Source of the DNA: a virus
Lineage: Duplodnaviria; Caudoviricetes
Virus record (IMG/VR): IMGVR_UViG_3300037067_011569
Coordinates: 1 to 64,000 of that record
Strand: one strand, 5' to 3'
Length of the DNA stretch: 64,000 bases
Within the stretch, counting starts at the first letter, position 1; every line of letters starts with the position of its first letter. The notes beneath the pieces are model-generated. The model was not told the origin of the DNA. It saw only the letters and a list, made by a program, of their open reading frames with translations, and did no database searches. Positions 1 through 64,000 of this stretch are shown one piece after another. Position numbers and translations under genes: made by a program.

Positions 1-321
1 ATGATTGTAAGTTTCATGAAAATGAATTTGATTGTCAATTCAAGGAAATAATAATAGAGGGAAACTTGTTAAAGGGGTGTGGTTCCCCTCGTTGTTTAAG
101 GTATCAAGAGGAATAAGGAGAAAGTAAATGGATGAATCTATTGAAGCAAAGTCAGTTTCTTTTGTTTCACCGACTACAGTTAGTTGTAAAGCAAATGATT
201 GTAAGTTTCATGAAAATGAATTTGATTGTCAATTCAAGGAAATAATAATAGAGGGAAACTTGTTAAAGGGGTGTGGTTCCCCTCGTTGTTTAAGGTATCA
301 AGAGGAATAAGGAGAAAGTAA
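1..321 (+). repeat. 127-bp exact direct repeat (1-127 = 195-321), period 194 bp
   Basis: Base-by-base identity; covers the 3' part of ORF 128-310 plus the following RBS. Confidence 0.95.
128..310 (+). CDS. small Cys-containing hypothetical protein
   Basis: ORF with AGGAG RBS, CxxxxCxxH motif. Confidence 0.7.
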   Translation: MDESIEAKSVSFVSPTTVSCKANDCKFHENEFDCQFKEIIIEGNLLKGCGSPRCLRYQEE

Positions 322-500
322 TGACAATAGAAGAATATTTAAGAGAAGACCATCAAAGGAATGTTATTGAACACACTATACGAGTTTCAATAGTAGATGA
401 CAAGGTTGAATTTTATATTCACCCTACTAGCATTGATGGTAAGACCATTGACTTTATTGTAGAAGGAAACACACTAACCACTAAGTTTGTTACTCAGTAG
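321..500 (+). CDS. hypothetical protein (59 aa, MTIEEYLREDHQ...)
   Basis: Manually translated; GGAG RBS upstream; below the ORF-track cutoff. Confidence 0.7.
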   Translation: MTIEEYLREDHQRNVIEHTIRVSIVDDKVEFYIHPTSIDGKTIDFIVEGNTLTTKFVTQ

Positions 501-508
501 TATCGGTA

Positions 509-647
509 TGATGGGTGGTCGAATGGTATGACACTATGCACTGCACATAGGTAGAAACATGTAAAGTATTTATATATTCTCACACTGAGAATTTCCCCCA
601 ATGTATAAATTGCATGTTTCTTGTGGGTTCAAGTCCCGCCCCATCAT
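509..647 (+). ncRNA. tRNA-like RNA with ~70-nt variable-arm hairpin; anticodon position CTG in a non-canonical loop
   Basis: Acceptor TGATGGG/CCCATCA, D-stem GTCG/TGAC with GG loop, anticodon stem CTATG/CATAG, T-arm GTGGG-TTCAAGT-CCCGC; no encoded CCA. Confidence 0.7.
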
Positions 648-670
648 ACTTTTATTTACAAGGAGAAATA

Positions 671-1780
671 ATGGGCGAAGCACCTGTAATAAGAAAAAGA
701 GTTCCAGTATCTACAGTAGCTTCTGATGCACAAACAGTAATAAATCACGTACAAGAACAGAAAGTAATTATTCCCACAGATAAAGAAATACAATGGGTAT
801 CAACAGGTTGTCCTACACTTAATCTTGCATTATCAGGAAAAGTAGATAAAGGAATTCCTAAAGGAAGAATAAGTAACGGTGTAGGTGGACACACTACAGG
901 GAAAACACTTATGTGGTGTGAACTTGCAAATAATATATATTACGGGGAAGGTGAAAAAGAAGGCAAGAAAGTATTGATAGCAGTTAATGAGCCAGAAAAC
1001 AAATTTGATTATCAACTTGCGGCGGACAATCAGCTTCCAATAGATAAGATGGTGTGGGAGCATTCAAACACCATTGAACAATTTTGTAGTTGGACCATCA
1101 ATCTACTTACTGAAAACTGTGGTAAGTATGATACAATACTCATAGTTCTTGATGCCCTTGATAGACTAGATAACGCAAGGGAATTGAAAAAAGACAAGAA
1201 GAAAGGCATGGGTGAACAAGATTACAAAGTTGGAATACCAACAATACTTTCTAAGTTTTTCCATGCTGAGAATACGAAATTAATACAAGAATCTAATTGC
1301 ATTCTTCATATTGTATCCCAAATAAGGGCAAACGTAGGAGCTAAACCTTGGGAAAGTAAAGTAGGAAGATCAGGTGGAAATGCTCTTGATCATTCTTGTA
1401 CTATTATTTACTGGCTTAGGCAAATGGGAGAATTGAAACATGAAAATGGAATGGTTCAAGGTTACCCAATTGAAATTGATGTACAAAAGAATCATGCAGC
1501 ATTGCCATCTCGTACTACTCGTTTTAACATTCTTCTGGGCTATGGCATTGACTACATTGGCAGTGCTGTTAGTTTTGCTTTAGATACTGAAATAATAAAA
1601 CCTGCAGGTAGTTGGTTTCATTGGGAGGGAATTAATGTGGGACAAGGTGAAAAAGTATTAGTGCCCTTCTTTGAAAATAATAGAGATCAATATCAAGTTC
1701 TGCTTAATAAAATTCAAAGTAAATGGGATAGTATGATGGAAGAAGCAAAGATTAAAAGAATGCCTAAATGGCTGGAGTAG
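671..1780 (+). CDS. recA: RecA/UvsX-like recombinase
   Basis: STGCPTLNLALSG, GIPKGRI, Walker A GGHTTGKT, SQIRANVG, SGGNALDH; start moved to ATG 671 after AGGAG. Confidence 0.92.
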   Translation: MGEAPVIRKRVPVSTVASDAQTVINHVQEQKVIIPTDKEIQWVSTGCPTLNLALSGKVDKGIPKGRISNGVGGHTTGKTLMWCELANNIYYGEGEKEGKKVLIAVNEPENKFDYQLAADNQLPIDKMVWEHSNTIEQFCSWTINLLTENCGKYDTILIVLDALDRLDNARELKKDKKKGMGEQDYKVGIPTILSKFFHAENTKLIQESNCILHIVSQIRANVGAKPWESKVGRSGGNALDHSCTIIYWLRQMGELKHENGMVQGYPIEIDVQKNHAALPSRTTRFNILLGYGIDYIGSAVSFALDTEIIKPAGSWFHWEGINVGQGEKVLVPFFENNRDQYQVLLNKIQSKWDSMMEEAKIKRMPKWLE

Positions 1781-1866
1781 GGTAGGGTGGGAGACAGTCT
1801 CAGCTACATGTCAGTGAATAGGAGAAAAGGGGATTGGTTGAATTACATTCAGAGGGAGGTAGCGCT

Positions 1867-2253
1867 ATGGATGACTATGTGAAAGGGACTATCGAAGTTG
1901 ACCTTGACATTCCCTGCCCTAAGTGTGGGAACCTGGGGGCGAGGATTCGAGAGGGAGTTGTGGAGGAGTGCTTTCCATGTTGGGCAGAACGGCCAGACCC
2001 ACGCGACCAGAAGATCGCAGAGTTAGAGGCCAAACTCCGAGAGTATGAGCAGACAATCATGGAGCAGAATGAATTGCTCCAGTCCGAGCGTATCCAATCG
2101 AATATTTGGAAAGGCCGTCTCAAAGCTGCGAGTGATGAAGTCATAAGGCTGGAGGAAGAACGCGACAGCATCGAAAAGACGCCAGGGATTGGAGAATCGC
2201 GTGAAGTCCGGTTGGGTGACTGGGCGACACCGCAAGAAATCACCCGTTTTTAG
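1867..2253 (+). CDS. Zn-ribbon/coiled-coil hypothetical; frame continues past the TAG to TGA at 2370
   Basis: CPKC..CFPC, RDQKIAEL coiled coil; GGAGG RBS. Confidence 0.7.
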   Translation: MDDYVKGTIEVDLDIPCPKCGNLGARIREGVVEECFPCWAERPDPRDQKIAELEAKLREYEQTIMEQNELLQSERIQSNIWKGRLKAASDEVIRLEEERDSIEKTPGIGESREVRLGDWATPQEITRF

Positions 2254-2366
2254 CACTTCAAACAGATTGCCGATACCCATTTTCGCAAAGACTCCGAGCC
2301 TTGGAAAACAATGCAGTGGGCGCTGGGGAAGATCCGTGAGATTGAGGGAGAGGAGGAGGTGGAACT

Positions 2367-2522
2367 GTGATATGTCATAAAATAGTTAACAATCGTTGTG
2401 AAAATACCAATTGTCCTCACGCTATACCCCACGAACTTACAGAGGAATGCGGTGGTTATTGTGGGTATATACTCGGGGACTGCGAATGCGAGGCGGATGA
2501 TGAGGAGAAGTGGAGGAGGTAA
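2367..2522 (+). CDS. Cys-rich small hypothetical protein
   Basis: GTG start after GAGGAGG; manual translation VICHKIVNNRCENTNCPH... Confidence 0.6.
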   Translation: MICHKIVNNRCENTNCPHAIPHELTEECGGYCGYILGDCECEADDEEKWRR

Positions 2523-2525
2523 TGG

Positions 2526-2726
2526 ATGCCTTACATGGAAACTCCTGAAGAATTGGCTGAGGCCATAGCCGATATGTGTGGGGTCTACGGCGTGCCTCCA
2601 TATGACCGTGAGGGCCATTCGGCTGATTGTAATTGTCGTATGTGTTTTTATGGTCGGATGGAGAACAGGATTCGAGAGGCTGTGAAGAACGAGAAGATGA
2701 TTAGCGGTGATGAGGTAATACTATGA
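2526..2726 (+). CDS. hypothetical protein
   Basis: ORF with GGAGG RBS; H-C-C-C motif. Confidence 0.7.
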   Translation: MPYMETPEELAEAIADMCGVYGVPPYDREGHSADCNCRMCFYGRMENRIREAVKNEKMISGDEVIL

Positions 2727-2807
2727 TTGTTTTAGAGGTTTTATGGGTTTTAAGCTGGTTAGCAATGGGGTATTCGCTACTTCAGTTTTGTGAAGAGGAG
2801 GTACGCC

Positions 2808-3269
2808 GTGAGCGAAAAAGATACCGTGTTTGGTAGCCAAGAATTTGAGAGGCTTAGAGAAGAGTTTGAAAAAGAACATCCTCATAAATATCGGTTTGCG
2901 ATTGATGATGACCGAATGCCGCAATCCGATTCCCGCGACCAGCAGATAGCCGAGTTGCAGGCTGCAATATCGGGCTACAGCGCCGCAATGATACAGGAAG
3001 AGAAGAGGGCTAATAAAGCAGAAGCCGAACTTGCCGACATGAGGAATAAGCTGCGTGAGTATGAGAATACTACTGTGATGCAGAACGAGTTGCTCCAGAA
3101 GGTAGTTACAGAGGAACTCGCAAAAATACTACATTCCTACGCACATGAAGCCATTGCGCAGGACAAGCAAGTTTCTCATGGCAATCCGGCAGTGAAAGAG
3201 CCGGATGAAAAGTGGGCTAAAGACATACTTGCCCTGATCGAGCAGAAGTGGGGGGAGGGAAAGGAATGA
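2808..3269 (+). CDS. coiled-coil hypothetical protein (DSRDQQIAEL module)
   Basis: GTG start after GAGGAGG; coiled-coil pattern. Confidence 0.7.
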   Translation: MSEKDTVFGSQEFERLREEFEKEHPHKYRFAIDDDRMPQSDSRDQQIAELQAAISGYSAAMIQEEKRANKAEAELADMRNKLREYENTTVMQNELLQKVVTEELAKILHSYAHEAIAQDKQVSHGNPAVKEPDEKWAKDILALIEQKWGEGKE

Positions 3270-3451
3270 GCTGCCAAACTTGTGTGTATTGGTCGGGAGG
3301 GAAAAGAAATACCATTGCGTACTGCTATAACAAGGACAAACTGCGAGTTCCTGTGCAGACATTATCCCACTGGGGGGATTGCACTTACTACAAACGCAAG
3401 ACCGATCAAGAGATCGAAGATTCCCGCGACCAGCAGATAGCCGAGTTGCAG
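2928..3451 (+). repeat. 33-bp exact direct repeat GATTCCCGCGACCAGCAGATAGCCGAGTTGCAG (2928-2960, 3419-3451)
   Basis: Direct comparison; degenerate third copy near 2003-2030. Confidence 0.9.
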
Positions 3452-3661
3452 ACCGAGGTTGAAAGGTTGAAGGCACTTGTTGTAGACTCTGTTGCATGTT
3501 GGAAGAACCGGGCCGATCTTGCGGCAAAGGCACTTTCGAATGCTTATGAGGAAAATAATCTCCTTTCCAGACAAGTCATCGAGGCCGAAGCCAAACTGAA
3601 AAGGGATTATATTTGTAGTGTTTGCGGATCAGGCTTTGATCCCCAGGAGGAGGAGAAATAA
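3266..3661 (+). CDS. Cys-rich N-terminus / coiled-coil / C-terminal CxxC hypothetical protein
   Basis: ATGA overlap with upstream ORF; CQTC..C..C, DSRDQQIAEL, CSVC. Confidence 0.7.
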   Translation: MSCQTCVYWSGGKRNTIAYCYNKDKLRVPVQTLSHWGDCTYYKRKTDQEIEDSRDQQIAELQTEVERLKALVVDSVACWKNRADLAAKALSNAYEENNLLSRQVIEAEAKLKRDYICSVCGSGFDPQEEEK

Positions 3662-3924
3662 TGACTTGGAATAGATCAGCTAAATGGATAAAATTTGCGG
3701 AGAATATGCCCTCCCATTTATTACATTATTGTGATGAACAATATCCAACCACTGACCCAGATAATGATCTTGATAATTGGACTATTGAAGATGTTAAAGC
3801 ACACATGAAAACTTATGTTGGTAGAATAGGATCAACACAAAGAGGCTCTGAACAAGCAAAAGAAGATATGATAAAACTTGCCCATTTCGCTAGTATAATA
3901 TGGAACAAATTAAATGAGGAGTAA
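3661..3924 (+). CDS. hypothetical protein
   Basis: ORF with GGAG RBS. Confidence 0.7.
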   Translation: MTWNRSAKWIKFAENMPSHLLHYCDEQYPTTDPDNDLDNWTIEDVKAHMKTYVGRIGSTQRGSEQAKEDMIKLAHFASIIWNKLNEE

Positions 3925-3927
3925 ATT

Positions 3928-4098
3928 ATGAATCAAGAATCCTTGGAGGGACATATTGCAAGTAAATGTGATGATTGTAGATGTGTTAGAGCTTCAGTGG
4001 GAACTAATGAATACCACCACTGCATGACCTGTAGAAATTATGATCATTTTATTTTAAAACCTGTACGAATAGTGCCAATAGATAAAAAAGAGGAGTAA
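3928..4098 (+). CDS. small Cys-rich hypothetical protein (56 aa)
   Basis: GAGGAG RBS; manual translation with CDDC..C..CMTC. Confidence 0.6.
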   Translation: MNQESLEGHIASKCDDCRCVRASVGTNEYHHCMTCRNYDHFILKPVRIVPIDKKEE

Positions 4099-4101
4099 AT
4101 T

Positions 4102-4287
4102 ATGCAACCAGAAACACTAAAAGAAATCCTTAATGATCACATAAAAGATGTTCTTAATGAATTCCAACAAGAAACAAAATCATATATACAACATGTATTT
4201 ATTCACCACACCAAAGACCTAAGTATATCGGCAGTACATATACACACAATCTCACAAGAGAAAGCAAAAAAGGAATATGGAGTATGA
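4102..4287 (+). CDS. hypothetical protein
   Basis: GAGGAG RBS, ORF track. Confidence 0.6.
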   Translation: MQPETLKEILNDHIKDVLNEFQQETKSYIQHVFIHHTKDLSISAVHIHTISQEKAKKEYGV

Positions 4288-5189
4288 AAGAGCCTTTAAT
4301 AATTGTAATAGATGCAGGACATATCTGCAATTCTGCCAAGCACGCTATGAAAGGTGTGGATTTAACACACCAGAATATAAACACTGGTGTTATCTATACT
4401 TTTCTTAATCAAGTTTCTACTTTCATAACAAAATTCAAGACTAGGAGAATTGTTTTTTGTTGGGATTCAAGAACAAGTAAAAGACAAGAAATATACCCTG
4501 AGTATAAAGCAAATAGAAAGGATATTAGTAAACTTACAGAGGAAGATATAATTTACAATGATGTTTGTTATTCTCAATTTGCCAAGATACGAGAAGATGT
4601 TTTGCCTTCAATTGGGTTTAAAAACAATTTCTACCAAGATGGATATGAAGCTGATGATTTAATTGCTGCATTAGTATCTAACCTTAGTAATTGCAAGATT
4701 TGTGTGGTTGCAAATGATCATGATTTATTCCAGTTCTTATCAGATAAAACTTTTCTATATGACTACAGAACTAAAACTAAATATACAGATAAAGATTTAT
4801 TTGAAGAATTTGATGTTACACCAATACAATGGGCTGAAATGCTCACAATAAGTGGTTGCATAACTGATAATGTAAAAGGTGTTGTATTTGATTATAAAGA
4901 TAACAAACCAAGACACATAGGAAAAACAGTTGCAATAAAATACATTAAAGGAAAATTGCCAAGAAACAAAGCTTATACTGCTATAGTATCAGAAACAGGG
5001 AAGAGGACTATTGAAAGGAATAGAAAACTTGTTTGTCTTCCATTTAAAGGAACAACAATACCTAGACTTGTTTTTGATGAAGAATTCTATTTAAAAGACT
5101 TTGAGGCAATGTGTGAAAAGTATGGCTTTTATTCTTTTCTTAAAGCCGAAAGATTAATTGCATGGCGTGACATACTGGGGATGAAATGA
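4284..5189 (+). CDS. 5'-3' exonuclease / flap endonuclease (T4 RNase H / T5 D15-like)
   Basis: IVIDAG, FCWDSRTSKRQEIYPEYKANR, YEADDLIA, NDHDLFQ, GCITDNVKGV. Confidence 0.9.
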   Translation: MKEPLIIVIDAGHICNSAKHAMKGVDLTHQNINTGVIYTFLNQVSTFITKFKTRRIVFCWDSRTSKRQEIYPEYKANRKDISKLTEEDIIYNDVCYSQFAKIREDVLPSIGFKNNFYQDGYEADDLIAALVSNLSNCKICVVANDHDLFQFLSDKTFLYDYRTKTKYTDKDLFEEFDVTPIQWAEMLTISGCITDNVKGVVFDYKDNKPRHIGKTVAIKYIKGKLPRNKAYTAIVSETGKRTIERNRKLVCLPFKGTTIPRLVFDEEFYLKDFEAMCEKYGFYSFLKAERLIAWRDILGMK

Positions 5190-5503
5190 TGAAACCTAAA
5201 ATTGTTTGTTTGTGTGGATCAGGTAGATTTAAAGAAGCTTTTGAAACAGCAGAATTTAATGAAACTTTATCAGGGAGGATTGTTCTTACGATAGGATGCA
5301 ATACACATGATATTGCAAGATCGGAAGGTCTCAGTATTCACAAACCAATGTTAGATGAACTCCATCTAAGGAAGATTGATCTAGCTGATGAAGTTTTAAT
5401 ACTGAATGTAGATGGATATATTGGCGAAAGCACAAAAAGAGAACTTGAATATGCAATAGCAAATAACAAAAAAATTCGATTCCTAGAAGATAGGTGGGTG
5501 TAA
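5186..5503 (+). CDS. conserved phage protein (DUF4406 / nucleoside deoxyribosyltransferase-like fold)
   Basis: IVCLCGS...KIDLADEVLILNVDGYIGESTKRELEYA. Confidence 0.6.
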   Translation: MMKPKIVCLCGSGRFKEAFETAEFNETLSGRIVLTIGCNTHDIARSEGLSIHKPMLDELHLRKIDLADEVLILNVDGYIGESTKRELEYAIANNKKIRFLEDRWV

Positions 5504-6045
5504 TGATTGATATAGGAATAGATCCAGGACAAAAAGGTGCTATTGCAGTAATATATAGTGATGGTAGTTATAAGGTTTTTGATATGCCAACTTTTTCAAT
5601 CAGCAAAGAAAAAAGATCCAACCGATCTATTACACCAAAGAAAACAATACAAACCAAAGTTTACATAGACAGAAAAGGATTGTTGGCTTTACTTGAAGAG
5701 ATTGTTTCTTCTGATAAAGTAGAGCCATTTATTTGTAATTGTATTACAGAAAAGCAGCAAGCAATGCCCGATCAAAGTTCCAATTCAGGCTTCACTACAG
5801 GTATGGGGTACGGTGAGTTGCTAATGGCACTAGATGCATTAGGGATACAATACGAAACAATATCAGCAAAAGAATGGCAAAAACATTTTGGTATAAGTAA
5901 AGATACTAAAGGTGACAGTTGCAGAATTGCTGAGAATCTTTTTCCTAATGCAGGATTGAGAGGACCTAGAGGTGGTGTGTATGATGGAAGAGCAGATGCG
6001 ATCCTGCTATGTGAGTACGGGAGAAGAAAGAGACAAGGTTTATGA
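5503..6045 (+). CDS. ruvC: RuvC-like Holliday junction resolvase
   Basis: IGIDPG, TEKQ, DGRADAILL acidic triad. Confidence 0.85.
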   Translation: MIDIGIDPGQKGAIAVIYSDGSYKVFDMPTFSISKEKRSNRSITPKKTIQTKVYIDRKGLLALLEEIVSSDKVEPFICNCITEKQQAMPDQSSNSGFTTGMGYGELLMALDALGIQYETISAKEWQKHFGISKDTKGDSCRIAENLFPNAGLRGPRGGVYDGRADAILLCEYGRRKRQGL

Positions 6046-7289
6046 TTAAAACCATAAGACTTAAAAACTTTGCTTCCCACAAAGATTCTGTTCTTGAGTT
6101 ATCACCTGGATTAAATGTTATTACTGGTGCCACTCACAACGGAAAAAGTGTGATACACAAAGGACTTGAATGGGTGTTCCTCAATAACATTCATAGTGGA
6201 TTTAGACCTTTAACTTATTCAGTAGATAAAAAAGACCCATCATCAGTAGAAATAGAATTTGATGATGGAAATATAATAAGAGAAAGGGACGGCAGAGTAT
6301 CAGAAGGCACTAATGGTTACAGATGGGAACAAGATGATAGAAATGGAATATGTGAAGCACTAAGAAAAGATGTTCCAGATGAAATTTTCTCTATTGCTCG
6401 TATTGATCAAATCAATATCCAAGGGCAAGAAGACGATAGATTCTTGCTTAGTAAGCACACTTCACCTGGCGATGTTGCAAAGAAACTGAATGAATTTGTT
6501 GGACTTACAGTAATTGATACTGTCCTTGACAATGCAAAAAGTAATGTTGGGGATATAAATAAAGAACTTGAAAAGACAAAAAAAGACCTCATTTCTTCTG
6601 AAGAGGAGATAAATAAACTTGAATACCTTGATACATTGAAGCCTTTATTTGAAGAGATTGATTCTTTAACTTTGAGGCAATCAGAACTTGAAAGTAAAGT
6701 TGGAAGAGTCAGTGAATTGGCAAGTCTAGTTGATGATATTCAAGGTAGAATAAATGACAACAAGGAATGGCTTGAAAGTAAATCGTTGGTACTTGAAATA
6801 GAATCAATACTCACTAAAGGTATTGATCTAAACAACAAAATAAATACAGTAGGAATGTTATCAAATGAAGTATCCAAACTTCGATCTAAGATAGATAAAT
6901 CTAAAAGTCTACTAAAAGGCAAACAAATTGTGGAAGATATTGAACATAACTTGAACAGAATGAAGGAGTTAACTTCCAAAGCAACTGCTGTTGATACTTT
7001 AAGGCGAAGTATCAACCACTTCAATAATAGAATTGGGCTTAGTAAATTGTTTTTAGCGTCTAAATCAGTAGTATCTGACATAGAAATACTCACTGAGAAG
7101 CAAAGGGTTATGTTTTCCTTGAAAGGAAAAGTTGAAAACGTACAAAGTAACGTCTTGAATATAAGAAGTAAAATCCATGACAGTAAAACAGCACTGAAGG
7201 GAACAAAAGATAAACTGAATGAAGTTTTAAAATCAATCAAGGTGTGTCCCATTTTTGATGTTAACTGTCCATTGCAGAAAGGGAAATAA
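6042..7289 (+). CDS. sbcC: SbcC/Rad50-like ATPase, N-terminal half (Walker A, coiled coil, terminal Cys motif)
   Basis: LKNFASH, GATHNGKS, Q-loop IQGQ; no signature or Walker B; ends CPIFDVNC. Confidence 0.85.
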   Translation: MIKTIRLKNFASHKDSVLELSPGLNVITGATHNGKSVIHKGLEWVFLNNIHSGFRPLTYSVDKKDPSSVEIEFDDGNIIRERDGRVSEGTNGYRWEQDDRNGICEALRKDVPDEIFSIARIDQINIQGQEDDRFLLSKHTSPGDVAKKLNEFVGLTVIDTVLDNAKSNVGDINKELEKTKKDLISSEEEINKLEYLDTLKPLFEEIDSLTLRQSELESKVGRVSELASLVDDIQGRINDNKEWLESKSLVLEIESILTKGIDLNNKINTVGMLSNEVSKLRSKIDKSKSLLKGKQIVEDIEHNLNRMKELTSKATAVDTLRRSINHFNNRIGLSKLFLASKSVVSDIEILTEKQRVMFSLKGKVENVQSNVLNIRSKIHDSKTALKGTKDKLNEVLKSIKVCPIFDVNCPLQKGK

Positions 7290-7290
7290 G

Positions 7291-7518
7291 ATGCCGGAAA
7301 GTAAAGAAGGTTTTAAATTCATTCCAAATATTTTCAATAGTCTATTATCAAATCCTAGCACTTATGCTAAACAAACAACCAATGATGAGGTAATGGAAAA
7401 ACTACTTGAAATATCTTTACAGATATCGGAGTTGGAAATGAAGTTTGAAAGAGTATTTGGTGCCCATGCTTTGATTGATTCAAGGTTTGTAAATCTGTTG
7501 AAGAAAGAAAAGAAATGA
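7291..7518 (+). CDS. hypothetical protein
   Basis: ORF coupled to neighbours. Confidence 0.65.
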   Translation: MPESKEGFKFIPNIFNSLLSNPSTYAKQTTNDEVMEKLLEISLQISELEMKFERVFGAHALIDSRFVNLLKKEKK

Positions 7519-8114
7519 GAGTAAGAACTTGGACAACAGAACAAGATGATTTAATCCTAAAGTATTATGGTGCAACAAGAACTGCAAGACACAAACTTTT
7601 AAAACTCCCTGAATTTGAAAATGTTCCCGATTGTGCAATAACAAAAAGAGCTAATATGCTTGGTGTATCAAGATCAAGGGCAGTAAGTCTTGATGATTCT
7701 GAAAAGAAAATGATTGCTGATTATGCAGGAAATAGAAGTATACCAGAAATACAAAGGAGCATTAAAGCATTAAATGGCAGGAAAAGAGACTACGATACCA
7801 TTTCTAATTTCATAAGGAGAACATTAAAACAATCAGTAAGACCTGATAGATATTCTCTACAAGATTTAAAGGTTGGGTTTAGATGCAGTACAAACAAGAT
7901 ACTAAAATGGGTAAAAGAAGAAAAACTCAAAGGATATAGGGACAAAGTAGCATGTGGTAGTGAATGGAGATTTAGACCAATACATGTTGCTCAATTCATT
8001 ATCCATCATCCATTTGAATTGGAACACATTGCAGTGGATGTACCTTGGGTAGTATCATTGATAATAGAATTTGCAAGTGAGGTTAGACAACTGACTAGAA
8101 GGAAAAAGGATTGA
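7515..8114 (+). CDS. putative multi-HTH DNA-binding protein
   Basis: Myb-like WTTEQDDLI start; later HTH-like YSLQDL..GF...KILKWV. Confidence 0.55.
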   Translation: MRVRTWTTEQDDLILKYYGATRTARHKLLKLPEFENVPDCAITKRANMLGVSRSRAVSLDDSEKKMIADYAGNRSIPEIQRSIKALNGRKRDYDTISNFIRRTLKQSVRPDRYSLQDLKVGFRCSTNKILKWVKEEKLKGYRDKVACGSEWRFRPIHVAQFIIHHPFELEHIAVDVPWVVSLIIEFASEVRQLTRRKKD

Positions 8115-8115
8115 T

Positions 8116-8262
8116 ATGTCAACCAATGACAAATTATTAATGTTTATCTTGTTTTCCGCCTTACTACAAGAAATTGAAAACATAAAAGGAAACGAGAAAA
8201 CAAGTATGGTAATATTTTTGGCATCTTTTTCTACTTTAATCTTTTATTTATGGATAAATTAA
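8116..8262 (+). CDS. small membrane protein (48 aa)
   Basis: Manual translation; two hydrophobic segments. Confidence 0.45.
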   Translation: MSTNDKLLMFILFSALLQEIENIKGNEKTSMVIFLASFSTLIFYLWIN

Positions 8263-8263
8263 C

Positions 8264-9193
8264 ATGAAATTTCTTTGCACTTCAGATTGGCATTTGAGAT
8301 CATCAAAGCCAAAAAATAGAATAGATGATTTTCAACAATCATTGTTCCAAAAAGTAAAATGGATTTACTCTTTTGCTTTGGAACAAAAATGTTCTTACAT
8401 ACTTAGAGGAGGTGACTTAGCAAACAGTGCAACATTACCTTACGCAATCACCCAGAAGTATATAGACCTATTTCTCCAATACAAAGAGAAAGGAGTTAGC
8501 AGTATTGACGTAGCAGGGCAACACGATATGAGATACCATTCTTCTGATCTTGAAAATACACCAATCATGACTTTTGCTGCTGCAAAAGCAACTACACTAT
8601 TAACAAGTGGAGACATGTTTGAACCAGAAGAAGGTATTCATATTTATGGTGCAGGTTGGAATGATAGTGTCCCAAGAATAGAAGATCCTGATGCATTCAA
8701 TATCTTACTAATTCATTCCATGATGATATCTGAAAAGATATGGTATGGTCAAGAGAACTATGACAGTGCAAGAAAGTTTCTTAACGATAATAATTTTAAT
8801 CTTATTGTATCTGGTGATAATCACAAAACTGTATTAGCAACTCCAAGTCTTAATTCTTGTTCTGCACCCAAATGGTTGATTAATTCTGGTTCTTTAATGC
8901 GCCAAACTTCAGATCAAATGGAACATAAACCAATAGTGTTTATCTTTGATACAAAAATGAGAAGACCTGAACATTATTATGTTCCTTGCAAAGATATTAA
9001 TGAGGTAATGAATGTTGAAAAGATAGTAAAAGAAAAGCATCAGAATGAAGAACTGAATAACTTTGTAGAAGGACTCAATGAAGATCCAGAAGAGTCAGGA
9101 CTTGATTATCTACTGAATTGTAAGTTGGGTATGTCTTCATCTGATTTATCTGAAAGAACTGTTTATTACATAGAAAGGGCGTTTCCAAAATGA
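8264..9193 (+). CDS. sbcD: SbcD/Mre11-like metallophosphoesterase nuclease
   Basis: SDWH, GGDL, GQHD, SGDNH, NSGS motifs. Confidence 0.9.
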   Translation: MKFLCTSDWHLRSSKPKNRIDDFQQSLFQKVKWIYSFALEQKCSYILRGGDLANSATLPYAITQKYIDLFLQYKEKGVSSIDVAGQHDMRYHSSDLENTPIMTFAAAKATTLLTSGDMFEPEEGIHIYGAGWNDSVPRIEDPDAFNILLIHSMMISEKIWYGQENYDSARKFLNDNNFNLIVSGDNHKTVLATPSLNSCSAPKWLINSGSLMRQTSDQMEHKPIVFIFDTKMRRPEHYYVPCKDINEVMNVEKIVKEKHQNEELNNFVEGLNEDPEESGLDYLLNCKLGMSSSDLSERTVYYIERAFPK

Positions 9194-9429
9194 GTGATAT
9201 AGCAAAAACAGTACAAGATTATAAAAAAGCTATTGCAGAGACAGAAAGAACCCTTGCACAAGATGAAGGTTCTTTAAAGGTTCAAGAAGAATCTTTAATA
9301 AAAGAAATAGGCAATGCATCCCCCGAGTTTGTAACAAAATGGTTACAAGATAATGGAAAAGAAATAGATAACTTGAGGAAACAAATAGAGCAAAAGATTG
9401 AACACTTAACGAAAGAGTTTCCATTATGA
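9190..9429 (+). CDS. short coiled-coil protein (possible SbcC coil fragment)
   Basis: Heptad-rich 79 aa, ATGA overlaps on both sides. Confidence 0.7.
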   Translation: MSDIAKTVQDYKKAIAETERTLAQDEGSLKVQEESLIKEIGNASPEFVTKWLQDNGKEIDNLRKQIEQKIEHLTKEFPL

Positions 9430-10028
9430 GTTATCAAACCCTAAAAGATAACTTCCAAAAAGCTATTGCTAGAAGAGAATTCCATATCAGTGAAGTAAAA
9501 AAGTACAAAACTTCAATCACTTTTTTAGAACAAGAGTTTATTGCTGCTAAGACCGCACAATTATATTTGCAGAAAAAAGCAGAGGAGACACAACAAAACC
9601 TTGAGTATAGGATTTCAAATTTAGTTTCGACTGCACTATCAGCCGTCTTTGATGATCCAGATAAGTTCCGTGTCAAATTTGTGCAGCGCCGAGGCAAAAC
9701 TGAATGTGATTTGATGTTTATCAAGAACGATCAAGAAACAGAATTTGTTGGTGGAGGGGTAAGAGATATAACTTGCTTTGCCTTGAAGATAACATTCTTG
9801 CTGATGAGTAAAAACAAAAAGAATAACAGGTTAGTGTTTATTACAGATGAACCATTTAGGAATCTTCATGGTAAGAAAGAACAAGAAAACTGTTCTGATA
9901 TGGCAAAGATGTTGAGCAAAGAATGCAACCTTCAAATTCTTATGATAAGTGATGTGGAAGAAGTAAACAAAGCTGCTGACAAGATTTTTCATGTGGAAAT
10001 GATAGATAAGATTAGTTATGTAAATTAA
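9426..10028 (+). CDS. sbcC: SbcC/Rad50-like ATPase, C-terminal half
   Basis: Coil, signature VGGGVRD, Walker B VFITDEPF, H-loop position MISD. Confidence 0.85.
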   Translation: MSYQTLKDNFQKAIARREFHISEVKKYKTSITFLEQEFIAAKTAQLYLQKKAEETQQNLEYRISNLVSTALSAVFDDPDKFRVKFVQRRGKTECDLMFIKNDQETEFVGGGVRDITCFALKITFLLMSKNKKNNRLVFITDEPFRNLHGKKEQENCSDMAKMLSKECNLQILMISDVEEVNKAADKIFHVEMIDKISYVN

Positions 10029-10032
10029 AATG

Positions 10033-10120
10033 ACAATCTATACTCGGCCACGAATACATAGAAACTACCATGATCTATATAAGATCAAGTTTTCCACGAA
10101 TCGAAGCCGAGTATAGATTG
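10033..10120. terminator. long hairpin between convergent operons (16-bp perfect arms)
   Basis: ACAATCTATACTCGGC 10033-10048 / GCCGAGTATAGATTGT 10105-10120 with inner stems. Confidence 0.6.
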
Positions 10121-10167
10121 TTTGCTCCCAGACTATTATAGGAAGTAACGCAGTTCCTGTCACTGCG

Positions 10168-11652
10168 TTACCTCGGCCATCTGCCAAAACCGCCCGTGCC
10201 CGTTAGCCCTAAAAACTCATAGGCTCCGATATCCCACGCTACGCCTTGTGGTCGTGTTACCCCAAGAATATCGGTTGTAAAAGTGGCCGACAAATCCACT
10301 CCCGACGCTATAGCAGGTGAGCCGACGCCGGGTATATAGTTTGTTAGCAACGGATCGGCATTGACTCCATGAGCATCGAATCCAAGGGCTTGCCACTGCG
10401 CCCACGTTTTCTCTGATCCCTGGTATTTCCACGAATTACCACTTGCACGATAATATAGATTGTAATCACAAGAGGTTAGCGTAACTCCGCTTGTGATGCT
10501 TATGTCTTGAGAGATATTACTTGCGAAAATATTATTGACAACATCGCTCAATGTGATCGTTGTACTACTCGCTGAAACTTCCAAACCATAGATGGCATTG
10601 CCGACTATGGTATTATTCAGGACTTTCACGCCAGCGATAGGGAAACCTTCATGCGTGGCCATGATTCGGATGCCCGATGCCGCGTTGGAATATATCAAAT
10701 TGTTTGCAATCAATCCTGATGTAATGGCCTTGGCATTACCGGCACCATCACCTTCGGAGTTCAAAAATATTCCGAATCCCCAATCAAGGTCGGATTTCAT
10801 GTCGGAAAGATAAAACCTGTTGCCTGTTATCTGCACAGCATCGGCGGAAACGACAACCCCGCAATTCCCGCCGTTTGCATTTGACTCTCGATATACCGTA
10901 TTGTTTCTTACAATCGCACCGTATGCAGAAGGCTTAATATCAATGTCTCCCTCTGCCAAAAGCCCCGTATTTTTACAGGTATTTCCTTCGACAATCACTC
11001 CTGTTTGGTTGTCTGTTAAATAATCATATTGACCTACATAAATGCACTCAAGAGGAGTTCCCTCGATGTAATTGTCTTTAACATGAAAATCAGTGAATCC
11101 ACTCGTCATATTACCTGCATATATACCGTGATTGTTTTGCGGATTAACTATTTTCATATTCTGAATAGTCATGTGATGCTTCCCCGTTGTGCCGTGTTCG
11201 GCTCCTATAGCAACCCCTCCCCACGCAGGTGCTATTTGATAAAAGCCGCGAATAGCAACATAATTGCAGTTTGCGCCTTCCGGATAAATCGTCCCGCCCC
11301 CAGAAGCAAAAGTAGCTCGGTTTCCCGCTACCGTTTCCGCTTGCCACGTACCGTCTAAATATTTTTGGTCCCCCGAAATTGTCAGGAGGTTTACTGAACC
11401 ATCATTGCGGGTAATCGTATGATCTTCGCTGGCCCAGGTTGCGCGGGAGTCGAAATATATATTTACAACTTCAGAGGATAGATCGGTATTCACTGTATCC
11501 CAATCAATGTTCCCCCACGTTTTCCACGGAGACGCAGACGAGCCAGTCCCGGAGGAACCGACCGTACTGCTTACGTAATAATCAGCAGCAATGGAAGTCC
11601 CACTCAGAAGGGAAAACATCAGAACGAACAGAATCCGCGTCATATGCTTCAC
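10168..11652 (-). CDS. signal-peptide parallel beta-helix (pectin-lyase-like) protein
   Basis: Signal peptide ending SIA-ADYYVS; repeated GN/NN beta-helix ladders; C-terminal RPQG.AWDIGAYE. Confidence 0.8.
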   Translation of the reverse strand: MKHMTRILFVLMFSLLSGTSIAADYYVSSTVGSSGTGSSASPWKTWGNIDWDTVNTDLSSEVVNIYFDSRATWASEDHTITRNDGSVNLLTISGDQKYLDGTWQAETVAGNRATFASGGGTIYPEGANCNYVAIRGFYQIAPAWGGVAIGAEHGTTGKHHMTIQNMKIVNPQNNHGIYAGNMTSGFTDFHVKDNYIEGTPLECIYVGQYDYLTDNQTGVIVEGNTCKNTGLLAEGDIDIKPSAYGAIVRNNTVYRESNANGGNCGVVVSADAVQITGNRFYLSDMKSDLDWGFGIFLNSEGDGAGNAKAITSGLIANNLIYSNAASGIRIMATHEGFPIAGVKVLNNTIVGNAIYGLEVSASSTTITLSDVVNNIFASNISQDISITSGVTLTSCDYNLYYRASGNSWKYQGSEKTWAQWQALGFDAHGVNADPLLTNYIPGVGSPAIASGVDLSATFTTDILGVTRPQGVAWDIGAYEFLGLTGTGGFGRWPR

Positions 11653-12195
11653 TCAATGCTGCAATCTAGCAGCTAAAGACCCGGTCCAGTCGGCGGTGCT
11701 GATCGTGGCTGGGGGGGTGGAATTATACGAATAACTGCCCGAATAATAATCTGGTTCTGTGCCGGAATTGTTTTTGGCCGTGGTATACGTTCCGTTGCAT
11801 CCGATCCAAATATTATACTCTGTACTGGCAGCATATAAGTAACTTATTGTCACATCATTCCAGCCAGTTACAGGGCTGAACACCGAGTACGCAAGGCGAG
11901 CGTTAGGGGAAGCCGTGTCATAGAGTCCCGCCCAACACTCTGTGGATGATCCCGCAGATTGCAATTTCCACGATAACTTTTCTGCTGTGTCGATGCTTCC
12001 CGGAGTAGTGATCTGAGTGCCCAACAAAACGTCTGTGTTTTGGGCTCCACTATTATCTGGATAATCGTCGGTTGCAGAGCCTGAGTATATCCATTCTGGA
12101 ACACTAGCTGCGCCCCCACTCTGGAAAAATATCTCAGGACCAGCAGCACAGACAGGTGATGCGAAGAGCAGAAGAGCTAAAAGAATTTTCAGCAT
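11653..12195 (-). CDS. signal-peptide beta-rich protein of unknown function
   Basis: MLKILLALLLFASPVCA signal; GGAGG RBS; TGATG coupling. Confidence 0.75.
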   Translation of the reverse strand: MLKILLALLLFASPVCAAGPEIFFQSGGAASVPEWIYSGSATDDYPDNSGAQNTDVLLGTQITTPGSIDTAEKLSWKLQSAGSSTECWAGLYDTASPNARLAYSVFSPVTGWNDVTISYLYAASTEYNIWIGCNGTYTTAKNNSGTEPDYYSGSYSYNSTPPATISTADWTGSLAARLQH

Positions 12196-12812
12196 CAGTA
12201 TGCCTCCGCTACAATCTTGCACTGAGCATTACCGGACTCAGGGATTATGCAGGCATAGGTGCTCTTTTTGTTGGTAGTAGTAGCCGCAGCGCCCGCACTT
12301 CCGAGCCAAGTCACGTTTGTCCAGGTCATTGTCATTACGCCAGCACCGCCGCCCACGGTGAGCAAAACAAACCGCTCAGTTCCGGCAGGGGGCGCGGAAG
12401 TAATTACCGGCGTGTAGGTCGCGGCGGAAGCTCCGTTGCTGTAGCGATAGTGGGAGGCTGAAACACCGTCGATGTTGATGTTGCCGGTTCCGGTAGCGGC
12501 AGAGGAAATGACGGGTTGAGCGTCACCCTGAATGGCGTACCAAGTTGTTCCGCCATCAACCGAGTATTGGGACACTCCACCCGAGACTCGGAATTGCAAC
12601 GTAGTGCCTATAGCTACGTTACTTCCACTCAAAGTGCCAGTAGTGGTTAGATTTTTACTACCCAAATCTACATCACTAGTAGCACCAGTATAAGGCACAG
12701 AATTGGTGCTACTTCCTGTGCTGGGTGTTTCCCAATCTGTCTTAGCTCCTACTTTTGCCCCAAACAATATCAATGGGATTAGAAGTAAAAGCAAAAAATA
12801 TTTTTTATTCAT
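12195..12812 (-). CDS. signal-peptide Gly/Thr-rich protein with tail-fibre-like motifs
   Basis: MNKKYFLLLLLIPLILFGA signal; PYTGATSDVDLG and QYSVDGGTTW motifs. Confidence 0.75.
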   Translation of the reverse strand: MNKKYFLLLLLIPLILFGAKVGAKTDWETPSTGSSTNSVPYTGATSDVDLGSKNLTTTGTLSGSNVAIGTTLQFRVSGGVSQYSVDGGTTWYAIQGDAQPVISSAATGTGNINIDGVSASHYRYSNGASAATYTPVITSAPPAGTERFVLLTVGGGAGVMTMTWTNVTWLGSAGAAATTTNKKSTYACIIPESGNAQCKIVAEAY

Positions 12813-12833
12813 TTCCCCTCCTTTTTCTTTCAG

Positions 12834-12863
12834 AGGATAAGAGTATTTCATCTATTTTGTCAA
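12834..12863 (-). promoter_or_regulatory. sigma70-like promoter TTGACA-N18-TATCCT
   Basis: Intergenic, directly upstream of the signal-peptide gene trio. Confidence 0.4.
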
Positions 12864-12875
12864 TGTAAAAACCAT

Positions 12876-13307
12876 TTACTGAATCTCTCTTACTTCCACA
12901 ACTGCACCATAAGAAGATTCCACAATAACAGTATTTACTTTTCCCCAAACATCAGCTTTTTCAAATTCTATGCTTCTACCGGGAAGAAGTAAAGCTGCTC
13001 TCTTTTCCCCTGAATCATTGAATGTAATATCTACTTCACCACTACTTGTGTCTCTATTGTATATTTCAAGTCCAGTAATTCTTTTACCAACAGTTATTAC
13101 TTGTGCCCCACCTGCAACACCTATCATTGCAACAGTCCAGTTGAATGTAGGAGACGTTCCAGGTGTAGGTGAAGTTTGAGTGAACCCATCTGCTGTAAGG
13201 TCTTGATATGATTTAATACTATGGCCAGACATAACAAATTCAGATTCACCACTTATATTTGTGGTTCTTACAGCGAAACTATTATCATTTCTCCATGTTG
13301 GTGACAT
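12876..13307 (-). CDS. hypothetical beta-rich (virion-associated?) protein
   Basis: GGAGG RBS; follows tail fibre. Confidence 0.7.
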   Translation of the reverse strand: MSPTWRNDNSFAVRTTNISGESEFVMSGHSIKSYQDLTADGFTQTSPTPGTSPTFNWTVAMIGVAGGAQVITVGKRITGLEIYNRDTSSGEVDITFNDSGEKRAALLLPGRSIEFEKADVWGKVNTVIVESSYGAVVEVREIQ

Positions 13308-13356
13308 CCTAACCTCCTGTCATGCGTTTACGTTAATATTTGTATTTTTAATAAAT

Positions 13357-15534
13357 TTACACAACTGCCAGAGCATCCTTCCAGAAATAGCCATTGAACG
13401 AGTACGATTCTCCAAACTCAAAGGCATAACTGGCATCATCTGTTTCAAAGATAAAATAGAAATAATCAAACGAATCACTTCCCTCAAATCCAGACGCGAG
13501 TTGGTATGCCTTTGGGTCTAACTTAATGCTCAATACCGACTCCGATGCACATGGAGCAGCGAGAGTGTAAGCGTAGGGAGCCTCGTTGGGAAAGATCATG
13601 CTCTGCTTCAGATATGCTGCGATTCCGTCCTTGTTTTGAGATAGCCATCCACAAATTAGAGAGCAATCCATATTTTTAGGAATGTCTTTCATGGCGAATG
13701 AAAAGTGCGTCGGCTGTTCTACTACCGCCCGCGAGGCCGGATAGTGGAAATAGAATTTGAGTTGGCTGTAAGTCTTATCCTGAGTCTTACCTGCTGGACT
13801 AGGGATAGTCAGAGTAGGATAGAAAGTAGTCACACTTCTTGAAGGTGTCACGGTTTGTTTGAAAGTTGTTCCTGCGTCCTCATTGGTATAGAATCTATGC
13901 TCTACTGCTTTTATCGTTGTCTCAGAAACAGCAGTGTACGCACCTATATTGTCACAGTGAGGTCGTCGGAAATCATCTTTCGAGGAATACATCCAGACCG
14001 GTTTTTTGATATAGAAATGTGGATTTTCGTAATGGATTTCGACGTTGAATGTTGCTGAAGTCCCTTTATAATTCCAAATATAGAACTTCAGCACGTCATT
14101 CATCTCAACCTTGAAATAATTGAGATTGACCGTTTCATTGACATCAACTCCCCTGGCTCTTGTCCATACTAAAACACTACATGCAGTGTTGGCATAAAGG
14201 GACGCTGCAAAATCAGGTGATCCTCCGGCATCCGTAACAATGATGCGCCTTATAATCGCTTCAGATGGGAAAAGACTTGCCGTGATGGTTCCTGACGTTC
14301 CGGTGTTGATTGTTATAGCGCCGTTCCAAATCCGGACTCTTCCTCTTACCGGACCAGCGGTGCTATAAGCCTCAATGCTCAAAGACCTATTGGTGCGAGC
14401 ATACACATTGCTGTTTTCGTTTTTGACGAGATTAGAAATACCTGAGGAATTTAGTTGTCTACAACCTTCTTCGATATTGTTTTTAGACGAGCTTCCAAAC
14501 TCGATCACATATTGACCGGAAAGTGTATTCCCGACGACATCCTTAATCCTGTTCCCCACTCCAGTCACCACGATAGCGGATGGCAGCGATGCATCGAGCA
14601 GATATCCCGACTCAATAATTGTCGATCCGCTCATATCCAAGACGATTCTGTTCGCCAGTGTGAGTTGATTGCTCCATTCGTAACCAGACGGAGCATAAGA
14701 TTCTTTGACTGTCCCTCCGAGTGGAAGAGAGGCTACTGCCCGAGTAAAAGGTGTAATATCATCTGTTGTTCCATTGCCTACTGCTCCCCACCATCGAGAG
14801 GTTGCCGTATGGCCTGCAGAGAAAGCGATTATGCCTTTTGTATCAAATATTTGAGTATAGCCAGCTACAAGGCTGCCAATTGTAAGTGTATACCAGGCCT
14901 CTACATACCCAGCCGCTTTTCCATCGGGATCAGCGGAATCGGCAAGGCGAAGATAGATGGTGGCATACCCGAGTCCGTCATTGTCCGCCCAATCCCATTG
15001 ACTCGCTGTGAGAGCACCTGCTGTTCCTGCTGCAAAAATAAGAGAGTTTGCATAGACGGAAGTAGGCTCATAAACCAGTGGGTTTCCACCTGCAGCAAGT
15101 TCAAGATAATATTCAGATGTGCCATGACTAGAAGCTGTCCACTTATACGTTGTTTCCCTAATTGATTTCCATGGAGTAAACAATACCCCGTTGTCGGGCT
15201 TGAGTTTGATCGTAGCAGGGATAGTGTAGTTGCGCCAAATGTAATATGTCCCTGATGGCAACCGAAGATCAACCGACGCTCCGGAGAGATCAGCGATTAT
15301 CTTAGCAAGACTTTTCGCCGTTAATGGGTTCGCTTGGTCGGTCACTATCGATGGATCGGAAATCCACTCACCGAGAACAGAAGTCCCGTAAGCGAGTGAA
15401 CTAACCGGCACAGCAGACATAGCCTCGTTTACTTTTGTATCAATAACCTGAGCATTATTGTTGAAGGTATTCAGCCAATCACTTTCTCCAGCTACAGGTT
15501 TTACTAAACCTAAATTAGGGGTGGCACTCGACAT
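13357..15534 (-). CDS. tail fibre / tailspike (receptor-binding protein)
   Basis: TPNLGLVKP..DWLNTFNNNAQVID anchor; GAVGNGTTDD pectate-lyase-like motif; position after tail tip. Confidence 0.8.
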   Translation of the reverse strand: MSSATPNLGLVKPVAGESDWLNTFNNNAQVIDTKVNEAMSAVPVSSLAYGTSVLGEWISDPSIVTDQANPLTAKSLAKIIADLSGASVDLRLPSGTYYIWRNYTIPATIKLKPDNGVLFTPWKSIRETTYKWTASSHGTSEYYLELAAGGNPLVYEPTSVYANSLIFAAGTAGALTASQWDWADNDGLGYATIYLRLADSADPDGKAAGYVEAWYTLTIGSLVAGYTQIFDTKGIIAFSAGHTATSRWWGAVGNGTTDDITPFTRAVASLPLGGTVKESYAPSGYEWSNQLTLANRIVLDMSGSTIIESGYLLDASLPSAIVVTGVGNRIKDVVGNTLSGQYVIEFGSSSKNNIEEGCRQLNSSGISNLVKNENSNVYARTNRSLSIEAYSTAGPVRGRVRIWNGAITINTGTSGTITASLFPSEAIIRRIIVTDAGGSPDFAASLYANTACSVLVWTRARGVDVNETVNLNYFKVEMNDVLKFYIWNYKGTSATFNVEIHYENPHFYIKKPVWMYSSKDDFRRPHCDNIGAYTAVSETTIKAVEHRFYTNEDAGTTFKQTVTPSRSVTTFYPTLTIPSPAGKTQDKTYSQLKFYFHYPASRAVVEQPTHFSFAMKDIPKNMDCSLICGWLSQNKDGIAAYLKQSMIFPNEAPYAYTLAAPCASESVLSIKLDPKAYQLASGFEGSDSFDYFYFIFETDDASYAFEFGESYSFNGYFWKDALAVV

Positions 15535-15545
15535 TTTTATCTCCT

Positions 15546-18500
15546 TTAAATAGCTATTTCACCACTACTGTATGTATTATCATAAAATATTCTATCATCA
15601 TATTGAACCCATTCAAAAGAGGTTTGTCTTGAATTAAGATCAAATGATTTATTTGTTATTTGATTTAGTAATTTATCTGTTGTGATTCTTCCTATACCAA
15701 ATACATCAAATCTGTTACCTGTAAAATTGCCGTCTATATTAACACTATTTGTTTCAGTGTCCCAAGGTCCTGTAACACCAAACTCTTGTTCCGCAATTTC
15801 ACCACTTACAGTGCCGTATAAGTATGCTTGTGTCTCTCCACTGTAAACTGAAGACATGTTTATTGTTTGATCAATGTATAAAGTGGAAGATTGATAATGA
15901 TCTGATCTTAATCTTCCACCAAATGCATACTTAGATGTTGGTGGAATAATACTACAAACTTCACCATATTCCACATAGACGGCACCTGGTAAAGATTTAT
16001 GCTCTCCATGTCTTGTTACATATTCGTTTTTATTTATCCTAAATCTAGCTTCTCTTAAGGCTTGTTCATCATCAATTATCCCTCTTATTTCTATCTGTGC
16101 AACTTTTGGTGCAGTGGTAAGAGTTTCATACCAAGAAGCTTTTGCTATCTTGGAATTTCTACTGCCATACCTATTTTTATCCCAATAAGTAACTTCAACG
16201 GCATCAGACTTTTCTGTTTCTTCATATGTTGCCCATTGATAAGTACCTTTTATTATATTTCCAGAAGAAAAAGTATATTGACTTAATTTAGGTTTATCTA
16301 TAACAGCGGTCCATTGTGATCCCGCCCTCATTACTCTTGCTCTTCCCACCTGTTCAATATGTGCTATGGCAGTTTCAGACAAACTACCAATTTCATCAAA
16401 AACAATATTAGACTTAGCTCTAGCTACTCCACTAACAACACCTTCCGTCCAATCTTCCCATTCTTCAAACGTACTCTGTATTATATCAGTAGGTAATATA
16501 TTGCCCCCATAATTCGGGTTAGTTAACGCATCAAACATCTGCCACATAGGAACAGTGGCATCAACATTTTGTGTTGACAACCCATTCCAAGATGGAACAG
16601 TTATTAATGTTCTATTATGATGTACTTTAATAGCACCAAGCGCACCTTGTCTAGCAGAAAGTGCTTTTACCCCTAATGCAATCATTTGCATACCAGGATA
16701 ATATAAAGCTAGATTTACTATCTCTTCAAAAGAGATTAATTGTACTTCCGATCTCTCTGTATTCTCATCTGTAGCTTCAGCCGTAATCTTTTTAATCTTT
16801 ACATCATAATAATCACTAGTAAGAAAAGTTAGGGTCTTTTGATACCTTACCGCACTAGTGTAATCTCCAGTATATGTTACAGTTTCATCAGTCCAATCCT
16901 CTTCCCCGGAGATACTATAGGACAATTTAAGTTCCACAGACATTGAACTTACACCAGATTCACCTGTTCTGTATAATCCCTGTGGAAATTCAAATATTAA
17001 TCTAACTTGCTTTACTTTGGATGTTGTTGTAAAAACAGAAGGACTAACAGTTACAGCTACAGGATCAACAAACTCTGTGGTCGGCAATACCCTATCTGTT
17101 GTTTCATTTGGCAATCCCCTACATGTTCTAAATTCATCAATATCACATCTGGCATACATCTGTGTTACTGTGCCAGCAACATTATCATAAAAATATCCCA
17201 TTCCTATTTGTTGTGTATAAGGTGCTTTTTCTGCTGCCGTTTCATTCGCATAATCAATAACTGTGTTAGACCTATCCCTTATAGGATTATAAGCAAACGT
17301 ACTTTCCGAAGAAACTACAGTTTCCAATACAGTTAGAACACCCGCATCTTCTATTAGTATTTGGTATCCACCTGTATAGCATTGAATCCTAAAATGATAC
17401 CAAGTATTAATAGAAGGAGTGACATCACCAATTACATTTAAAGTATTTACCCAATATGTCACACTAGCCAAATCAGATCCGGAACCACTTAAACTCTGAA
17501 AAAAGAAACCACTTCCATTTTTGTACCCAAAAGTAGTAATAGCTTGTCTATTATTATAATATTCTGTATATGATATTTGTTGGCCAAATATCACCCTATC
17601 TGTCAAATCAGGAAGTCGAAATTTTATATCCATTTGACAGGGGTAATCAAATCTTAATGCTTCAAAATCATCTGTGGTAGCATAATCACCATCTGCTGGG
17701 AAAGACAAATAACCATTACCTAAATTAGGTGTATCTACTTTTATTTGTACATTGCCTTCTTTGGTCCAGGGTTGACTTCTTCCAGAAGAATCAACAATAG
17801 GCATTGATGTGTAATCTCTACATGTCCATACCACACTATTATCACTTGTAGTTCCTCCCACAACAGTTCCCCAAACAGGTTCTGTTGCACCTGTTACTCC
17901 AATTGTGGTGCATTCGTAACAATATCCATTTAAGGTTGTAGGAACTACAAAACTAGTTAAAGATTTTCCTTGTCCTGTTGCCCACACATCAATATTAAAA
18001 TGAAGTAAGGAAGTAACATCTATATCCTCTAGTTCATTATTTACTATTTTCTTCTCATACAAATGATCATGATGAACCATATTAAAAGGTGCTAATGCCG
18101 TTCTAGTAGCACTTGTTATTTCTTTGCTTCCATCTGTTGCTCCAAAAGAAAAATCTTCATATGCGGAAAGAAATTCTTCCCCCACTCTAATATCGTTAGA
18201 GGTTAGTATGTTATTTGTTTTCCCTATTCCTGCACATAACAAAACCCATTGCCACATATTAAATTCAGAATCTACCGTGCGATAACTACCTATTATTTTA
18301 GGTGCTGCCCAAGGTCTTCCGTAAGGAACCGGTATAATATCTCCTGGTGATGTATCGTTTGATACACCACTCCATCTGTAAGTGGGCTTATTATTTCCTT
18401 GGTTTACAGTAGGTATAGATGGTGCCATTATTGTATTCAATAGCATCCCTACACCCATTATAATTACAGTATTTACCACAGCAGCGGCAACTCCTGCCCA

Positions 18501-18782
18501 TGTTGCACCTACCAAAGGGATAAACACAGCAGCAGGAATTGCATGTTTGACTGCTATAGTTATTTCTTGTCCTGGTAATGCTTTTTGTAATTCAGGTGCT
18601 AAAACTTCATATCCATCCACAGTATAAATAAAATCACTGTACCCTAAAGCTTCCAACTCTTTTCTTGCCGCAGCGGTGACTTGTGCAATCGTGGGATTAT
18701 CACTATAAATAATCCTTGTTACTTCTTTTTTTTCTGGAAGCAACAAGAATGTGTCTTTAATTACAGTGATATATTCATTCAT
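15546..18782 (-). CDS. tail tip / central tail hub protein (lambda gpI/gpJ-like) with LamG-like insertion
   Basis: GDIIPVPYG, QVGRA, Y.F..GNI, WDKN..Y, AL.EARF..NK; position after NlpC gene. Confidence 0.85.
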   Translation of the reverse strand: MNEYITVIKDTFLLLPEKKEVTRIIYSDNPTIAQVTAAARKELEALGYSDFIYTVDGYEVLAPELQKALPGQEITIAVKHAIPAAVFIPLVGATWAGVAAAVVNTVIIMGVGMLLNTIMAPSIPTVNQGNNKPTYRWSGVSNDTSPGDIIPVPYGRPWAAPKIIGSYRTVDSEFNMWQWVLLCAGIGKTNNILTSNDIRVGEEFLSAYEDFSFGATDGSKEITSATRTALAPFNMVHHDHLYEKKIVNNELEDIDVTSLLHFNIDVWATGQGKSLTSFVVPTTLNGYCYECTTIGVTGATEPVWGTVVGGTTSDNSVVWTCRDYTSMPIVDSSGRSQPWTKEGNVQIKVDTPNLGNGYLSFPADGDYATTDDFEALRFDYPCQMDIKFRLPDLTDRVIFGQQISYTEYYNNRQAITTFGYKNGSGFFFQSLSGSGSDLASVTYWVNTLNVIGDVTPSINTWYHFRIQCYTGGYQILIEDAGVLTVLETVVSSESTFAYNPIRDRSNTVIDYANETAAEKAPYTQQIGMGYFYDNVAGTVTQMYARCDIDEFRTCRGLPNETTDRVLPTTEFVDPVAVTVSPSVFTTTSKVKQVRLIFEFPQGLYRTGESGVSSMSVELKLSYSISGEEDWTDETVTYTGDYTSAVRYQKTLTFLTSDYYDVKIKKITAEATDENTERSEVQLISFEEIVNLALYYPGMQMIALGVKALSARQGALGAIKVHHNRTLITVPSWNGLSTQNVDATVPMWQMFDALTNPNYGGNILPTDIIQSTFEEWEDWTEGVVSGVARAKSNIVFDEIGSLSETAIAHIEQVGRARVMRAGSQWTAVIDKPKLSQYTFSSGNIIKGTYQWATYEETEKSDAVEVTYWDKNRYGSRNSKIAKASWYETLTTAPKVAQIEIRGIIDDEQALREARFRINKNEYVTRHGEHKSLPGAVYVEYGEVCSIIPPTSKYAFGGRLRSDHYQSSTLYIDQTINMSSVYSGETQAYLYGTVSGEIAEQEFGVTGPWDTETNSVNIDGNFTGNRFDVFGIGRITTDKLLNQITNKSFDLNSRQTSFEWVQYDDRIFYDNTYSSGEIAI

Positions 18783-19173
18783 TATCTTCAAACCTATAAA
18801 AAGATTGAATTTGATTAAAAAGAATAGGGTTAGCTACTTTACACAAATGAAATCCAAATATTTTATTCGCTTGTGCAAAATATCCATCCTCTACAACCAC
18901 ACCAAAATGTAATCCACCATCTGTTCTATTAAAAAGTATGACATCTCCTACCATTGGTTTTTCTTTCTTATTTATTTCAATCCAATCTGCTTTCCTTAAA
19001 TTATATTCAAAACATATTGCATCAGCTTTATTAGCACTCACTCCATAATCAGGAGTATATAATCCGTACATCCTTCTTACATAGATAACAACACCCCAAC
19101 AATCAAAATTGTTAGGTCCTCTTCCCATATCTTTAAAAGGGGCACCAATTAATAAATTATAGTCCTTCTTCAT
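18775..19173 (-). CDS. NlpC/P60 tail assembly protein (gpK-like)
   Basis: GAPF...GRG...FDCWG...GDVILF..HFGV. Confidence 0.85.
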   Translation of the reverse strand: MKKDYNLLIGAPFKDMGRGPNNFDCWGVVIYVRRMYGLYTPDYGVSANKADAICFEYNLRKADWIEINKKEKPMVGDVILFNRTDGGLHFGVVVEDGYFAQANKIFGFHLCKVANPILFNQIQSFYRFEDNE

Positions 19174-19777
19174 CTTGTATTGCCCCTGACAATCCTGGTT
19201 GAGCCCCAAGTCTTTCAGTATAGGGGTTACCATTAGAATCATTTCCCCAAGCTATACAGTCAGTTATTGTTTGTCCACAAATAGCTGCCTTATCACAAAT
19301 ATCTATCTCATATGGCTTATATTGACAAATACTATTATGAAATCGTCTGCTTGGGTATAATTGAAGTAATGGATTATCTAATCCTAAAGTAAATGATACA
19401 ATTTCTCTTGTACATGTTACCTTTTGACACTGAAGACGAATATAATAAACAGGGTCTGTGAGATCAAGTAACTTACTATTAACAAAGTAAATATCAATCC
19501 AAGACTCTTTATATTCATCATTTTCTACCACACGATTTTCAGCCATACCTCCTAAATTAGAAAAATGTATTGTTACTTCAGGTGCTTGTTTATCTGCACT
19601 TTCATTAAATTCTTCTATAGCTAAATCAGCAGAAGTGTAAACTTGACCATTCCATGTTATATTGGATTTGCTACAAGCATAATAATCCCCATATTCTACG
19701 CAAGCTACCAAGAGTATTAAAGCCCCTTGATTTAACTTGTTCATTTCTTCCAATATTTGAAATACTTTTGTTATCAC
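19157..19777 (-). CDS. minor tail protein (gpL / DUF1833-like)
   Basis: NITWNGQVY, HFSNLG, Cys cluster; synteny. Confidence 0.75.
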   Translation of the reverse strand: MITKVFQILEEMNKLNQGALILLVACVEYGDYYACSKSNITWNGQVYTSADLAIEEFNESADKQAPEVTIHFSNLGGMAENRVVENDEYKESWIDIYFVNSKLLDLTDPVYYIRLQCQKVTCTREIVSFTLGLDNPLLQLYPSRRFHNSICQYKPYEIDICDKAAICGQTITDCIAWGNDSNGNPYTERLGAQPGLSGAIQDEEGL

Positions 19778-19778
19778 A

Positions 19779-20237
19779 TTACACCTGAATAAATTCTAAA
19801 GCTTCGGAAGTTTCATAGTAATTCTGAACTACTCCCATATCCAAAAATTTCTTTTTCACTGAAAATTGTGACAATGAGTTTCTTACTAAATAAGTAGGCC
19901 CATCTCCCGCACCAGGTATTACTTCTGAATCCCAAGGAGCCATACCACCAGGTAATGCAGTCATCATTTCTTCTGGTATTCCAGCTAATCCGTATGGCAA
20001 TTTAAAATAAAAAGGTGTTCCACCCCTATTGTCATGAAAAAAATTAACAAGGTATATGTAATAGTCAGGGGTGATAAAATCAAACTCTATTTTGAACACC
20101 CATTTACCTCTAATATCATCAGGTGCAGTTTCAATGTAACCTGACTCTGTTTTTGATTCCAATATAGGATCACTATATATAACTTCAAAGTTAGATATAT
20201 GAACACCAGAATAAAATTCAAAAGTGTCATACGCCAT
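19779..20237 (-). CDS. distal tail protein (gpM/Dit-like)
   Basis: Directly after tape measure; FF..RGG.PFYFK motif. Confidence 0.65.
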   Translation of the reverse strand: MAYDTFEFYSGVHISNFEVIYSDPILESKTESGYIETAPDDIRGKWVFKIEFDFITPDYYIYLVNFFHDNRGGTPFYFKLPYGLAGIPEEMMTALPGGMAPWDSEVIPGAGDGPTYLVRNSLSQFSVKKKFLDMGVVQNYYETSEALEFIQV

Positions 20238-20239
20238 AA

Positions 20240-23200
20240 TTACATCCCTAATGAGTTTTTAACTTGTCTGTTAAAAGTTTTATCTTTTTTCATTTCTGTC
20301 AACCAAACTTGTTTAATCCATCCTGTACCTTGTTGCTTTGTTGGTCCTTCTGATACTTTAAGATTAGAATTGCTTGTTTTATTTATGAGCTCCAATTTAA
20401 CATCTACATTACTTCTATTTCTTGCCGCATCTTGTTCTGGAGTATATATTCTTTCGTTCTTTCTTGCTATGATTGGAACTTCATCAGAAGCAAGGGTGTT
20501 GTAACCATTATGTGCGTAGATTGCATTCTTAAGAATACTAATAGGGTACTTCTTTGTTGGCATCTTATCTACACCGATTGTTCCTCCTGTATGGTATGTA
20601 GCAACAATAAAATTGCCACCAAAACTATTACTTGCTATTTGTGTTGCACTACCTGAATATCCAAATGCACTTCCACTTCCACTTGCCACACCAAATAAAG
20701 AACCTACAACACTCCCTAAAATTCCACCAATTCCACTGCTCGTACTACCCCCACCACTACCAGCTTCACCTATAAGCAGATTCAATATCTGTTGCTTTAT
20801 TATAGCTTCCAGGATCCAACTAATCATGGATTTAAAAAAGTCTGTCATTGCTTCTTTGGCTGTCTTTGTGCCATCTATCATACTCATTATAGCACTAGAC
20901 ATTCCTGAAGCAAACTTATCAGGGAACTCTTTGGCAAGAGACATTACTACTTCACCAAAGCTTTTTGCTTCTCTCTTTGCTTTTTGCCATCCTCTTTGTA
21001 GTTGTTCCCATAGAGTTCCATTAAGTGCTATGGTTTTGTCTATGTATTCCTCTTCATCAATTACATCAAGTTTTCTAGCTTCTTTAAGATAAGCAAAATA
21101 TTGCTCACTTGTTTTTTCACCTGATCTCCATTTTTGTTCTTCATATTTGGTAGTCTTTTCAAAATATGACTTCTCAGCAGCATACTTTTTTTGAAATGCT
21201 TGTTCTGCCGAATTGGCTGCTTCAGCAAGTTTTGTTGCCTGGTCTTTGTTGCTCATATCTGTTTGCATTTTCAGATTTTCATAATACTCCAAAGCTTTTT
21301 CATACTTCTTATTGTAGTATTCTATGTCAATCTGAATTAATTGCTCTGTTGTGCTTGCGTTCCTTTGTGCTTCCAGGCGTTGGATTTGATATTGTGCGTC
21401 TAATGCTTTGTTTTCTGCCGATAGCTTTTTTTCCGCAGCCTTATACATTTTATTAGATGATTTTTCTTTTGCTTTTACTAGGTCTTCTTGGAGCTTATCC
21501 CAACTATCTTTTATCTGCTGGTTTACACCTGCTTCTATATCTATAGAAGCATCAGCACCTTGTTTGCTTTGTTCTTCTGCTACCTTTAATGCCCATTTTT
21601 GAATCTGCAAATATTCTTTCCAGAACTTCAAATGGGCTTTTTCCATAAGATTTGATTCATCATTTGCCGCCCTATTCATTGCTTCTATTTCAAGATCCAG
21701 CATTGATTCTTTACTATCCAAAGATTTTCTATTTTCTTTTGCTTCTATTTCACCTTTCTTATTAAGAAAATCTTGCCACCTTCTTTGTCTGTATGCCAAC
21801 AATTCTTCATCAATAGCTTTTATAAAAGCAGCTTTATCTTTCTCCATTGTTACTGGATCTTTACCTGTAGCGTCATACGATATTCTTAATCCCCCTACAG
21901 TTGTTTCAGGAATAGATTTGCCTGTTGTTATTGCTTCCTCTATTAACTCTTTCAATTTAGTTGCGGAGGTTTGCATTTTCTCCACATCTTGCTCAAATGA
22001 TTCTCTTTCTTTTTCTACTTTATTAGACATGTGAGACATATCAATACTTCTCATTGTCTCAGCAGTCTTGGCTATCCCTTTTTGTACTTTTGTTTGAGAG
22101 TCACCTTGTTCTCTTTGTAAATTAGCAAATTCAACCATTGCTTTAGCATAAGCTTCCCGCATCAATTGTAACTTTTGTGTAGGAGTCTTAGTCATCACAT
22201 TAATTTTTTCAAACTCAGTATCAAGTTTTCTTACAACATCTTCAAATGTGCCTTTGCCTTCTTCAGAAAGTGTGCCCCAAAGATTTTTTATATACTGACT
22301 TGATTTCTCTACAACCTTTTCCATTCTTGCTGCAAACTTGGCAACTATATCACTTTGGTTAGCAAGAATATCTTTATCAGTAACAGGTAAGGCCCTTTTC
22401 GGTGGAGTTATTCCTGCTGGTTGTCCAGTTTCAAAATCAAGAGATACATCATAACCTGTAGATTGTGCTTGTGCTATTTGCACAACACCTTTTTGGGTTT
22501 CTTCTAATATCTTTGTCATTCCCTCTTGTGTGATAAACTTCCGTTTCTCATAAGCAAGAGATATTAAAGCGTTTATTGATTCTACATAAGCTTTTTCTTT
22601 ATTACCTAAATTTAAATTATGTTCATCAGTAATTCTTTGGGTTTCTTTATTGTTGGATTTAGCAGAATCAAGCTTCTTCTTATATTTTTCATTCTCAATG
22701 GCTGTATCATTAAAATATTGAGCCCTAGTTGATTGAATCAATCTTATTACACCATTGAGAACTTCATTATTTACATCCTCAGAAAGACCGACACCTTGCC
22801 ATCGTATCTCGGCAATCTTCTCCATTGTTTTTACTTCTTCATCAAGCAACTCCGCTTGATATGCTTTCTGGCTTATCATTCCTTCAGCAAGAGACTTATC
22901 AAGTTTTTTTACCTTATCATCAAGCTTATGTAGTTCTTCCTCGGCATTCTTTCTTGCCATACCTTCAAGGTCTTCATACATAGCACTATAGACTGAAACA
23001 ACTGCTTTTCTTTCACCTGTGGCTATCTTCGCTGTTTCCTCAGCAGCTTTTTCCTTATCAGCAAGTTCTTTATTCCTGAGATCATTAAGAACAGATAGAA
23101 CATTGGCAACAGGAACATTTTGGGTGTTTATACCTGGGTACATTTTTTGGAATGCTGCTTCTACCTCTTCAGCAGTGGAATCAAATTCTATACCAAGTTT

Positions 23201-25753
23201 TTTGAGATCAGGAACAATAGCTAAAATAGCAGTCTCCAACAACTTCATTTGCTTTTCAGGTTCTTTTAAATTGAAAACCCATTTCATCAATGAAGAATTA
23301 GACCTGCTATATGCTGTAGCCAAGTTCCCTATTAATTCAATTTCTTTCTCGATAATCTCTTGATGCTTATCTTGCATATACTTATCAAGAGCTTCCAACC
23401 CACCTTTTTGATCAATCCACTTTCCACTTACTGTATCAATATAAGGTCTAAGCTCTTTATAATCATTTGCAAGACGCTTTAATGTAGCAGAATATTCTTG
23501 AGTATTTGGATTTAGGGTAGCTAACCTAGTAGAATAATCTTGTAACCCATCCCTAGTTTTACTAAGTTCTATTATTGAAGCGCCTAATTCTGCATTAAGT
23601 TCTCTTTGTGTTTTAATCCAGTATAATAAACCACCAACAGCAGCAGCTATAGCCACAACAGGATTTGCTTTCATAAAATTGAGGATAGTAAATAAAAACC
23701 CACCCATTCTTGCAGTTAAGCCTTCAATTACAACACCCATCCCCAATAGATGTCTTACTACCATACTAATAGCAGAAATAAATCCCCCAAGATTTAATGC
23801 TACAAAAGCTTTTGCAAGCAACCAACCTGCGGCGGCTGCTGAAGTTGCAGCAATAACTAATCCCCCACCTATTGAATCTGTCACCTTTAGTATTAAACCA
23901 AAAGTTACTCTTAATGCATCAATAAGAGCGCCAAGAGTAGAACCAAGTCCACCTTCACCTATTGATATGGTGAGAAGTTGTATTACATTCATCAAGTTCT
24001 TTGCTTTGTTAGCAAGGCCTTGCATCTGTATATCTGCCATTTCTTGTGCAGACCCAACTTCAAATACCTTTTTATAGTATTCATCGTAAGCTTTTGATCC
24101 ATCCCTAACTGCTCTTGTCAAAACAATAGCAGCAGGGGCACCACGAAGACCAAACAATTCAAAAGCATCAGCAGCAGTAGGTGCCACTCTTGCCAATTCT
24201 ATAAGGATATTCTTTAAAGAGTTGGTTGCAGGATCTAACTTGCTCATATCTGCACCCATACTCTGAAATTTCTCAGATAAAGATTTAGTTGGAGAAATGA
24301 GTCTAGCAATAACCTGCCTTAATGCTGTACCTATTGTACTAGCACGCAAACCTGAATCTGCAAGCAGCATTGTAGAAGCAGCAGATTCTTCCAATGACAA
24401 TCCTGCTTCGGCAGCAGTAGGTGCTAAATAAGAAAAAGCAACCCTTAACTTTTCTACATCAAGTTTTGATTTATTGACAGCAGTTGCCATAATATCTGCA
24501 ACTCTGCCGGAATCAGTGGCTTTTAGTTCAAAAGCTCTTATGGTTGTAGTAAGAAGATCAGTGGTATCTTTCATTGTTGAAAGAGTGCCAGTAGCAAGCA
24601 AGACAGTTGCTTTCATTGTATCTATTGATTCACTAGCACTAAAACCAGCTTGACCAATAATAGTTAAACCATCTGCTACTTCTTTTGCTGAGTACTTGGT
24701 ATTAGCAGCAAGGGACTTTATTGTTTTTTCCATCACCTTTATTTCGGAATCAGTAGCAGAAGTGATGGCTTGCAAGTTCTTCAATGACTGATCAAATTCC
24801 ATTACATTTATAACACCATCTCTCATTGCTCTAATGGTGCCATATATCGCTGTTGAGGCAAGACCGAAGAAGGCCATTGTCTTCAAAGTGGAAGCAAAAC
24901 GACTCATTACTGTTTCTACTTTGGGACCTTGATTTAATAGTGCTTGTTGAGCTTCCGTTAATTCAACAATGCCTTTTCTTGTGTACTTTACCCTGTTTTG
25001 TAATTCATCTTGCATCATATTAAGGCGGTTTACACCTGCTGCCCATGTTTCTCCATCTTTCCCAGCATTTGTCATACCAACAGCGTGTGCTTGTATTGCT
25101 CTTTCCGTTCTGTATAGATTTGCTTCTAGTAACTGTAAAGAGGTTCCTTGTTTTCCATAAAGTTGGGCACCATCAGCAAGTGCTTGTCTAAATTTGGCAC
25201 TTTGATTTACTGCCCTACCTTGTGCAGCGGCATATTCACTAATATCTGAAGTTACTTTATTTGTGGAATCAGAGAGGACTTTTTGTTTTTCTACTACCCT
25301 TTCTATTCCTGTTCTTGTATACTTCAACTTTCCTTCATGCTCTTGCAACATCATACTAAGACGATTTACACCTTCAGCCCATTTTCCTCCATGTTTCCCA
25401 GCACTTTCCATTGATAAGGCTTGAGATTGGATGGCTTTCTCAGTCCGGTACAATTTAGCTTCAAAGTTTTTGAAAGCAGTACCTGTTTTTGAATTAAGTA
25501 TTTCAGCACCGTTAGCTAAAGCATCTTGAAACTTTTTTGACTCAACAGTTGCCTTGCCTAAAGATGATCCATACTGAGTTAAATCATTTTCCATAGAGGA
25601 CATTGCTGCTTTTTGCTTCTTAGCAACTTCACTTGTGTTCCCTATGGCACCATTCAAAGTTGACAACATTCTCCGTAATTCTTCTATCGTAGTACGGAAA
25701 GTACTGTCTATCTCACCTTTGAATAATGTACCAAGACTGAGAGTTTTAGCCAT
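20240..25753 (-). CDS. tape measure protein (TP901-like core), ~1837 aa
   Basis: FDQSLKNLQAIT..., T.YSA.EVA.GL, GL.AS.IGTALR; long helical protein after chaperones. Confidence 0.95.
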   Translation of the reverse strand: MAKTLSLGTLFKGEIDSTFRTTIEELRRMLSTLNGAIGNTSEVAKKQKAAMSSMENDLTQYGSSLGKATVESKKFQDALANGAEILNSKTGTAFKNFEAKLYRTEKAIQSQALSMESAGKHGGKWAEGVNRLSMMLQEHEGKLKYTRTGIERVVEKQKVLSDSTNKVTSDISEYAAAQGRAVNQSAKFRQALADGAQLYGKQGTSLQLLEANLYRTERAIQAHAVGMTNAGKDGETWAAGVNRLNMMQDELQNRVKYTRKGIVELTEAQQALLNQGPKVETVMSRFASTLKTMAFFGLASTAIYGTIRAMRDGVINVMEFDQSLKNLQAITSATDSEIKVMEKTIKSLAANTKYSAKEVADGLTIIGQAGFSASESIDTMKATVLLATGTLSTMKDTTDLLTTTIRAFELKATDSGRVADIMATAVNKSKLDVEKLRVAFSYLAPTAAEAGLSLEESAASTMLLADSGLRASTIGTALRQVIARLISPTKSLSEKFQSMGADMSKLDPATNSLKNILIELARVAPTAADAFELFGLRGAPAAIVLTRAVRDGSKAYDEYYKKVFEVGSAQEMADIQMQGLANKAKNLMNVIQLLTISIGEGGLGSTLGALIDALRVTFGLILKVTDSIGGGLVIAATSAAAAGWLLAKAFVALNLGGFISAISMVVRHLLGMGVVIEGLTARMGGFLFTILNFMKANPVVAIAAAVGGLLYWIKTQRELNAELGASIIELSKTRDGLQDYSTRLATLNPNTQEYSATLKRLANDYKELRPYIDTVSGKWIDQKGGLEALDKYMQDKHQEIIEKEIELIGNLATAYSRSNSSLMKWVFNLKEPEKQMKLLETAILAIVPDLKKLGIEFDSTAEEVEAAFQKMYPGINTQNVPVANVLSVLNDLRNKELADKEKAAEETAKIATGERKAVVSVYSAMYEDLEGMARKNAEEELHKLDDKVKKLDKSLAEGMISQKAYQAELLDEEVKTMEKIAEIRWQGVGLSEDVNNEVLNGVIRLIQSTRAQYFNDTAIENEKYKKKLDSAKSNNKETQRITDEHNLNLGNKEKAYVESINALISLAYEKRKFITQEGMTKILEETQKGVVQIAQAQSTGYDVSLDFETGQPAGITPPKRALPVTDKDILANQSDIVAKFAARMEKVVEKSSQYIKNLWGTLSEEGKGTFEDVVRKLDTEFEKINVMTKTPTQKLQLMREAYAKAMVEFANLQREQGDSQTKVQKGIAKTAETMRSIDMSHMSNKVEKERESFEQDVEKMQTSATKLKELIEEAITTGKSIPETTVGGLRISYDATGKDPVTMEKDKAAFIKAIDEELLAYRQRRWQDFLNKKGEIEAKENRKSLDSKESMLDLEIEAMNRAANDESNLMEKAHLKFWKEYLQIQKWALKVAEEQSKQGADASIDIEAGVNQQIKDSWDKLQEDLVKAKEKSSNKMYKAAEKKLSAENKALDAQYQIQRLEAQRNASTTEQLIQIDIEYYNKKYEKALEYYENLKMQTDMSNKDQATKLAEAANSAEQAFQKKYAAEKSYFEKTTKYEEQKWRSGEKTSEQYFAYLKEARKLDVIDEEEYIDKTIALNGTLWEQLQRGWQKAKREAKSFGEVVMSLAKEFPDKFASGMSSAIMSMIDGTKTAKEAMTDFFKSMISWILEAIIKQQILNLLIGEAGSGGGSTSSGIGGILGSVVGSLFGVASGSGSAFGYSGSATQIASNSFGGNFIVATYHTGGTIGVDKMPTKKYPISILKNAIYAHNGYNTLASDEVPIIARKNERIYTPEQDAARNRSNVDVKLELINKTSNSNLKVSEGPTKQQGTGWIKQVWLTEMKKDKTFNRQVKNSLGM

Positions 25754-26177
25754 TATCCACCTTTTTAGGTTTCTTGGAAGCATTAAAGTTCGCCGCAAGG
25801 GGCGAAAATTTCTGCATCATATCCTTAGTCAATCTTTCTTTTTCTTCTTGACTAAGGTGCTCGTATTCTTTTGGATCCTTAAAAAGTAAATCGTTGCCAC
25901 TTTGTTTTTTTGTTGTCTTTTGGTCTCTACTACCTTTGAACTCTATTCCATTTGCTAACGCTTGGTACTTTAGTGTCTCTATTTCTTTTTTCTTTACATG
26001 CTCAAATAGATACATCAACTGACTTAAAGTTATTCCTCCGTCTCTATATCCTTTTCCGAAGAAGTCGATAGGTCTATACCCGTAACTGAGGCAGACTTCA
26101 GCGACGGCAAATTCGTAGGTGACAAGTTCAATATCTTCTCCTTCAACTTCTCTAGCTGACTCGTCACCTTCTCCAAT
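25746..26177 (-). CDS. tail assembly chaperone, -1 frameshift extension (gpT-like)
   Basis: -1 frame open from the slippery site through ORF 25746-26018. Confidence 0.75.
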   Translation of the reverse strand: MGEGDESAREVEGEDIELVTYEFAVAEVCLSYGYRPIDFFGKGYRDGGITLSQLMYLFEHVKKKEIETLKYQALANGIEFKGSRDQKTTKKQSGNDLLFKDPKEYEHLSQEEKERLTKDMMQKFSPLAANFNASKKPKKVDNG

Positions 26178-26518
26178 AAAAAACTGAAGTTTTCCTCGTA
26201 GATTATAGATATTGCTTCAGAGAATTGTTTATTAGTCATTTCGGAAAGGATATCTACTTCCACACCATTTTCAATCAACGGGTCTGTTACAAGAGGAATA
26301 AGTTTGTCAAGGTTGGAGGTTATTGTTTCAACAATGAACCCTACAAATTCAGTATCTTCCATCCCTGAAGATCCGAATATAGTATCCAATGTTGCTTTTA
26401 TCACTTCCTTCATCTTCAACTGATCTCTCACTGAGAGAGGATAAATTAAAATGTTCCTCAGATTTCGGATACCAATTTCAAGTTCCTTAATCTGCGGATT
26501 AAGTTTGGGCTCCGGCAT
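26030..26518 (-). CDS. tail assembly chaperone (gpG-like)
   Basis: Between tail tube and TMP; contains slippery heptamer. Confidence 0.8.
   Translation of the reverse strand: MPEPKLNPQIKELEIGIRNLRNILIYPLSVRDQLKMKEVIKATLDTIFGSSGMEDTEFVGFIVETITSNLDKLIPLVTDPLIENGVEVDILSEMTNKQFSEAISIIYEENFSFLLEKVTSQLEKLKEKILNLSPTNLPSLKSASVTGIDLSTSSEKDIETEE
26177..26183 (-). promoter_or_regulatory. -1 programmed ribosomal frameshift site T TTT TTA
   Basis: In-frame AGT TTT TTA; X XXY YYZ heptamer. Confidence 0.8.
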
Positions 26519-26534
26519 TGCTATTCTCCTTCAA

Positions 26535-27113
26535 TTACACAAAGATGATATGACCAAGCGGTGCGGAATTCCAAACAGCATTACCACCGGTTACATCAGA
26601 GCTTGCAATCTTGCTCTCAAATGTAAGAGTTGGTTTTGCATTGTCTTCTTTTGCAAGGTCAATTTCCATTACAGACGAAACCTGCGCTCTGGGGAAGATA
26701 ATATACATGTAGTTAGTACCTGCAGGAAATGTATACTGAGCTTCCATTCTTACATACTCAGGAGCAGCAAGGTTGCCAAGAGTTACTTCACCACTTGTGG
26801 CAGTATACGTTTCGGTAGTCGGATCGAAGCCACGAGCAAGTGCCATGGTGTAGGGTTTAATTTCTTCAAACTGACACTCAAGATGTGCCTTCTCTCTGAG
26901 GGGATAAATCTGATCTTCTTTGAGAGGGAAACCTGATTCATGTCGCCAATAGTCAACAGAAGACGAAAACTTTGTGGTAGCAAGAGCACCGATACTGTCA
27001 GAAGCAGTAGAGCATACACCAGTTTTCGCTATGTTCGTAGCAGAAGCGACAACACGAACCTGGGCAAGACCTAGTGCAAGTGTTCCAGTATCTTTGATGA
27101 TAGGACCTGACAT
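26535..27113 (-). CDS. major tail (tube) protein
   Basis: Synteny; beta-rich; FPRAQV and tube-like motifs. Confidence 0.8.
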   Translation of the reverse strand: MSGPIIKDTGTLALGLAQVRVVASATNIAKTGVCSTASDSIGALATTKFSSSVDYWRHESGFPLKEDQIYPLREKAHLECQFEEIKPYTMALARGFDPTTETYTATSGEVTLGNLAAPEYVRMEAQYTFPAGTNYMYIIFPRAQVSSVMEIDLAKEDNAKPTLTFESKIASSDVTGGNAVWNSAPLGHIIFV

Positions 27114-27166
27114 AGTTGAAACTCCTTATGTAATGTTTGAATCGTTTCACCGTTGAAGCCGGAGTT

Positions 27167-27415
27167 TCAGTCAGTCTTTGGTGAGGAGGATGACTGATTT
27201 ATTTCGAAGATATTAAATTCGTTCCAATGGTCTGGGTGTTCCCTCCTGCATGATCGTCTTAAACATTTAATCCTTAATATGCCTATAGCTTCTAATTCAA
27301 CTACAGTACCTATACAAGAACCAATGCTGTCACCGAAAATGAACCTCCAAGTACCATTTGAAGTTCGCTCAATTACAGGTTTATTGCACAAAGTACATTT
27401 AAGAAGCTTTCCCAT
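27167..27415 (-). CDS. small Zn-finger-like protein
   Basis: CTLC...CLRRSC; TAATG coupling. Confidence 0.6.
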   Translation of the reverse strand: MGKLLKCTLCNKPVIERTSNGTWRFIFGDSIGSCIGTVVELEAIGILRIKCLRRSCRREHPDHWNEFNIFEINQSSSSPKTD

Positions 27416-27885
27416 TATACTTTGCTTTCCCATCTCAATCGTACATTCAGAATGCAAAACTTGGTTTCATCATCCGTTGTGTCTTCCGCTTCCTCATACA
27501 CACTCTGAACAATAAAAGCTCCAAGTAGTGTCCACGCTAGTGAAGGATGACTTCTGTAAAAAGGTATTCGTTTCATCCCATCTGAAGTACTCGTATCGGA
27601 TAGATACCCTAGCACTGTATCTCTCAATTGTGCAAGTCGAAAACCTTCATTATCCATTTTCGTACAGCAAAAAACTTTTAAATCCAACCCAGACATATAT
27701 CCCATGTCTATGTTTCCAATTGTTATCGACACCCACTTGTCAACCTCCCTTCCTTGTATCATGGGTGCAGTTAAATACTTATCAAAAGTAACATCAATCT
27801 TTTCAGTCTTTTTAAGATTGTCCACAAAGAATTTTTTTATGGAATCTTTTACATTGGCTTTTCTTGCAGTAGGGTCAAGAGCCAT
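27415..27885 (-). CDS. tail terminator / completion protein (putative)
   Basis: Position before tail tube; size 156 aa. Confidence 0.6.
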   Translation of the reverse strand: MALDPTARKANVKDSIKKFFVDNLKKTEKIDVTFDKYLTAPMIQGREVDKWVSITIGNIDMGYMSGLDLKVFCCTKMDNEGFRLAQLRDTVLGYLSDTSTSDGMKRIPFYRSHPSLAWTLLGAFIVQSVYEEAEDTTDDETKFCILNVRLRWESKV

Positions 27886-28108
27886 TGTCTATTTCCTTAA
27901 GAAACTTTTTGAGTTCTGGGAAGAATTGGTTAACAATCCAGTTAACAGAATCTTTAACATCCACTCTGTTTTCATCTTGGATCTTTGTTATATCAAACTC
28001 AGCAACATTCAGAGCAAGTGCCAACTTCTTAAGGTCTTCAAGTTCATGCTCAATTATAACCCTAAAACCTGTTGGTTTCACATCTAGTATCTTTAGAGGC
28101 AAACTCAT
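27875..28108 (-). CDS. hypothetical protein
   Basis: ORF coupled in operon. Confidence 0.65.
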   Translation of the reverse strand: MSLPLKILDVKPTGFRVIIEHELEDLKKLALALNVAEFDITKIQDENRVDVKDSVNWIVNQFFPELKKFLKEIDNGS

Positions 28109-28662
28109 GACCAATTCCTTTCTATATCACTCATTACTCTATCTGGTATTCCATCATAGTTTTGTTGTTCAAATTCATCTAGTGTATTTGAAAGAACTGG
28201 TCTTGGGAAATGATAGCCACCTTTTCTTGCTCTGTAATCACCACCATATTCAAGAACTGTTGCTATCATTGCTATTCTTTTTGAGTCACCTTTATCAAGT
28301 TTCCCAAACCAAGACTTTCCGCCTGAATCAGTAACACTTCCAGGTATTCCACCAACCCATCCACCTTTCTCTTGGAAATTATTTATACTTGCAACTAAAT
28401 CACCTTTTAACTTCCAAAAAGGTTGACTTCCTAATCCTACTTTAGCTTTCCAATCCGAATATCTTTGAACATATGGCATAAAAGACCATTTTTTTGAAAG
28501 GATATTTGCTATTACTTTAGAGGAATAACTAGAAGATAACATCCTATTAAGTTCACCACCATTAGCTTTTAACCACCAATGAGCACTATTTTGTATGCCC
28601 CTGACACCTTTAGTCCATCGGGCCAAATCTTCTTTATTCAACTCTACAACTAATCCAATCAT
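28105..28662 (-). CDS. tail completion / neck protein (HK97 gp10-like, putative)
   Basis: KLKGDLVASI, A.VLEYGG...PRP motifs. Confidence 0.65.
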   Translation of the reverse strand: MIGLVVELNKEDLARWTKGVRGIQNSAHWWLKANGGELNRMLSSSYSSKVIANILSKKWSFMPYVQRYSDWKAKVGLGSQPFWKLKGDLVASINNFQEKGGWVGGIPGSVTDSGGKSWFGKLDKGDSKRIAMIATVLEYGGDYRARKGGYHFPRPVLSNTLDEFEQQNYDGIPDRVMSDIERNWS

Positions 28663-29081
28663 TGTTTCTTCTCTCTTATCCACCCGTCAAGGGCTTTAAC
28701 AAATTTCAAACCTTCTACTTCTTTATATGTTTCAATCCCTAAAGGGACTTTATTTGTTCGGAATATCCTTGTTGCAAGAAATACTGCTTTATCTCCATTC
28801 TCTTTTTCTATATCCTTAAAGAACGTAATGGCATCAAAATCAGAAAGAAGATAAACATCTAACACATTTGCCATATCCAAATCAAACCATTCATTGCCGA
28901 AAAGGAAACCCCACCACTCTGTATCAGGAACGTCACAGGATTGTAATTCATCTCTATGATCTAGAAAGACTACATGACAGTTAACCTTTTCCAAGGAATC
29001 CATAAACCTTGACTTGTCATCAAGTGTTTCTACATCACCCGGGAAGAAATACAAAGTAAGTAAAGTTTCTTCATCGTTCAT
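28659..29081 (-). CDS. degenerate GT2-like protein
   Basis: TEWWGFLFGNEWFD resembles the GT-A DxD region; RIFR motif. Confidence 0.45.
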   Translation of the reverse strand: MNDEETLLTLYFFPGDVETLDDKSRFMDSLEKVNCHVVFLDHRDELQSCDVPDTEWWGFLFGNEWFDLDMANVLDVYLLSDFDAITFFKDIEKENGDKAVFLATRIFRTNKVPLGIETYKEVEGLKFVKALDGWIREKKQ

Positions 29082-29473
29082 GCTGCTACCCTATGCTTGA
29101 ATAGCCATTTTGCAACTGCATCAACACCTTTTTCCCAAGTGCCCCAATCTTTTATTGCTCCAGTATCATCATTACCTACATTTCCTGGATTATGTGATCT
29201 TGATCCTTTCCCTTTTGTTCCAAACATTGAATCGTTCTGCATCAATGCAACCATTACTGATATGCCCCCTGATCCAAGATTGTATTTATTTGCTGCTTCA
29301 TAAATCATTGCACCAGTTATAGGACTATTTGGTGCTCTAGACGTAATATACTTATCAATTTGATCAACTACCAAAACATTAATCTTTTTAGCCATTGCAG
29401 CAATTCTTACTTCATGATCAGGATCTGTGGCATACTTTGTTATATCAAACCCATAAATAATTCCTTTGCTCAT
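29078..29473 (-). CDS. glucosaminidase/lysozyme-like cell-wall hydrolase (putative endolysin)
   Basis: EAANKYN...ALMQNDSMFG...HNPGNVG...WEKGVDA. Confidence 0.7.
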   Translation of the reverse strand: MSKGIIYGFDITKYATDPDHEVRIAAMAKKINVLVVDQIDKYITSRAPNSPITGAMIYEAANKYNLGSGGISVMVALMQNDSMFGTKGKGSRSHNPGNVGNDDTGAIKDWGTWEKGVDAVAKWLFKHRVAA

Positions 29474-30708
29474 TTCAGTTTCTCCTTGTCTTTGTACAAG
29501 TCTTCTATCATATCTCTATACTGCACAAGTTTTTCTGAGGAGAGTTCATCAGTGCTTACTGCACACTTGTATTGACCAGGTGTTCCTTTAAACCATGTAA
29601 CATTATCATTGTATTCAAAATGAAGACCAAATCTTTCTGGATTATCAAAAATAGGTGAACCTGGTAACGGTTGGAGAATGGAAACATCAATATCATCAGG
29701 CTTTGCATCTTCTACCCACTTGCAGGTTTCAGTTATTGTTTCTTTTGTTTCTCCTGGAAGACCCACAATCAAAAACGCCTTTGCTCTAATGCCTGATTCA
29801 TGCAAAAGTTTCACTGCTCTGGTATTAGCTGATCTAGTAGTTCCTTTAAGATTTGTTGCAAGAACTTTGTCAGAACCACTTTCTACACCAAGACCAACTT
29901 CAACAACTCCCATTGCTTTCAGCAGTTCACATGTTTCTTTATCAAGTAAATTTGTTCTGGAGAAGCATCGGAATTTAAGACCTTCATCTTTTACTACCTT
30001 ATTAAGCAAAAAAGCCATCTGTTGCAGACGCTTCTTATCAGTCGTAAATACATCATCAAAGAACATAAAACCTTTAAATCCAAATTCTTCTTTAACATGA
30101 AGTATTTCTCTTACGGTACGAAAAGCATTCTGAATCCTGCACTTCCTAGTAAGTTTGGCGCAAAAACTACAGGCGAAAGGACATCCGCGGGAACTCATCA
30201 AAACAGTAGTTGGCTCATCATCAACAAAATATTGATACTTAACAACAGGCAGTGCAGTTCTATCTGGAACAGGAATTTCTGTGTTGACATCAAGATATCT
30301 TTCATACTGTAAAATATCTTCCCCTTTATCTAAGTCACCAGAAACTATCCTACTTAGTCCTATTTCCCCTTCACCCCTTACTACATAATCAAAGCCTGCC
30401 TCTATGCACTCTAATGGCATATGTGTAGCATGTGGTCCACCAGCAATAAGTGTGTGTCCTTTTTCTTTCAATTCTTTTGCTATCTGGTATGCTTCAAATC
30501 TTTGTGGTGTAGTGATAGATACACCTACAAGTTTTGAAGTGACTTCTTCTGGCTTAAACACACCATCAAGACCTACATCAATGCATTTCACATCTGCTTT
30601 ATTATGCTTTTTCAAATAAGCAGAAAGATACAATATCCCCAAAGGAGGAAAAGCTGACTGGTTCAACAAAAAGTTACTTGGTGGGAATATAAGAGTAATA
30701 TCACTCAT
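29470..30708 (-). CDS. B12-binding radical SAM protein (class B methyltransferase-like)
   Basis: PPLGILYLSAYL, GGPHAT, SRGCPFACSFC, FFDDVF, GVESG, FLIVGLPGET. Confidence 0.92.
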   Translation of the reverse strand: MSDITLIFPPSNFLLNQSAFPPLGILYLSAYLKKHNKADVKCIDVGLDGVFKPEEVTSKLVGVSITTPQRFEAYQIAKELKEKGHTLIAGGPHATHMPLECIEAGFDYVVRGEGEIGLSRIVSGDLDKGEDILQYERYLDVNTEIPVPDRTALPVVKYQYFVDDEPTTVLMSSRGCPFACSFCAKLTRKCRIQNAFRTVREILHVKEEFGFKGFMFFDDVFTTDKKRLQQMAFLLNKVVKDEGLKFRCFSRTNLLDKETCELLKAMGVVEVGLGVESGSDKVLATNLKGTTRSANTRAVKLLHESGIRAKAFLIVGLPGETKETITETCKWVEDAKPDDIDVSILQPLPGSPIFDNPERFGLHFEYNDNVTWFKGTPGQYKCAVSTDELSSEKLVQYRDMIEDLYKDKEKLK

Positions 30709-31454
30709 AGTCCTTTTTTCAACTCCTCTCTATAAAGATCACAAGCATTTTGTGGATTCACATCATCCATCAAAAAGTCATCTGTGATTATCTGACAAGG
30801 AATATTTTCTTTATACCAGAAACTAAGATCACCTGGTCTTTCCTCCCCTGTCAATGCCAACATAGGAAGAACCCAATCATCAAGTCCTTTCAAATATTCA
30901 AGAAAACCATACTTAGGCCAAAACATCAAAGTAGGATCAGCAAAATCATTTCGTAAACTCAATATCCATTTATGGCAATGTGCTCCTCTCCAAAATCCTG
31001 TAACACCACAACGATCTAACCCTTCTTCACTGAATTGACTTCCACGTTCAAGTTCTATGTACTTACTAGGCACACTAACAAAACCCTGTTTAGCAACTGA
31101 TGTTAAAAAACGAATACCAAAACTAGGTTCAGGAACATGCTCAAGAACATGACAACATATAACAAAATCAAACAACCCATGCTTCATCACATCGTCTTTG
31201 ACAGCATCCCATGTAAAAGGATTTCCAATATCTGCTTGAAAGTATCCCGCTCTTTTAAAATCTTCGTCATATACATGTGGATCATTTATTGCTACATAGT
31301 CTTTTTCAAGTAGATCAACATAATGAGTAACATACTTCCTTGCCCAGGGATGAAGTATTCCCCCCACATCAAGAACTCTTGGGTATTGTGATTTTTCCAA
31401 GTGTGCCAGAACTTCAGCCTTTTGATTGTGCCTGTTCTTGAAATTGTATATCAT
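30705..31454 (-). CDS. class I SAM-dependent methyltransferase
   Basis: VLDVGG, FDFVICCHVLEHV. Confidence 0.85.
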   Translation of the reverse strand: MIYNFKNRHNQKAEVLAHLEKSQYPRVLDVGGILHPWARKYVTHYVDLLEKDYVAINDPHVYDEDFKRAGYFQADIGNPFTWDAVKDDVMKHGLFDFVICCHVLEHVPEPSFGIRFLTSVAKQGFVSVPSKYIELERGSQFSEEGLDRCGVTGFWRGAHCHKWILSLRNDFADPTLMFWPKYGFLEYLKGLDDWVLPMLALTGEERPGDLSFWYKENIPCQIITDDFLMDDVNPQNACDLYREELKKGL

Positions 31455-31463
31455 TAAAATCTC

Positions 31464-32555
31464 CTAGAAAGGAATGTCTATCTTCCCGATACGAACACCT
31501 TCATACACAATCTTATTAAAAAACCATTCGTATCTTTCACCCATTAGCTTTGCAGTAAATTTTTTCATAAACTGTTCCCTGCAAGCCTCTCTACTAATCT
31601 GTCCTATCTGTTTCATCAGAGGCCAACCTTTTTCAAGAATCTCCTCTACATCATTTGAATCTTTATAATTCAAAAGGAATCCATGAATCCCATCCTCAAT
31701 GATTTGATCTGTCTTTATTGCACAATCTTGATCAATTCTATTAAAACCAATAATAGGAACACCCATTGCCAATGCTTCAATATTGGTTATGCCAAAATGC
31801 TCTTTCCATGTATTATCATTAGCACTTATAAACACCTTAGCCCTTGACATAATCTTATATTTCTGTTCATCGTTCACACCTCTCACCCAGAAAACTGTTT
31901 TGTTGTCTATGTAAGGTGCTACTTGTTGCCAGAAACAACCTGTATTATAAGGAGGTCCCATTACTACCATTTTAAGACCTGCAGACAGAGCAAGTTTGAT
32001 AGCAAGATGTGGAGCTTTTCCTCCTTCTATCTTACCAAGCCAAACTGCATAATTATCATGCTCAGAAGAGAACTTGTACAAATCTTCTGGTATTCCATAA
32101 TGTATTAATGTAGAAGGAACACCAGATTGAAAGAAATCCTGCTGTAAAACTTTAGAACAGGATATTATATTGAACGAAGGATTGATATTTTGAAAAGTTC
32201 CGTGGCTCCATCTACACCAAGGAAATTCAACATAACCAGGAAATGCAAACTGACACTCAGGATTCCATCCGTCGCCAAAATATCCGCAAAAATAAACATC
32301 AAAATTCAGGTTTGGATGTTCACCAAGATATTTCTTTACTGCCTCGTAATGAACATCTACTTTGCTATCAAGTGCAGCAGTAGGAACATAATCCTTAATT
32401 GGAACATTAGTAAAATCGGAACCTTCTCTTGCAAAAACATATACTTCATGACCCATTTTTGCAAGTTGTTCAATAAGATAAAAAATCATTCTTTCACCAC
32501 TATATGCCAAGTGGCGACCCATCGGAAATACGTTGCCTGTCATTGCAATTTTCAT
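31464..32555 (-). CDS. glycosyltransferase family 4 (GT-B)
   Basis: GERM...LAKMGHEVYVF, WKEHFGITNIEALAMGVPII. Confidence 0.9.
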   Translation of the reverse strand: MKIAMTGNVFPMGRHLAYSGERMIFYLIEQLAKMGHEVYVFAREGSDFTNVPIKDYVPTAALDSKVDVHYEAVKKYLGEHPNLNFDVYFCGYFGDGWNPECQFAFPGYVEFPWCRWSHGTFQNINPSFNIISCSKVLQQDFFQSGVPSTLIHYGIPEDLYKFSSEHDNYAVWLGKIEGGKAPHLAIKLALSAGLKMVVMGPPYNTGCFWQQVAPYIDNKTVFWVRGVNDEQKYKIMSRAKVFISANDNTWKEHFGITNIEALAMGVPIIGFNRIDQDCAIKTDQIIEDGIHGFLLNYKDSNDVEEILEKGWPLMKQIGQISREACREQFMKKFTAKLMGERYEWFFNKIVYEGVRIGKIDIPF

Positions 32556-32947
32556 TATAGATCCATACCTTTCAATTGAGAAACCAATTGATTAAAATCT
32601 TGATCCAGCATCTTTTCACTAAAAGTCACCCTGATAGAATCTTCTGGATCATCATGTGTAGACACTTCAATAAACATTGAATCTTCAATACCTGTAAATC
32701 TGTGACATTCTCCTTGTTCTATGGTTATGGACATGCCCGGCCACATAACAATCAAAGCTTCTGGTCTATGCCTACTGGCTATCTCAAGGAACACTAAACC
32801 ATATTCCAGTATAAAAGTTTCTTTCTTCACTTCATGGTAATGGATGCTGCACCTGTATTGTTTAGTTAAATGGAGTTTCTTACAACAGTATTCTGGTTCA
32901 TTTACCAATATTTCTTCTTTTCCCCAAACTTTCTTCACAATAACCAT
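32555..32947 (-). CDS. cupin (sugar isomerase-like)
   Basis: VKKVWGKEE, SIHYHEVKKETF, CHRF. Confidence 0.8.
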   Translation of the reverse strand: MVIVKKVWGKEEILVNEPEYCCKKLHLTKQYRCSIHYHEVKKETFILEYGLVFLEIASRHRPEALIVMWPGMSITIEQGECHRFTGIEDSMFIEVSTHDDPEDSIRVTFSEKMLDQDFNQLVSQLKGMDL

Positions 32948-32948
32948 G

Positions 32949-33773
32949 TCATACTCCACTAACATCACAAGGGTATGAAATGCCACCACATTGTCTAACA
33001 TATGCAAGTACATCATCATATGGCAATTTATTGAGATATGCAAAAAGTCCAGATTTATAACAACACCAACTAAAAATCATGTAACTCTTGTATTGCATAG
33101 GGGGATAAAAGACCTTATCAGGTCCAGCTATTATGCCAAGTATATGTTCAAGCCAAGGGCATCTTCTGTACTTTTCCCCATACTTTCCATAAAGATAATC
33201 ATCACTCATCAAACATTTCAGTATTTCTGGAAAGTCGAACGCCTCTTGTTTACATATAAAGAAACGTGTACTAGCCCATCTGTAATCCCATTTACTATCT
33301 TCATCAGGAGATGGTGTCCAATATGAAGGATAACTAATATAATCGTACTTACCACTATCAAGAAAGTGCAACCAATAAGCGATAGTGCTATTAGGATCTT
33401 TTCCAAAAATTGCCATATCCCCGTCAAAATGAACAACATATTTTCCCTTTGCCAATGATAATGCATTAATATAGTTAAGATCATTGTATTTTGGAAAATA
33501 CTCACCTCGAAATTGCTCACTATGTGGACTAATAACAAGTTTCATATTCTTAGGACAAGACTCAACTATCCTATTCCAATCACTAAAACCTTCATGAACA
33601 TCAATATATTGTATCAACTCAATACTTGGATAGTCCTTAAAAAAGTTGTATTTGTTCCAAATACTTTCAACTAAAAAGTCTAAATTTCTTGTGCCATCAA
33701 ACTGCTTGCCTTGAACAGAAATAGATTTATCAAAACCAGGTCTTGTGTCAGTATTTATAACAATGCTGATCAT
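32949..33773 (-). CDS. GT-A fold (GT2-like) glycosyltransferase
   Basis: MISIVI start, LAKGKYVVHFDGD. Confidence 0.75.
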   Translation of the reverse strand: MISIVINTDTRPGFDKSISVQGKQFDGTRNLDFLVESIWNKYNFFKDYPSIELIQYIDVHEGFSDWNRIVESCPKNMKLVISPHSEQFRGEYFPKYNDLNYINALSLAKGKYVVHFDGDMAIFGKDPNSTIAYWLHFLDSGKYDYISYPSYWTPSPDEDSKWDYRWASTRFFICKQEAFDFPEILKCLMSDDYLYGKYGEKYRRCPWLEHILGIIAGPDKVFYPPMQYKSYMIFSWCCYKSGLFAYLNKLPYDDVLAYVRQCGGISYPCDVSGV

Positions 33774-33794
33774 AAACCTTTCTCCAATTATCAT

Positions 33795-34478
33795 CTACTG
33801 TCCTTTAATTATTTCAGTTCTCCAATGTTTCATGTATTCCCAACCATTTGGGCCCATAAAATCATCATTGAAGATTTCAAAAGGTATATCATCTTCCCAC
33901 CAAAAAGAAAGTTCATGGAAATGATTATCTTTGTTTTCTCTTGTAGCCCATTCAAGGTCATTAATGTATTCCACAAATCCAAGTTTTGGAAACAATCGAA
34001 GTCTGCCTTCATAGATAGTTAAAATCCATCTATGATGAAAATAGCCACGATACTTACCCCCACTTATTCCCCAATCTGCTTGATCTTCAGGAGTTCCGCA
34101 TTCTATTCCTCTACAAAGTTCCGCGTGTTTACTTGGAAACGCAATAAAACCTTTCTCCGATATTTTAGGCAACATTTCCAATACAAGACTAGGATTTGCT
34201 ATGTCTTCAAGAACGTGTGTACATATAGAGAAATCAAACTTTCCATTTGATTCCACCATAGCAATAATGTACTCCCATTCTGTTTCTTTTGATATATCAG
34301 CACGCAAAAATCTACCGTCATAATCAGGTTTATTTATGTCAATACAATGAGTAACATAAGGTGATGCCCAAATATTCATTCCACCACCCACATCAACCAC
34401 ATTAATTTCTTGATTATTTTTTAAATAATCAAGCACAGCAGGGTGTCCATCTGACTTATCTTTTACATCATAAATCAT
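33795..34478 (-). CDS. class I SAM-dependent methyltransferase (paralog of 30705-31454)
   Basis: VVDVGGG, FDFSICTHVLEDI. Confidence 0.85.
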   Translation of the reverse strand: MIYDVKDKSDGHPAVLDYLKNNQEINVVDVGGGMNIWASPYVTHCIDINKPDYDGRFLRADISKETEWEYIIAMVESNGKFDFSICTHVLEDIANPSLVLEMLPKISEKGFIAFPSKHAELCRGIECGTPEDQADWGISGGKYRGYFHHRWILTIYEGRLRLFPKLGFVEYINDLEWATRENKDNHFHELSFWWEDDIPFEIFNDDFMGPNGWEYMKHWRTEIIKGQ

Positions 34479-34792
34479 GCCACACCCCTGACTCTTTTCA
34501 TTATACTATCTTGCAACTCACTGAGAGAGTAGAATCCTTCTTCAGGAGTGTAGGTGTGAACAAGATAAAAAGGCTCTCCTGTATAAGGATGAAATCTAAC
34601 ATCATCAGGGAACTCATAACAAATGCCAGAAACCCATATTGCTGAAATTGGCATTTGAAACAATTGCATCTTATATTTTGCATCCATATCAGAGATGTTT
34701 TCGATTGAATCCATTCTGTCTGCATAGCAGAAATTTGGTTTCTCTTCTGCCTTGACAGCACGGCCGCACGATTTACAAACGTATATTGTCAT
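34475..34792 (-). CDS. Zn-ribbon hypothetical protein
   Basis: YVCKSCG...PNFC. Confidence 0.6.
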   Translation of the reverse strand: MTIYVCKSCGRAVKAEEKPNFCYADRMDSIENISDMDAKYKMQLFQMPISAIWVSGICYEFPDDVRFHPYTGEPFYLVHTYTPEEGFYSLSELQDSIMKRVRGVA

Positions 34793-35499
34793 TTTACCCT
34801 CTTAATGCAACCTAAGAAGTTTGGGTTAGCCATGTCTTTAAAGTGCCATGTGTTATTATCTTTTTCAAGATCATACTTGTTGACAAAGTTTATTGCTTTT
34901 TGCCAGTCTATATCAACATACTCATACAAACCTGTTCCTACCATGTAATCTGCCGTCATTCCAGGTGCAACATAGTTTCCCATGAAATCATGAAAAAAGA
35001 TAAGACCGCCGACCATTACTTTCTCTAATAGCATCCTTGTTTCCTGATGCAATAGATCAAGTTGATGGTCATCCGAATCAATAAACACATAACTATAATT
35101 TCTTGATTCTTTTAGGTATGTTAAAGAAGTAACACCGTACAAAACATGTTCAAGTTTGGATACTTTCTTCAGCTTTCGAAGTAAGTCCTTCTTAAAGTTC
35201 TTTTCTTTGCAATATCCCCATGGAAGATTGTCAACTGTCTTCTGAAATGTGTTCTTCCATTCCTCTTCATTTGTGAGATCATAAACAGGATCAACAAGAT
35301 GGAAAGTATCAGTTCGAAATATAGCAGAAAGTGCAGCAGACCCGACAAAAGAAGACTTGCCAGCATTAGAGCCTAAATCAACAGCAACTCCCATGGGACA
35401 TTGCAAATTATTCACCACAGTATCAAATAGACCAAATAATTCAGTCATCGACACTGCTCCAGGTGTTTTGCGTACAAGTTCAAGTAGATTATAATCCAT
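34789..35499 (-). CDS. SAM-dependent methyltransferase (Methyltransf_24-like)
   Basis: VDLGSNAGKS, VFIDSDDH, GGLIFFHD. Confidence 0.8.
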   Translation of the reverse strand: MDYNLLELVRKTPGAVSMTELFGLFDTVVNNLQCPMGVAVDLGSNAGKSSFVGSAALSAIFRTDTFHLVDPVYDLTNEEEWKNTFQKTVDNLPWGYCKEKNFKKDLLRKLKKVSKLEHVLYGVTSLTYLKESRNYSYVFIDSDDHQLDLLHQETRMLLEKVMVGGLIFFHDFMGNYVAPGMTADYMVGTGLYEYVDIDWQKAINFVNKYDLEKDNNTWHFKDMANPNFLGCIKRVK

Positions 35500-35883
35500 T
35501 TACTTATCCCCACCATGATCAACAAGCTTATTCCTATCTATTGCTTCACTTTTCACTTCAGCCTCTTTAACTTCTTCAACAATCATTGAAGCTGGTGATC
35601 CAGCTTCAATATCTACAACAGGTGCAGAAGGCACACCTGCAACTACTTCTTGTGGTGTTTGGGGACGCATACCAACATGGGGAGAAATTAACCTAAAAAC
35701 AAGAACAACAACAGTAACAAACCCAGCTTGTTCTTCTGCGCTTATATCTAATCCCCAGTATTTTGCCGCAATAGTTGCAAAAAAAGAAACCAATGCAGCT
35801 ATTAGGGTCTTATCTTCCCAAGGTTTTCGTCCTGCACTTTCACCAACCTTATAGACATAAAAAGCTTTCAGGAAGTTTAACAT
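35500..35883 (-). CDS. putative holin
   Basis: PW.DKT, two TM helices, charged C-terminal tail. Confidence 0.6.
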   Translation of the reverse strand: MLNFLKAFYVYKVGESAGRKPWEDKTLIAALVSFFATIAAKYWGLDISAEEQAGFVTVVVLVFRLISPHVGMRPQTPQEVVAGVPSAPVVDIEAGSPASMIVEEVKEAEVKSEAIDRNKLVDHGGDK

Positions 35884-35907
35884 ATTACCTCCTATTCTTA
35901 AAAAGTA

Positions 35908-36354
35908 TTACTTCCCCCAATTTATTATGACACTAAGCAATGCTATCAATAAAGCCACCACACTTATTATAGCAGTTATTAGAAATTGCCCTTGTGAAGC
36001 TTTACCTCTAGCCTGCATCATATCATCTCTTACTTCGCTTAACGATTTCTCCATTGCTTCATGTGAAGCCCTGTACTCTGTTCTAGGCAGGAACATTCTG
36101 GCTTGATCTGTCATGGCTCCCCTTATCTCATTCAATGCATCTAATCTCTTTTCCATGCTCTCTCGGGCGTTAGTCGTCTGACTTTCAATGTCAGCAACTT
36201 TCGAATTGAGTAGTTCTTTTACACCATCAATAAGAGACTCGAAGTACACCCGGCATGACACATCATCCTTATCACATTTATCATTTTGCATCAGTATGCC
36301 TATAACAAATATTTTACTACCATCTCCAAGTCCACCAGAATAACAAATTATCAT
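35908..36354 (-). CDS. coiled-coil protein with C-terminal TM helix (start uncertain)
   Basis: RESMEKRLDALNEIR coil; hydrophobic C-terminus. Confidence 0.65.
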   Translation of the reverse strand: MIICYSGGLGDGSKIFVIGILMQNDKCDKDDVSCRVYFESLIDGVKELLNSKVADIESQTTNARESMEKRLDALNEIRGAMTDQARMFLPRTEYRASHEAMEKSLSEVRDDMMQARGKASQGQFLITAIISVVALLIALLSVIINWGK

Positions 36355-36420
36355 AATCTAGAACTTCACCCTCAATGAAAAAAGGTGAAGTCTCATCAGT
36401 CCTGTCCCCGGCACTAAAAA

Positions 36421-36816
36421 CTATTTTACCGGGGCGGGCAAAGGGACATTAAGAGTGGCTGCAATATCTTTGATCTTTCCCACTGTTTCGTTGATCTTTG
36501 CCAATGCCTTAATAAGTGTTGCTTCTGCTGTTGCAGAATCACCAGAGCCTGTGGCAACAATTGCATGATAGCTACCCAAAGCACTCTGGGCTGCTTTTAC
36601 TGCTGCTTGTGCTGCTACTATTTCAATGGTCTGTCCAGTGTACATAGAAACTGCTGCAATAATCAAAGGTGCGTTATTCAATGCCCCACCAACCCACAGA
36701 TCAGCCCATGTACCAAACGCATCAAGTTTTGTCTGTACTTCAGGTGACCACTTACCAAAACTTGCACAACCACTCAACATAAACAATACTGCAACACAAC
36801 AAATAATCTTTTTCAT
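36421..36816 (-). CDS. lipoprotein (spanin-like?)
   Basis: MKK..hydrophobic..LSGC lipobox. Confidence 0.7.
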   Translation of the reverse strand: MKKIICCVAVLFMLSGCASFGKWSPEVQTKLDAFGTWADLWVGGALNNAPLIIAAVSMYTGQTIEIVAAQAAVKAAQSALGSYHAIVATGSGDSATAEATLIKALAKINETVGKIKDIAATLNVPLPAPVK

Positions 36817-36827
36817 GGCATTCTCCT

Positions 36828-37250
36828 TTAAGGGTTATTTCTCTTAATTTGCCTTTGCATTTCCACAATCAACTGATTTACAGAGTTTGTTAGTTCTCTT
36901 TTTTCTCCTCTTTGGAGTTCAAGTATAGCTGCTCTAAGCTCTTTCCTTTCCTCCTCTGATTTCCTATCAGAGAATTCTAATGAGTCAAGGTGCCTAGCAT
37001 GTACACTTCCTTGTTCTTTTATTGTAAACACCTTTTCTGTAAGATTCGAAAAATAAGGGTAAACAGCACCAAATATTCCAACTAAAATAACTGCTGCACC
37101 CGCCAAGGCAGCATAGCCCAATCTTAACAACCATTTAACATCCGCACTTATAGTAGCCGTTCTTTCAGCTACATTTGTTATAATGGCTGTTTGTGGACCA
37201 TGGAACTCACAAACATCTTTAAAATCTGGAAAGTCTTTTGACTCCGACAT
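36828..37250 (-). CDS. single-TM coiled-coil protein (lysis-associated?)
   Basis: Central TM segment followed by coil. Confidence 0.65.
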   Translation of the reverse strand: MSESKDFPDFKDVCEFHGPQTAIITNVAERTATISADVKWLLRLGYAALAGAAVILVGIFGAVYPYFSNLTEKVFTIKEQGSVHARHLDSLEFSDRKSEEERKELRAAILELQRGEKRELTNSVNQLIVEMQRQIKRNNP

Positions 37251-37266
37251 GTTAAATTACTCCTAA

Positions 37267-37992
37267 TCAAGTACCCCAATAATTACTATCAGCATACTTG
37301 TGCAATTCTGGCTTTATCGTTGTTTCGAATATATCAGCGGTAAGATCCAGTTCTTTTCTTCGAACTTTGCACCTTAACCACTTCTTTTCGATTCTTTCTC
37401 TATCCCGAAGATCATCTTTTTCATAATGGATAATATCTGCAACTATATTCTCATTTGACTTTTGACCAATAAGCACATGATGTGGAGAGTTAATCCATCT
37501 TAGTTCTTTATTTCTCCTTATCAACCTGCACTGAAAATCAGGATATTGGCCTATTTGGTGAGATTCTATAGGCCAACCATCTGCACCAATCATAGCAAAA
37601 GGAGACTCTTCATAACGAAGTGGTTCTATTGTTCGTCTTGAAAAGTGAGCTATATCTGTTTCAAATTTTCTTGACCCTGAATCAATATCAGCTAAAACTT
37701 GCTTCAACTCTTCTGACATTCTTTCATCAAAATCAAGGATCATAGCTTTCCTGCCGTGAGGCACATAAGATAGCGCAATGTTAGACTGACAAGTTTCCAT
37801 ATCAAAATAACTATCAATCCAAGGATGCTGATACACTTCTACTTTAGAAAACTGCTTCAATTCTTCAACAGTGTAATCATTGCTGCAACCATCAATAACA
37901 ATTATTCTTTCTACCCATTTTTCATCATGAAAATTACCGATGCACCTTTTAACATACTTCTCTTCATTCAAAGATTTAAGCAAAACAATCAT
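37267..37992 (-). CDS. glycosyltransferase family 2
   Basis: NEEKYVKRC, IIVIDGCSNDYT, ILDFDE, HYE. Confidence 0.9.
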   Translation of the reverse strand: MIVLLKSLNEEKYVKRCIGNFHDEKWVERIIVIDGCSNDYTVEELKQFSKVEVYQHPWIDSYFDMETCQSNIALSYVPHGRKAMILDFDERMSEELKQVLADIDSGSRKFETDIAHFSRRTIEPLRYEESPFAMIGADGWPIESHQIGQYPDFQCRLIRRNKELRWINSPHHVLIGQKSNENIVADIIHYEKDDLRDRERIEKKWLRCKVRRKELDLTADIFETTIKPELHKYADSNYWGT

Positions 37993-37995
37993 TTG

Positions 37996-40062
37996 TTATT
38001 CTCCTAAGAGATTTTGAATTGCTTTTTTTACTTTCACTGGATGAATAGTATTAATACAAGGTGTCATACAGGGATTTTTATCTTGCTGTCCCCAACACCC
38101 TGAAGTAATAGGACAAACATCAAGTCTATCAGGTTCAAGTATTATTGATCTTGCTCCATGTTGCATTCTTGGTTGTGTAACTCTAGCAGGAGCAGGTCCA
38201 AATATTGCTACAGTGTTTATACCTAATGCACCTGCTAAGTGCATTGGAAATGAATCAACACATACTGCAATATCTGCCATTGACATCACCCATGCAGTTT
38301 CACGCCACGTAAGTTTCCCTCTCAAGTCCAACTCAGCAGAACGAACAGGCCAATCATTTTCACTGCCGATCTGAATCACAAACAATGCCAATCCTTTTAA
38401 AGCGATATCCAAGTGCTTGTACATTCTATACTGTGGTTGCCCACCTGTAGTATGCACAATACACATAGGTCTTGCTGTTGCTAATGTATCATCATCAAAA
38501 AATTCAGGTTTGGAAATAGTTATTGATATTTCATCAGGATCTACTTTGCAGAAGTATGGATACATACTGTACAAAGTAAAATCAAGGTTGTTCCAACCAC
38601 CGGGTAGAATCTTTTCTCCATGAGGATTATAGACAATATCATATTGACCAAATTTATTTTTATCCCATGATACAATCTTGTCTATATATTTATTCCCTTC
38701 AACAATATCCATGAATACTGGTTGTGTCATATAGTGAAGTGGAATATTAGGATGTCTTTCTTTTATACCCTTAAGGCATTGTGTTGTCATAAGAACATCA
38801 CCAGCAGAACTATGCTGTGCAAAAAGAATTGCATTTTCTTTACTTGCTACAGTTTCAATTGTGTTAGGAGCTAATTCAGATAATAAATTATTTATATCTG
38901 AAACACCACACAACCAGTTTTGAGCAGTCTTTATGTTGCTTCTACCAATCTCTTCTCTTATTTCTTTTGATTCGTATGACATATTCAACATAGCATCAGC
39001 TAAAGAATTAATATTACATGCTTTTGTCTCTATATGAGATTGGCCAAAAGCAGTCATGGAATGTAAATATGTTAATTCATCACATTCCACTAAGTACTTA
39101 TCATTCTCAAACAATTCTATATGGGCAGTGTTTTTTGATGCAATAACAGGCGTACCACAAAGCATTGCATTAAGAATTGTCCAACTCAAACCTTCTTGAA
39201 GTGAACAATTAACAAGACAATCAATACCATTATATATCTCAGCCATTTCAGACTCGGGTAATGTAAAATCTTGCTTATTAACAGATATTGACCCCGTTCT
39301 GATATCATAATCTTGTACTAAAGAATGTATGTTAAACACACCATTAAAATTGGTGTGTAAATAGATGTATGTATTATTATTATTTGGATTTACTATCTCA
39401 CCAAATACCTTAAGAAACCTAGGCAAATCTTTTCTTACTTGGTTCTTGCCTATAAACCCAAATATAAAAATATCATCATTTTCTTCACCACCTAAAATCT
39501 TTTTTCTTGCGGCGTTCCTTACTTCAGGTGAGTACTTTTTATATAGATCAGAATCGGCAAGTGGAGGTCTAAAGTAATGAAGATTTTTTACGACATCTTT
39601 CAGAGTATTATACCCATATTCACTGTACACACAAGGAACATCAAAGAAATTGAACCACTCACACCAATCAGTTCTTAACTTGAGTAAATCGTAAGGAAAT
39701 ATTCCAGACAATTTTATCTTAAACGCCGATCTTAAATCATCCAGTTGTCTAAAAATATAACCGTATCTCCAAATATCTAAACCCACAATTACCATCGCAT
39801 CATACTTAAACTTCTTTATCAATTCCACTATTTGAGAACCACCATAAACTTCATCATTATGTGGTGTAAAAGGAATTAATAAATAAGGAAGATTTATTGG
39901 AGTAGAAGCAATAACAAATTGAGATTTAGTAGGTACAGTAACACCGAAGCAGGTTATTTCGAATTTAGTATAATCAATGGTACTTAATAGGGAACGCATC
40001 ATATTCCCATTTCCTGTGAATGCGTAAGGATGATCTCCAACCAGTAAGATACGCTTCTTCAC
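37996..40062 (-). CDS. fused GT4 + GT9 (heptosyltransferase-like) glycosyltransferase
   Basis: N-half SLQEGLSWTILNAMLCGTPVI; C-half SAGDVLMT, VDSFPMHLAGALG..TVAIFGP; GTG start after GGAGG. Confidence 0.88.
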   Translation of the reverse strand: MKKRILLVGDHPYAFTGNGNMMRSLLSTIDYTKFEITCFGVTVPTKSQFVIASTPINLPYLLIPFTPHNDEVYGGSQIVELIKKFKYDAMVIVGLDIWRYGYIFRQLDDLRSAFKIKLSGIFPYDLLKLRTDWCEWFNFFDVPCVYSEYGYNTLKDVVKNLHYFRPPLADSDLYKKYSPEVRNAARKKILGGEENDDIFIFGFIGKNQVRKDLPRFLKVFGEIVNPNNNNTYIYLHTNFNGVFNIHSLVQDYDIRTGSISVNKQDFTLPESEMAEIYNGIDCLVNCSLQEGLSWTILNAMLCGTPVIASKNTAHIELFENDKYLVECDELTYLHSMTAFGQSHIETKACNINSLADAMLNMSYESKEIREEIGRSNIKTAQNWLCGVSDINNLLSELAPNTIETVASKENAILFAQHSSAGDVLMTTQCLKGIKERHPNIPLHYMTQPVFMDIVEGNKYIDKIVSWDKNKFGQYDIVYNPHGEKILPGGWNNLDFTLYSMYPYFCKVDPDEISITISKPEFFDDDTLATARPMCIVHTTGGQPQYRMYKHLDIALKGLALFVIQIGSENDWPVRSAELDLRGKLTWRETAWVMSMADIAVCVDSFPMHLAGALGINTVAIFGPAPARVTQPRMQHGARSIILEPDRLDVCPITSGCWGQQDKNPCMTPCINTIHPVKVKKAIQNLLGE

Positions 40063-40103
40063 CGGACATAACCTCCAAATTTTCTTCACCAAAAGGGGTG
40101 ATT

Positions 40104-40730
40104 TTATTGTCTAGTATCTTCCTCTACATTTACAACATCAATATTACTGTAAACCCTTTTCTTTACAGCAGTTACTTTGAAATACTCACCACTTGCAGGG
40201 GAGTATCTATCCATGATCCGAATGCCATAATTAGAAGGAAGATACAACTCGTTTTTTGCAATATTCAATTGTGCAAAATCTTGTTGATCCAACTCATTAC
40301 CAAAGAACGATTCAGTTAGTAATCCGTAAGCAGGTGTCTTTACTGAATTCCATACTGTCTCTCTATGGTATGTTTGTGTGAACTCCGTATCATCATCTGT
40401 GGAAAGAACTTCTCTTAAAATTTCCCCTGAAACATTTGCCTTATACAAAATAGAATCATATTTGTATATTTGTCCCTCTAGGTCCAGTCCTTGCTTATGC
40501 ATAACAAGATATTTGGAATTTAAAGAAGGAACAGATACAACATCCCCTGGTACTACTTGTGTATCGTAAGACAATTCCGTTTCAAGGAAAAATTCAAGAA
40601 TGAATGGTTTTGTGACTTGTTTATTTGGCTTATGTCTTAGATATTCACCCGAAATTGTAGTTGCCCGTAATATGGTAAACGGTGACCCGATTTCCACTAA
40701 TACTTCTTTGATATCAGGTCCGATTGACAA
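40104..40730 (-). CDS. head closure / head-tail adaptor (putative)
   Basis: Position after connector; beta-rich. Confidence 0.6.
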   Translation of the reverse strand: MSIGPDIKEVLVEIGSPFTILRATTISGEYLRHKPNKQVTKPFILEFFLETELSYDTQVVPGDVVSVPSLNSKYLVMHKQGLDLEGQIYKYDSILYKANVSGEILREVLSTDDDTEFTQTYHRETVWNSVKTPAYGLLTESFFGNELDQQDFAQLNIAKNELYLPSNYGIRIMDRYSPASGEYFKVTAVKKRVYSNIDVVNVEEDTRQ

Positions 40731-40734
40731 CTTT

Positions 40735-41190
40735 TTAATCCTCAGATGAAGGTGTGATTATTGTTGCATTAGCATAATCTTCACTGTAAGTTAAATCTCT
40801 ACCTGTATTCTTCTCATAAACAAAACCTGCATCCATCTTAACACCAAGAGTTCCACCAGCAGCGACATCATCTGGCATCATGCCACTGCTTTCTTTCTCC
40901 CAAGATTCATCCATTTGATCAATCAGTTTGTTGTAATGATCAAATCTGTGCTGAAGATTAATTCCATCGACTTTGAATTTATGGGCACTCTCAGTCCTGA
41001 GCATAAAATAAAGATGGCGAATAGTTCTATCCTTAATCCACTTTATTTTATAATCAGTTGTAACAGGGAAAGGCCAACCAGTTTCCATTGAAGCGGTTGA
41101 TACCGCATTAGTAAAGTCCGCATCCACAAATCTCGTGGAAAGACTTTTCAATTCTTGCTGGATTCTAGTTATTAGCTCCCCGCTAGTCAT
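40735..41190 (-). CDS. head-tail connector (putative)
   Basis: Position; helical; KVDGINLQ..FDHY. Confidence 0.6.
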   Translation of the reverse strand: MTSGELITRIQQELKSLSTRFVDADFTNAVSTASMETGWPFPVTTDYKIKWIKDRTIRHLYFMLRTESAHKFKVDGINLQHRFDHYNKLIDQMDESWEKESSGMMPDDVAAGGTLGVKMDAGFVYEKNTGRDLTYSEDYANATIITPSSED

Positions 41191-41513
41191 TATTTACGCC
41201 TTTTTATCGGTGAAGATTTCGAACTCACTTTCGGAATCTCTACTGCTTTTTCAACCTCTGGAATGATCACTTCCTTTGATTTTTCTTCTACAACTGCAAC
41301 AGACTCTTGTTTTACTTCCGCAACCACAGGAACAGATGGTTGGGGTACAGCTTGCTTGAATCTCACAAGTACTGTACCCCGATTTAGTGAATGTTCTTCC
41401 AAAACTTCTCTTGGTATGTTTGGAGCATAGTACACCATAGGAGTAAAAAGTTTACCCTGGGGACCAGCTTTTATCGAAACTAACAACCTTGCTTCGACAA
41501 TTTCTTTTTCCAT
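41190..41513 (-). CDS. hypothetical protein (low-complexity E/K/V/P tail)
   Basis: ORF in head operon. Confidence 0.65.
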   Translation of the reverse strand: MEKEIVEARLLVSIKAGPQGKLFTPMVYYAPNIPREVLEEHSLNRGTVLVRFKQAVPQPSVPVVAEVKQESVAVVEEKSKEVIIPEVEKAVEIPKVSSKSSPIKRRK

Positions 41514-41531
41514 TGTCGATTACCTTTCTTG

Positions 41532-42017
41532 TTAAGTGGTAGGTTCAACTTCTACAATGACACAAACATTCTGCATCTTTGTAGCAGGGGAAGTTTCACC
41601 ATAGTAGATAAGGTCCCAAGTAAGTATATCACCTTCAGCAAAAGTATTAGCTGATTGGTTAATGACTGCTGCCCTTACCCCTGTATCAGCAGCACTTGTG
41701 AAAGTGGTTTTATGCTCAGAAGCAGCACCTGACTTACCGTAGATTCTGGGTTTCGTAGTAAGACAAGTGGTTCCGTTGATCTTTACATCAACTTCCCCGC
41801 TGATAAAAACAGTGGTGTCCCGTCTACCGGACTGCAATGCAGCAATATTAATATCCACAATTCGTCCAGCGAAACGAGCTATTCCAAGAGGGATACCGAG
41901 TTTATTTATTGCAATCTCTCCTGAAACATTCCCAACAAAAGGAGGGAACACCTCATTTGCAACTTGCTGGGGGAAGTTGACCGGTAATGGAAAATACGGT
42001 CTTCTTTGATTAGGCAT
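41532..42017 (-). CDS. putative capsid-associated beta-sandwich protein
   Basis: Directly after MCP; beta-rich. Confidence 0.6.
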   Translation of the reverse strand: MPNQRRPYFPLPVNFPQQVANEVFPPFVGNVSGEIAINKLGIPLGIARFAGRIVDINIAALQSGRRDTTVFISGEVDVKINGTTCLTTKPRIYGKSGAASEHKTTFTSAADTGVRAAVINQSANTFAEGDILTWDLIYYGETSPATKMQNVCVIVEVEPTT

Positions 42018-42029
42018 TTAATCCCCCTT

Positions 42030-43265
42030 TTATTTTACAGTAAGAACGTAAACACCCTTAGGTCTGTAAAGAACAGGCAAACCCTTATTCTCTACCATCA
42101 CATAACGACCTTCAGGATCTTCAACGTCCCAAGACTTTACCTTCATTCCGTACGACCGAGCAAGACCAAAAGGTGCATTGTAATAACCAGCAATTTGATC
42201 CCCTTCAACAGTATTGCAATACATTGCAAACTTGCTTTCGGAGATAAACTTTTTGGTCATTGAAACGTAATCTTCACCCTTTACATAGCTTGCTACAGGT
42301 GCAGTATCAACAGTAACAGTGCCATTTTCAGCAGAAACAGCGGAGATTGTTGAATCTTCAGAAGTTCCTGCACTTACATCATGGAAAGTAAGCTCTGCAC
42401 CCACTTCAAAATCAGTTGCATCCTCAACATAAATAGTAACAGTTGAGTTGAGAGTAACAGCAGCAGTCAGGTAAGTCCTAATTTCGTACATTTCATCATA
42501 GACCAGCATATTCGGAATCTGAAAAAGATTCTGAAGTGCAGGAATAGGATTGGTGAGATACGCATTAAGACCAGGTTGACCAGCAAAACCAGAGTTGGCC
42601 ATGATCTGAAGAATCCCCTTGTCCTGCTGGAGAAGCTTCAAAACCTCAGAAGTAAAAATAGCGTGAGTAACCTGTGCAGCGGCTTTATTCTGAAGATACA
42701 ATCTTGCATCTGCAATGTCATCCACGATATCTCTATTGGTACCAGAATCCCACTTTCTGTCAGCGGCAAGGGTTACGAGGTGAGCAGAAGGAACACTGTA
42801 ATCAACAGATACCTTTACTTCACCACGACCCAGATACTCAAAAGAACCTTCAGTCATCATCTTGCAGAACATCCATTCTTTTCTGCGGTCACAACGATTC
42901 CTGAGGTTTTTGGTTTCCTGTGCAACCTTACGAGCAGCAGGCATATAAGTCTGACGACTACCTACCTGACGGAGATTGTTAAGAAAAACTTCATCAAAGA
43001 AGAGTTTTTCCTTCCAATAAGCGGCCATCGCTCTACCGGCCCCGTGACCAGTAAGACTTGTTTCTTTCGCAGGTGAACCGGGAGCAGCAAACGGAGTAAG
43101 TCCCCTGGTGCCCACAATGCTTTCCCATTCAATGCTATCAGATTCATTATTCTCTGAAGGAAAAGCAGTCATAAAATGAAGATTCGGTGGTGTCATATAA
43201 CTTTCAATAGTCTTCTTCAACACCACTAGCCTGAGATCAGCAATATCAGAAGCGCCTTTAGGCAT
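42030..43265 (-). CDS. major capsid protein (lambda gpE-like) with ~80-aa insertion
   Basis: GLTPFAAPGSP, RRKEWM, VDYSVP, DRKWD...DIVDDI, PVLYRP. Confidence 0.88.
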   Translation of the reverse strand: MPKGASDIADLRLVVLKKTIESYMTPPNLHFMTAFPSENNESDSIEWESIVGTRGLTPFAAPGSPAKETSLTGHGAGRAMAAYWKEKLFFDEVFLNNLRQVGSRQTYMPAARKVAQETKNLRNRCDRRKEWMFCKMMTEGSFEYLGRGEVKVSVDYSVPSAHLVTLAADRKWDSGTNRDIVDDIADARLYLQNKAAAQVTHAIFTSEVLKLLQQDKGILQIMANSGFAGQPGLNAYLTNPIPALQNLFQIPNMLVYDEMYEIRTYLTAAVTLNSTVTIYVEDATDFEVGAELTFHDVSAGTSEDSTISAVSAENGTVTVDTAPVASYVKGEDYVSMTKKFISESKFAMYCNTVEGDQIAGYYNAPFGLARSYGMKVKSWDVEDPEGRYVMVENKGLPVLYRPKGVYVLTVK

Positions 43266-43287
43266 ATTATTTCACCTCCTCCCTCAA

Positions 43288-43995
43288 TTATTTAAGGATC
43301 AAGTATTGACCATCTTGTTCAGCACCATTACCAAGATCGGTAACAGCGGCACTGTCGATGTTTTCAAGCATACCATAATGAAGAATTGCATTGGTTACAA
43401 TTCTTACACCATGTCCACCCTTTGCATTTGCCCCAACACCAGTATCAACAGCAAATTCAAGAATGCCTGCCGCCTTACTGTAGGTATTTGCATTCTCAGT
43501 ATCAATACAAATGTGTGCTTTATTAGCGGCGGTATGACTAACAGAAATAGTACCTGTTACTGTTATTGCCGCACGGGACTTATCAGTTGTTACATCAATA
43601 GCACTGATAGTCAACTGGTAAGGAGTGCCACCAGCAGAATCAAGTACTATAACATCATCAACTGCAAACTTATAGGAATCATCTATAGTGGTGTAAAGAG
43701 TCTGACCCGTGCCAGAATCAGCTACAAGATAAGCTCTTGCACCATGCCATGAAATAGCAACATCAGAGGCAAGATTAGGATTAGGATTGTAAGGAGCCCA
43801 ATAACCTGCTCTATCACCCGCCTGAATCTTACCAATGACTGTGCCTTGAGGAATTACACCAAACCCAGGTACAAGCTGAAGATCAAGAGTAAGTGCCAAT
43901 TCGCGCTTACTCCTGTACAATCGCTTATAGTCTTGTCCATCCTGGGTGTAAATATAAGGAGTATCTCCCTGATGGGTAACCAACGATCCTGCCAT
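43288..43995 (-). CDS. head decoration protein (gpD-like) with insertion
   Basis: G.GVIPQGTVIG, A.GILEFAVD; position before MCP. Confidence 0.75.
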   Translation of the reverse strand: MAGSLVTHQGDTPYIYTQDGQDYKRLYRSKRELALTLDLQLVPGFGVIPQGTVIGKIQAGDRAGYWAPYNPNPNLASDVAISWHGARAYLVADSGTGQTLYTTIDDSYKFAVDDVIVLDSAGGTPYQLTISAIDVTTDKSRAAITVTGTISVSHTAANKAHICIDTENANTYSKAAGILEFAVDTGVGANAKGGHGVRIVTNAILHYGMLENIDSAAVTDLGNGAEQDGQYLILK

Positions 43996-44021
43996 AATCT
44001 ACCACCTCTCTTTCTATTTTA

Positions 44022-45644
44022 TTATTTCGCCAGTTTCAAGTTTCTTTTGACAATAACATCTTCCTCAGCGGTAAGATCACGATCTTGATCATTAAGATCA
44101 ATATCTTCACCATCTACTTCTTTGGAAGCAGTACCGAACCCAAGAACCGAAGACTGAGTAGTTGTAAAACTACCTTCCCAATCCTTGATCTTTTCGTCAA
44201 TTGCTGCTGAGAAGCCTGCTACATCAAGAACACATTCCTTAATATAATCATCTGCCTTTACAATGGCTTTCAGATCATCATGTCGCCTTGAAGGAATGTT
44301 GCTCTTTGTGAGTTTCTTAGTCCAGATAGAGTCAACAGTAGCAGTAAGCTCTCTTTCAGAACGAAGGATATCTTTCTCCTTCAGCTTGGAATTTTCTGCT
44401 TTGAGCATCTTATTATCATCCTCAATAGCATCCAAGCGGTCCTTCAGAGAGTTGAACTGTTGATCGGAAGAAGATTTAGCTTCTTCCAGTATCTGCTGGA
44501 CAAGTTCAGGATGATTTGCTTTCAACTCTTTCAAATCCATAGTTTTATTACCTCCTTCTTTTTCGGTATGTGTTTCTGAAACACTTAGCTGAGAACTTGT
44601 GAGATTAATTACTTCCACAGTGAAGCTTGCACTTGCAGAATTATTATCTGCCTTCCTTGTTGAATCAATTCTACTCCTCAACCTTTCCATTGCTACTTCT
44701 CTTGTACCTATATGATCAATTAGCCCTATATCCCTAGCCTGAGCACCAATGAATATTTTTCCTTCTGCCATCTTCATTGTATCCTCAGACGATGCCCCTC
44801 TATTACTAGCCACATCATCAACAAATATCTTGTAGTAAGTATCCAACATGTCTTGAATATACGACTTTCCTTCTTCACTAAGTGGTTCATCGGAATTGGC
44901 GAGTCTTTTGTACTTACCTGAATAAATGTGAGTCTTTTTAACTCCCATTTCTTCATTTCGTCTACTATAATCATTGTGTACAGCAGCAACACCAATTGAA
45001 CCTGCTTGTGACAGATCGGTTCCTACTATCTCAGATGCAGCAGAACTAACCCAATAAGCAGCAGAGGCGATAAGTCCATCTGTAAAAGCAACAATAGGTT
45101 TAATATCTCTTGCTTCTTTTACATAATCTGCAAGCTCTTTTGTTCCCTCTACAGCACCACCGGGTGAATCAACATCAAGGAATATGCCTTTAACATCAGG
45201 ATCTTCTATTGCCGCTTGAATATGTGTTCTAAGTAGTTGTGTGGAAGTGCCCCCACTAAACTCTGAAAACATATTCATTCTTTTGCTCATTACACCATAA
45301 ATAGGAATAGTAGCAATTCCATTATCAAGTGTGTAATGGTCATTTGCTCTATACCCACTTCTACCTTCCCTATATGCTTCTATATCAGCTAGTTTGGTAG
45401 TAGTGTATCTTTCCACCAATAGTGCATTTATTTCTTCAAGTTTCTCAGGTACAATAGCACAAGGGGTATTTTGAAAGGTGTCGAGAATAATACTCCCTGT
45501 ACTTTTCTCTTTCTTGTTCTGTTCCCACTTAGATTCACAGATAGCTCTAGCTTGATCAGGTTTGTATCCCTCTTTGTTGATCAAATCAGAGGTACATCTG
45601 TTGATATAATCCTGTTTCTTTTCGCCCTTATTCGGTGTAGGCAT
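44022..45644 (-). CDS. S49 (SppA-like) prohead protease fused to scaffold
   Basis: DVDSPGG, ASAAYW, GSIGV, SGKYK; C-terminal coiled coil. Confidence 0.92.
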   Translation of the reverse strand: MPTPNKGEKKQDYINRCTSDLINKEGYKPDQARAICESKWEQNKKEKSTGSIILDTFQNTPCAIVPEKLEEINALLVERYTTTKLADIEAYREGRSGYRANDHYTLDNGIATIPIYGVMSKRMNMFSEFSGGTSTQLLRTHIQAAIEDPDVKGIFLDVDSPGGAVEGTKELADYVKEARDIKPIVAFTDGLIASAAYWVSSAASEIVGTDLSQAGSIGVAAVHNDYSRRNEEMGVKKTHIYSGKYKRLANSDEPLSEEGKSYIQDMLDTYYKIFVDDVASNRGASSEDTMKMAEGKIFIGAQARDIGLIDHIGTREVAMERLRSRIDSTRKADNNSASASFTVEVINLTSSQLSVSETHTEKEGGNKTMDLKELKANHPELVQQILEEAKSSSDQQFNSLKDRLDAIEDDNKMLKAENSKLKEKDILRSERELTATVDSIWTKKLTKSNIPSRRHDDLKAIVKADDYIKECVLDVAGFSAAIDEKIKDWEGSFTTTQSSVLGFGTASKEVDGEDIDLNDQDRDLTAEEDVIVKRNLKLAK

Positions 45645-47265
45645 CGTCTTCTACCTCAGTCTTTACAGGTTTAGCAGGCTTTGCTGGTTGCTTACGTTTT
45701 ATTGGAGTAGGTGCATTTGGATTTGCTGGCTTCTCCAATTTCTTTTCCTGCATCGACTCTTGTTCTATGGTAGTCAGTAATTCAGGATAATGAATCTTTT
45801 CAGTTTCGCAGACAAGTCTTTCCTTATAGTAATTCTGGATACCCATTTTCTTAGCAATAGTTCTATTACTAATACCAAGAGTCTCATTTGTACTGCCGTG
45901 TTTTACGCCAAGCCATGCTCTAGCTTTAGCTTCAGCATCAGCAGTTTCAGACGTTGGGTATGAAATCTCTATAAGGTCTTCTGGTTTCTTTTGTACTTTC
46001 TCTTTCTTAGGTTTCTTTCCGTTGAAGCCAATCACTTCTTCAATTGAGAAAGTTTTAGGAAAATCAGCCATTGCTGATCTAAGAAAGAAAATAGGCTTCC
46101 AGAAATCATATCTGGCGAATCTATCGTGATACGCTATTTCATCTGCGGTTCTATCGCTCATAGGACCACGACTAGCTTTAACACTAGCAAATGTGCCTTT
46201 AGATTGTCCGGTTGACACATCTTCAGGTTCGTTAAGTCCACTCGTAATCATATGAAGGATATCAGTATCAGACTCAGTTATGTTTGGAAGTTTAGGATTT
46301 ATTGCTTCAAGTTTTATGCCAGGTGGAAGAAACAATCTACTACCAGGTGTATATTTACCACCCAATCCTGTATTTTGTTTCTCCGCATCAGTCATGGCAA
46401 GAAACAACCTATAAGACTTCCAATCTTCAAACTGTGCAACCCATAAAAAAGCCCCTGCTGACTTCTTGTGGTCAACTTCATAAAATTTCAGTTGTTCATA
46501 TATATTGAGCCATCTAAGAACTGTTCTCAAATGGGAAGTGTTTCTTTTGGCAAGTAATGATTTATCCCAATGAGTTATGAACCTGAAGTTGCCACCAAGT
46601 TTACTGAAAGCAGACTTTGGGGATTTGGAAAACTTCAACTGATCCCAATTGAAATTAGGACTTTTGGATGCATAATTTATTAATTTTGGATCATATGCCA
46701 CATAAATAGAAGGTATTTGAACTGAATCGTTTGTATTCTCCATCTTCACTGTATAAACAAGAGGCATCGAAGATTTCAGAGGGTGATAAATAACTCCGTC
46801 TTCATCACCACCTGTTACTGTACTCGGATCAATAAAGTCTACTTCTACAAATCCATCTTCATGTACAGTGAAACAGTTAAACAACTCCCCTTCTATGTAA
46901 CTCCTGCCTATGTACTTAGGCCAAGAGTCATACAAACGATTTCTGTAATCGTACCATTCTTCATCAATTACATCTTGTATTTCTTTTAACTCTGAAGTTA
47001 CCTCAAATCCTAAACCAGCAATTCTGCCAACTTGTCCCCTTATAGAAGTATTTACTTGTGGATTATCATGGAACTTTTGCCAACAAGCTTTTTGCAACTC
47101 TTCTCTATCCAGGCCGTCAAGATTCTTAGAGGAAGTAAGAATATCTTCCGGTTCTGCATAAGTATTAGTTGTTTTTGAAAACTGCCAAGGCGCCATAGTA
47201 GCTATTTTAAACATTAGCTCATCTGGTATTGCCTCTAGCTGCTTAAGTAGCTCTTCATCTGGCAA
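45628..47265 (-). CDS. portal protein
   Basis: After terL; IEGELF, FLPPGIKLE, SGLN.P; TTG start after AGGAG. Confidence 0.8.
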   Translation of the reverse strand: MPDEELLKQLEAIPDELMFKIATMAPWQFSKTTNTYAEPEDILTSSKNLDGLDREELQKACWQKFHDNPQVNTSIRGQVGRIAGLGFEVTSELKEIQDVIDEEWYDYRNRLYDSWPKYIGRSYIEGELFNCFTVHEDGFVEVDFIDPSTVTGGDEDGVIYHPLKSSMPLVYTVKMENTNDSVQIPSIYVAYDPKLINYASKSPNFNWDQLKFSKSPKSAFSKLGGNFRFITHWDKSLLAKRNTSHLRTVLRWLNIYEQLKFYEVDHKKSAGAFLWVAQFEDWKSYRLFLAMTDAEKQNTGLGGKYTPGSRLFLPPGIKLEAINPKLPNITESDTDILHMITSGLNEPEDVSTGQSKGTFASVKASRGPMSDRTADEIAYHDRFARYDFWKPIFFLRSAMADFPKTFSIEEVIGFNGKKPKKEKVQKKPEDLIEISYPTSETADAEAKARAWLGVKHGSTNETLGISNRTIAKKMGIQNYYKERLVCETEKIHYPELLTTIEQESMQEKKLEKPANPNAPTPIKRKQPAKPAKPVKTEVEDDAYTE

Positions 47266-47369
47266 TGTGAACTCCTGTTGACAAAATAGACAAATTGGAT
47301 TTCAATCTGAATCAGTAGGTGTTTTACATCAAAATGTCAAGGAAAAACCTTCAGAAGCAATAAGGTTTT

Positions 47370-49241
47370 TCAATAATTACCATAAACCTGCTTTTCTTGT
47401 ACGTATATACCAAATATAAAAGAAGTAGTACCTCTTTCTCTGAAATTCTCTATTCCTAAATTCCTACCTGAAAACATCGCCCAACCCGTAGCAAACATTG
47501 AATCATCTTGTATTCCGCCTTTCTCTTCTTTTTCAGGGGAACCAAACCATCTTTTTTCTATATCGTGATCAAATATTTCCATTTCTTCTATCTGTATATC
47601 ACCACTCTTTGACCCCAATACACCTGTAGGTGCTGATTTAAACAAACCTTTTGATACAGAGGAATAAAATTCACCGAATGCTGATCTCTGTCTATCATAA
47701 GTAGGGAATATAAGATCAAACGATATTTCTCTTTCTGTTGCCCAAGGTTCTAAGTCCCATAATCCCCAACGCTCTCCACCTATTGCATCAATCCCATCAT
47801 ATTCAAGATGATATTGATTCAATAGTTCCTTTATGCCTTCCAAAGAGTGGTTTGTTACATCTTCTAAATGTAAACGTATATACATATAGTTAGGAACTAC
47901 ACCTTCTCCGTAAAACATGAAGGGATTTGATCTGCTCCCAGGTAATCCTTTTGCCAAACAAGTAACAATAGTTCTAGCAGAGGATCTGGTTTTCATTGGA
48001 TCTGCACGATCAACCCCTACCAAAATAACCCAATTTGTATCAAACAAATCACCTAACTTTTTCAAGTCTTCTATGGTTGCTGCTTGATTTTCATACCCAT
48101 TATTTAGTTGATAGTACTTAGAAATCCTGCCAAATCTCTTCTCTATGTCATGTAACAATGCCTCATTGCTTGCTCTTGCATCAATATCTTTAACTTCAAG
48201 GTCACTTATCTGCTGCAACATCCTATTTTTTTCTTCAAGCAACTCAATTACCTTATCTTGACTGCCAAGATGTCCATCAACAGAGTAAATAGACATTGCC
48301 TCTATCATTTCGTCCGAAAAAACACGAACTTTTCCTGCTGACCACAAGTTCTTAAAGAACTTTTCAAACTCACCAAAAGGAAACTTGACTTTGTAGCCGT
48401 CAAGTTCCTCTTGCGTCATGTTTGGATGCCACCAATCGTTTTGATTCCCTTCTTCTGAGTACCTATACGAATAAAATATGTTCTCTGTACCAGGTTTTTT
48501 CTCTACTTTGTCTCTCCACATAGCATAAAGAGGATGTTGCTTTGGTGAAACGGTAGAATCTATTACACCAAGAGCATTTGCAATAGTACGAATAGAACCG
48601 TCAAGCTCCACAAAAAACTTTGGATTCTTCATGGAGAACATTTCAGAGAATGTGTAACCCGTAATATTTGAAACAATCCCTGAAAAACTAGACAATGCTC
48701 TTATTGTACTAACTATTCCCCCTCTTTTATCTCTCAAAGTTATGGATTTTTGTTGCACATTCTTCCAACCAACAATGCCCAATAGTCTTGGTGAGTTCTT
48801 CACTATATCAGACATAACATCAAAGTGGACAAACTTAATCTGATCTTTGCTATTTGCACCAAGAACTATATCTTGTTTAGGCCAACAAAAGAACTTCCAT
48901 AACTGTATAAGACAAGCAAGGAACGATTTACCTTCACCTCGCATCCAACAAAAAATGAGAAGTCTGTAAACAAACCTCCCATTCTCCATCTTCAAAGCTT
49001 CTCGGACAAGCTTCTTTTGTTCATCCCACATTTGCTTATAACTTCTACCTGTCTTAGGATTTGGTGTATCAGGCAGGGAATGAACTGGTACCCATCTCGC
49101 AATATCAGAGCCTTCAGGGTATATTTTGATACAAACATTTTCTTCACACCAATATATAAAACCTTCTGCTCCATCTCTATACTTCTGAAGTTTTGTAAGT
49201 TCTGGTTTCTTGATATTTCTTCTTCTCACGATGGGTATCAT
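47370..49241 (-). CDS. terL: terminase large subunit
   Basis: Walker A MRGEGKS, C-terminal nuclease GVDRAD ... QDDSMFA. Confidence 0.88.
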   Translation of the reverse strand: MIPIVRRRNIKKPELTKLQKYRDGAEGFIYWCEENVCIKIYPEGSDIARWVPVHSLPDTPNPKTGRSYKQMWDEQKKLVREALKMENGRFVYRLLIFCWMRGEGKSFLACLIQLWKFFCWPKQDIVLGANSKDQIKFVHFDVMSDIVKNSPRLLGIVGWKNVQQKSITLRDKRGGIVSTIRALSSFSGIVSNITGYTFSEMFSMKNPKFFVELDGSIRTIANALGVIDSTVSPKQHPLYAMWRDKVEKKPGTENIFYSYRYSEEGNQNDWWHPNMTQEELDGYKVKFPFGEFEKFFKNLWSAGKVRVFSDEMIEAMSIYSVDGHLGSQDKVIELLEEKNRMLQQISDLEVKDIDARASNEALLHDIEKRFGRISKYYQLNNGYENQAATIEDLKKLGDLFDTNWVILVGVDRADPMKTRSSARTIVTCLAKGLPGSRSNPFMFYGEGVVPNYMYIRLHLEDVTNHSLEGIKELLNQYHLEYDGIDAIGGERWGLWDLEPWATEREISFDLIFPTYDRQRSAFGEFYSSVSKGLFKSAPTGVLGSKSGDIQIEEMEIFDHDIEKRWFGSPEKEEKGGIQDDSMFATGWAMFSGRNLGIENFRERGTTSFIFGIYVQEKQVYGNY

Positions 49242-49243
49242 AA

Positions 49244-49894
49244 TTACTTCCCGTTATTCAAAGAAGTTTTGAAGTTCATACTAAAAGGATCTCCTACAGG
49301 CTCAGTTTCTTTCATTAATTCTGATACATAATCATTATCATCATTGCTTCCACTGCTTCCTAGATCAAGCAATTCCTTCTCTTTTTTCTTCATCAAATCT
49401 GTCAATCCTGCTACTGATTTTGGATCTATGGCTAGTTTCTCAGCAGTGTAGTAAATTGCTTTCATTGTTTCTCTGATCTCTTTAAATATTGGATGAACGT
49501 ACTTGCTTTTTCCTACACATATAATATCTTCTAATCCAAGACCTGCTTCAACAAGTTTGAACTTACACAATTGAACAAACAAAGGTGTAAGATGCATACC
49601 AAAACCATATAGTTGAAATTGATCCCATTCTTCCGCATATGCTTTCAACAATGTATTGGATGCAGTCTTAACATATTGCATCTGGACAGTACATTTATGT
49701 TCATTGGTTTTGTTTTCTGCTGGACATCTTTCGTAGACAGGACATTCTTCTACAGCACAAACTCCCACAATATCCCATGATACTAAAGTTTTTCCTGCAA
49801 AGATTCCCCCATGAAATCCAAGTTCCCCAAATTTTCTTTCAAAGCGATCTGGTAATTTACTTCTTCTGTTTTTGCTAATCATTTCTTTCTCCAT
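49244..49894 (-). CDS. putative terminase small subunit
   Basis: Immediately upstream of terL; Cys cluster, acidic tail. Confidence 0.55.
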   Translation of the reverse strand: MEKEMISKNRRSKLPDRFERKFGELGFHGGIFAGKTLVSWDIVGVCAVEECPVYERCPAENKTNEHKCTVQMQYVKTASNTLLKAYAEEWDQFQLYGFGMHLTPLFVQLCKFKLVEAGLGLEDIICVGKSKYVHPIFKEIRETMKAIYYTAEKLAIDPKSVAGLTDLMKKKEKELLDLGSSGSNDDNDYVSELMKETEPVGDPFSMNFKTSLNNGK

Positions 49895-50011
49895 ACTTAA
49901 ATTTTATCTATGACAGATCCTGACATTTTTCAGCATTGAATTAAAAAATCCAAATGTCAATACAAAAAAGTGAATAAAAAGTAAGAAAAATGTGCTATAC
50001 ATGTAATAACA

Positions 50012-50449
50012 ATGCAATTAACTTATTACATGGGGGATACATTGAAAAAGGAAAGTAAGTTAATAAAGCATGGGCACACAAGAGGTGGCATAGAATCAAT
50101 CGAGTACAGAACATATTCAGGGATGAAGAACAAGTGTTGTAATCCAAATTATGTCAGATACGATCTTTATGGAGGAAGAGGAATCACTATTTGCGAAGAA
50201 TGGATGAATTCATTTGAACAATTCCTTATTGATCTAGGACCAATGCCTGATGGTGCAGTACTTGGCAGAATTGATGAAAACAAAAACTTTGATCCTGAAA
50301 ATGCTAGATGGATGAGTAAGGGAGATTATATAAGATCACTTCCTTCTTCTTTTGGTTATAGAAAACATCCCAGAATGTCTGCAAAGAAAAGAAAGCTCCA
50401 AGAGATGCTTGCACTTATTCCAATTAAAAGGAGAAACAATGGTAACTGA
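50012..50449 (+). CDS. HNH-related endonuclease-like protein
   Basis: KHGHT..EY.TY..MK..C.NPN...Y.LYGGRGITICEEW...LGRID. Confidence 0.75.
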   Translation: MQLTYYMGDTLKKESKLIKHGHTRGGIESIEYRTYSGMKNKCCNPNYVRYDLYGGRGITICEEWMNSFEQFLIDLGPMPDGAVLGRIDENKNFDPENARWMSKGDYIRSLPSSFGYRKHPRMSAKKRKLQEMLALIPIKRRNNGN

Positions 50450-50669
50450 AGAAGAAGTACTGAAGAAGATAGAAGAACTTGAGGTAGTAAAAAAGATATA
50501 CGAAAAAGAAAGAGCCAATGCAGACATAGAAAGGTACTTTGATTTTTACAACACAAGACTTTCTATAATAGAGGAACACATAACCATGTTGAATTGGTTT
50601 ATTGGTAAAGTAAGTAGTTTTGAACTCCATTGGGAAAACAAAGAATGGTTAACTTTACAAAGGATGTAG
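50439..50669 (+). CDS. hypothetical protein
   Basis: AGGAG RBS, ATG at 50439. Confidence 0.65.
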   Translation: MVTEEEVLKKIEELEVVKKIYEKERANADIERYFDFYNTRLSIIEEHITMLNWFIGKVSSFELHWENKEWLTLQRM

Positions 50670-50670
50670 A

Positions 50671-50871
50671 ATGAGAAAAAGAAAATTTTCTTCATATCTA
50701 CCTAATGTCTGTGGAATATGTAATAAAAGAATAACCTTTGACAACCAAAGAACATACGTTACAGGTGAATCAGGATCAAGAGATTACTTTGCACATGTAG
50801 ATTGTATCAGAAAAGAAGAATCCATAGCAGGAAACTATAAGCCTTTAACTCACAACACAGAAAGAGAGTAA
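50671..50871 (+). CDS. small Zn-binding hypothetical protein
   Basis: CGIC...HVDC. Confidence 0.6.
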   Translation: MRKRKFSSYLPNVCGICNKRITFDNQRTYVTGESGSRDYFAHVDCIRKEESIAGNYKPLTHNTERE

Positions 50872-50875
50872 AGAT

Positions 50876-51220
50876 ATGCCTACTAGAAACATTCTTTCTT
50901 ACGGAACACATCCCCCACCAAAGATTGATTACGAAGGTCAATGGTTTCTCAGAGCTATAAAACATGAAGCTAAAAGACTTGAAAAGAAATACAACCATAA
51001 ACCTAAATACATTCTTATGGATCAAACCACTTATCACCACATAAGAATGTACCTTCTTTCTATCAACCTGGAACATGAAACCCATAGATTCTACCCAGAC
51101 CAATTATGGGACATGAAAATAGTTATCTATCCGATAAAAGACAGAACCATACTCAAGTTAGTAAGAACACCTGTACAGGAAGTGTGCTACCCAAATGATA
51201 ACACTAAGGAGTACATATGA
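50876..51220 (+). CDS. hypothetical protein
   Basis: ORF track, coupled genes. Confidence 0.6.
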   Translation: MPTRNILSYGTHPPPKIDYEGQWFLRAIKHEAKRLEKKYNHKPKYILMDQTTYHHIRMYLLSINLEHETHRFYPDQLWDMKIVIYPIKDRTILKLVRTPVQEVCYPNDNTKEYI

Positions 51221-51489
51221 CTTTCACCACCTTCATTATTTGTCCCAGCAATGATATTTATAACCTGTACCTAAAGTCATTAAACATTAAAACCAAAGAA
51301 GAGAAACAAAGTTACCAAAGACTTACAGAGAAAGATCAATTAAATGGTTATGGTAATTTCAATGTAATTGTCATAGAATCAAATCACCAATACTTTACTT
51401 TTGAGAAAACAGTTAGGATATTAAAATACGTAAACTACCTTCAATCTTTAAAAGCTATCTCACCAATAAAAAGAATCACCAAGTTTTAG
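51217..51489 (+). CDS. hypothetical protein
   Basis: AGGAG RBS. Confidence 0.6.
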   Translation: MTFTTFIICPSNDIYNLYLKSLNIKTKEEKQSYQRLTEKDQLNGYGNFNVIVIESNHQYFTFEKTVRILKYVNYLQSLKAISPIKRITKF

Positions 51490-51493
51490 TATC

Positions 51494-51557
51494 TGTTTTA
51501 TCTGGAGCTTGTAGGGATTTAATAAAAGATTAGTTCCTTACAGTTCCAGATAAAACA
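51494..51557 (+). terminator. long hairpin directly after the last gene of the 50-51.5 kb cluster
   Basis: TGTTTTATCTGGA/TCCAGATAAAACA arms plus inner TGTAGGGA/TCCTTACA. Confidence 0.55.
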
Positions 51558-52250
51558 ATAACAAGGTTTCTATTCAGCAATGATAACAATTAATTCCCTT
51601 CCTCTTTTAACAATCATTATCTTGGTTCTTATTCAATATATATACCTTATAATTCCCTTCTAAATAAATCAATCCCAAAACACAAAATGATGTTTTAGAC
51701 TACTCTAACTAAGACTTTTACACACTAAAATCATCACTGGAACTAACAGGAATTAATTGCAATAAAGCTTTAATAAGAACCAAATAAGTTTGGTTCTTAT
51801 CTTTTCTATTCAAATACTTATTCAGTAAAGTTCCTTAGTTTTTATATAATTATTGGCACTAAAAAATAAAAACAGTAAAAAATCAGGACATAATAAACAT
51901 CACTGTAGAGTCTACTTTTAGACTACTCTGATTAAACAAAGATAAGATAAATAAATCATAGCATCCCTGTATCAGGGATTAAGTTTAAATCAAATGGAAG
52001 TTCTAACTGTAGTAAAAATACTATTTTCAAAAATAAAAAGTCCCAAAATAAAAAGAAGGAAAACATAGTAAATAGAAAAGGGAGGGGGTAGGTTGGTAGT
52101 AGATAAAATAAAAGATTCAGTAAGAAAAAGAGTAGTAAGAATATAAAGCAGAGTTGTTCCCCTTGTTGGTAAGTAAAGTTTATTATTGTTCATTTTATTG
52201 GGAGTAGTTAGAAGAAAGTATATGCATAAATGGGAGGAGTTAGTTTGATT

Positions 52251-52344
52251 GTTATTTTGCCGGGAATAATTATGTAATTAAAATTGGTTTTATATGTAGT
52301 AAGGAAAAGTATTTTATGTAGTTATTTTATTGGGAATAATTATG
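52251..52344 (+). repeat. 24-mer direct repeat GTTATTTTnnnGGGAATAATTATG x2, 70-bp period
   Basis: 52251-52274 vs 52321-52344, 21/24 identical. Confidence 0.8.
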
Positions 52345-54343
52345 ATCGGTACCCCCGTGCTGCTGTCTGTCCATTTCTTTTGAGATAGAACGAGGGGGTA
52401 TCTCTTTATCTAATCATTTCAATAGTTTAGCTGATATAGCGTCTGATATTGTATGTTATGTAAACTTGTAATGATATCGCATAGTTAGCTATGCTTATGT
52501 TTTCTGATTACAATAAGTGCATATACACTAACTATATAAGCGCAAAGCATGATATCGCTCGCTTTGCTCGCTTACAGTGCAACGCTTCGCTCGCTTTGCT
52601 CGCTGTAGTCGCTTGTCTTACTTCGCTTGTTGTAGTCGATTACAGCAACTTGTCTTTGTCTTCACTACTCGCTTTATTCACTCTTACAATTCGCTTTGTT
52701 TTCAATATTATTTACTCTATCATTATCACAATTGTTAACAATGTTGTTAAAAGTGACAAAAATTGTCACTCGGTTACAGTCTACATCACATGATATAGTG
52801 TTTCTATCTTGATACAACACTTGACAAAATGTGATAAGTTCTTTTCTGTTTTTAACTAAATAACATCACTTTCCTGATATAGTTTAACGATATATAGTAA
52901 TAATTATGACAATAATCATTCTTCAATCAACGATCGGCTATGCAAACGAAGTAGAGTACACTCTCAATTTTGCTCTGCTCAAAATGCTTAAAAACGATGT
53001 TAGAATCAATATTCAACTTTTTGCATATAAGCTTTTGAGTGAAGAGATTGTTAACAATGTTGTTTATGAAAGTAGTCTACTTTTTACTGTTTTCAATATT
53101 GTTAAAGATATTGTTAACAATTTGCTACTTACTGTATAAAACTACTTTTTCTTACTATTCTGATTAGACTGATTTAGTTCTCTTTTCAGTACAGTACAAA
53201 AAGTAAGTAGAATAAGAATTTTGCAAAGTACTTTGATTTATCTGTTTTTTCTTACTTTATTGATTTTACTTGTTTTGCTTTAATCTATACTGAATCTATA
53301 GAGTAAGTGCTACAAGACGTTTTAACGCACGCTAGAACACGAATTATGAACTATGCAGTACAATGCTTTTCATTATGCTGCATCGTTTCTGCATAAGCTT
53401 TTGAGTGCTTTCTTAAGAATGATTCTCTTTTGCACAGTTTTATGTGCAATGCACTGTTTTATGTGCAATTTCTTGATTCTTTAGTTATCTCAATAAGTTA
53501 AGTATGTTTTCGAGTAAAAAATTGCACATGTTTATGTGCAATGACGAATAATTCTTCTATTCTGAACTAGTAAAAATGAACTTATTTTTACGAGTAAAAA
53601 TAATGCTTTATCTTCTTTTTTGTTTCTAAAAGCGGGTATAGCATAAAATTTGCATTCTCTTTTGTTCGTGCTGACATATAGTCAGAGACTCTGAAAGTAA
53701 AAGCTCATGAGAAATAGAGTGAAGAGACTTTGAACGAAGTCTCAACTTTCAGAGAAAGCGAATAACTGCTAAATTCTTTCTCGTTTGACTGTAGAGTGAC
53801 TACAGACAAGTTGAGTAGCAGTGAAGAGCAACAGTGAACGCATTGCGTTTTTCGTGTGCTGACTAGTGAAGAGAAAGCACAAGCGCAACTATGTAAAACG
53901 TGTGAGTAGACTAAACACGTTGCGTAAATCAGATTCAAAGACTGTTGTAGTTATGCGAAAGACAAGAGAATTTAGCTTATCACTTTCGAAGTAGCATGCT
54001 GAATCTAAGCATTGCGAAATTGACAATTTAATCTGATTAACAAAAAGCAAATAGCTTGTTCTTGTGCTATTGCTATGCGAGTTAAAGCATAGATTGCACA
54101 AAGCGAATAGAAAGCTAGTGCTTAGTCTTTTATTGCTGCTATGCAGATATGTCATTATTACAGACTATAGGGTAAGAACTATAGATAATGATTAAACGTC
54201 TTTACTCTGCTATTCGCATAGATAAGATAATAAATCGAATCTAAAGCATAAAAGACTGATTAAAATACATAACAAGAGCATTTATACTTTATGCTTTTTG
54301 CTAATCAGATTTTCTCTTTTCTCTTTTCTCTTGACTCGTAACA

Positions 54344-54377
54344 AAAAGAGATAGTAGCAATTGCTACTATCTCTTTT
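54344..54377. repeat. 34-bp perfect palindrome AAAAGAGATAGTAGCAATTGCTACTATCTCTTTT
   Basis: Checked base by base. Confidence 0.95.
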
Positions 54378-54410
54378 CAATATGCAGAGTAAGAAAGTAG
54401 AGCAAATATC

Positions 54411-54593
54411 ATGTTAAAAGACAGAATATTAAATGCTACAAGAGATTTTCTTAATGCAAAGAATTCTAGTAGACTACTTATCAGCAATTTTGAAAATGAA
54501 ATTGCTGTATGTAAGAATTTTAATGAATACAAAGAAAACAAAGAACTAAAAGAACTTGAATCACTTATTAATAAGTTCAAGTCAATTCTTTAA
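54411..54593 (+). CDS. hypothetical early protein (no Gly/Pro/Trp)
   Basis: ORF with purine-rich, GG-free leader. Confidence 0.6.
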   Translation: MLKDRILNATRDFLNAKNSSRLLISNFENEIAVCKNFNEYKENKELKELESLINKFKSIL

Positions 54594-54666
54594 TCTTACA
54601 TACTCTGCATGTTGATAAGAGATAGATTGCAATGACTTCTATCAGTCTTTTAAGACTAGAAAGAGA

Positions 54667-54888
54667 GTGAAGAATTTGATTATTCGAGTATCTGATACTT
54701 TCAAGTCTAATCTTAGAAATAGCATAGATAGACTTGAAAATCGTAGCAAAGTAGAACTTGAGAAAGATTTTTTTGACAAGTTCACTTATGCACAAGATAG
54801 TTGTGTTGCATGTAATTCTGATTTAAAAGACTTTTCTAGCTTTTATTGTCATGAATGCGAGAAAGTGATTGCTAAACTGAAGAGATAA
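54667..54888 (+). CDS. hypothetical early protein with CxxC..CxxC (no Gly/Pro/Trp)
   Basis: CVAC...CHEC; GTG start after AGAAAGAGA. Confidence 0.65.
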   Translation: MKNLIIRVSDTFKSNLRNSIDRLENRSKVELEKDFFDKFTYAQDSCVACNSDLKDFSSFYCHECEKVIAKLKR

Positions 54889-54929
54889 GTGCTTTTAACT
54901 TCTAACGTCAAAAGAAAGAGAGAAAAATC

Positions 54930-55391
54930 ATGAAAACGAGAACTGTAGTTCTGAGAAAGAAAAACAATGTCGTTTCTACTGTCAATGCAATTGACAGTGA
55001 TGCACTTGCAATATTTGAAGACAAAAAAGCCTTCATTGCAATGAAGGCTTTGAAAAGTGCAACTGATTTACTTGAAGAGAGGCGTGCAACACACTATGCG
55101 AACAAGTACGAGATTGCACGTGAAGTTGTGAAGAGTGTAGTGAAGAGCAACAAAAGAGCAAAGTCAGAAAAACATGCGTGCGTTAGTTATATTGAATCAC
55201 TGATCGAACAAGCACGCTATACACACAAAGAGATACTTGCTAGTGCATGCGTAATGTTTTCTGATTTAGCACGAATCACGATTGCAACGTATCTTTCAGA
55301 CTCGAAAAACCCATCTGAAAAATACGGATTCAGACGACATAAGTTCTCAAGACTTGCGAAAACTGACAGCAACAAAGTTATGCATTATTAG
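54930..55391 (+). CDS. putative DNA-binding protein; C-domain paralogous to 57560-58261
   Basis: YIESLI..T.KEI..RITI.TY.SDSKNPSEKYG shared. Confidence 0.8.
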   Translation: MKTRTVVLRKKNNVVSTVNAIDSDALAIFEDKKAFIAMKALKSATDLLEERRATHYANKYEIAREVVKSVVKSNKRAKSEKHACVSYIESLIEQARYTHKEILASACVMFSDLARITIATYLSDSKNPSEKYGFRRHKFSRLAKTDSNKVMHY

Positions 55392-55398
55392 CAGCTAG

Positions 55399-55438
55399 TG
55401 CAGTCAGCTAGAGCATTCGTGTTCTGACTGACTGCATT
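55399..55438 (+). terminator. hairpin with TTCG loop after 54930-55391
   Basis: GTGCAGTCAG..AGAGCA-TTCG-TGTTCT..CTGACTGCAT. Confidence 0.5.
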
Positions 55439-55734
55439 ATGATGCATGTAATGTATTTTGAGAAAAGAGAACAAAAGCTAATAATATCAGTGATTTAGCT
55501 TGTCATTGACATTGTAGAGCAATGGTAGACTCTTTTTGCACTTTTTGGGGAAGAATCTGCATTGCAGAACTATGGACAAATCACTGAAACGATTAGCTAT
55601 ATACAGAATTGTCAGCTATTTTGGAGATTAGTGCTGCATACAGAATTTCTGGGTGTTTCTGAGATAAATTGGAACATACAGCAAATTGGGGTATTTTTGG
55701 AGTTAATTTAATTTCAAGAGAGAAGGAGAAAAAC

Positions 55735-55881
55735 ATGGTACTTTATTTTAATGTGCAATGTGTAGAGTGTAATTTGTGGATGAAAGAAAGTAAAGAAAGT
55801 AATCTTTCGCAGGTGGCGAGGTACACCTGCACTAAATGTGGTAAAGTTGTAGAAGTATCTTTGGATATAGATGCAGATTAG
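55735..55881 (+). CDS. Zn-ribbon small protein
   Basis: CVEC..CTKC; leader motif. Confidence 0.7.
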   Translation: MVLYFNVQCVECNLWMKESKESNLSQVARYTCTKCGKVVEVSLDIDAD

Positions 55882-55975
55882 CAAAATGTGGAGTGTTGTG
55901 TTCTTTGGATACAACATTTCACTTGTGCTAGTGTGCTTTGGAGTTAATCTACTGACAAGAGAGAAGGAGAAAATT

Positions 55976-56092
55976 ATGAAATTTAAGGTAAAAGTGTTGT
56001 TCGAGAAAAAATGGATGTTTGTTTCTGGAACTAAAGAAGAATTGGAAATTTTCTTCGACATATTCCAGATTGAAAGGTTTGCTCTCTGCTAA
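55976..56092 (+). CDS. 38-aa peptide
   Basis: Leader motif + ATG. Confidence 0.6.
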   Translation: MKFKVKVLFEKKWMFVSGTKEELEIFFDIFQIERFALC

Positions 56093-56279
56093 TTGCGGAG
56101 GTGTATCATGAAAAGTTGGTGCCAACATCATGGAAACGAACTTCATGTATACTGCAAACTTAGCTATTTTCTGGGGAAAAAGCTTTCAAGGAAAATAGCT
56201 AAGTTTTGGGGGAAAACTTTTCTTTACAGGAATTTCATTTATTAGTCGGAGGATTAGAAGGACGTATGAAATATCAAAT

Positions 56280-56309
56280 TTGTAGATTGAATGTCTGGAA
56301 AGCTATAAT
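56280..56309 (+). promoter_or_regulatory. possible sigma70 promoter TTGTAG-N18-TATAAT
   Basis: Perfect -10; lies within a hairpin. Confidence 0.3.
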
Positions 56310-56389
56310 CCAGACATTCTGTATACAAGTCTGATAGTAGGATGAAGTGATTTTGATCTAAACTTAAAACAAGAGAGAAGAGAGAAAAA

Positions 56390-56635
56390 ATGGGAAGTTT
56401 CGTAATTAATCACGGGGTAGAATTTGATGTGGATGAAAATTTTGTGGAACTCTTTTCAAGAAGAGAAGATGGAAGAATCATTCTGCAAATTCGGGAACTG
56501 GAACAATTAGTAAAAATGGCAAAAGCAATGAATCAGGAAGAATATGTGTTATTTGAGGAGGATGAAAAAGAAAGTCAATTTTGTACGATGGAAAACGGTG
56601 TTCTCTGTCACGGTTGCGGGGAATGTGAGAAATAA
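56390..56635 (+). CDS. acidic hypothetical protein with C-terminal Cys cluster
   Basis: Leader motif; C..C..C..C. Confidence 0.75.
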   Translation: MGSFVINHGVEFDVDENFVELFSRREDGRIILQIRELEQLVKMAKAMNQEEYVLFEEDEKESQFCTMENGVLCHGCGECEK

Positions 56636-56727
56636 CTATTGAACAATGGTGAAAGGTGTTATTTGAGGAAAATGACATCTTTCTTGGTTGTTTGGTAGAA
56701 AACAATTAAACAAGAGAGGAGAGAGAA

Positions 56728-56982
56728 ATGGTTGAATTAAAAGTAGAAGTTTTAACATTGTCCAAAAAAGTGGCGGAGTACATTCCAATTCTTCATCTCG
56801 GAATGAAAGAAGAAGATTTGGCATGGTGGGACAATGCAGAAGGTTTAGGAGTTGTTTTCAATGCAAAAGGATTGTCTTTTGCATATGGAAATTCAGAAGC
56901 TATTCTTCTGAAAAAAGAAGGCAAGTATGCTTGGACTGTTTTTAGAAGTAACCGAGGATTGGACTCAATTATTCTGAAATAG
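56728..56982 (+). CDS. hypothetical protein
   Basis: Leader motif. Confidence 0.75.
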   Translation: MVELKVEVLTLSKKVAEYIPILHLGMKEEDLAWWDNAEGLGVVFNAKGLSFAYGNSEAILLKKEGKYAWTVFRSNRGLDSIILK

Positions 56983-57080
56983 TAGATAGGTGAGAATCAG
57001 TATGATTTAAAGGATTATACTGATTCTCTTGTATCTACAAAAAGTAGGAATAAACAAAAACAAGAGAGGAGAGAGAAAAA

Positions 57081-57311
57081 ATGGTTGAAATCTCAAAAGA
57101 AAATGAAAGAGGTGGATTACGTCTTTATCGTAATGTTGGTGACAGAAAAAAAGGGATGAGGTGGGCAATTAAACGAGGATACAATTACTTTGTTGGATTT
57201 AAAGATTGCAATCACACACATCCTGCTGGACTATCTTACGGAAAAGCTGATTGGGTAGCAGAAGGTAAAATTTACGAAAAAGACGTTCTGGTTAACAGAA
57301 TAATCCACTAG
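57081..57311 (+). CDS. hypothetical protein
   Basis: Leader motif. Confidence 0.75.
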   Translation: MVEISKENERGGLRLYRNVGDRKKGMRWAIKRGYNYFVGFKDCNHTHPAGLSYGKADWVAEGKIYEKDVLVNRIIH

Positions 57312-57321
57312 GAGAAAAACA

Positions 57322-57462
57322 ATGGAAACATACTATGCAGTACATTGGACTCATGGTGTAGCAATGTTGGTAGGATTCGGATTGGGGGCAGCAGTTTTTA
57401 CTGCCATGTATGCAAATCTGATGTTTAAGGTGAAAAGAACTTTGGAGAGAAAACAACAGTAG
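57322..57462 (+). CDS. small membrane protein (46 aa)
   Basis: AGGAG RBS; one TM helix; manual translation. Confidence 0.6.
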   Translation: METYYAVHWTHGVAMLVGFGLGAAVFTAMYANLMFKVKRTLERKQQ

Positions 57463-57559
57463 ATTAGCAAAACGTCAAGGATTAGGAGAAATTCTAATTT
57501 TTGACTTGTGCTAGTGTACTAATGGAAGTTAATTCTAAACAAGAGAAAAGGAGAAAAAA

Positions 57560-58261
57560 ATGGAAAATGAAGAGAGAATTACTATGGCTGTGGATCTTCT
57601 GAATCAAGGTGTGGCAGAGGATGAAATTGTAAAAAGGCTTAGGTTTGCTCACAAAGTCAAAGTCAAAGAAGCTTCTGCAATTCTTCTCCAGGCGATGGAA
57701 AGAACTAGGACTGCAACTAAACAAGTGACAGGAGATCCTGAACCAACAAAAGAAGAAAGCACAGAAATTATTGCCCATACTGAAAACTCAAATACTTCTG
57801 AGGAGAAAGTGGAAGAGTTGAGTGAGGTAGAAAAAGCAAAACAATGGGCAGGTGAGGGAAATGACATGCCATGCTCAGTGTACGGTGAGCAAGACTTGTC
57901 AGACCCTGGATGTGATGCTTGCAAACGTGACTGTCCAGTAACCTTTGCTTTCTGTTCCGTGTTGTCTAACAAGCCGAAAACAGTGAAGAAAGTAGCTTCG
58001 ACAACAGGGGATAAAACGTCGAGAAAAAGAGTCAAAGGTGCTGGGTATGAGAAGGTCAAGTACATAGAAGGCTTGATCACTGAAGGGACACATACCCAGA
58101 AGGAGATTGTTGCTCTTGCGATGGAACAATATCCTGAAGTTAAGAGAATCACTATTACTACCTACATTAGTGATTCTAAGAACCCATCTGAGAAATATGG
58201 GTATGCAAGGCATGGATTCAGTTCACTTGCAAAGGTGACTGATGGGAAACTTCATTACTAG
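57560..58261 (+). CDS. multi-domain putative DNA-binding protein (HTH-like N-terminus, Cys cluster, conserved C-domain)
   Basis: Leader motif; C..CDAC..C..C; C-domain paralogous to 54930-55391. Confidence 0.8.
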   Translation: MENEERITMAVDLLNQGVAEDEIVKRLRFAHKVKVKEASAILLQAMERTRTATKQVTGDPEPTKEESTEIIAHTENSNTSEEKVEELSEVEKAKQWAGEGNDMPCSVYGEQDLSDPGCDACKRDCPVTFAFCSVLSNKPKTVKKVASTTGDKTSRKRVKGAGYEKVKYIEGLITEGTHTQKEIVALAMEQYPEVKRITITTYISDSKNPSEKYGYARHGFSSLAKVTDGKLHY

Positions 58262-58270
58262 GAGGAAGTG

Positions 58271-58435
58271 ATGGATATAACTAGAAAATCACTTACCGAA
58301 GTTGACATGCTATTTGGAGAAGGAAAGATTACAAGAAAAGAAGCGGAAGAATATGTTGCGATGTGGAATGCAGTGGCACATTTCACTGTTGCAAAGGTTG
58401 AATATAATTACATCTCCAATAGGTTGAATGATTAG
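58271..58435 (+). CDS. hypothetical protein (54 aa)
   Basis: GGAGG RBS; manual translation. Confidence 0.6.
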   Translation: MDITRKSLTEVDMLFGEGKITRKEAEEYVAMWNAVAHFTVAKVEYNYISNRLND

Positions 58436-58523
58436 TTAGAAGGTTGATGCTATGCTAAATGGCATAGCATCTTCCTTGTAGCTAACCATAAACCAACACA
58501 ACACAAGAGGGAAGGGAGAAAAA

Positions 58524-59288
58524 ATGAACGAAAGATTAAATCCAGAAGAACACAATAAAATGGTAGACAAACTCCAAAAACTGCTTGCTCTTGCAACATC
58601 TCCGAATGAGAATGAGGCAAGATTGGCAATGGACAAAGCAGCGGAATTGATGGAGAAATATTCTCTGTCAATGGCTGATGTAAATGAGAACGGAAATTCA
58701 AAACCTGACCATATCAGGGAGCAAATGACAAGAGAAGATATTCCTGGACTTGGAAGTAGAAAAGTAAACTGGGAAAGTCTTCTTGCCAATTCGATTGCAA
58801 TGGCATTTGACGCAAAACTTGTAACAATGCCATATGCAACTTGGAAAGACGGAGAAAAAAGAGATTGGTCTTTGTCTTTCTTAGGATTTAAAGCTGATGT
58901 GGAGATGGCAATATGGTTGCATCTTTATATCAGAAGAAGCATTAGCAGGCTGAGTAGTAAAGGATACAAAGATATTAATGGCAGAAATAACTTTGCTCAT
59001 GGCATGGTTTCTTCTGTTCATGGCAGATTGCAAGAAATGTACAAGAGGAGAAATGAAATCTCCGATTGTAAGGCATTGGTTGTTGTAAAAACCGATGCGG
59101 TAAAGAAATTTACCACAGAGCATTTTCCTAGCCTGAAGAAAGGTACAAGAACTCAGATTACCGGTGATAGAAGTGCTTACTACAATGGGATAGAAGAAGG
59201 AAAGAAGTTGAATCTTTCTCGTCCGTTGAATGGAAGTGGTTCTTCTGGCAGAAGTGCTATTGACAGTGGACAGAAAAAACTGACATAA
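58524..59288 (+). CDS. DUF2786-domain protein
   Basis: DKLQKLLALATSPNENEARLAMDKAAELMEKY. Confidence 0.85.
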   Translation: MNERLNPEEHNKMVDKLQKLLALATSPNENEARLAMDKAAELMEKYSLSMADVNENGNSKPDHIREQMTREDIPGLGSRKVNWESLLANSIAMAFDAKLVTMPYATWKDGEKRDWSLSFLGFKADVEMAIWLHLYIRRSISRLSSKGYKDINGRNNFAHGMVSSVHGRLQEMYKRRNEISDCKALVVVKTDAVKKFTTEHFPSLKKGTRTQITGDRSAYYNGIEEGKKLNLSRPLNGSGSSGRSAIDSGQKKLT

Positions 59289-59378
59289 TTATTGGGTGTG
59301 GCACTATCCAAACAATAGTGTCATTCCTTGTAATTGTGTAACATAACCAAAACCAAACAAGAGAAAAGGAGAAAAAAA

Positions 59379-60248
59379 ATGGAAGAATCAAGATTAAAAG
59401 AAATCCTGAAGAAACATTTACTTTGGTTAAATGATGAAGAAGATGGGGAAAAAGCAGACTTGCATAGTGCAGACTTGTGTGATGCAAACTTGTATGGTGC
59501 AGACTTGCGTGGTGCAGACTTGTGTGGTGCAACCTTGCATGGTGCAGACTTGCGTGGTGCAAACTTGCATAGTGCAAACTTGTGTGATGCAGACTTGCAT
59601 GGTGAAGACTTGCGTGGTGCAGACTTGCGTGGTGCAGACTTGTGTGGTGCAGACTTGCGTGGTGCAAACTTGCATAGTGCAAACTTGTGTGATGCAAACT
59701 TGCATGGTGCAGACTTGCGTGGTGCAGACTTGTGTGGTGCAAACTTGCATAGTGCAAACTTGTGTGGTGCAGACTTGTGTGGTGCAGACTTGCGTGGTGC
59801 AGACTTGTGTGGTGCAAACTTGCATAGTGCAGACTTGCGTGGTGCAAACTTGCATAGTGCAAACTTGTGTGATGCAAACGGAATAAATAAATATCTAATA
59901 ACCCCTCTTCTATTGTTATTAGATCAGCCGGGAAAGATTATTGCCTACAAAATAGTCAATGCTAAGAACACAGGAATTTATTTCCCTGGCATTTACTACA
60001 AAATAGGAGAAACATTTGAAGAAAAAAATGCAAATTGTTACGAAAATGAACAATGTGGTTCAGGCATATCACTGGCTACTCTTGATTGGTGCATAAAAGA
60101 ATGGAAACCAGGAAGAAAAATACTCATGGCTGAGTTTGAAGCAAAAGACATTGCTGCAATACCAATTGGAACTGATGGAAAATTCAGGGTGTTCCGATGT
60201 AAAATTGTAGGAGAAAAAGACTTAAAATCAATCGGACTTATCGACTAA
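59379..60248 (+). CDS. pentapeptide-repeat protein with C-terminal phage domain
   Basis: ~28 A(D/N)LxG/S repeats; C-terminal IIAYK..YKIGE..CGSGI..KFRV. Confidence 0.92.
   Translation: MEESRLKEILKKHLLWLNDEEDGEKADLHSADLCDANLYGADLRGADLCGATLHGADLRGANLHSANLCDADLHGEDLRGADLRGADLCGADLRGANLHSANLCDANLHGADLRGADLCGANLHSANLCGADLCGADLRGADLCGANLHSADLRGANLHSANLCDANGINKYLITPLLLLLDQPGKIIAYKIVNAKNTGIYFPGIYYKIGETFEEKNANCYENEQCGSGISLATLDWCIKEWKPGRKILMAEFEAKDIAAIPIGTDGKFRVFRCKIVGEKDLKSIGLID
59454..59879 (+). repeat. 15-bp tandem repeat (GCA(G/A)ACTTG(C/T)(A/G)T(G/A)GT-like) encoding pentapeptides
   Basis: Visible periodicity. Confidence 0.95.
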
Positions 60249-60343
60249 CTTAGAAGGTTGGTGCTATGCTAAATGGTATAGCATCTTCCTTGTATGTTAG
60301 TAGGTAGAAATTAATCCAAACAAGAGAGAGGGGAGAAAAAAAA

Positions 60344-61216
60344 ATGGAAACAGGAACTGTGGCTTATCTGAATGAGGCAAAGGCGCTTTGTGGGGAACTT
60401 TTTCCTGATCGTGTGTTCCCTAATGTGGGTCGTTCACCTGTATGGTTTGGAAGAAGAGACAAGGTGTTGGCAGAAGGAAGAAAAGCTATTGTGGATTTCA
60501 ATAATGATAATCTCTTTGCAATCGCCAGTAATGAGTACAAACTGGTAAGGCATGAAGAGATTGTGAAGCAAGTCCACGATGCTTGTCTCGAAATTCCTGA
60601 GTATGGTATACCTGAAATGAAAATATCTTTACCGTATTCTGGAGCAAAGATGATTCTCGATGTGAAGTTTCCAGAAATGATGAAAGACATAAAGGTGGGT
60701 GACACAATCGTTCCAAAGATTAGTGTCCGTTCGTCTTATGATCTGCAATGGAAGCTTCGTAGTGACGGTGGATTGTACAGAGTGATATGTTCGAACGGAG
60801 CGATGGCTCCAGTGAAAGGAAAAGCATATTCCTACATAAACCGACATGTATCAAGTCTTGATCTGAACCTGATGATCGACACGATTAAAGAAGGTCTCAT
60901 TCTTTTCAGTGAACAAAGTGAGTTGTGGAAGAAATGGGCTGAGGCGAAAATTTCTAATGAGGTGTATTCTGAAATTTGGGAAGCACTTCCGTTCAGTCCG
61001 GCAGAAAAAGGGAAGATGGAAGAACTTCCCGAAACTGGCAGCAAGTTATTTCTTCCTGCTGCACTGCAAAGAGAGGAACTGACATTGTGGGATATGCATT
61101 CTGTGGTGACACAGTTTGTAACCCACAACATTGAAAGTGAAAACAGGAAGGCTGATCTTGAACCACAAGTGGCAAAAGTATTTGACAATGTATACTGGAA
61201 CAGGATGAACAACTAA
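60344..61216 (+). CDS. DUF932/DUF945-family protein
   Basis: IASNEYKLVRHEE, SYD...GGLYRVICSNG..H, TLWDMHS.VTQ. Confidence 0.85.
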   Translation: METGTVAYLNEAKALCGELFPDRVFPNVGRSPVWFGRRDKVLAEGRKAIVDFNNDNLFAIASNEYKLVRHEEIVKQVHDACLEIPEYGIPEMKISLPYSGAKMILDVKFPEMMKDIKVGDTIVPKISVRSSYDLQWKLRSDGGLYRVICSNGAMAPVKGKAYSYINRHVSSLDLNLMIDTIKEGLILFSEQSELWKKWAEAKISNEVYSEIWEALPFSPAEKGKMEELPETGSKLFLPAALQREELTLWDMHSVVTQFVTHNIESENRKADLEPQVAKVFDNVYWNRMNN

Positions 61217-61235
61217 CAAGAGAGAAGGAGAAAAA

Positions 61236-61424
61236 ATGAAAGAACACAAACTGATGGTGGTGGATTACAATGTACTTCCTAAAATATCACTTTACAAATG
61301 TGATAAGGAAGAAAATGTGAATTGGAAAGAAGAGGCAGCAGAGGCGTACTTTGAGTTTTTTAATACTTGTGTTCCTTGTGGAGTAATAGATATACTGGAA
61401 AAAATGTTTATAAATAACAGGTGA
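61236..61424 (+). CDS. hypothetical protein (paralog of 61512-61724)
   Basis: AAE.Y..FF..CVP.G.IDIL shared. Confidence 0.75.
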   Translation: MKEHKLMVVDYNVLPKISLYKCDKEENVNWKEEAAEAYFEFFNTCVPCGVIDILEKMFINNR

Positions 61425-61511
61425 CATAGTTATTGGGTTGTGCACAGTTGAAAGACTGTGCACTTCCTTGTACCTGTGTAACATAACCCAAACAAGAGAG
61501 AAGGAGAAAAA

Positions 61512-61724
61512 ATGAAAACAATTAAGTTCAAATTGGCTGTAAGCCCAAGAACCCACACAGAAAAAGGTGTTTATGATTTATTTACACCAGAAGTTGAAGG
61601 ATATGTATTTAACAGGGATAATCATAGTATGGAATATGCGGCAGAGGAATACCTTCAGTTTTTTTACGAATGTGTTCCTGTTGGTATTATTGACATTCTG
61701 AAAAGAAAAATGAAATCACTCTAA
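61512..61724 (+). CDS. hypothetical protein (paralog of 61236-61424)
   Basis: Leader motif; shared C-terminal motif. Confidence 0.75.
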   Translation: MKTIKFKLAVSPRTHTEKGVYDLFTPEVEGYVFNRDNHSMEYAAEEYLQFFYECVPVGIIDILKRKMKSL

Positions 61725-61755
61725 ACCATCCAAACAAGAGAAAAGGAGAAAAACA

Positions 61756-62199
61756 ATGGGACTCGACATGTATCTTTATGGCAAGAAGTATTTTTCTTCC
61801 TTTAATGAGGAGAAAAAAGCACAAGCAGATAGAATCGGTGAAATACTTAATATTCCTGCGGATCTGGAGGTTAAAGAGATATCTGTAGAATTCGGATATT
61901 GGAGAAAAGCAAATCACATTCACAATTGGTTTGTTAACAATATCCAAAAAGGCACTGATAATTGCGGGACTTACTATGTATCTCCTGAACAACTCCAAGA
62001 ACTCCACAAAGCTTGTAAAGAGGTGTTGGAAAATAAAAACTCTGCAAAAAATATACTTCCTACTGCATCCGGGTTCTTCTTTGGAAACACAAGTTATGAC
62101 GATTGTTATTTTGGTGACTGTGAGCATACTATAAAGATAATTGACAGGTGTCTCCAACACAAAGGAGATTTTTACTTTTCATACCATAGTTCATGGTAA
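61756..62199 (+). CDS. conserved phage hypothetical protein
   Basis: MGLDMYL...YWRKANHIHNWF...SGFFFG. Confidence 0.8.
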   Translation: MGLDMYLYGKKYFSSFNEEKKAQADRIGEILNIPADLEVKEISVEFGYWRKANHIHNWFVNNIQKGTDNCGTYYVSPEQLQELHKACKEVLENKNSAKNILPTASGFFFGNTSYDDCYFGDCEHTIKIIDRCLQHKGDFYFSYHSSW

Positions 62200-62286
62200 C
62201 TAAGTTAGATGAATGCCTTCTCGTAAGAAGGCATTCTTGTACCTTAGTAACCAACAACAACCCAAACAAGAGAGAAGGAGAAAAAA

Positions 62287-62751
62287 ATGAGAGACAACAT
62301 GACTATCCTTGATGGCTGGAAAGACTTGGAGCAGTATGGAATTTCTTTTCTGACAGGTGAGGCAGATGCCTATTCGTTGAGGGCTTTATGCTCCCTCAAC
62401 GAAGATGGAGTAAAACTGATGGAATCTTTTCTGTCAGTAAAGGTGAACAAAGATCCTTGGAGCAACTACAAAATTAATGGAAAAGAAACTGTTGCTTCTA
62501 TAATGATTCCCTATTCTATCTACCGAGACCTTGCAACATTCTGTTTATTCCATGTTGACAATTTTCAAGAGGTTGTAATAAACGACATGTGGATAGGTGG
62601 ATGCACCAAAGAACACCTTGACCACTATGCAGAGAAGTACAAAGAATACTATCCGAATACGAAGTTCAAGCACAATTTCGGGTATAAGGCTGATCCAAGT
62701 ATTTCTCGCAATGGTAGAAACGTCCACCAAATGTCAGGGAGGGTAGAATGA
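62287..62751 (+). CDS. hypothetical protein
   Basis: Leader motif. Confidence 0.8.
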   Translation: MRDNMTILDGWKDLEQYGISFLTGEADAYSLRALCSLNEDGVKLMESFLSVKVNKDPWSNYKINGKETVASIMIPYSIYRDLATFCLFHVDNFQEVVINDMWIGGCTKEHLDHYAEKYKEYYPNTKFKHNFGYKADPSISRNGRNVHQMSGRVE

Positions 62752-62879
62752 GCCCTGTAATAGTTGATGGAAGTGTTCTTATGGCAGTAATATTCCTTAT
62801 GATTGCTTCATTTGGGGTAGGTTACTTTCACGGAAAGAATGTTGCTAATTATCACAACAGAAACAAATGGCGTAGGTAG
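62748..62879 (+). CDS. small membrane protein (43 aa)
   Basis: ATGA overlap, GGGAGGG RBS, one TM. Confidence 0.55.
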   Translation: MSPVIVDGSVLMAVIFLMIASFGVGYFHGKNVANYHNRNKWRR

Positions 62880-62961
62880 TATCACAAAGGCTATGATGTT
62901 AAGTTCATAGCCTTTGATGGTAATATCTGCAACAAACAACACAAAGAGAAGGAGAGAAAAA

Positions 62962-63291
62962 ATGCCAACAGGTTCAATATTTAATTGGTTCGACATGAGC
63001 AAAGAGGAAAAAGAAGAAAGAAACAAAATGGATTATTTTACTATTATTAACCTTATAAAAATAGATGGTGAATGCAAAAGGACATCATCTGGAGAATTTC
63101 AAAAAGTTGATATTATTGCGGCAGTAGGATGCAATGGAATAGAACATGCAGTAGAAATAACAGAGGAATATTATGTTGATAATGAAATAGTCCATGCTAG
63201 AATTATTTCAAATTCAAGGATAGGAAAGTGTACTTGTAAAAAAGATAAAAATTATGGATTTTTTGGCATTGAAAGAGAAGGAGAAAAATGA
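62962..63291 (+). CDS. hypothetical protein
   Basis: Leader motif. Confidence 0.7.
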   Translation: MPTGSIFNWFDMSKEEKEERNKMDYFTIINLIKIDGECKRTSSGEFQKVDIIAAVGCNGIEHAVEITEEYYVDNEIVHARIISNSRIGKCTCKKDKNYGFFGIEREGEK

Positions 63292-63497
63292 CAAAGGACT
63301 TGGAACAAACATTCTGGGAAAAGTTAAAAGAAGGAGACGAGATATATATTATCGACGTTTCCGCGAGGAACTCCGACTACTATTCTGGTCCCCATAAAGT
63401 TGTTAATCCCGAACTCCGTACGTTAGCAGAATATGGTGACGGAAAAATGTTTATTACCTTTACCTCCCTTTTGTTTAGGGAAAAGGAGATAGGATGA
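63288..63497 (+). CDS. hypothetical protein
   Basis: AAGGAG RBS. Confidence 0.65.
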   Translation: MTKDLEQTFWEKLKEGDEIYIIDVSARNSDYYSGPHKVVNPELRTLAEYGDGKMFITFTSLLFREKEIG

Positions 63498-63745
63498 AAG
63501 CAATTAGAACAAGGTTTCTTGGACCTTCTTATGCAAGAGGGAGTAGAATAAAAGCTTCCATAGATGATGGTGACAGAAAAGAACAAATCACTATCGGACT
63601 TGAAACTGCACAAGAACTTAGTGTAAACCAACACTGGGATGATGTACACAAAACAGTTGCCAAAGAACTTGCAAAAGTGATGAAATGGGAAGGTGAAATT
63701 GTTGGGGGTGTTTACAAAAATGATTACTACTGGGTGTTTGTATAG
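63494..63745 (+). CDS. conserved phage hypothetical protein
   Basis: KAIRTRFLGP..RGSRIKA motif. Confidence 0.7.
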   Translation: MKAIRTRFLGPSYARGSRIKASIDDGDRKEQITIGLETAQELSVNQHWDDVHKTVAKELAKVMKWEGEIVGGVYKNDYYWVFV

Positions 63746-63754
63746 GAGGAGTAA

Positions 63755-63925
63755 ATGTTTACTTTGAAATTCATTGATGGAACACCTGTTCCAAAAAGCT
63801 ACACGGAAGAATTGAACAAAATGATTTCCGATGCTTGTATAGCGGAGGAATTGTTTGAATTGGACGAACTTGAACTTTATGCAAGGAGCTATAATGATCC
63901 GAGAAAAGTTCTCCATCAAGATTGA
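63755..63925 (+). CDS. hypothetical protein (56 aa)
   Basis: AGGAGG RBS; manual translation. Confidence 0.5.
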   Translation: MFTLKFIDGTPVPKSYTEELNKMISDACIAEELFELDELELYARSYNDPRKVLHQD

Positions 63926-64000
63926 GAAACAAGAAGGCACCAGAAGTTTTCAGAGAAAAGTCGAAGGGACTTTCTACTCAATTGGAATAAGCACCAACGG

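Follow-up and report, generated by a model that had tools for sequence, protein, structure and literature searches.

The stretch of DNA analysed here (the window, 64,000 nucleotides) belongs to a 90,361-bp genome, hereafter G000, which is probably that of an uncultured siphovirus-like phage of about 90 kb. On its minus strand lie the gene of the large terminase TerL (47370..49241; phrog_2 and phrog_9, E 3e-11), which served as the synteny anchor for finding relatives, and, directly upstream, an ORF considered as the putative TerS from its position (49244..49894), for which a profile search returned no family match. A tblastn search with TerL against 50,697 phage records returned no relative. 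An HNH endonuclease gene adjoins the terminase genes on the plus strand (50012..50449; phrog_3377, E 1e-27), with 117 bp separating it from the putative TerS. The presence of an HNH gene beside the terminase genes is a trait of cos-type (HK97-like) packaging modules.

Two non-coding features follow on the plus strand. First, a motif of the ATTTTATTGGGA(A/G)TA(A/G)TTA type is found in three direct copies (52192..52344; repeat families D12 and D18), which are candidate small-terminase binding sites; in the relatives, the consensus of this A-tract-type motif is GGAAAAAATTTRTGG, often in 2-3 copies. Second, an alignment of relatives delimits a conserved bipartite boundary element (52321..52400) made of TTGGGAATAATTATGATCGGTACCCCC, about 30 nt, and TTTGAGATAGAACGAGGGGGT. 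Its consensus over 16 aligned relatives is ggGAAAAAAtTTaTGGtgaGG.CC ... aAGATA.A, and in more than 20 loci it stands 23-115 bp from the edge of the zone described below. We consider this element a candidate cos site, the cos-like traits being the repeated A-tract motifs and a palindromic GGWCC/GGTACC core; alternatively, its function could be regulatory. As with HK97/lambda-type cos, an HNH gene lies by the terminase and a conserved non-coding element lies upstream of the putative terS, but here the HNH and putative terS genes are divergent and not co-oriented.

On one side of this candidate cos site, beginning at the last G of the bipartite element, a zone was found in which the dinucleotides GG and CC are almost absent (52398..55523): it contains 13 GG/CC (9 GG and 4 CC) in 3,126 bp for about 167 expected from the local base composition. 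As an earlier note on this DNA had proposed, the zone sits between the packaging genes and the early genes, with TerL and the putative TerS on the minus strand on one side and a plus-strand early array on the other. The nearest GG before it is at 52397, within GAGGGGGT, and the nearest after it is at 55524, in agreement with the return of GG announced at about 55524-55550. The note's hand count of some 9 GG and 4 CC was exact for 52401-55520, where, again relative to the local base composition, we computed 9 GG for 93 expected (O/E 0.10) and 4 CC for 74 expected (O/E 0.05). CG and GC stay frequent in the zone, as it had stated (O/E 0.88 and 1.74; window-wide CG O/E 0.49). The intra-zone gaps free of GG/CC reach 859, 698, 535, 375, 229 and 198 bp, and the longest such gap outside the zone, over the whole genome, is 97 bp. 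A Poisson log-likelihood segment score gave 178.6 for the zone versus 7.5 for the runner-up segment, the zone being the single one of such kind in the 90,361-bp genome; when all dinucleotide classes were compared, none other showed a comparable gap. The edges are sharp on both sides, the depletion is equal on both strands, and GG/CC are missing from all three codon phases of the zone ORFs. The depletion is real and far beyond chance.

The first part of the zone carries short repeats on the plus strand: an array of TCGCTCGCTTTGCTCGCT (52555..52613; repeat family D2), three partly palindromic copies of ATTGTTAACAATGTTGTT (52731..53123; families D6, D7, I5, I7 and I25) and three copies of TTGCACAGTTTTATGTGCAATG (53430..53543; families D5 and I3), the latter two being candidate operators. 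Further on, non-coding patches are kept in a relative, G001, with 77-78% identity by blastn (53982..54334, plus strand), and a 25-nt inverted repeat joins them (54030-54054 and 54287-54311; repeat I4). A perfect 17+17-nt palindrome (54344..54377; inverted repeat I12, also recovered as a self-match) stands just 5' of the first zone ORF. Three ORFs then succeed one another on the plus strand, coding for a 60-aa protein flanked by 31-nt inverted repeats (54411..54593; repeat I1), a 73-aa protein with a zinc-ribbon-like CxxC...CxxC C-terminus (54667..54888) and a 153-aa protein of the 'DSKNP' family (54930..55391). A terminator-like hairpin with 20-nt arms follows the operon (55396..55439, plus strand; inverted repeat I16), about 85 bp before the zone end; terminator-like sites numbered 6 for 1.3 expected. 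A sigma-70 promoter scan gave no excess of sites over shuffled sequence, a tRNA scan of the window found none, an Rfam scan of 51400-56200 gave sub-threshold chance matches only, and a nucleotide search of the zone against the 50,697 phage records gave no match.

The first two proteins are devoid of Gly, Pro and Trp, and the total over all three is 1 Gly, 1 Pro and 0 Trp, the composition from which the earlier note had concluded that the constraint overrides protein sequence; these residues make up 12% of twenty large ORFs outside the zone. The 1 Gly and 1 Pro of the 153-aa protein both sit in its conserved NPSEKYG motif, and both are gone from its G001 ortholog. Outside the zone, the 153-aa gene has a paralog (57560..58261, plus strand) whose composition is normal by count, with 14 Gly, 8 Pro and 1 Trp and with 59 GG/CC; in the 75-residue domain that the two proteins have in common, 7 of 9 Gly/Pro are replaced in the zone copy. 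The ban is strong enough to rid proteins of Gly, Pro and Trp and ribosome-binding sites of GGAGG, and we found no precedent in the literature for a kilobase-scale ban of a single dinucleotide.

The structure predicted for the 153-aa protein consists of a long N-terminal helix and a C-terminal domain of probable winged-helix type, the latter (residues 80-153) with pLDDT >90 in the AF2 model. Comparison of the model by VIA matched many winged-helix domains (Z 6-8.1), and a Foldseek search against the PDB gave no match with E <0.001. This main zone protein looks like a winged-helix regulator. Searches of the zone ORFs of G000 and nine relatives against PHROGs and Pfam returned nothing significant. 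As a whole, the zone looks like short operator-like repeat arrays followed by one small operon encoding the winged-helix-like, zinc-ribbon-like and 60-aa proteins. An anti-CRISPR or anti-restriction role, which had been suggested for its ORFs, is not what these data point to, given the winged-helix-like fold of the main protein and a gene content that differs among relatives.

The conservation of the zone was then analysed among relatives (G001 and following), of which TerL synteny brought out 305 in IMG/VR. Of the 17 loci that extend 5 kb or more upstream of TerL, 14 have a zone with LLR >25. The zones of the relatives share one location, at a distance of 0.9-4.5 kb on the upstream side of the terminase gene, and their length is 0.3-3.4 kb. 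The relatives come from many different samples and their GC content ranges from 25% to 46% inside the zones and from 33 to 49% in the loci; in G026, a zone of 2,520 bp at 46% GC contains 0 GG/CC for 266 expected. Between G000 and G001, the zones align in three short patches only and the flanks are 66-75% identical; likewise, TerL is 78% identical and the zone proteins 43%, this being the value for both the 73-aa protein (E 2e-10) and the 153-aa protein. Since the zone sequences diverge in this way while the flanks and TerL stay similar, the comparison indicates that the ban is kept by selection and not by shared ancestry. Fourteen zone proteins (1,993 aa) contain 5 Gly/Pro/Trp in total. The zones harbour at least three protein families that hhalign cannot relate: among five families, the only links are A-B (85%) and D-E (73%). 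Family C stands alone, and we therefore rejected a single zone gene conserved throughout. The ban is conserved, clade-wide, syntenic and independent of gene content. The zone genes of G004, like those of zone families A and B, are directed toward the putative end; hence transcription does not generally run the way the DNA would enter.

Outside the window, G000 carries a que/dpdA cluster encoding QueD, QueE, Gat-QueC, FolE, a QueF-like protein and a DpdA transglycosylase, with Pfam matches to PTPS (4e-33), Radical_SAM (1e-11), QueC (4e-51), GTP_cyclohydroI (4e-43) and QueF (1e-16), QueC being present as a Gat-QueC fusion (phrog_10428, 3e-95). The TGT-like DpdA gene is located at L014:15570-16556, that is 79570-80556 of the genome (phrog_887, E 8e-45). 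A tblastn search with this DpdA brought out 190 DpdA-bearing phage records, and it is at most 40% identical to the DpdA of any cultured phage. DpdA is encoded by every near-complete relative with a clear kilobase-scale zone (G001, G004, G005, G006, G007 and G023-G026), and these phages therefore probably have 7-deazaguanine DNA. The sole DpdA-negative relative examined, G002, has kept the helicase-clamp-PolA gene order and lost the que/dpdA cluster; all that it shows is a short-repeat array of 343 bp, and it has no gene free of Gly, Pro and Trp. A helicase-based search for further DpdA-negative relatives yielded 4 loci only. The converse does not hold: G027, which is 98% complete and DpdA-positive, lacks the zone, so the rule that every DpdA-positive relative has one was rejected. 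G022 has a weak zone only, and G029, a distant DpdA-positive phage, has none.

The published DpdA motifs are 2-3 nt long (PMC7544227, PMC10484667), namely GA and GGC for CAjan (PMC7544227) and GA for iggy (PMC10484667). We looked for motif-free zones in other phages. In iggy, a region at the record end (59958-60585) contains 5 GA for 42 expected and 6 TC for 35 expected, and is enriched in GG/CC. No motif-free zone was found in CAjan or 9g, both with proven 7-deazaguanine DNA, indicating that DpdA alone does not demand one, and in Sulfitobacter phage M39 the same search found only a weak, strand-specific TC/CC-poor stretch. The modified base of phage 9g is dG+. To our knowledge, no GG-targeting DpdA has been published, and we found in the literature no description of an island free of a modification motif. 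G000 resembles the known phage DpdA systems in having FolE, QueD, QueE, Gat-QueC, QueF-like and TGT-like DpdA proteins, and iggy resembles it in a terminal region poor in its own motif; the differences are the lack of an island in CAjan and 9g and the low DpdA identity.

Judging from the ban and from the analogy with iggy, GG would most likely be the DpdA target motif of the clade. The reading that we place first, at somewhat less than an even chance, is that the zone is an unmodified, probably first-entering regulatory module and that GG is the target of the clade's DpdA. At GG steps, the enzyme would exchange the G, in keeping with other DpdAs, whose sites are GA or both GA and GGC, and the virion genome would be modified on both strands save in the zone, where the absence of GG/CC would leave nothing for DpdA to modify. 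By analogy with the polarity of lambda, the zone would be the last-packaged and hence the first-ejected end. On entering, it would be ordinary unmodified DNA, invisible to the defences against 7-deazaguanine DNA, of which Dag1/Dag2 are examples (bioRxiv 10.1101/2025.10.29.685425). Devoid of GG/CC, it would also be invisible to restriction enzymes or PAM-dependent systems reading GG/CC, whose sites would be masked elsewhere by the modification; the presence of dPreQ0 within a PAM is known to lessen Cas9 cutting (PMC10484667). Of all 4-mers, GATC is the one most depleted in 22 pooled zones (O/E 0.49, z -6.3), a trait expected of unprotected DNA and one that speaks for this reading. From this analysis we infer four elements of the scheme, namely GG as the DpdA motif, the physical end position, the order of entry and the benefit. 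The view that a genome end or first-injected DNA lies here, already put forward in the earlier note, gains indirect support from the boundary element on the terminase side and from the HNH gene by the terminase. Of the two causes which that note had offered, a genome modified at GG/CC apart from this zone has gained the most support, through the que/dpdA cluster, the co-occurrence with DpdA and the GA/TC-poor region of iggy. The motive given there, that host RNA polymerase would need this part unmodified, is conjectural.

The first-step-transfer (pre-early) region of T5 and the leading end of T7 enter first and contain small early genes, repeats and few targets for host nucleases; in T5, the region belongs to a long terminal repeat and its entry precedes a pause. 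The zone resembles them as a terminal segment that would enter first, with small early genes, many repeats and few nuclease targets. It differs in that a whole dinucleotide is depleted, rather than particular 6-bp sites, and in that protein sequence is overridden; no homology of the zone ORFs to T5 A1, A2 or dmp or to T7 Ocr was found in PHROG and Pfam searches. Combining all these elements, one may picture a modification-free 'beachhead' of 0.6-3.4 kb at the first-entering end, from which the phage has erased the GG target of its own DpdA, including within proteins, so as to be invisible to both kinds of defence. We put forward this complete scenario tentatively, as possible but rather doubtful. 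If it is true, a genome could directly disclose what an uncharacterised DNA-modifying enzyme recognises, and a new siphophage lineage would have a staged genome entry. Should the DpdA link prove right, sequence alone would suffice to predict which motif a DNA-hypermodifying enzyme targets, and hypermodified phages would pay a cost of modification that is dodged at one critical locus; the zone would then mark where to seek immediate-early control and the interplay with glycosylases, type IV enzymes and other defences that depend on modified DNA.

A host defence acting independently of any phage modification is an unlikely cause. In such a case the host would read GG/CC as an NGG PAM, as a CC PAM of type I-F or I-B or as restriction sites, and the first-entering DNA would have to survive until its products act. 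The symmetry of the depletion between strands and its blindness to reading frame are consistent with this, as is the position of the zone next to the candidate cos site, where a leading end could lie. Similarly, the zones are also depleted of GATC, and in G004 and G026 no palindromes outside the zone are avoided more than GGCC and CCGG, which would be unexpected if modification were fully protective; among palindromic 4-mers outside the zones, no clean contrast was seen between those with and those without GG/CC. However, PAMs and restriction motifs vary with the host taxon, and the same ban occurs in loci of 33-49% GC from many samples, which implies different hosts. This argues against a host-specific PAM, and a reader encoded by the phage fits better than one encoded by the host. 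In addition, by our count the removal of GG/CC takes out only about 22% of the 6-bp palindromes, hence it is not a general avoidance of sites, and the step depleted in iggy is GA/TC, the motif of its own DpdA and not a PAM. Finally, guarding 3 kb out of 90 kb is useful only when something else protects the remainder, and this brings one back to modification. A defence reading GG/CC, the other cause offered in the earlier note, is thus less likely as a stand-alone explanation, the same ban being found at 25%-46% GC in the zones and 33-49% in the loci, and is compatible with the favoured reading as what the modification masks.

Still less probable is that the zone cannot be modified at all. As a long terminal repeat or an end segment newly made or occluded at packaging, it would be out of reach of DpdA; its GG/CC sites would lack protection once in the next host, which is why they would have been purged. 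The depletion of GATC in the zones would be expected of unprotected DNA, and the sharp edges and the abutting candidate packaging site agree with such a segment, as does iggy, whose terminal repeat is 1,091 bp long (PMC10484667) and whose GA/TC-poor region (59,900-870 of MN029011) spans the junction of the record ends. Against this, the two zone edges have no sequence motif in common and the zone length varies tenfold among relatives; the assemblies, which are circular with overlaps of 24-30 bp (24 bp in G000), neither show nor exclude a collapsed repeat.

The comparative data largely refute, and make very improbable, a by-product without function, arising from local mutation (for instance by a CC-specific deaminase, CC to CT and GG to AG), from an RNA or protein constraint or from GG/CC-free repeats in AT-rich intergenic DNA: AG and CT are indeed raised in the zone (O/E 1.26 and 1.35), the zones are rich in short repeats and the 343-bp 'zone' of G002 is wholly accounted for by a GAGTCAA repeat array, yet the ban spans conserved coding genes and non-coding DNA with both strands alike and sharp edges, dozens of relatives with unrelated zone sequences have it at one and the same place on the map, GC and CG are raised, which is not a product of deamination, and the proteins stripped of Gly, Pro and Trp still show detectable orthology.

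The stretch 52401-55520 holds 9 GG and 4 CC dinucleotides, exactly the manual tally of the earlier note, versus 93 and 74 expected from base composition, and the shortage that it had described is confirmed. Within the exact edges of the zone, 52398 and 55523, GG/CC-free gaps of 859, 698, 535, 375, 229 and 198 bp are found, and the longest such gap outside it is 97 bp, in the window as in the entire genome. The shortage is also unique in the 90,361-bp genome, as judged by a segment score (Poisson log-likelihood, LLR) of 178.6 for the zone versus 7.5 for the runner-up. The ban covers GG/CC only, on both strands: neither CG (observed/expected, O/E, 0.88; 0.49 in the whole window) nor GC (O/E 1.74) is depleted in the zone, and no comparable shortage was detected in any other dinucleotide class.

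The left part of the zone (52398-54400) has no convincing gene and is dense in short repeats, among them TCGCTCGCTTTGCTCGCT (four copies), ATTGTTAACAATGTTGTT (three copies) and TTGCACAGTTTTATGTGCAATG (three copies); a perfect 34-bp palindrome lies at 54344-54377. Two non-coding patches at 53982-54334 are 77-78% identical to the relative G001, the remaining zone being unalignable, and are linked by an inverted repeat with 25-nt arms (54030-54054 and 54287-54311). Located upstream of the zone operon, they are candidates for structured RNA or regulatory DNA. The operon (54411-55391) encodes three proteins of 60, 73 and 153 aa and is followed on its 3' side by a hairpin (55396-55439), the zone ending about 85 bp beyond. 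The 60-aa ORF is flanked exactly by 31-nt inverted repeats (54367-54397 and 54595-54625, 87% complementary), which could delimit an invertible or excisable unit or form a long-range RNA stem controlling the gene. The 73-aa protein has a CxxC...CxxC end, and the C-terminal 75 residues of the 153-aa protein form a predicted winged-helix domain (AF2 pLDDT >90). The model of the latter protein gave VIA Z values of 6-8 with many winged-helix domains, and Foldseek and Pfam gave no significant match.

The ban is visible at the protein level: the 286 residues of the three proteins include one Gly, one Pro and no Trp, other ORFs containing 12% Gly+Pro+Trp. GG/CC is missing from every codon phase of the zone ORFs, and their ribosome-binding sites are AGAGAG-like, not GGAGG. 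A paralog of the 153-aa gene outside the zone (57560-58261) contains 59 GG/CC; in the shared 75-residue domain, 7 of its 9 Gly/Pro are replaced in the zone copy, the two survivors being the NPSEKYG-motif Pro and Gly. This C-terminal winged-helix domain ('DSKNP') is common to three paralogs, located in the zone (54930-55391), in the early array (57560-58261) and in the modification operon, inserted with queE and gat-queC on either side (genome 76382-77032; L014:12382-13032).

TerL searches of IMG/VR yielded 305 relatives, and about 115 loci were examined. Among the 17 loci of the first set whose sequence extends 5 kb or more beyond TerL on its upstream side, 14 carry a GG/CC-free zone with LLR >25. 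These zones measure 0.3-3.1 kb and, without exception, lie 0.9-4.5 kb upstream of TerL; the second set added further zones. In whole genomes, GG/CC counts are 10 versus 238 expected in the 3,359-bp zone of G001, which includes a 2,630-bp run with none, 7 versus 96 in the 1,027-bp zone of G004 (genome of 44% GC), 9 versus 163 in the 1,725-bp zone of G023/G025, and 0 versus 266 in the 2,520-bp zone of G026 (genome of 46% GC). Only three short patches can be aligned between our phage and G001 zones, with flanks 66-75% identical, and the zone proteins are 43% identical versus 78% for TerL; the G001 ortholog of the 153-aa protein lacks even the conserved NPSEKYG Pro and Gly. Across relatives the zone genes belong to at least three families unrelated by hhalign, lie in either orientation, and 14 zone proteins (1,993 aa) contain five Gly/Pro/Trp in total. 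Since zone sequence diverges and gene content varies, these comparisons indicate that the ban is a property of the locus, kept by selection on DNA and not by inheritance of one sequence. In G026 (L172, L168), the roughly 400 bp immediately past the far zone edge are extremely GG-rich, in abrupt contrast to the zone itself, and contain ACGGGGAGG(T/G)C three times.

The phage is siphovirus-like, and its record was assembled as a circle of 90,361 bp with a 24-bp overlap, bases 1-64000 forming the window. The minus strand encodes the tape measure (20240-25798), the major head protein (42030-43265), the head protease (44022-45644), TerL (47370-49241) and a putative TerS (49244-49894), and the plus strand an HNH endonuclease (50012-50449). 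At more than 20 loci, the terminase-side zone edge adjoins a conserved bipartite non-coding element (ggGAAAAAAtTTaTGGtgaGG.CC, a spacer of about 30 nt and aAGATA.A, often with GAGGGGG at the end), whose first half occurs in two or three direct copies in many loci. The first base of the zone coincides with, or is within tens of bases of, a palindromic core (GGWCC or GGTACC). Given the HNH gene next to the terminase genes, we interpret the element as a candidate cos site. In lambda and HK97 the terminase-gene-side DNA is packaged first; assuming the same polarity by analogy, the zone would be packaged last and ejected first. Downstream of the zone, a plus-strand array of small genes precedes the replication genes. 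It includes, at 58524-61216, DUF2786/DUF7168, a 304-aa pentapeptide-repeat protein, possibly a DNA mimic, and DUF932, a set reminiscent of anti-defence genes in the leading regions of plasmids.

A full 7-deazaguanine cluster lies at 75.2-80.6 kb of the genome, encoding QueD, QueE, the paralog of the winged-helix protein, Gat-QueC, FolE, a QueF-like protein and the TGT-like transglycosylase DpdA. DpdA is present in every near-complete relative with a clear kilobase-scale zone (G001, G004, G005, G006, G007 and G023-G026). The sole informative relative devoid of DpdA, G002, keeps the helicase-clamp-PolA order, but 1.7 kb stand in place of the que/dpdA cluster (5.4 kb in our phage); the syntenic zone position (L006 5900-6242) is occupied only by a 343-bp GAGTCAA/TTGACTC repeat array (about 15 copies), with no Gly/Pro/Trp-free gene. 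The DpdA link has exceptions: the zone of G022 is weak, and both G027 (98% complete, DpdA-positive) and the distant DpdA-positive phage G029 lack one. Genome-wide GG/CC O/E is only 0.80 in G002 and 0.96-1.3 in DpdA-positive relatives, and G002 retains a 'DSKNP' copy at the syntenic spot despite the loss of the que/dpdA genes.

DpdA motifs are 2-3 nt long, GA and GGC for CAjan (PMC7544227) and GA for iggy (PMC10484667). In Pseudomonas phage iggy (MN029011; L035, L034), the strongest GA/TC-poor stretch is the record end (59958-60585), with 5 GA versus 42 expected, 6 TC versus 35 expected and a core O/E of 0.12-0.17, GG and CC being enriched there (O/E 1.4-1.7). Weaker depletion runs over the record-end junction to about 870 (region 59,900-60,628 and 1-870). 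The iggy terminal repeat is 1,091 bp, its coordinates not being stated (PMC10484667), and that paper apparently does not mention a GA/TC-poor terminal or regulatory region. Therefore, a terminal region poor in the phage's own motif exists in one experimentally characterised phage and is not universal, CAjan and 9g having no motif-free zone. In the DpdA-encoding Sulfitobacter phage M39 (PQ900653), 490 bp (16359-16848) are TC/CC-poor on one strand only (14 versus 66 expected, LLR 27.5).

The earlier note had proposed that the zone evades a GG/CC-reading defence, or that the rest of the genome is modified at GG/CC and the zone must stay unmodified. Its interpretation is partly supported, chiefly the second alternative, which gains from the DpdA cluster and its co-occurrence with the zone, the mechanism being unproven. 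Purely host-driven avoidance of PAM or restriction sites is unlikely, because one dinucleotide is banned in relatives of 33-49% GC from many different samples; for the same reason we prefer a phage-encoded reader of GG over that of a particular host, and DpdA is the obvious candidate. Somewhat less probable still is that the zone cannot be modified, being made or occluded at packaging, for instance as a terminal repeat. An origin of the ban as a by-product of mutation or of repeats is nearly excluded by the comparative data. Our best reading, held tentatively, is that GG is the DpdA target and the zone a module devoid of 7-deazaguanine at the first-entering end. Such a module could escape defences attacking 7-deazaguanine DNA, as the Dag1 and Dag2 glycosylases do (bioRxiv 10.1101/2025.10.29.685425), and would present none of the GG/CC-containing targets that modification masks elsewhere; Cas9 cutting is reduced by 75% with dPreQ0 in the PAM (PMC10484667). 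Pooling 22 zones shows an additional depletion of GATC (O/E 0.49, z -6.3), which fits with zone DNA needing self-protection by sequence. The proposed mechanism yields sharp, testable predictions. In the literature we found no account of a hypermodified phage whose genome contains an island free of the motif, nor of a kilobase-scale dinucleotide ban of such strength.

A search of 50,697 phage records found no relative of TerL, and no cultured phage has a DpdA more than 40% identical to this one, so the lineage is uncultured; judging from the strong Shine-Dalgarno sites and the depletion of CpG, its host may be a Firmicute. A 698-aa glycosyltransferase is encoded within the head-tail operon (37996-40092 and neighbours). 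Finally, in the family A DNA polymerase (1,280 aa; genome 83216-87058; L015:3216-7058), a UDG-superfamily domain at the N-terminus is accompanied by a LAGLIDADG domain, suggesting an intein or homing endonuclease insertion.

Follow-up and report, generated by a model that had tools for sequence, protein, structure and literature searches.

A GG/CC-poor zone in a tailed phage genome holds a predicted winged-helix paralog recoded with loss of glycine and proline

A 3.1-kb unit of a tailed phage genome has lost nearly all of its GG and CC dinucleotides: 13 remain vs ~165 expected. Selection on the double-stranded DNA sequence of this one unit purges the GG/CC steps. The window analyzed here, 64,000 nucleotides at positions 1 to 64,000 of IMG/VR record IMGVR_UViG_3300037067_011569, is part of the complete genome of this phage (90,361 bp). 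The last gene of the zone is a duplicate of an early gene for a predicted winged-helix protein, with the Gly and Pro residues at helix caps and turns replaced. The explanation we favor, with confidence a little short of even, is that a first-expressed unit was purged of GG/CC, its winged-helix duplicate being recoded along with it, and thereby escapes a factor acting on GG. The zone would then be self-contained, running from a landmark near the packaging genes through palindromes and a candidate RNA to a terminator, and would be kept free of GG/CC to escape a factor acting on GG steps of duplex DNA.

Extent and conservation of the GG/CC-poor zone

The six longest GG/CC-free gaps of the genome (859, 698, 535, 375, 229 and 198 bp) all lie inside the zone, and the longest gap outside it, over the whole 90,361-bp genome, measures 97 bp. 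The symmetric odds ratio of CC/GG is 0.05–0.08 in the zone vs 1.1 outside. The zone consists of 2 kb of non-coding DNA on the 5' side, with operator-like palindromes and a conserved RNA-like element, and 1.1 kb on the 3' side holding three small genes (Table 1). The ban covers non-coding DNA, ribosome-binding sites, codon interiors and codon junctions alike. No sub-motif is spared among the exceptions: the banned word is the dinucleotide in every context. The zone is kept in four diverged lineages (that of the window, L001/G001, L051 and L053), whose zones together contain 24 GG/CC in ~9.9 kb vs ~550 expected, with 58–87% of synonymous sites changed between lineages. We found no paper describing GG/CC-free islands in phages.

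Table 1. Positions of the zone, its elements and the paralogs in the window
Feature	Position	Strand	Remarks
5'-edge landmark	52348..52398	+	conserved; C5 run and G5 run able to pair, with a conserved loop between them
GG/CC-poor zone	52398..55523	.	only such zone in the 90.4-kb genome
Conserved non-coding stretch	53990..54385	+	hairpin plus T-run (54344-54377) at its end, just upstream of the first zone ORF
First small zone ORF	54411..54593	+	60 aa, helical; no Gly, Pro or Trp; poorly conserved between lineages
Small zone gene	54667..54888	+	CxxC...CxxC zinc-ribbon-like motif; no Gly, Pro or Trp; conserved in 4/4 lineages
Inner paralog	54930..55391	+	153 aa; 1 Gly, 1 Pro, 0 Trp
Predicted inner C-terminal winged-helix domain	55146..55391	+	~residues 73-153
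NPSEKYG codons	55308..55328	+	GG/CC at 55310, 55311 and 55326
Hairpin	55400..55435	+	directly past the stop codon of the inner gene; conserved in related phages
Outer paralog	57560..58261	+	233 aa; 23 Gly+Pro+Trp

The elements at the borders of the zone are themselves conserved. The G5 part of the 5'-edge landmark also occurs upstream of an inner-like copy in a more distant phage that has no zone, and a search of viral contigs for the landmark matched only the relative already known. The conserved non-coding stretch is a candidate structured RNA of ~400 nt; no Rfam family or tRNA was found in the region. The hairpin past the inner gene is probably the terminator of the gene block, and the zone ends ~90 bp beyond it.

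Every codon for Gly (GGN), Pro (CCN) or Trp (TGG) contains GG or CC. These residues make up only 2 of the 286 positions encoded by the zone ORFs vs 11.8% in 109 ORFs outside, none of which falls below 3.3%. The purge extends to all three codon-position classes: the counts of GG/CC are 2/2/2 in the three zone ORFs, where 13 large ORFs from the rest of the genome predict ~29/18/18.

GG/CC might also be eroded by a context-specific mutational process, such as cytosine deamination at CC where single strands are exposed. Moderate enrichment of AG/CT in the zone (1.27–1.30 vs 1.06–1.08 outside) and a G+C content slightly below that of the rest of the genome agree with this. Deamination, however, does not explain the strong enrichment of GC steps (1.5–1.7) and of CG steps (0.9 vs 0.35–0.45 outside). 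Both edges of the zone, moreover, are defined to within a few bases and fall on landmarks that diverged lineages share; its genes evolve under purifying selection; and in one lineage the few retained GG are located in repeated operator-like palindromes. We therefore consider a mutational origin highly improbable.

Two other signals were examined in the zone. Co-depletion of GATC was dropped: 2 vs 8.3 and 3 vs 10.9 expected were followed by 7 vs 6.9 in a third lineage. Avoidance of the 6-bp palindromes purged elsewhere in the genome appeared weaker in the zone, with observed/expected ratios of 0.40 and 0.42 in two lineages vs 0.12–0.17 in the rest, and was set aside as a post hoc comparison (combined P ~0.01); in the zone of the third lineage 0 such palindromes are seen vs 11.2 expected.

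A recoded paralog and its Gly/Pro-bearing counterpart

The initial annotation had paired the last ORF of the zone with an ORF downstream of it, and the two are true paralogs: BLASTP aligns the inner and outer proteins with 43/81 identities (53% over 81 aa, E 4e-26). For the inner protein the prediction is a C-terminal winged-helix domain preceded by a long N-terminal helix (residues 23-72); the outer one has an N-terminal helical part, a Cys-rich motif and the predicted C-terminal winged-helix domain (58019-58261). A third copy is located in the 7-deazaguanine operon of the phage. The proposed replacement of four Gly and one Pro is likewise confirmed: of the 5 Gly and 2 Pro that the outer protein has in the aligned C-terminal 66 aa, the inner copy retains one each, both within the motif NPSEKYG. 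A, S and N replace the conserved Gly/Pro at the helix-1 cap, the turn between helices 2 and 3 and the wing turn. In the tree the inner clade (support 100/99) is nested with the outer copies (93/91); since it lies inside the outer type, the loss of Gly and Pro took place along the inner branch. As their codons require GG/CC, the Gly and Pro of the duplicate were swapped for A, S, N or K, and the evidence supports this loss as a DNA-level effect of the zone.

The recoding is repeated in the four lineages that keep the zone. Whole inner proteins of the four lineages (142–167 residues) contain 2, 0, 0 and 0 Gly+Pro+Trp, the three zeros coming from the lineages added to that of the window. Outer copies contain 22–27 in the three lineages where one was recovered, and out-of-zone relatives 6–35, except for one 819-aa protein with 74. 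Inner orthologs from three lineages show pN of 0.35–0.37 vs pS of 0.85–0.87. The inner copy is thus under purifying selection, and it is predicted to retain the winged-helix fold.

Equally Gly/Pro-poor homologs outside such zones had been named as the observation that would speak against recoding, and the family does not show this pattern. The domains of 35 out-of-zone homologs have a median of 6 Gly+Pro+Trp (range 2–10), and the zone copies scored alongside them have 2 and 0. Nearly all out-of-zone homologs carry the Pro of the [YF]P turn, and ~30/32 the Gly after helix 1. At the low end the two groups overlap: a single homolog from outside the zones has 2 and two have 3 such residues in the domain, a few have no Gly after helix 1, and an inner-like copy in phage G003 has a domain devoid of Gly although it lies in no zone. 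These cases agree with the view that the poverty in Gly/Pro is ordinary variation of the family, or that the inner ORF is not a gene at all. This view is nevertheless close to refuted by the whole-protein counts given above, by the pN far below pS in a conserved gene, and by the extension of the ban to codon junctions and to 2 kb of non-coding DNA alongside.

The motif NPSEKYG accounts for 3 of the 13 GG/CC in the zone, as first reported, but its supposed invariance holds only between the two copies of this phage and fails in the third paralog, in the wider family and in the same gene of related phages. Its proposed essential function is not borne out: at this position the other three lineages have NERYF, with neither P nor G, in the inner gene and NVKYF in the outer copy. 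The family consensus is NPKY, but several out-of-zone members carry V, M, S, E or A in place of P. Invariance at this motif is limited to the D..KN..Y core; none of its codons needs GG/CC, and it is kept in the inner copy. The P and G that remain in NPSEKYG are thus not protected by function. The extra residues P-S and G are common to the inner and outer copies of this phage only. A stretch that is specific to one phage and present in both of its copies fits gene conversion, most likely from outer to inner.

The suggestion of a putative DNA-binding domain stands at the level of the fold. The AlphaFold2 model of the outer domain (pLDDT 87) has three helices (9-22, 27-37 and 43-53) and a beta-hairpin (strands 72-74 and 77-79); the inner domain is modeled with the same topology at pLDDT 94–98, from an input alignment in which Gly/Pro-bearing relatives predominate. 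Structural comparison returned winged-helix domains as all of its best matches, with middling Z of 6–8 over 57–68 residues, a range that common folds reach by chance. The wHTH domains of Fur/PerR, MecI/BlaI, ArgR (N-terminal) and PadR likewise combine three helices with a beta-hairpin wing, but the most conserved motif here (D..KN.KY) follows helix 3 rather than lying in it.

Pfam, PHROG and PDB sequence searches returned no family match for any of the paralogs. Queried against 1.84 billion representatives, the outer domain recovered 33 proteins (E <= 1e-3). These define a phage C-terminal domain family of ~65 aa, 'DSKNPKY', with invariant T, D, N and Y, a near-invariant K and the motif T..[ST]D.KN.KY. 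All three copies of this phage, the one in the operon included, match its invariant columns. Most family members are on contigs too short for gene context; at 10 of the 13 loci checked (9/11 IMG/VR loci and L005) a member sits just upstream of QueC, as it does in the complete phage G003. An uncharacterized family of predicted winged-helix proteins is a regular member of phage 7-deazaguanine gene clusters. The three paralogs may be dimeric DNA binders acting at successive times, from the zone, the early region and the modification operon. It is plausible that the inner copy is required on entry and the outer copy later.

Candidate readers of GG/CC

The ban could reflect host defense, with the zone as leading DNA that is alone in the cell before anti-defense genes act and is exposed to nucleases with short GG/CC-containing sites or to CRISPR systems with GG/CC PAMs; the recoding of the inner copy would be the same by-product. 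PAMs of this kind exist: NGG for type II-A and CC for type I-F. The ban affects both strands alike and has sharp limits, and the conserved landmark at which the zone begins is 2.5 kb from the terminase genes, with all early genes directed away from it. A 32-kb metagenome contig of one relative starts <=~75 bp from the predicted zone start; this contig and the landmark are indirect hints that the zone may lie at a physical end of the virion DNA. Both complete genomes strongly avoid many 6-bp palindromes (AGATCT: 0 vs 49 and 48.5 expected), which indicates heavy restriction pressure. In phage T5, EcoRI sites and CRISPR targets are harmful only inside the first-step-transfer unit (bioRxiv 10.1101/866236).

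Against this, the zone bans GG/CC in every context, and we know of no restriction enzyme that reads a bare dinucleotide. The co-depletion of a second short site, GATC, failed to replicate in the third lineage, and the proteins of the zone (60, 73 and 153 aa) match no known anti-defense family, nor any Pfam or PHROG entry above chance. Searches of 50,697 isolated phage genomes, with the region as DNA and with TerL and the operon paralog as proteins, gave no match, and neither did a host search of species genomes with the capsid protein. PAM depletion in the literature is mild and genome-wide (PMC4246573), not a local absolute ban. We rank a host nuclease or CRISPR PAM reader second, behind the mark of the phage itself, and regard it, like host defense as a whole, as rather unlikely.

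Another candidate is a nuclease of the phage. A pre-early function might destroy host DNA at GG/CC sites while only the zone is inside the cell, in which case the zone itself must lack such sites. The idea fits a local, absolute and strand-symmetric ban, and has been proposed in print for T5 A1 and first-step DNA (bioRxiv 10.1101/866236). However, none of the three small zone proteins has a nuclease signature or is a homolog of A1/A2, the rest of the genome, with normal GG/CC, would need separate protection, and there is no evidence for two-step entry. We consider this very unlikely.

Ranked first, as a possibility to be held with caution, is the phage's own DpdA-type 7-deazaguanine mark as the reader of GG/CC. 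The genome encodes QueD, QueE, Gat-QueC, FolE and a QueF-like protein (Pfam), and a 328-aa ORF matches phage 'queuine tRNA-ribosyltransferase' (DpdA) genes with E down to 7e-37 and ~32% identity. On this reading the zone alone would enter the cell unmarked, and hence be readable by host proteins. Outside the zone, the observed/expected ratio of 6-bp palindromes is 0.43–0.44 for those with GG/CC, 0.38–0.41 for those with GA/TC and 0.62–0.72 for others containing G/C; palindromes with GG/CC are avoided as strongly as those with GA/TC, so this weak test gives no hint that GG sites are specially protected. Other phages that carry a Que/DpdA cluster of this kind, one of them a complete genome with three paralogs, have no GG/CC-free zone, and none was counted when G002, G003, G004 and G005 were scanned for a zone depleted in any dinucleotide. 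G003 has an AG/CT-poor kilobase, excluded as a zone since it is low-complexity and AT-rich.

A more specific version, in which DpdA marks GG genome-wide, the inner protein is a pioneer factor and the paralog between QueE and QueC is a subunit of the modification system, is improbable as a whole. The inner winged-helix protein would be made from the unmarked zone within the first minutes and would open the marked genome to host machinery, while the paralog found between QueE and QueC in many phages would be an undescribed DNA-targeting or regulatory subunit. If true, motif-free 'clean' cassettes would offer a general route to a phage modification target from sequence.

Relation to known systems

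The paralog pair is a built-in control: one genome carries the domain in two versions, one written with GG/CC and the other without. It also illustrates, in nature, which Gly/Pro positions of a winged helix tolerate replacement, and with what. Repetition of the recoding in four lineages with synonymous sites near saturation indicates that a two-base word is strongly selected against, enough to strip three amino acids and the ribosome-binding GGAG. Whether a guanine-modifying enzyme of the phage or a host nuclease, its reader would be undescribed, and is directly testable.

Among DpdA systems, the full pathway is present here too, and the published target words of 2–3 nt, GA and GGC in CAjan (PMC7544227) and GA in iggy (PMC10484667), are on the same scale as the GG/CC ban. 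No published DpdA, however, targets GG as such, and no published genome is reported to keep an island devoid of the motif and presumably of the mark.

Restriction-site avoidance and CRISPR PAM depletion are also cases of selection on short words overriding codon choice (PMC4246573, PMC4687349), and the present genome shows classical avoidance of 6-bp palindromes as well. Known avoidance is genome-wide and partial, and concerns sites of 4–8 bp or PAMs, whereas the avoided word here is no such recognition site: the ban is local, confined to 3.1 of 90.4 kb, near-absolute, 2 bp long and protein-changing.

The first-step-transfer (pre-early) DNA of T5 and the leading region of T7 are short leading units of small genes, purged of nuclease targets found throughout the remaining genome, much as the zone lacks GG/CC. 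They differ in that a terminal position and two-step entry are hypothetical for the zone, that no homologs of T5 A1/A2 were found here, and that the banned word here is a bare dinucleotide on both strands whose loss removes three amino acids plus the Shine-Dalgarno GGAG.

The GG/CC-poor zone and its phage

The dinucleotides GG and CC are found 13 times in the zone, whereas ~165 occurrences are expected; the rest of the genome carries them at normal frequency. The six longest GG/CC-free gaps in the genome (198–859 bp) all lie inside the zone, and gaps elsewhere do not exceed 97 bp. G and C themselves are present: the symmetric odds ratio in the zone is 0.08 for CC/GG and reaches 1.7 for GC. Outside the zone CpG is strongly depleted (odds ratio 0.35–0.45; 0.45 in the window phage), but within it the ratio rises to 0.9, and the related phage behaves likewise.

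The constraint behind the loss of GG/CC acts on DNA, not on protein. Large ORFs outside the zone contain, per 100 codons, 10.0 GG/CC at codon positions 1-2, 6.2 at positions 2-3 and 6.4 at codon junctions; the 289 codons of the zone contain 2, 2 and 2. Of the 286 residues encoded by the zone ORFs, 2 are glycine, proline or tryptophan, versus 11.8% across 109 ORFs elsewhere, where the lowest share in any single ORF is 3.3%. Upstream of the zone genes, the ribosome-binding region displays purine runs without GG in the place where AGGAG precedes the phage's other genes. A literature search returned no description of GG/CC-free phage islands.

The zone is present in four lineages, with 24 GG/CC in ~9.9 kb against ~550 expected, and is the sole one in the complete genome of the related 91-kb phage. 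Between lineages, 58–87% of synonymous and 17–37% of non-synonymous sites differ, indicating that the zone genes are functional and that the ban on GG/CC has been long maintained. A mutational origin of the loss is unlikely, because GC and CG are enriched in the zone, its boundaries are sharp and conserved, and its genes are under purifying selection.

The window covers the initial 64 kb of a 90,361-bp contig. The contig ends share a 24-bp overlap, and the genome is therefore complete and circularly assembled. It belongs to a tailed phage, with terminase, head protease and major head protein on the minus strand at 10–50 kb while from 50 kb onward the plus strand carries small early genes, including those for DUF2786/DUF7168, DUF932 and pentapeptide-repeat proteins. 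A set of 50,697 isolated phage genomes contains no match to its DNA or its TerL. One pentapeptide-repeat gene, highly repetitive in its coding DNA, adjoins DUF2786/DUF7168 and DUF932 genes, a set typical of the anti-restriction or leading regions of mobile elements.

Coordinates and properties of the zones, paralogs and neighboring elements (window positions unless a genome or contig is named)
Feature	Position	Description
Zone, window phage	52398-55523	3,126 bp; 13 GG/CC
Zone, 5' part		2 kb; non-coding
Zone, 3' part	54411-54593, 54667-54888, 54930-55391	1.1 kb; three small ORFs
Zone, 91-kb phage	L001, L009, G001 (three assemblies)	3,359 bp; 10 GG/CC, including 2,630 bp with none
Zone, third lineage	L051 (NCBI metagenome contig, 32 kb)	2,332 bp; 1 GG/CC
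Zone, fourth lineage	L053 (contig, 1.4 kb)	1,089 bp; 0 GG/CC
5' edge landmark	52348-52398; L001:4505-4555	C5 run, conserved loop ending ATAGA, G5 run
Operator-like repeats	52731, 53047, 53110 and 53439-53542; L001 5040-5300	
Conserved non-coding stretch	53990-54385; L001:6068-6512; L051:794-1236	candidate structured RNA
Inner copy	54930-55391 (+)	153 aa
Perfect palindrome	55026-55051	26 bp; GG/CC at 55030, 55046
GG/CC in NPSEKYG codons	55310, 55311, 55326	
Outer copy	57560-58261 (+)	233 aa
DUF2786/DUF7168 gene	58524-59288	
Pentapeptide-repeat gene	59334-60248	
DUF932 gene	60344-61216	
Third paralog	genome 76382-77032 (L003:12382-13032)	past window end
QueC-adjacent family members	genome 76382-77032, L005, L014-L023, G003:11607-12101	
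G003 AG/CT-poor DNA	G003 26400-27400	~1 kb
G003 G5 landmark part	G003 near 27460 (minus strand)	followed by TATCTC

Paralogs of a predicted winged-helix family

The initial annotation described the inner copy, within the zone, as a paralog of the outer copy, beyond it, with Gly and Pro replaced so as to avoid GG/CC. The description is correct, since the alignment and the GG/CC positions agree with the claimed replacements. The two ORFs share 53% identity across 81 residues (E 4e-26), and the C-terminal 66 residues include 5 Gly and 2 Pro in the outer copy versus 1 Gly and 1 Pro in the inner copy, both within NPSEKYG, whose codons supply 3 of the 13 GG/CC of the zone. Inner proteins of the four lineages contain 2, 0, 0 and 0 Gly+Pro+Trp; outer proteins contain 23, 27 and 22 in the three lineages where this copy was recovered.

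By sequence, the paralogs have no matching family in Pfam, PHROG or PDB. AlphaFold2 predicts three helices and a beta-hairpin for the outer domain (pLDDT 87). The Foldseek search proposed in the initial annotation gave weak matches only, and VIA-align gave Z 6–8, a range reachable by chance for common folds; every one of these matches is a winged-helix domain, which suggests a winged helix at the level of the fold. In the predicted structure, the replacements are G to A where helix 1 is C-capped, P to S or N in the turn joining helices 2 and 3, G to K in the loop preceding the wing and G to N in the turn of the wing. For the inner protein, the model shows an N-terminal helix of 50 residues along with the same domain (pLDDT 94–98), a prediction of limited weight because it is built on an alignment of Gly/Pro-bearing relatives.

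With the outer domain as query, we obtained 33 relatives from 1.84 billion representative proteins. In the family consensus, a Gly follows helix 1, [YF]P keeps its Pro, the motif SDSKNPKY is retained and the last turn often has a Gly. Maximum-likelihood analysis groups the inner copies in one clade (support 100/99), nested (93/91) with outer copies from their own phage group. Therefore, the inner gene is a duplicate of an outer-type gene that predates the split of the lineages, and its Gly and Pro were lost on the inner branch. Homologs outside the zone are mostly not as poor in these residues: across 35 of them the domain contains 2–10 Gly+Pro+Trp (median 6), whereas the two zone copies included in this count have 2 and 0. 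The low tail nevertheless overlaps the zone copies, with one homolog at 2 and two at 3, so the strongest evidence comes from comparing sisters within a genome and from whole-protein counts rather than from the domain count by itself. The inner-like copy of G003, a more distant complete phage, has no Gly in the domain, although the surrounding DNA bears no ban.

The proposal that NPSEKYG is functionally essential finds no support in the family. The other three lineages have NERYF in the inner and NVKYF in the outer genes at this site, and several family members outside such zones carry V, M, S, E or A in place of the Pro. Invariant family columns are T, D, N and Y, with K near-invariant, and none requires GG/CC. 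The extra P-S and G are confined to the window phage, in both of its copies. The most economical account would be a short outer-to-inner gene conversion in the window lineage, not purged since; it would not be recent, because the surrounding 30 nt are ~77% identical.

A third paralog is confirmed in the same genome, between QueE and Gat-QueC in an operon ordered QueD, QueE, paralog, Gat-QueC, FolE, QueF-like, DpdA homolog. Family members lie directly upstream of QueC in 10 of 13 loci checked, from diverse uncultured phages, and just upstream of QueC in G003, which is not among the 13. The QueC-adjacent protein is uncharacterised, shares the C-terminal winged-helix domain and has no match in the 50,697 isolated phage genomes, and its placement is unmentioned in the 7-deazaguanine paper PMC10516641. 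The outer type, by contrast, accompanies DUF932/DUF2786 early genes.

Elements inside and at the edges of the zone

The C5...G5 landmark that borders the zone on its 5' side is a possible packaging or end site. Its G5 part recurs in G003, 1.3 kb upstream of the inner-like paralog and in DNA without the ban. Between the two lies AT-rich low-complexity DNA with TATACATG-like units, poor in AG/CT (observed/expected 0.35); G003 has no GG/CC ban.

Two operator-like elements, the 12-bp palindrome ATTGTTAACAAT and the 12-mer TTTATGTGCAAT, are present in three copies each, all confined to the zone's non-coding part. In their place, the related phage has three copies of a GTGACAAT...ATTGTCA palindrome, which hold the only GG of that part of its zone. 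Further downstream, a non-coding stretch is conserved in three lineages near synonymous saturation, and ends in a hairpin and T-run whose sequence varies between lineages while base pairing is preserved. A long closing helix that includes several compensatory pairs is proposed by RNAalifold, and the stretch is a candidate GG/CC-free structured RNA of ~400 nt with no match in Rfam. The perfect palindrome in the inner ORF, holding two of the rare zone GG/CC, is absent from related phages.

Possible readers of GG/CC

Many kinds of 6-bp palindromes are very strongly avoided throughout both complete genomes, that of the window phage and that of the 91-kb phage, despite the 7-deazaguanine system. 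AGATCT is found 0 times against 49 and 48.5 expected, respectively, and AACGTT, GCATGC, ATCGAT, GAGCTC, CAGCTG and TCTAGA are near zero.

That GG/CC is read by the phage's own DpdA mark fits several observations: DpdA is found in every lineage with enough sequence recovered to look, the winged-helix family is tied to the Que/DpdA operon, and the known DpdA targets are words of 2–3 nt (PMC7544227, PMC10484667). However, palindromes containing GG/CC are avoided no less than others in the bulk genome, and other Que-cluster phages examined have no zone.

Avoidance of GG/CC because of host defence fits the layout. The conserved landmark at which the zone starts is 2.5 kb away from the terminase genes, and a terminator marks the other end; the contig of one relative starts at the predicted zone boundary, and the palindrome avoidance in both complete genomes points the same way. 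T5 provides a precedent. By contrast, zone-specific GATC depletion and relaxed avoidance of 6-bp palindromes in the zone failed to replicate in the third lineage. Nor is any nuclease known to read a bare dinucleotide, which also counts against host defence as the cause.
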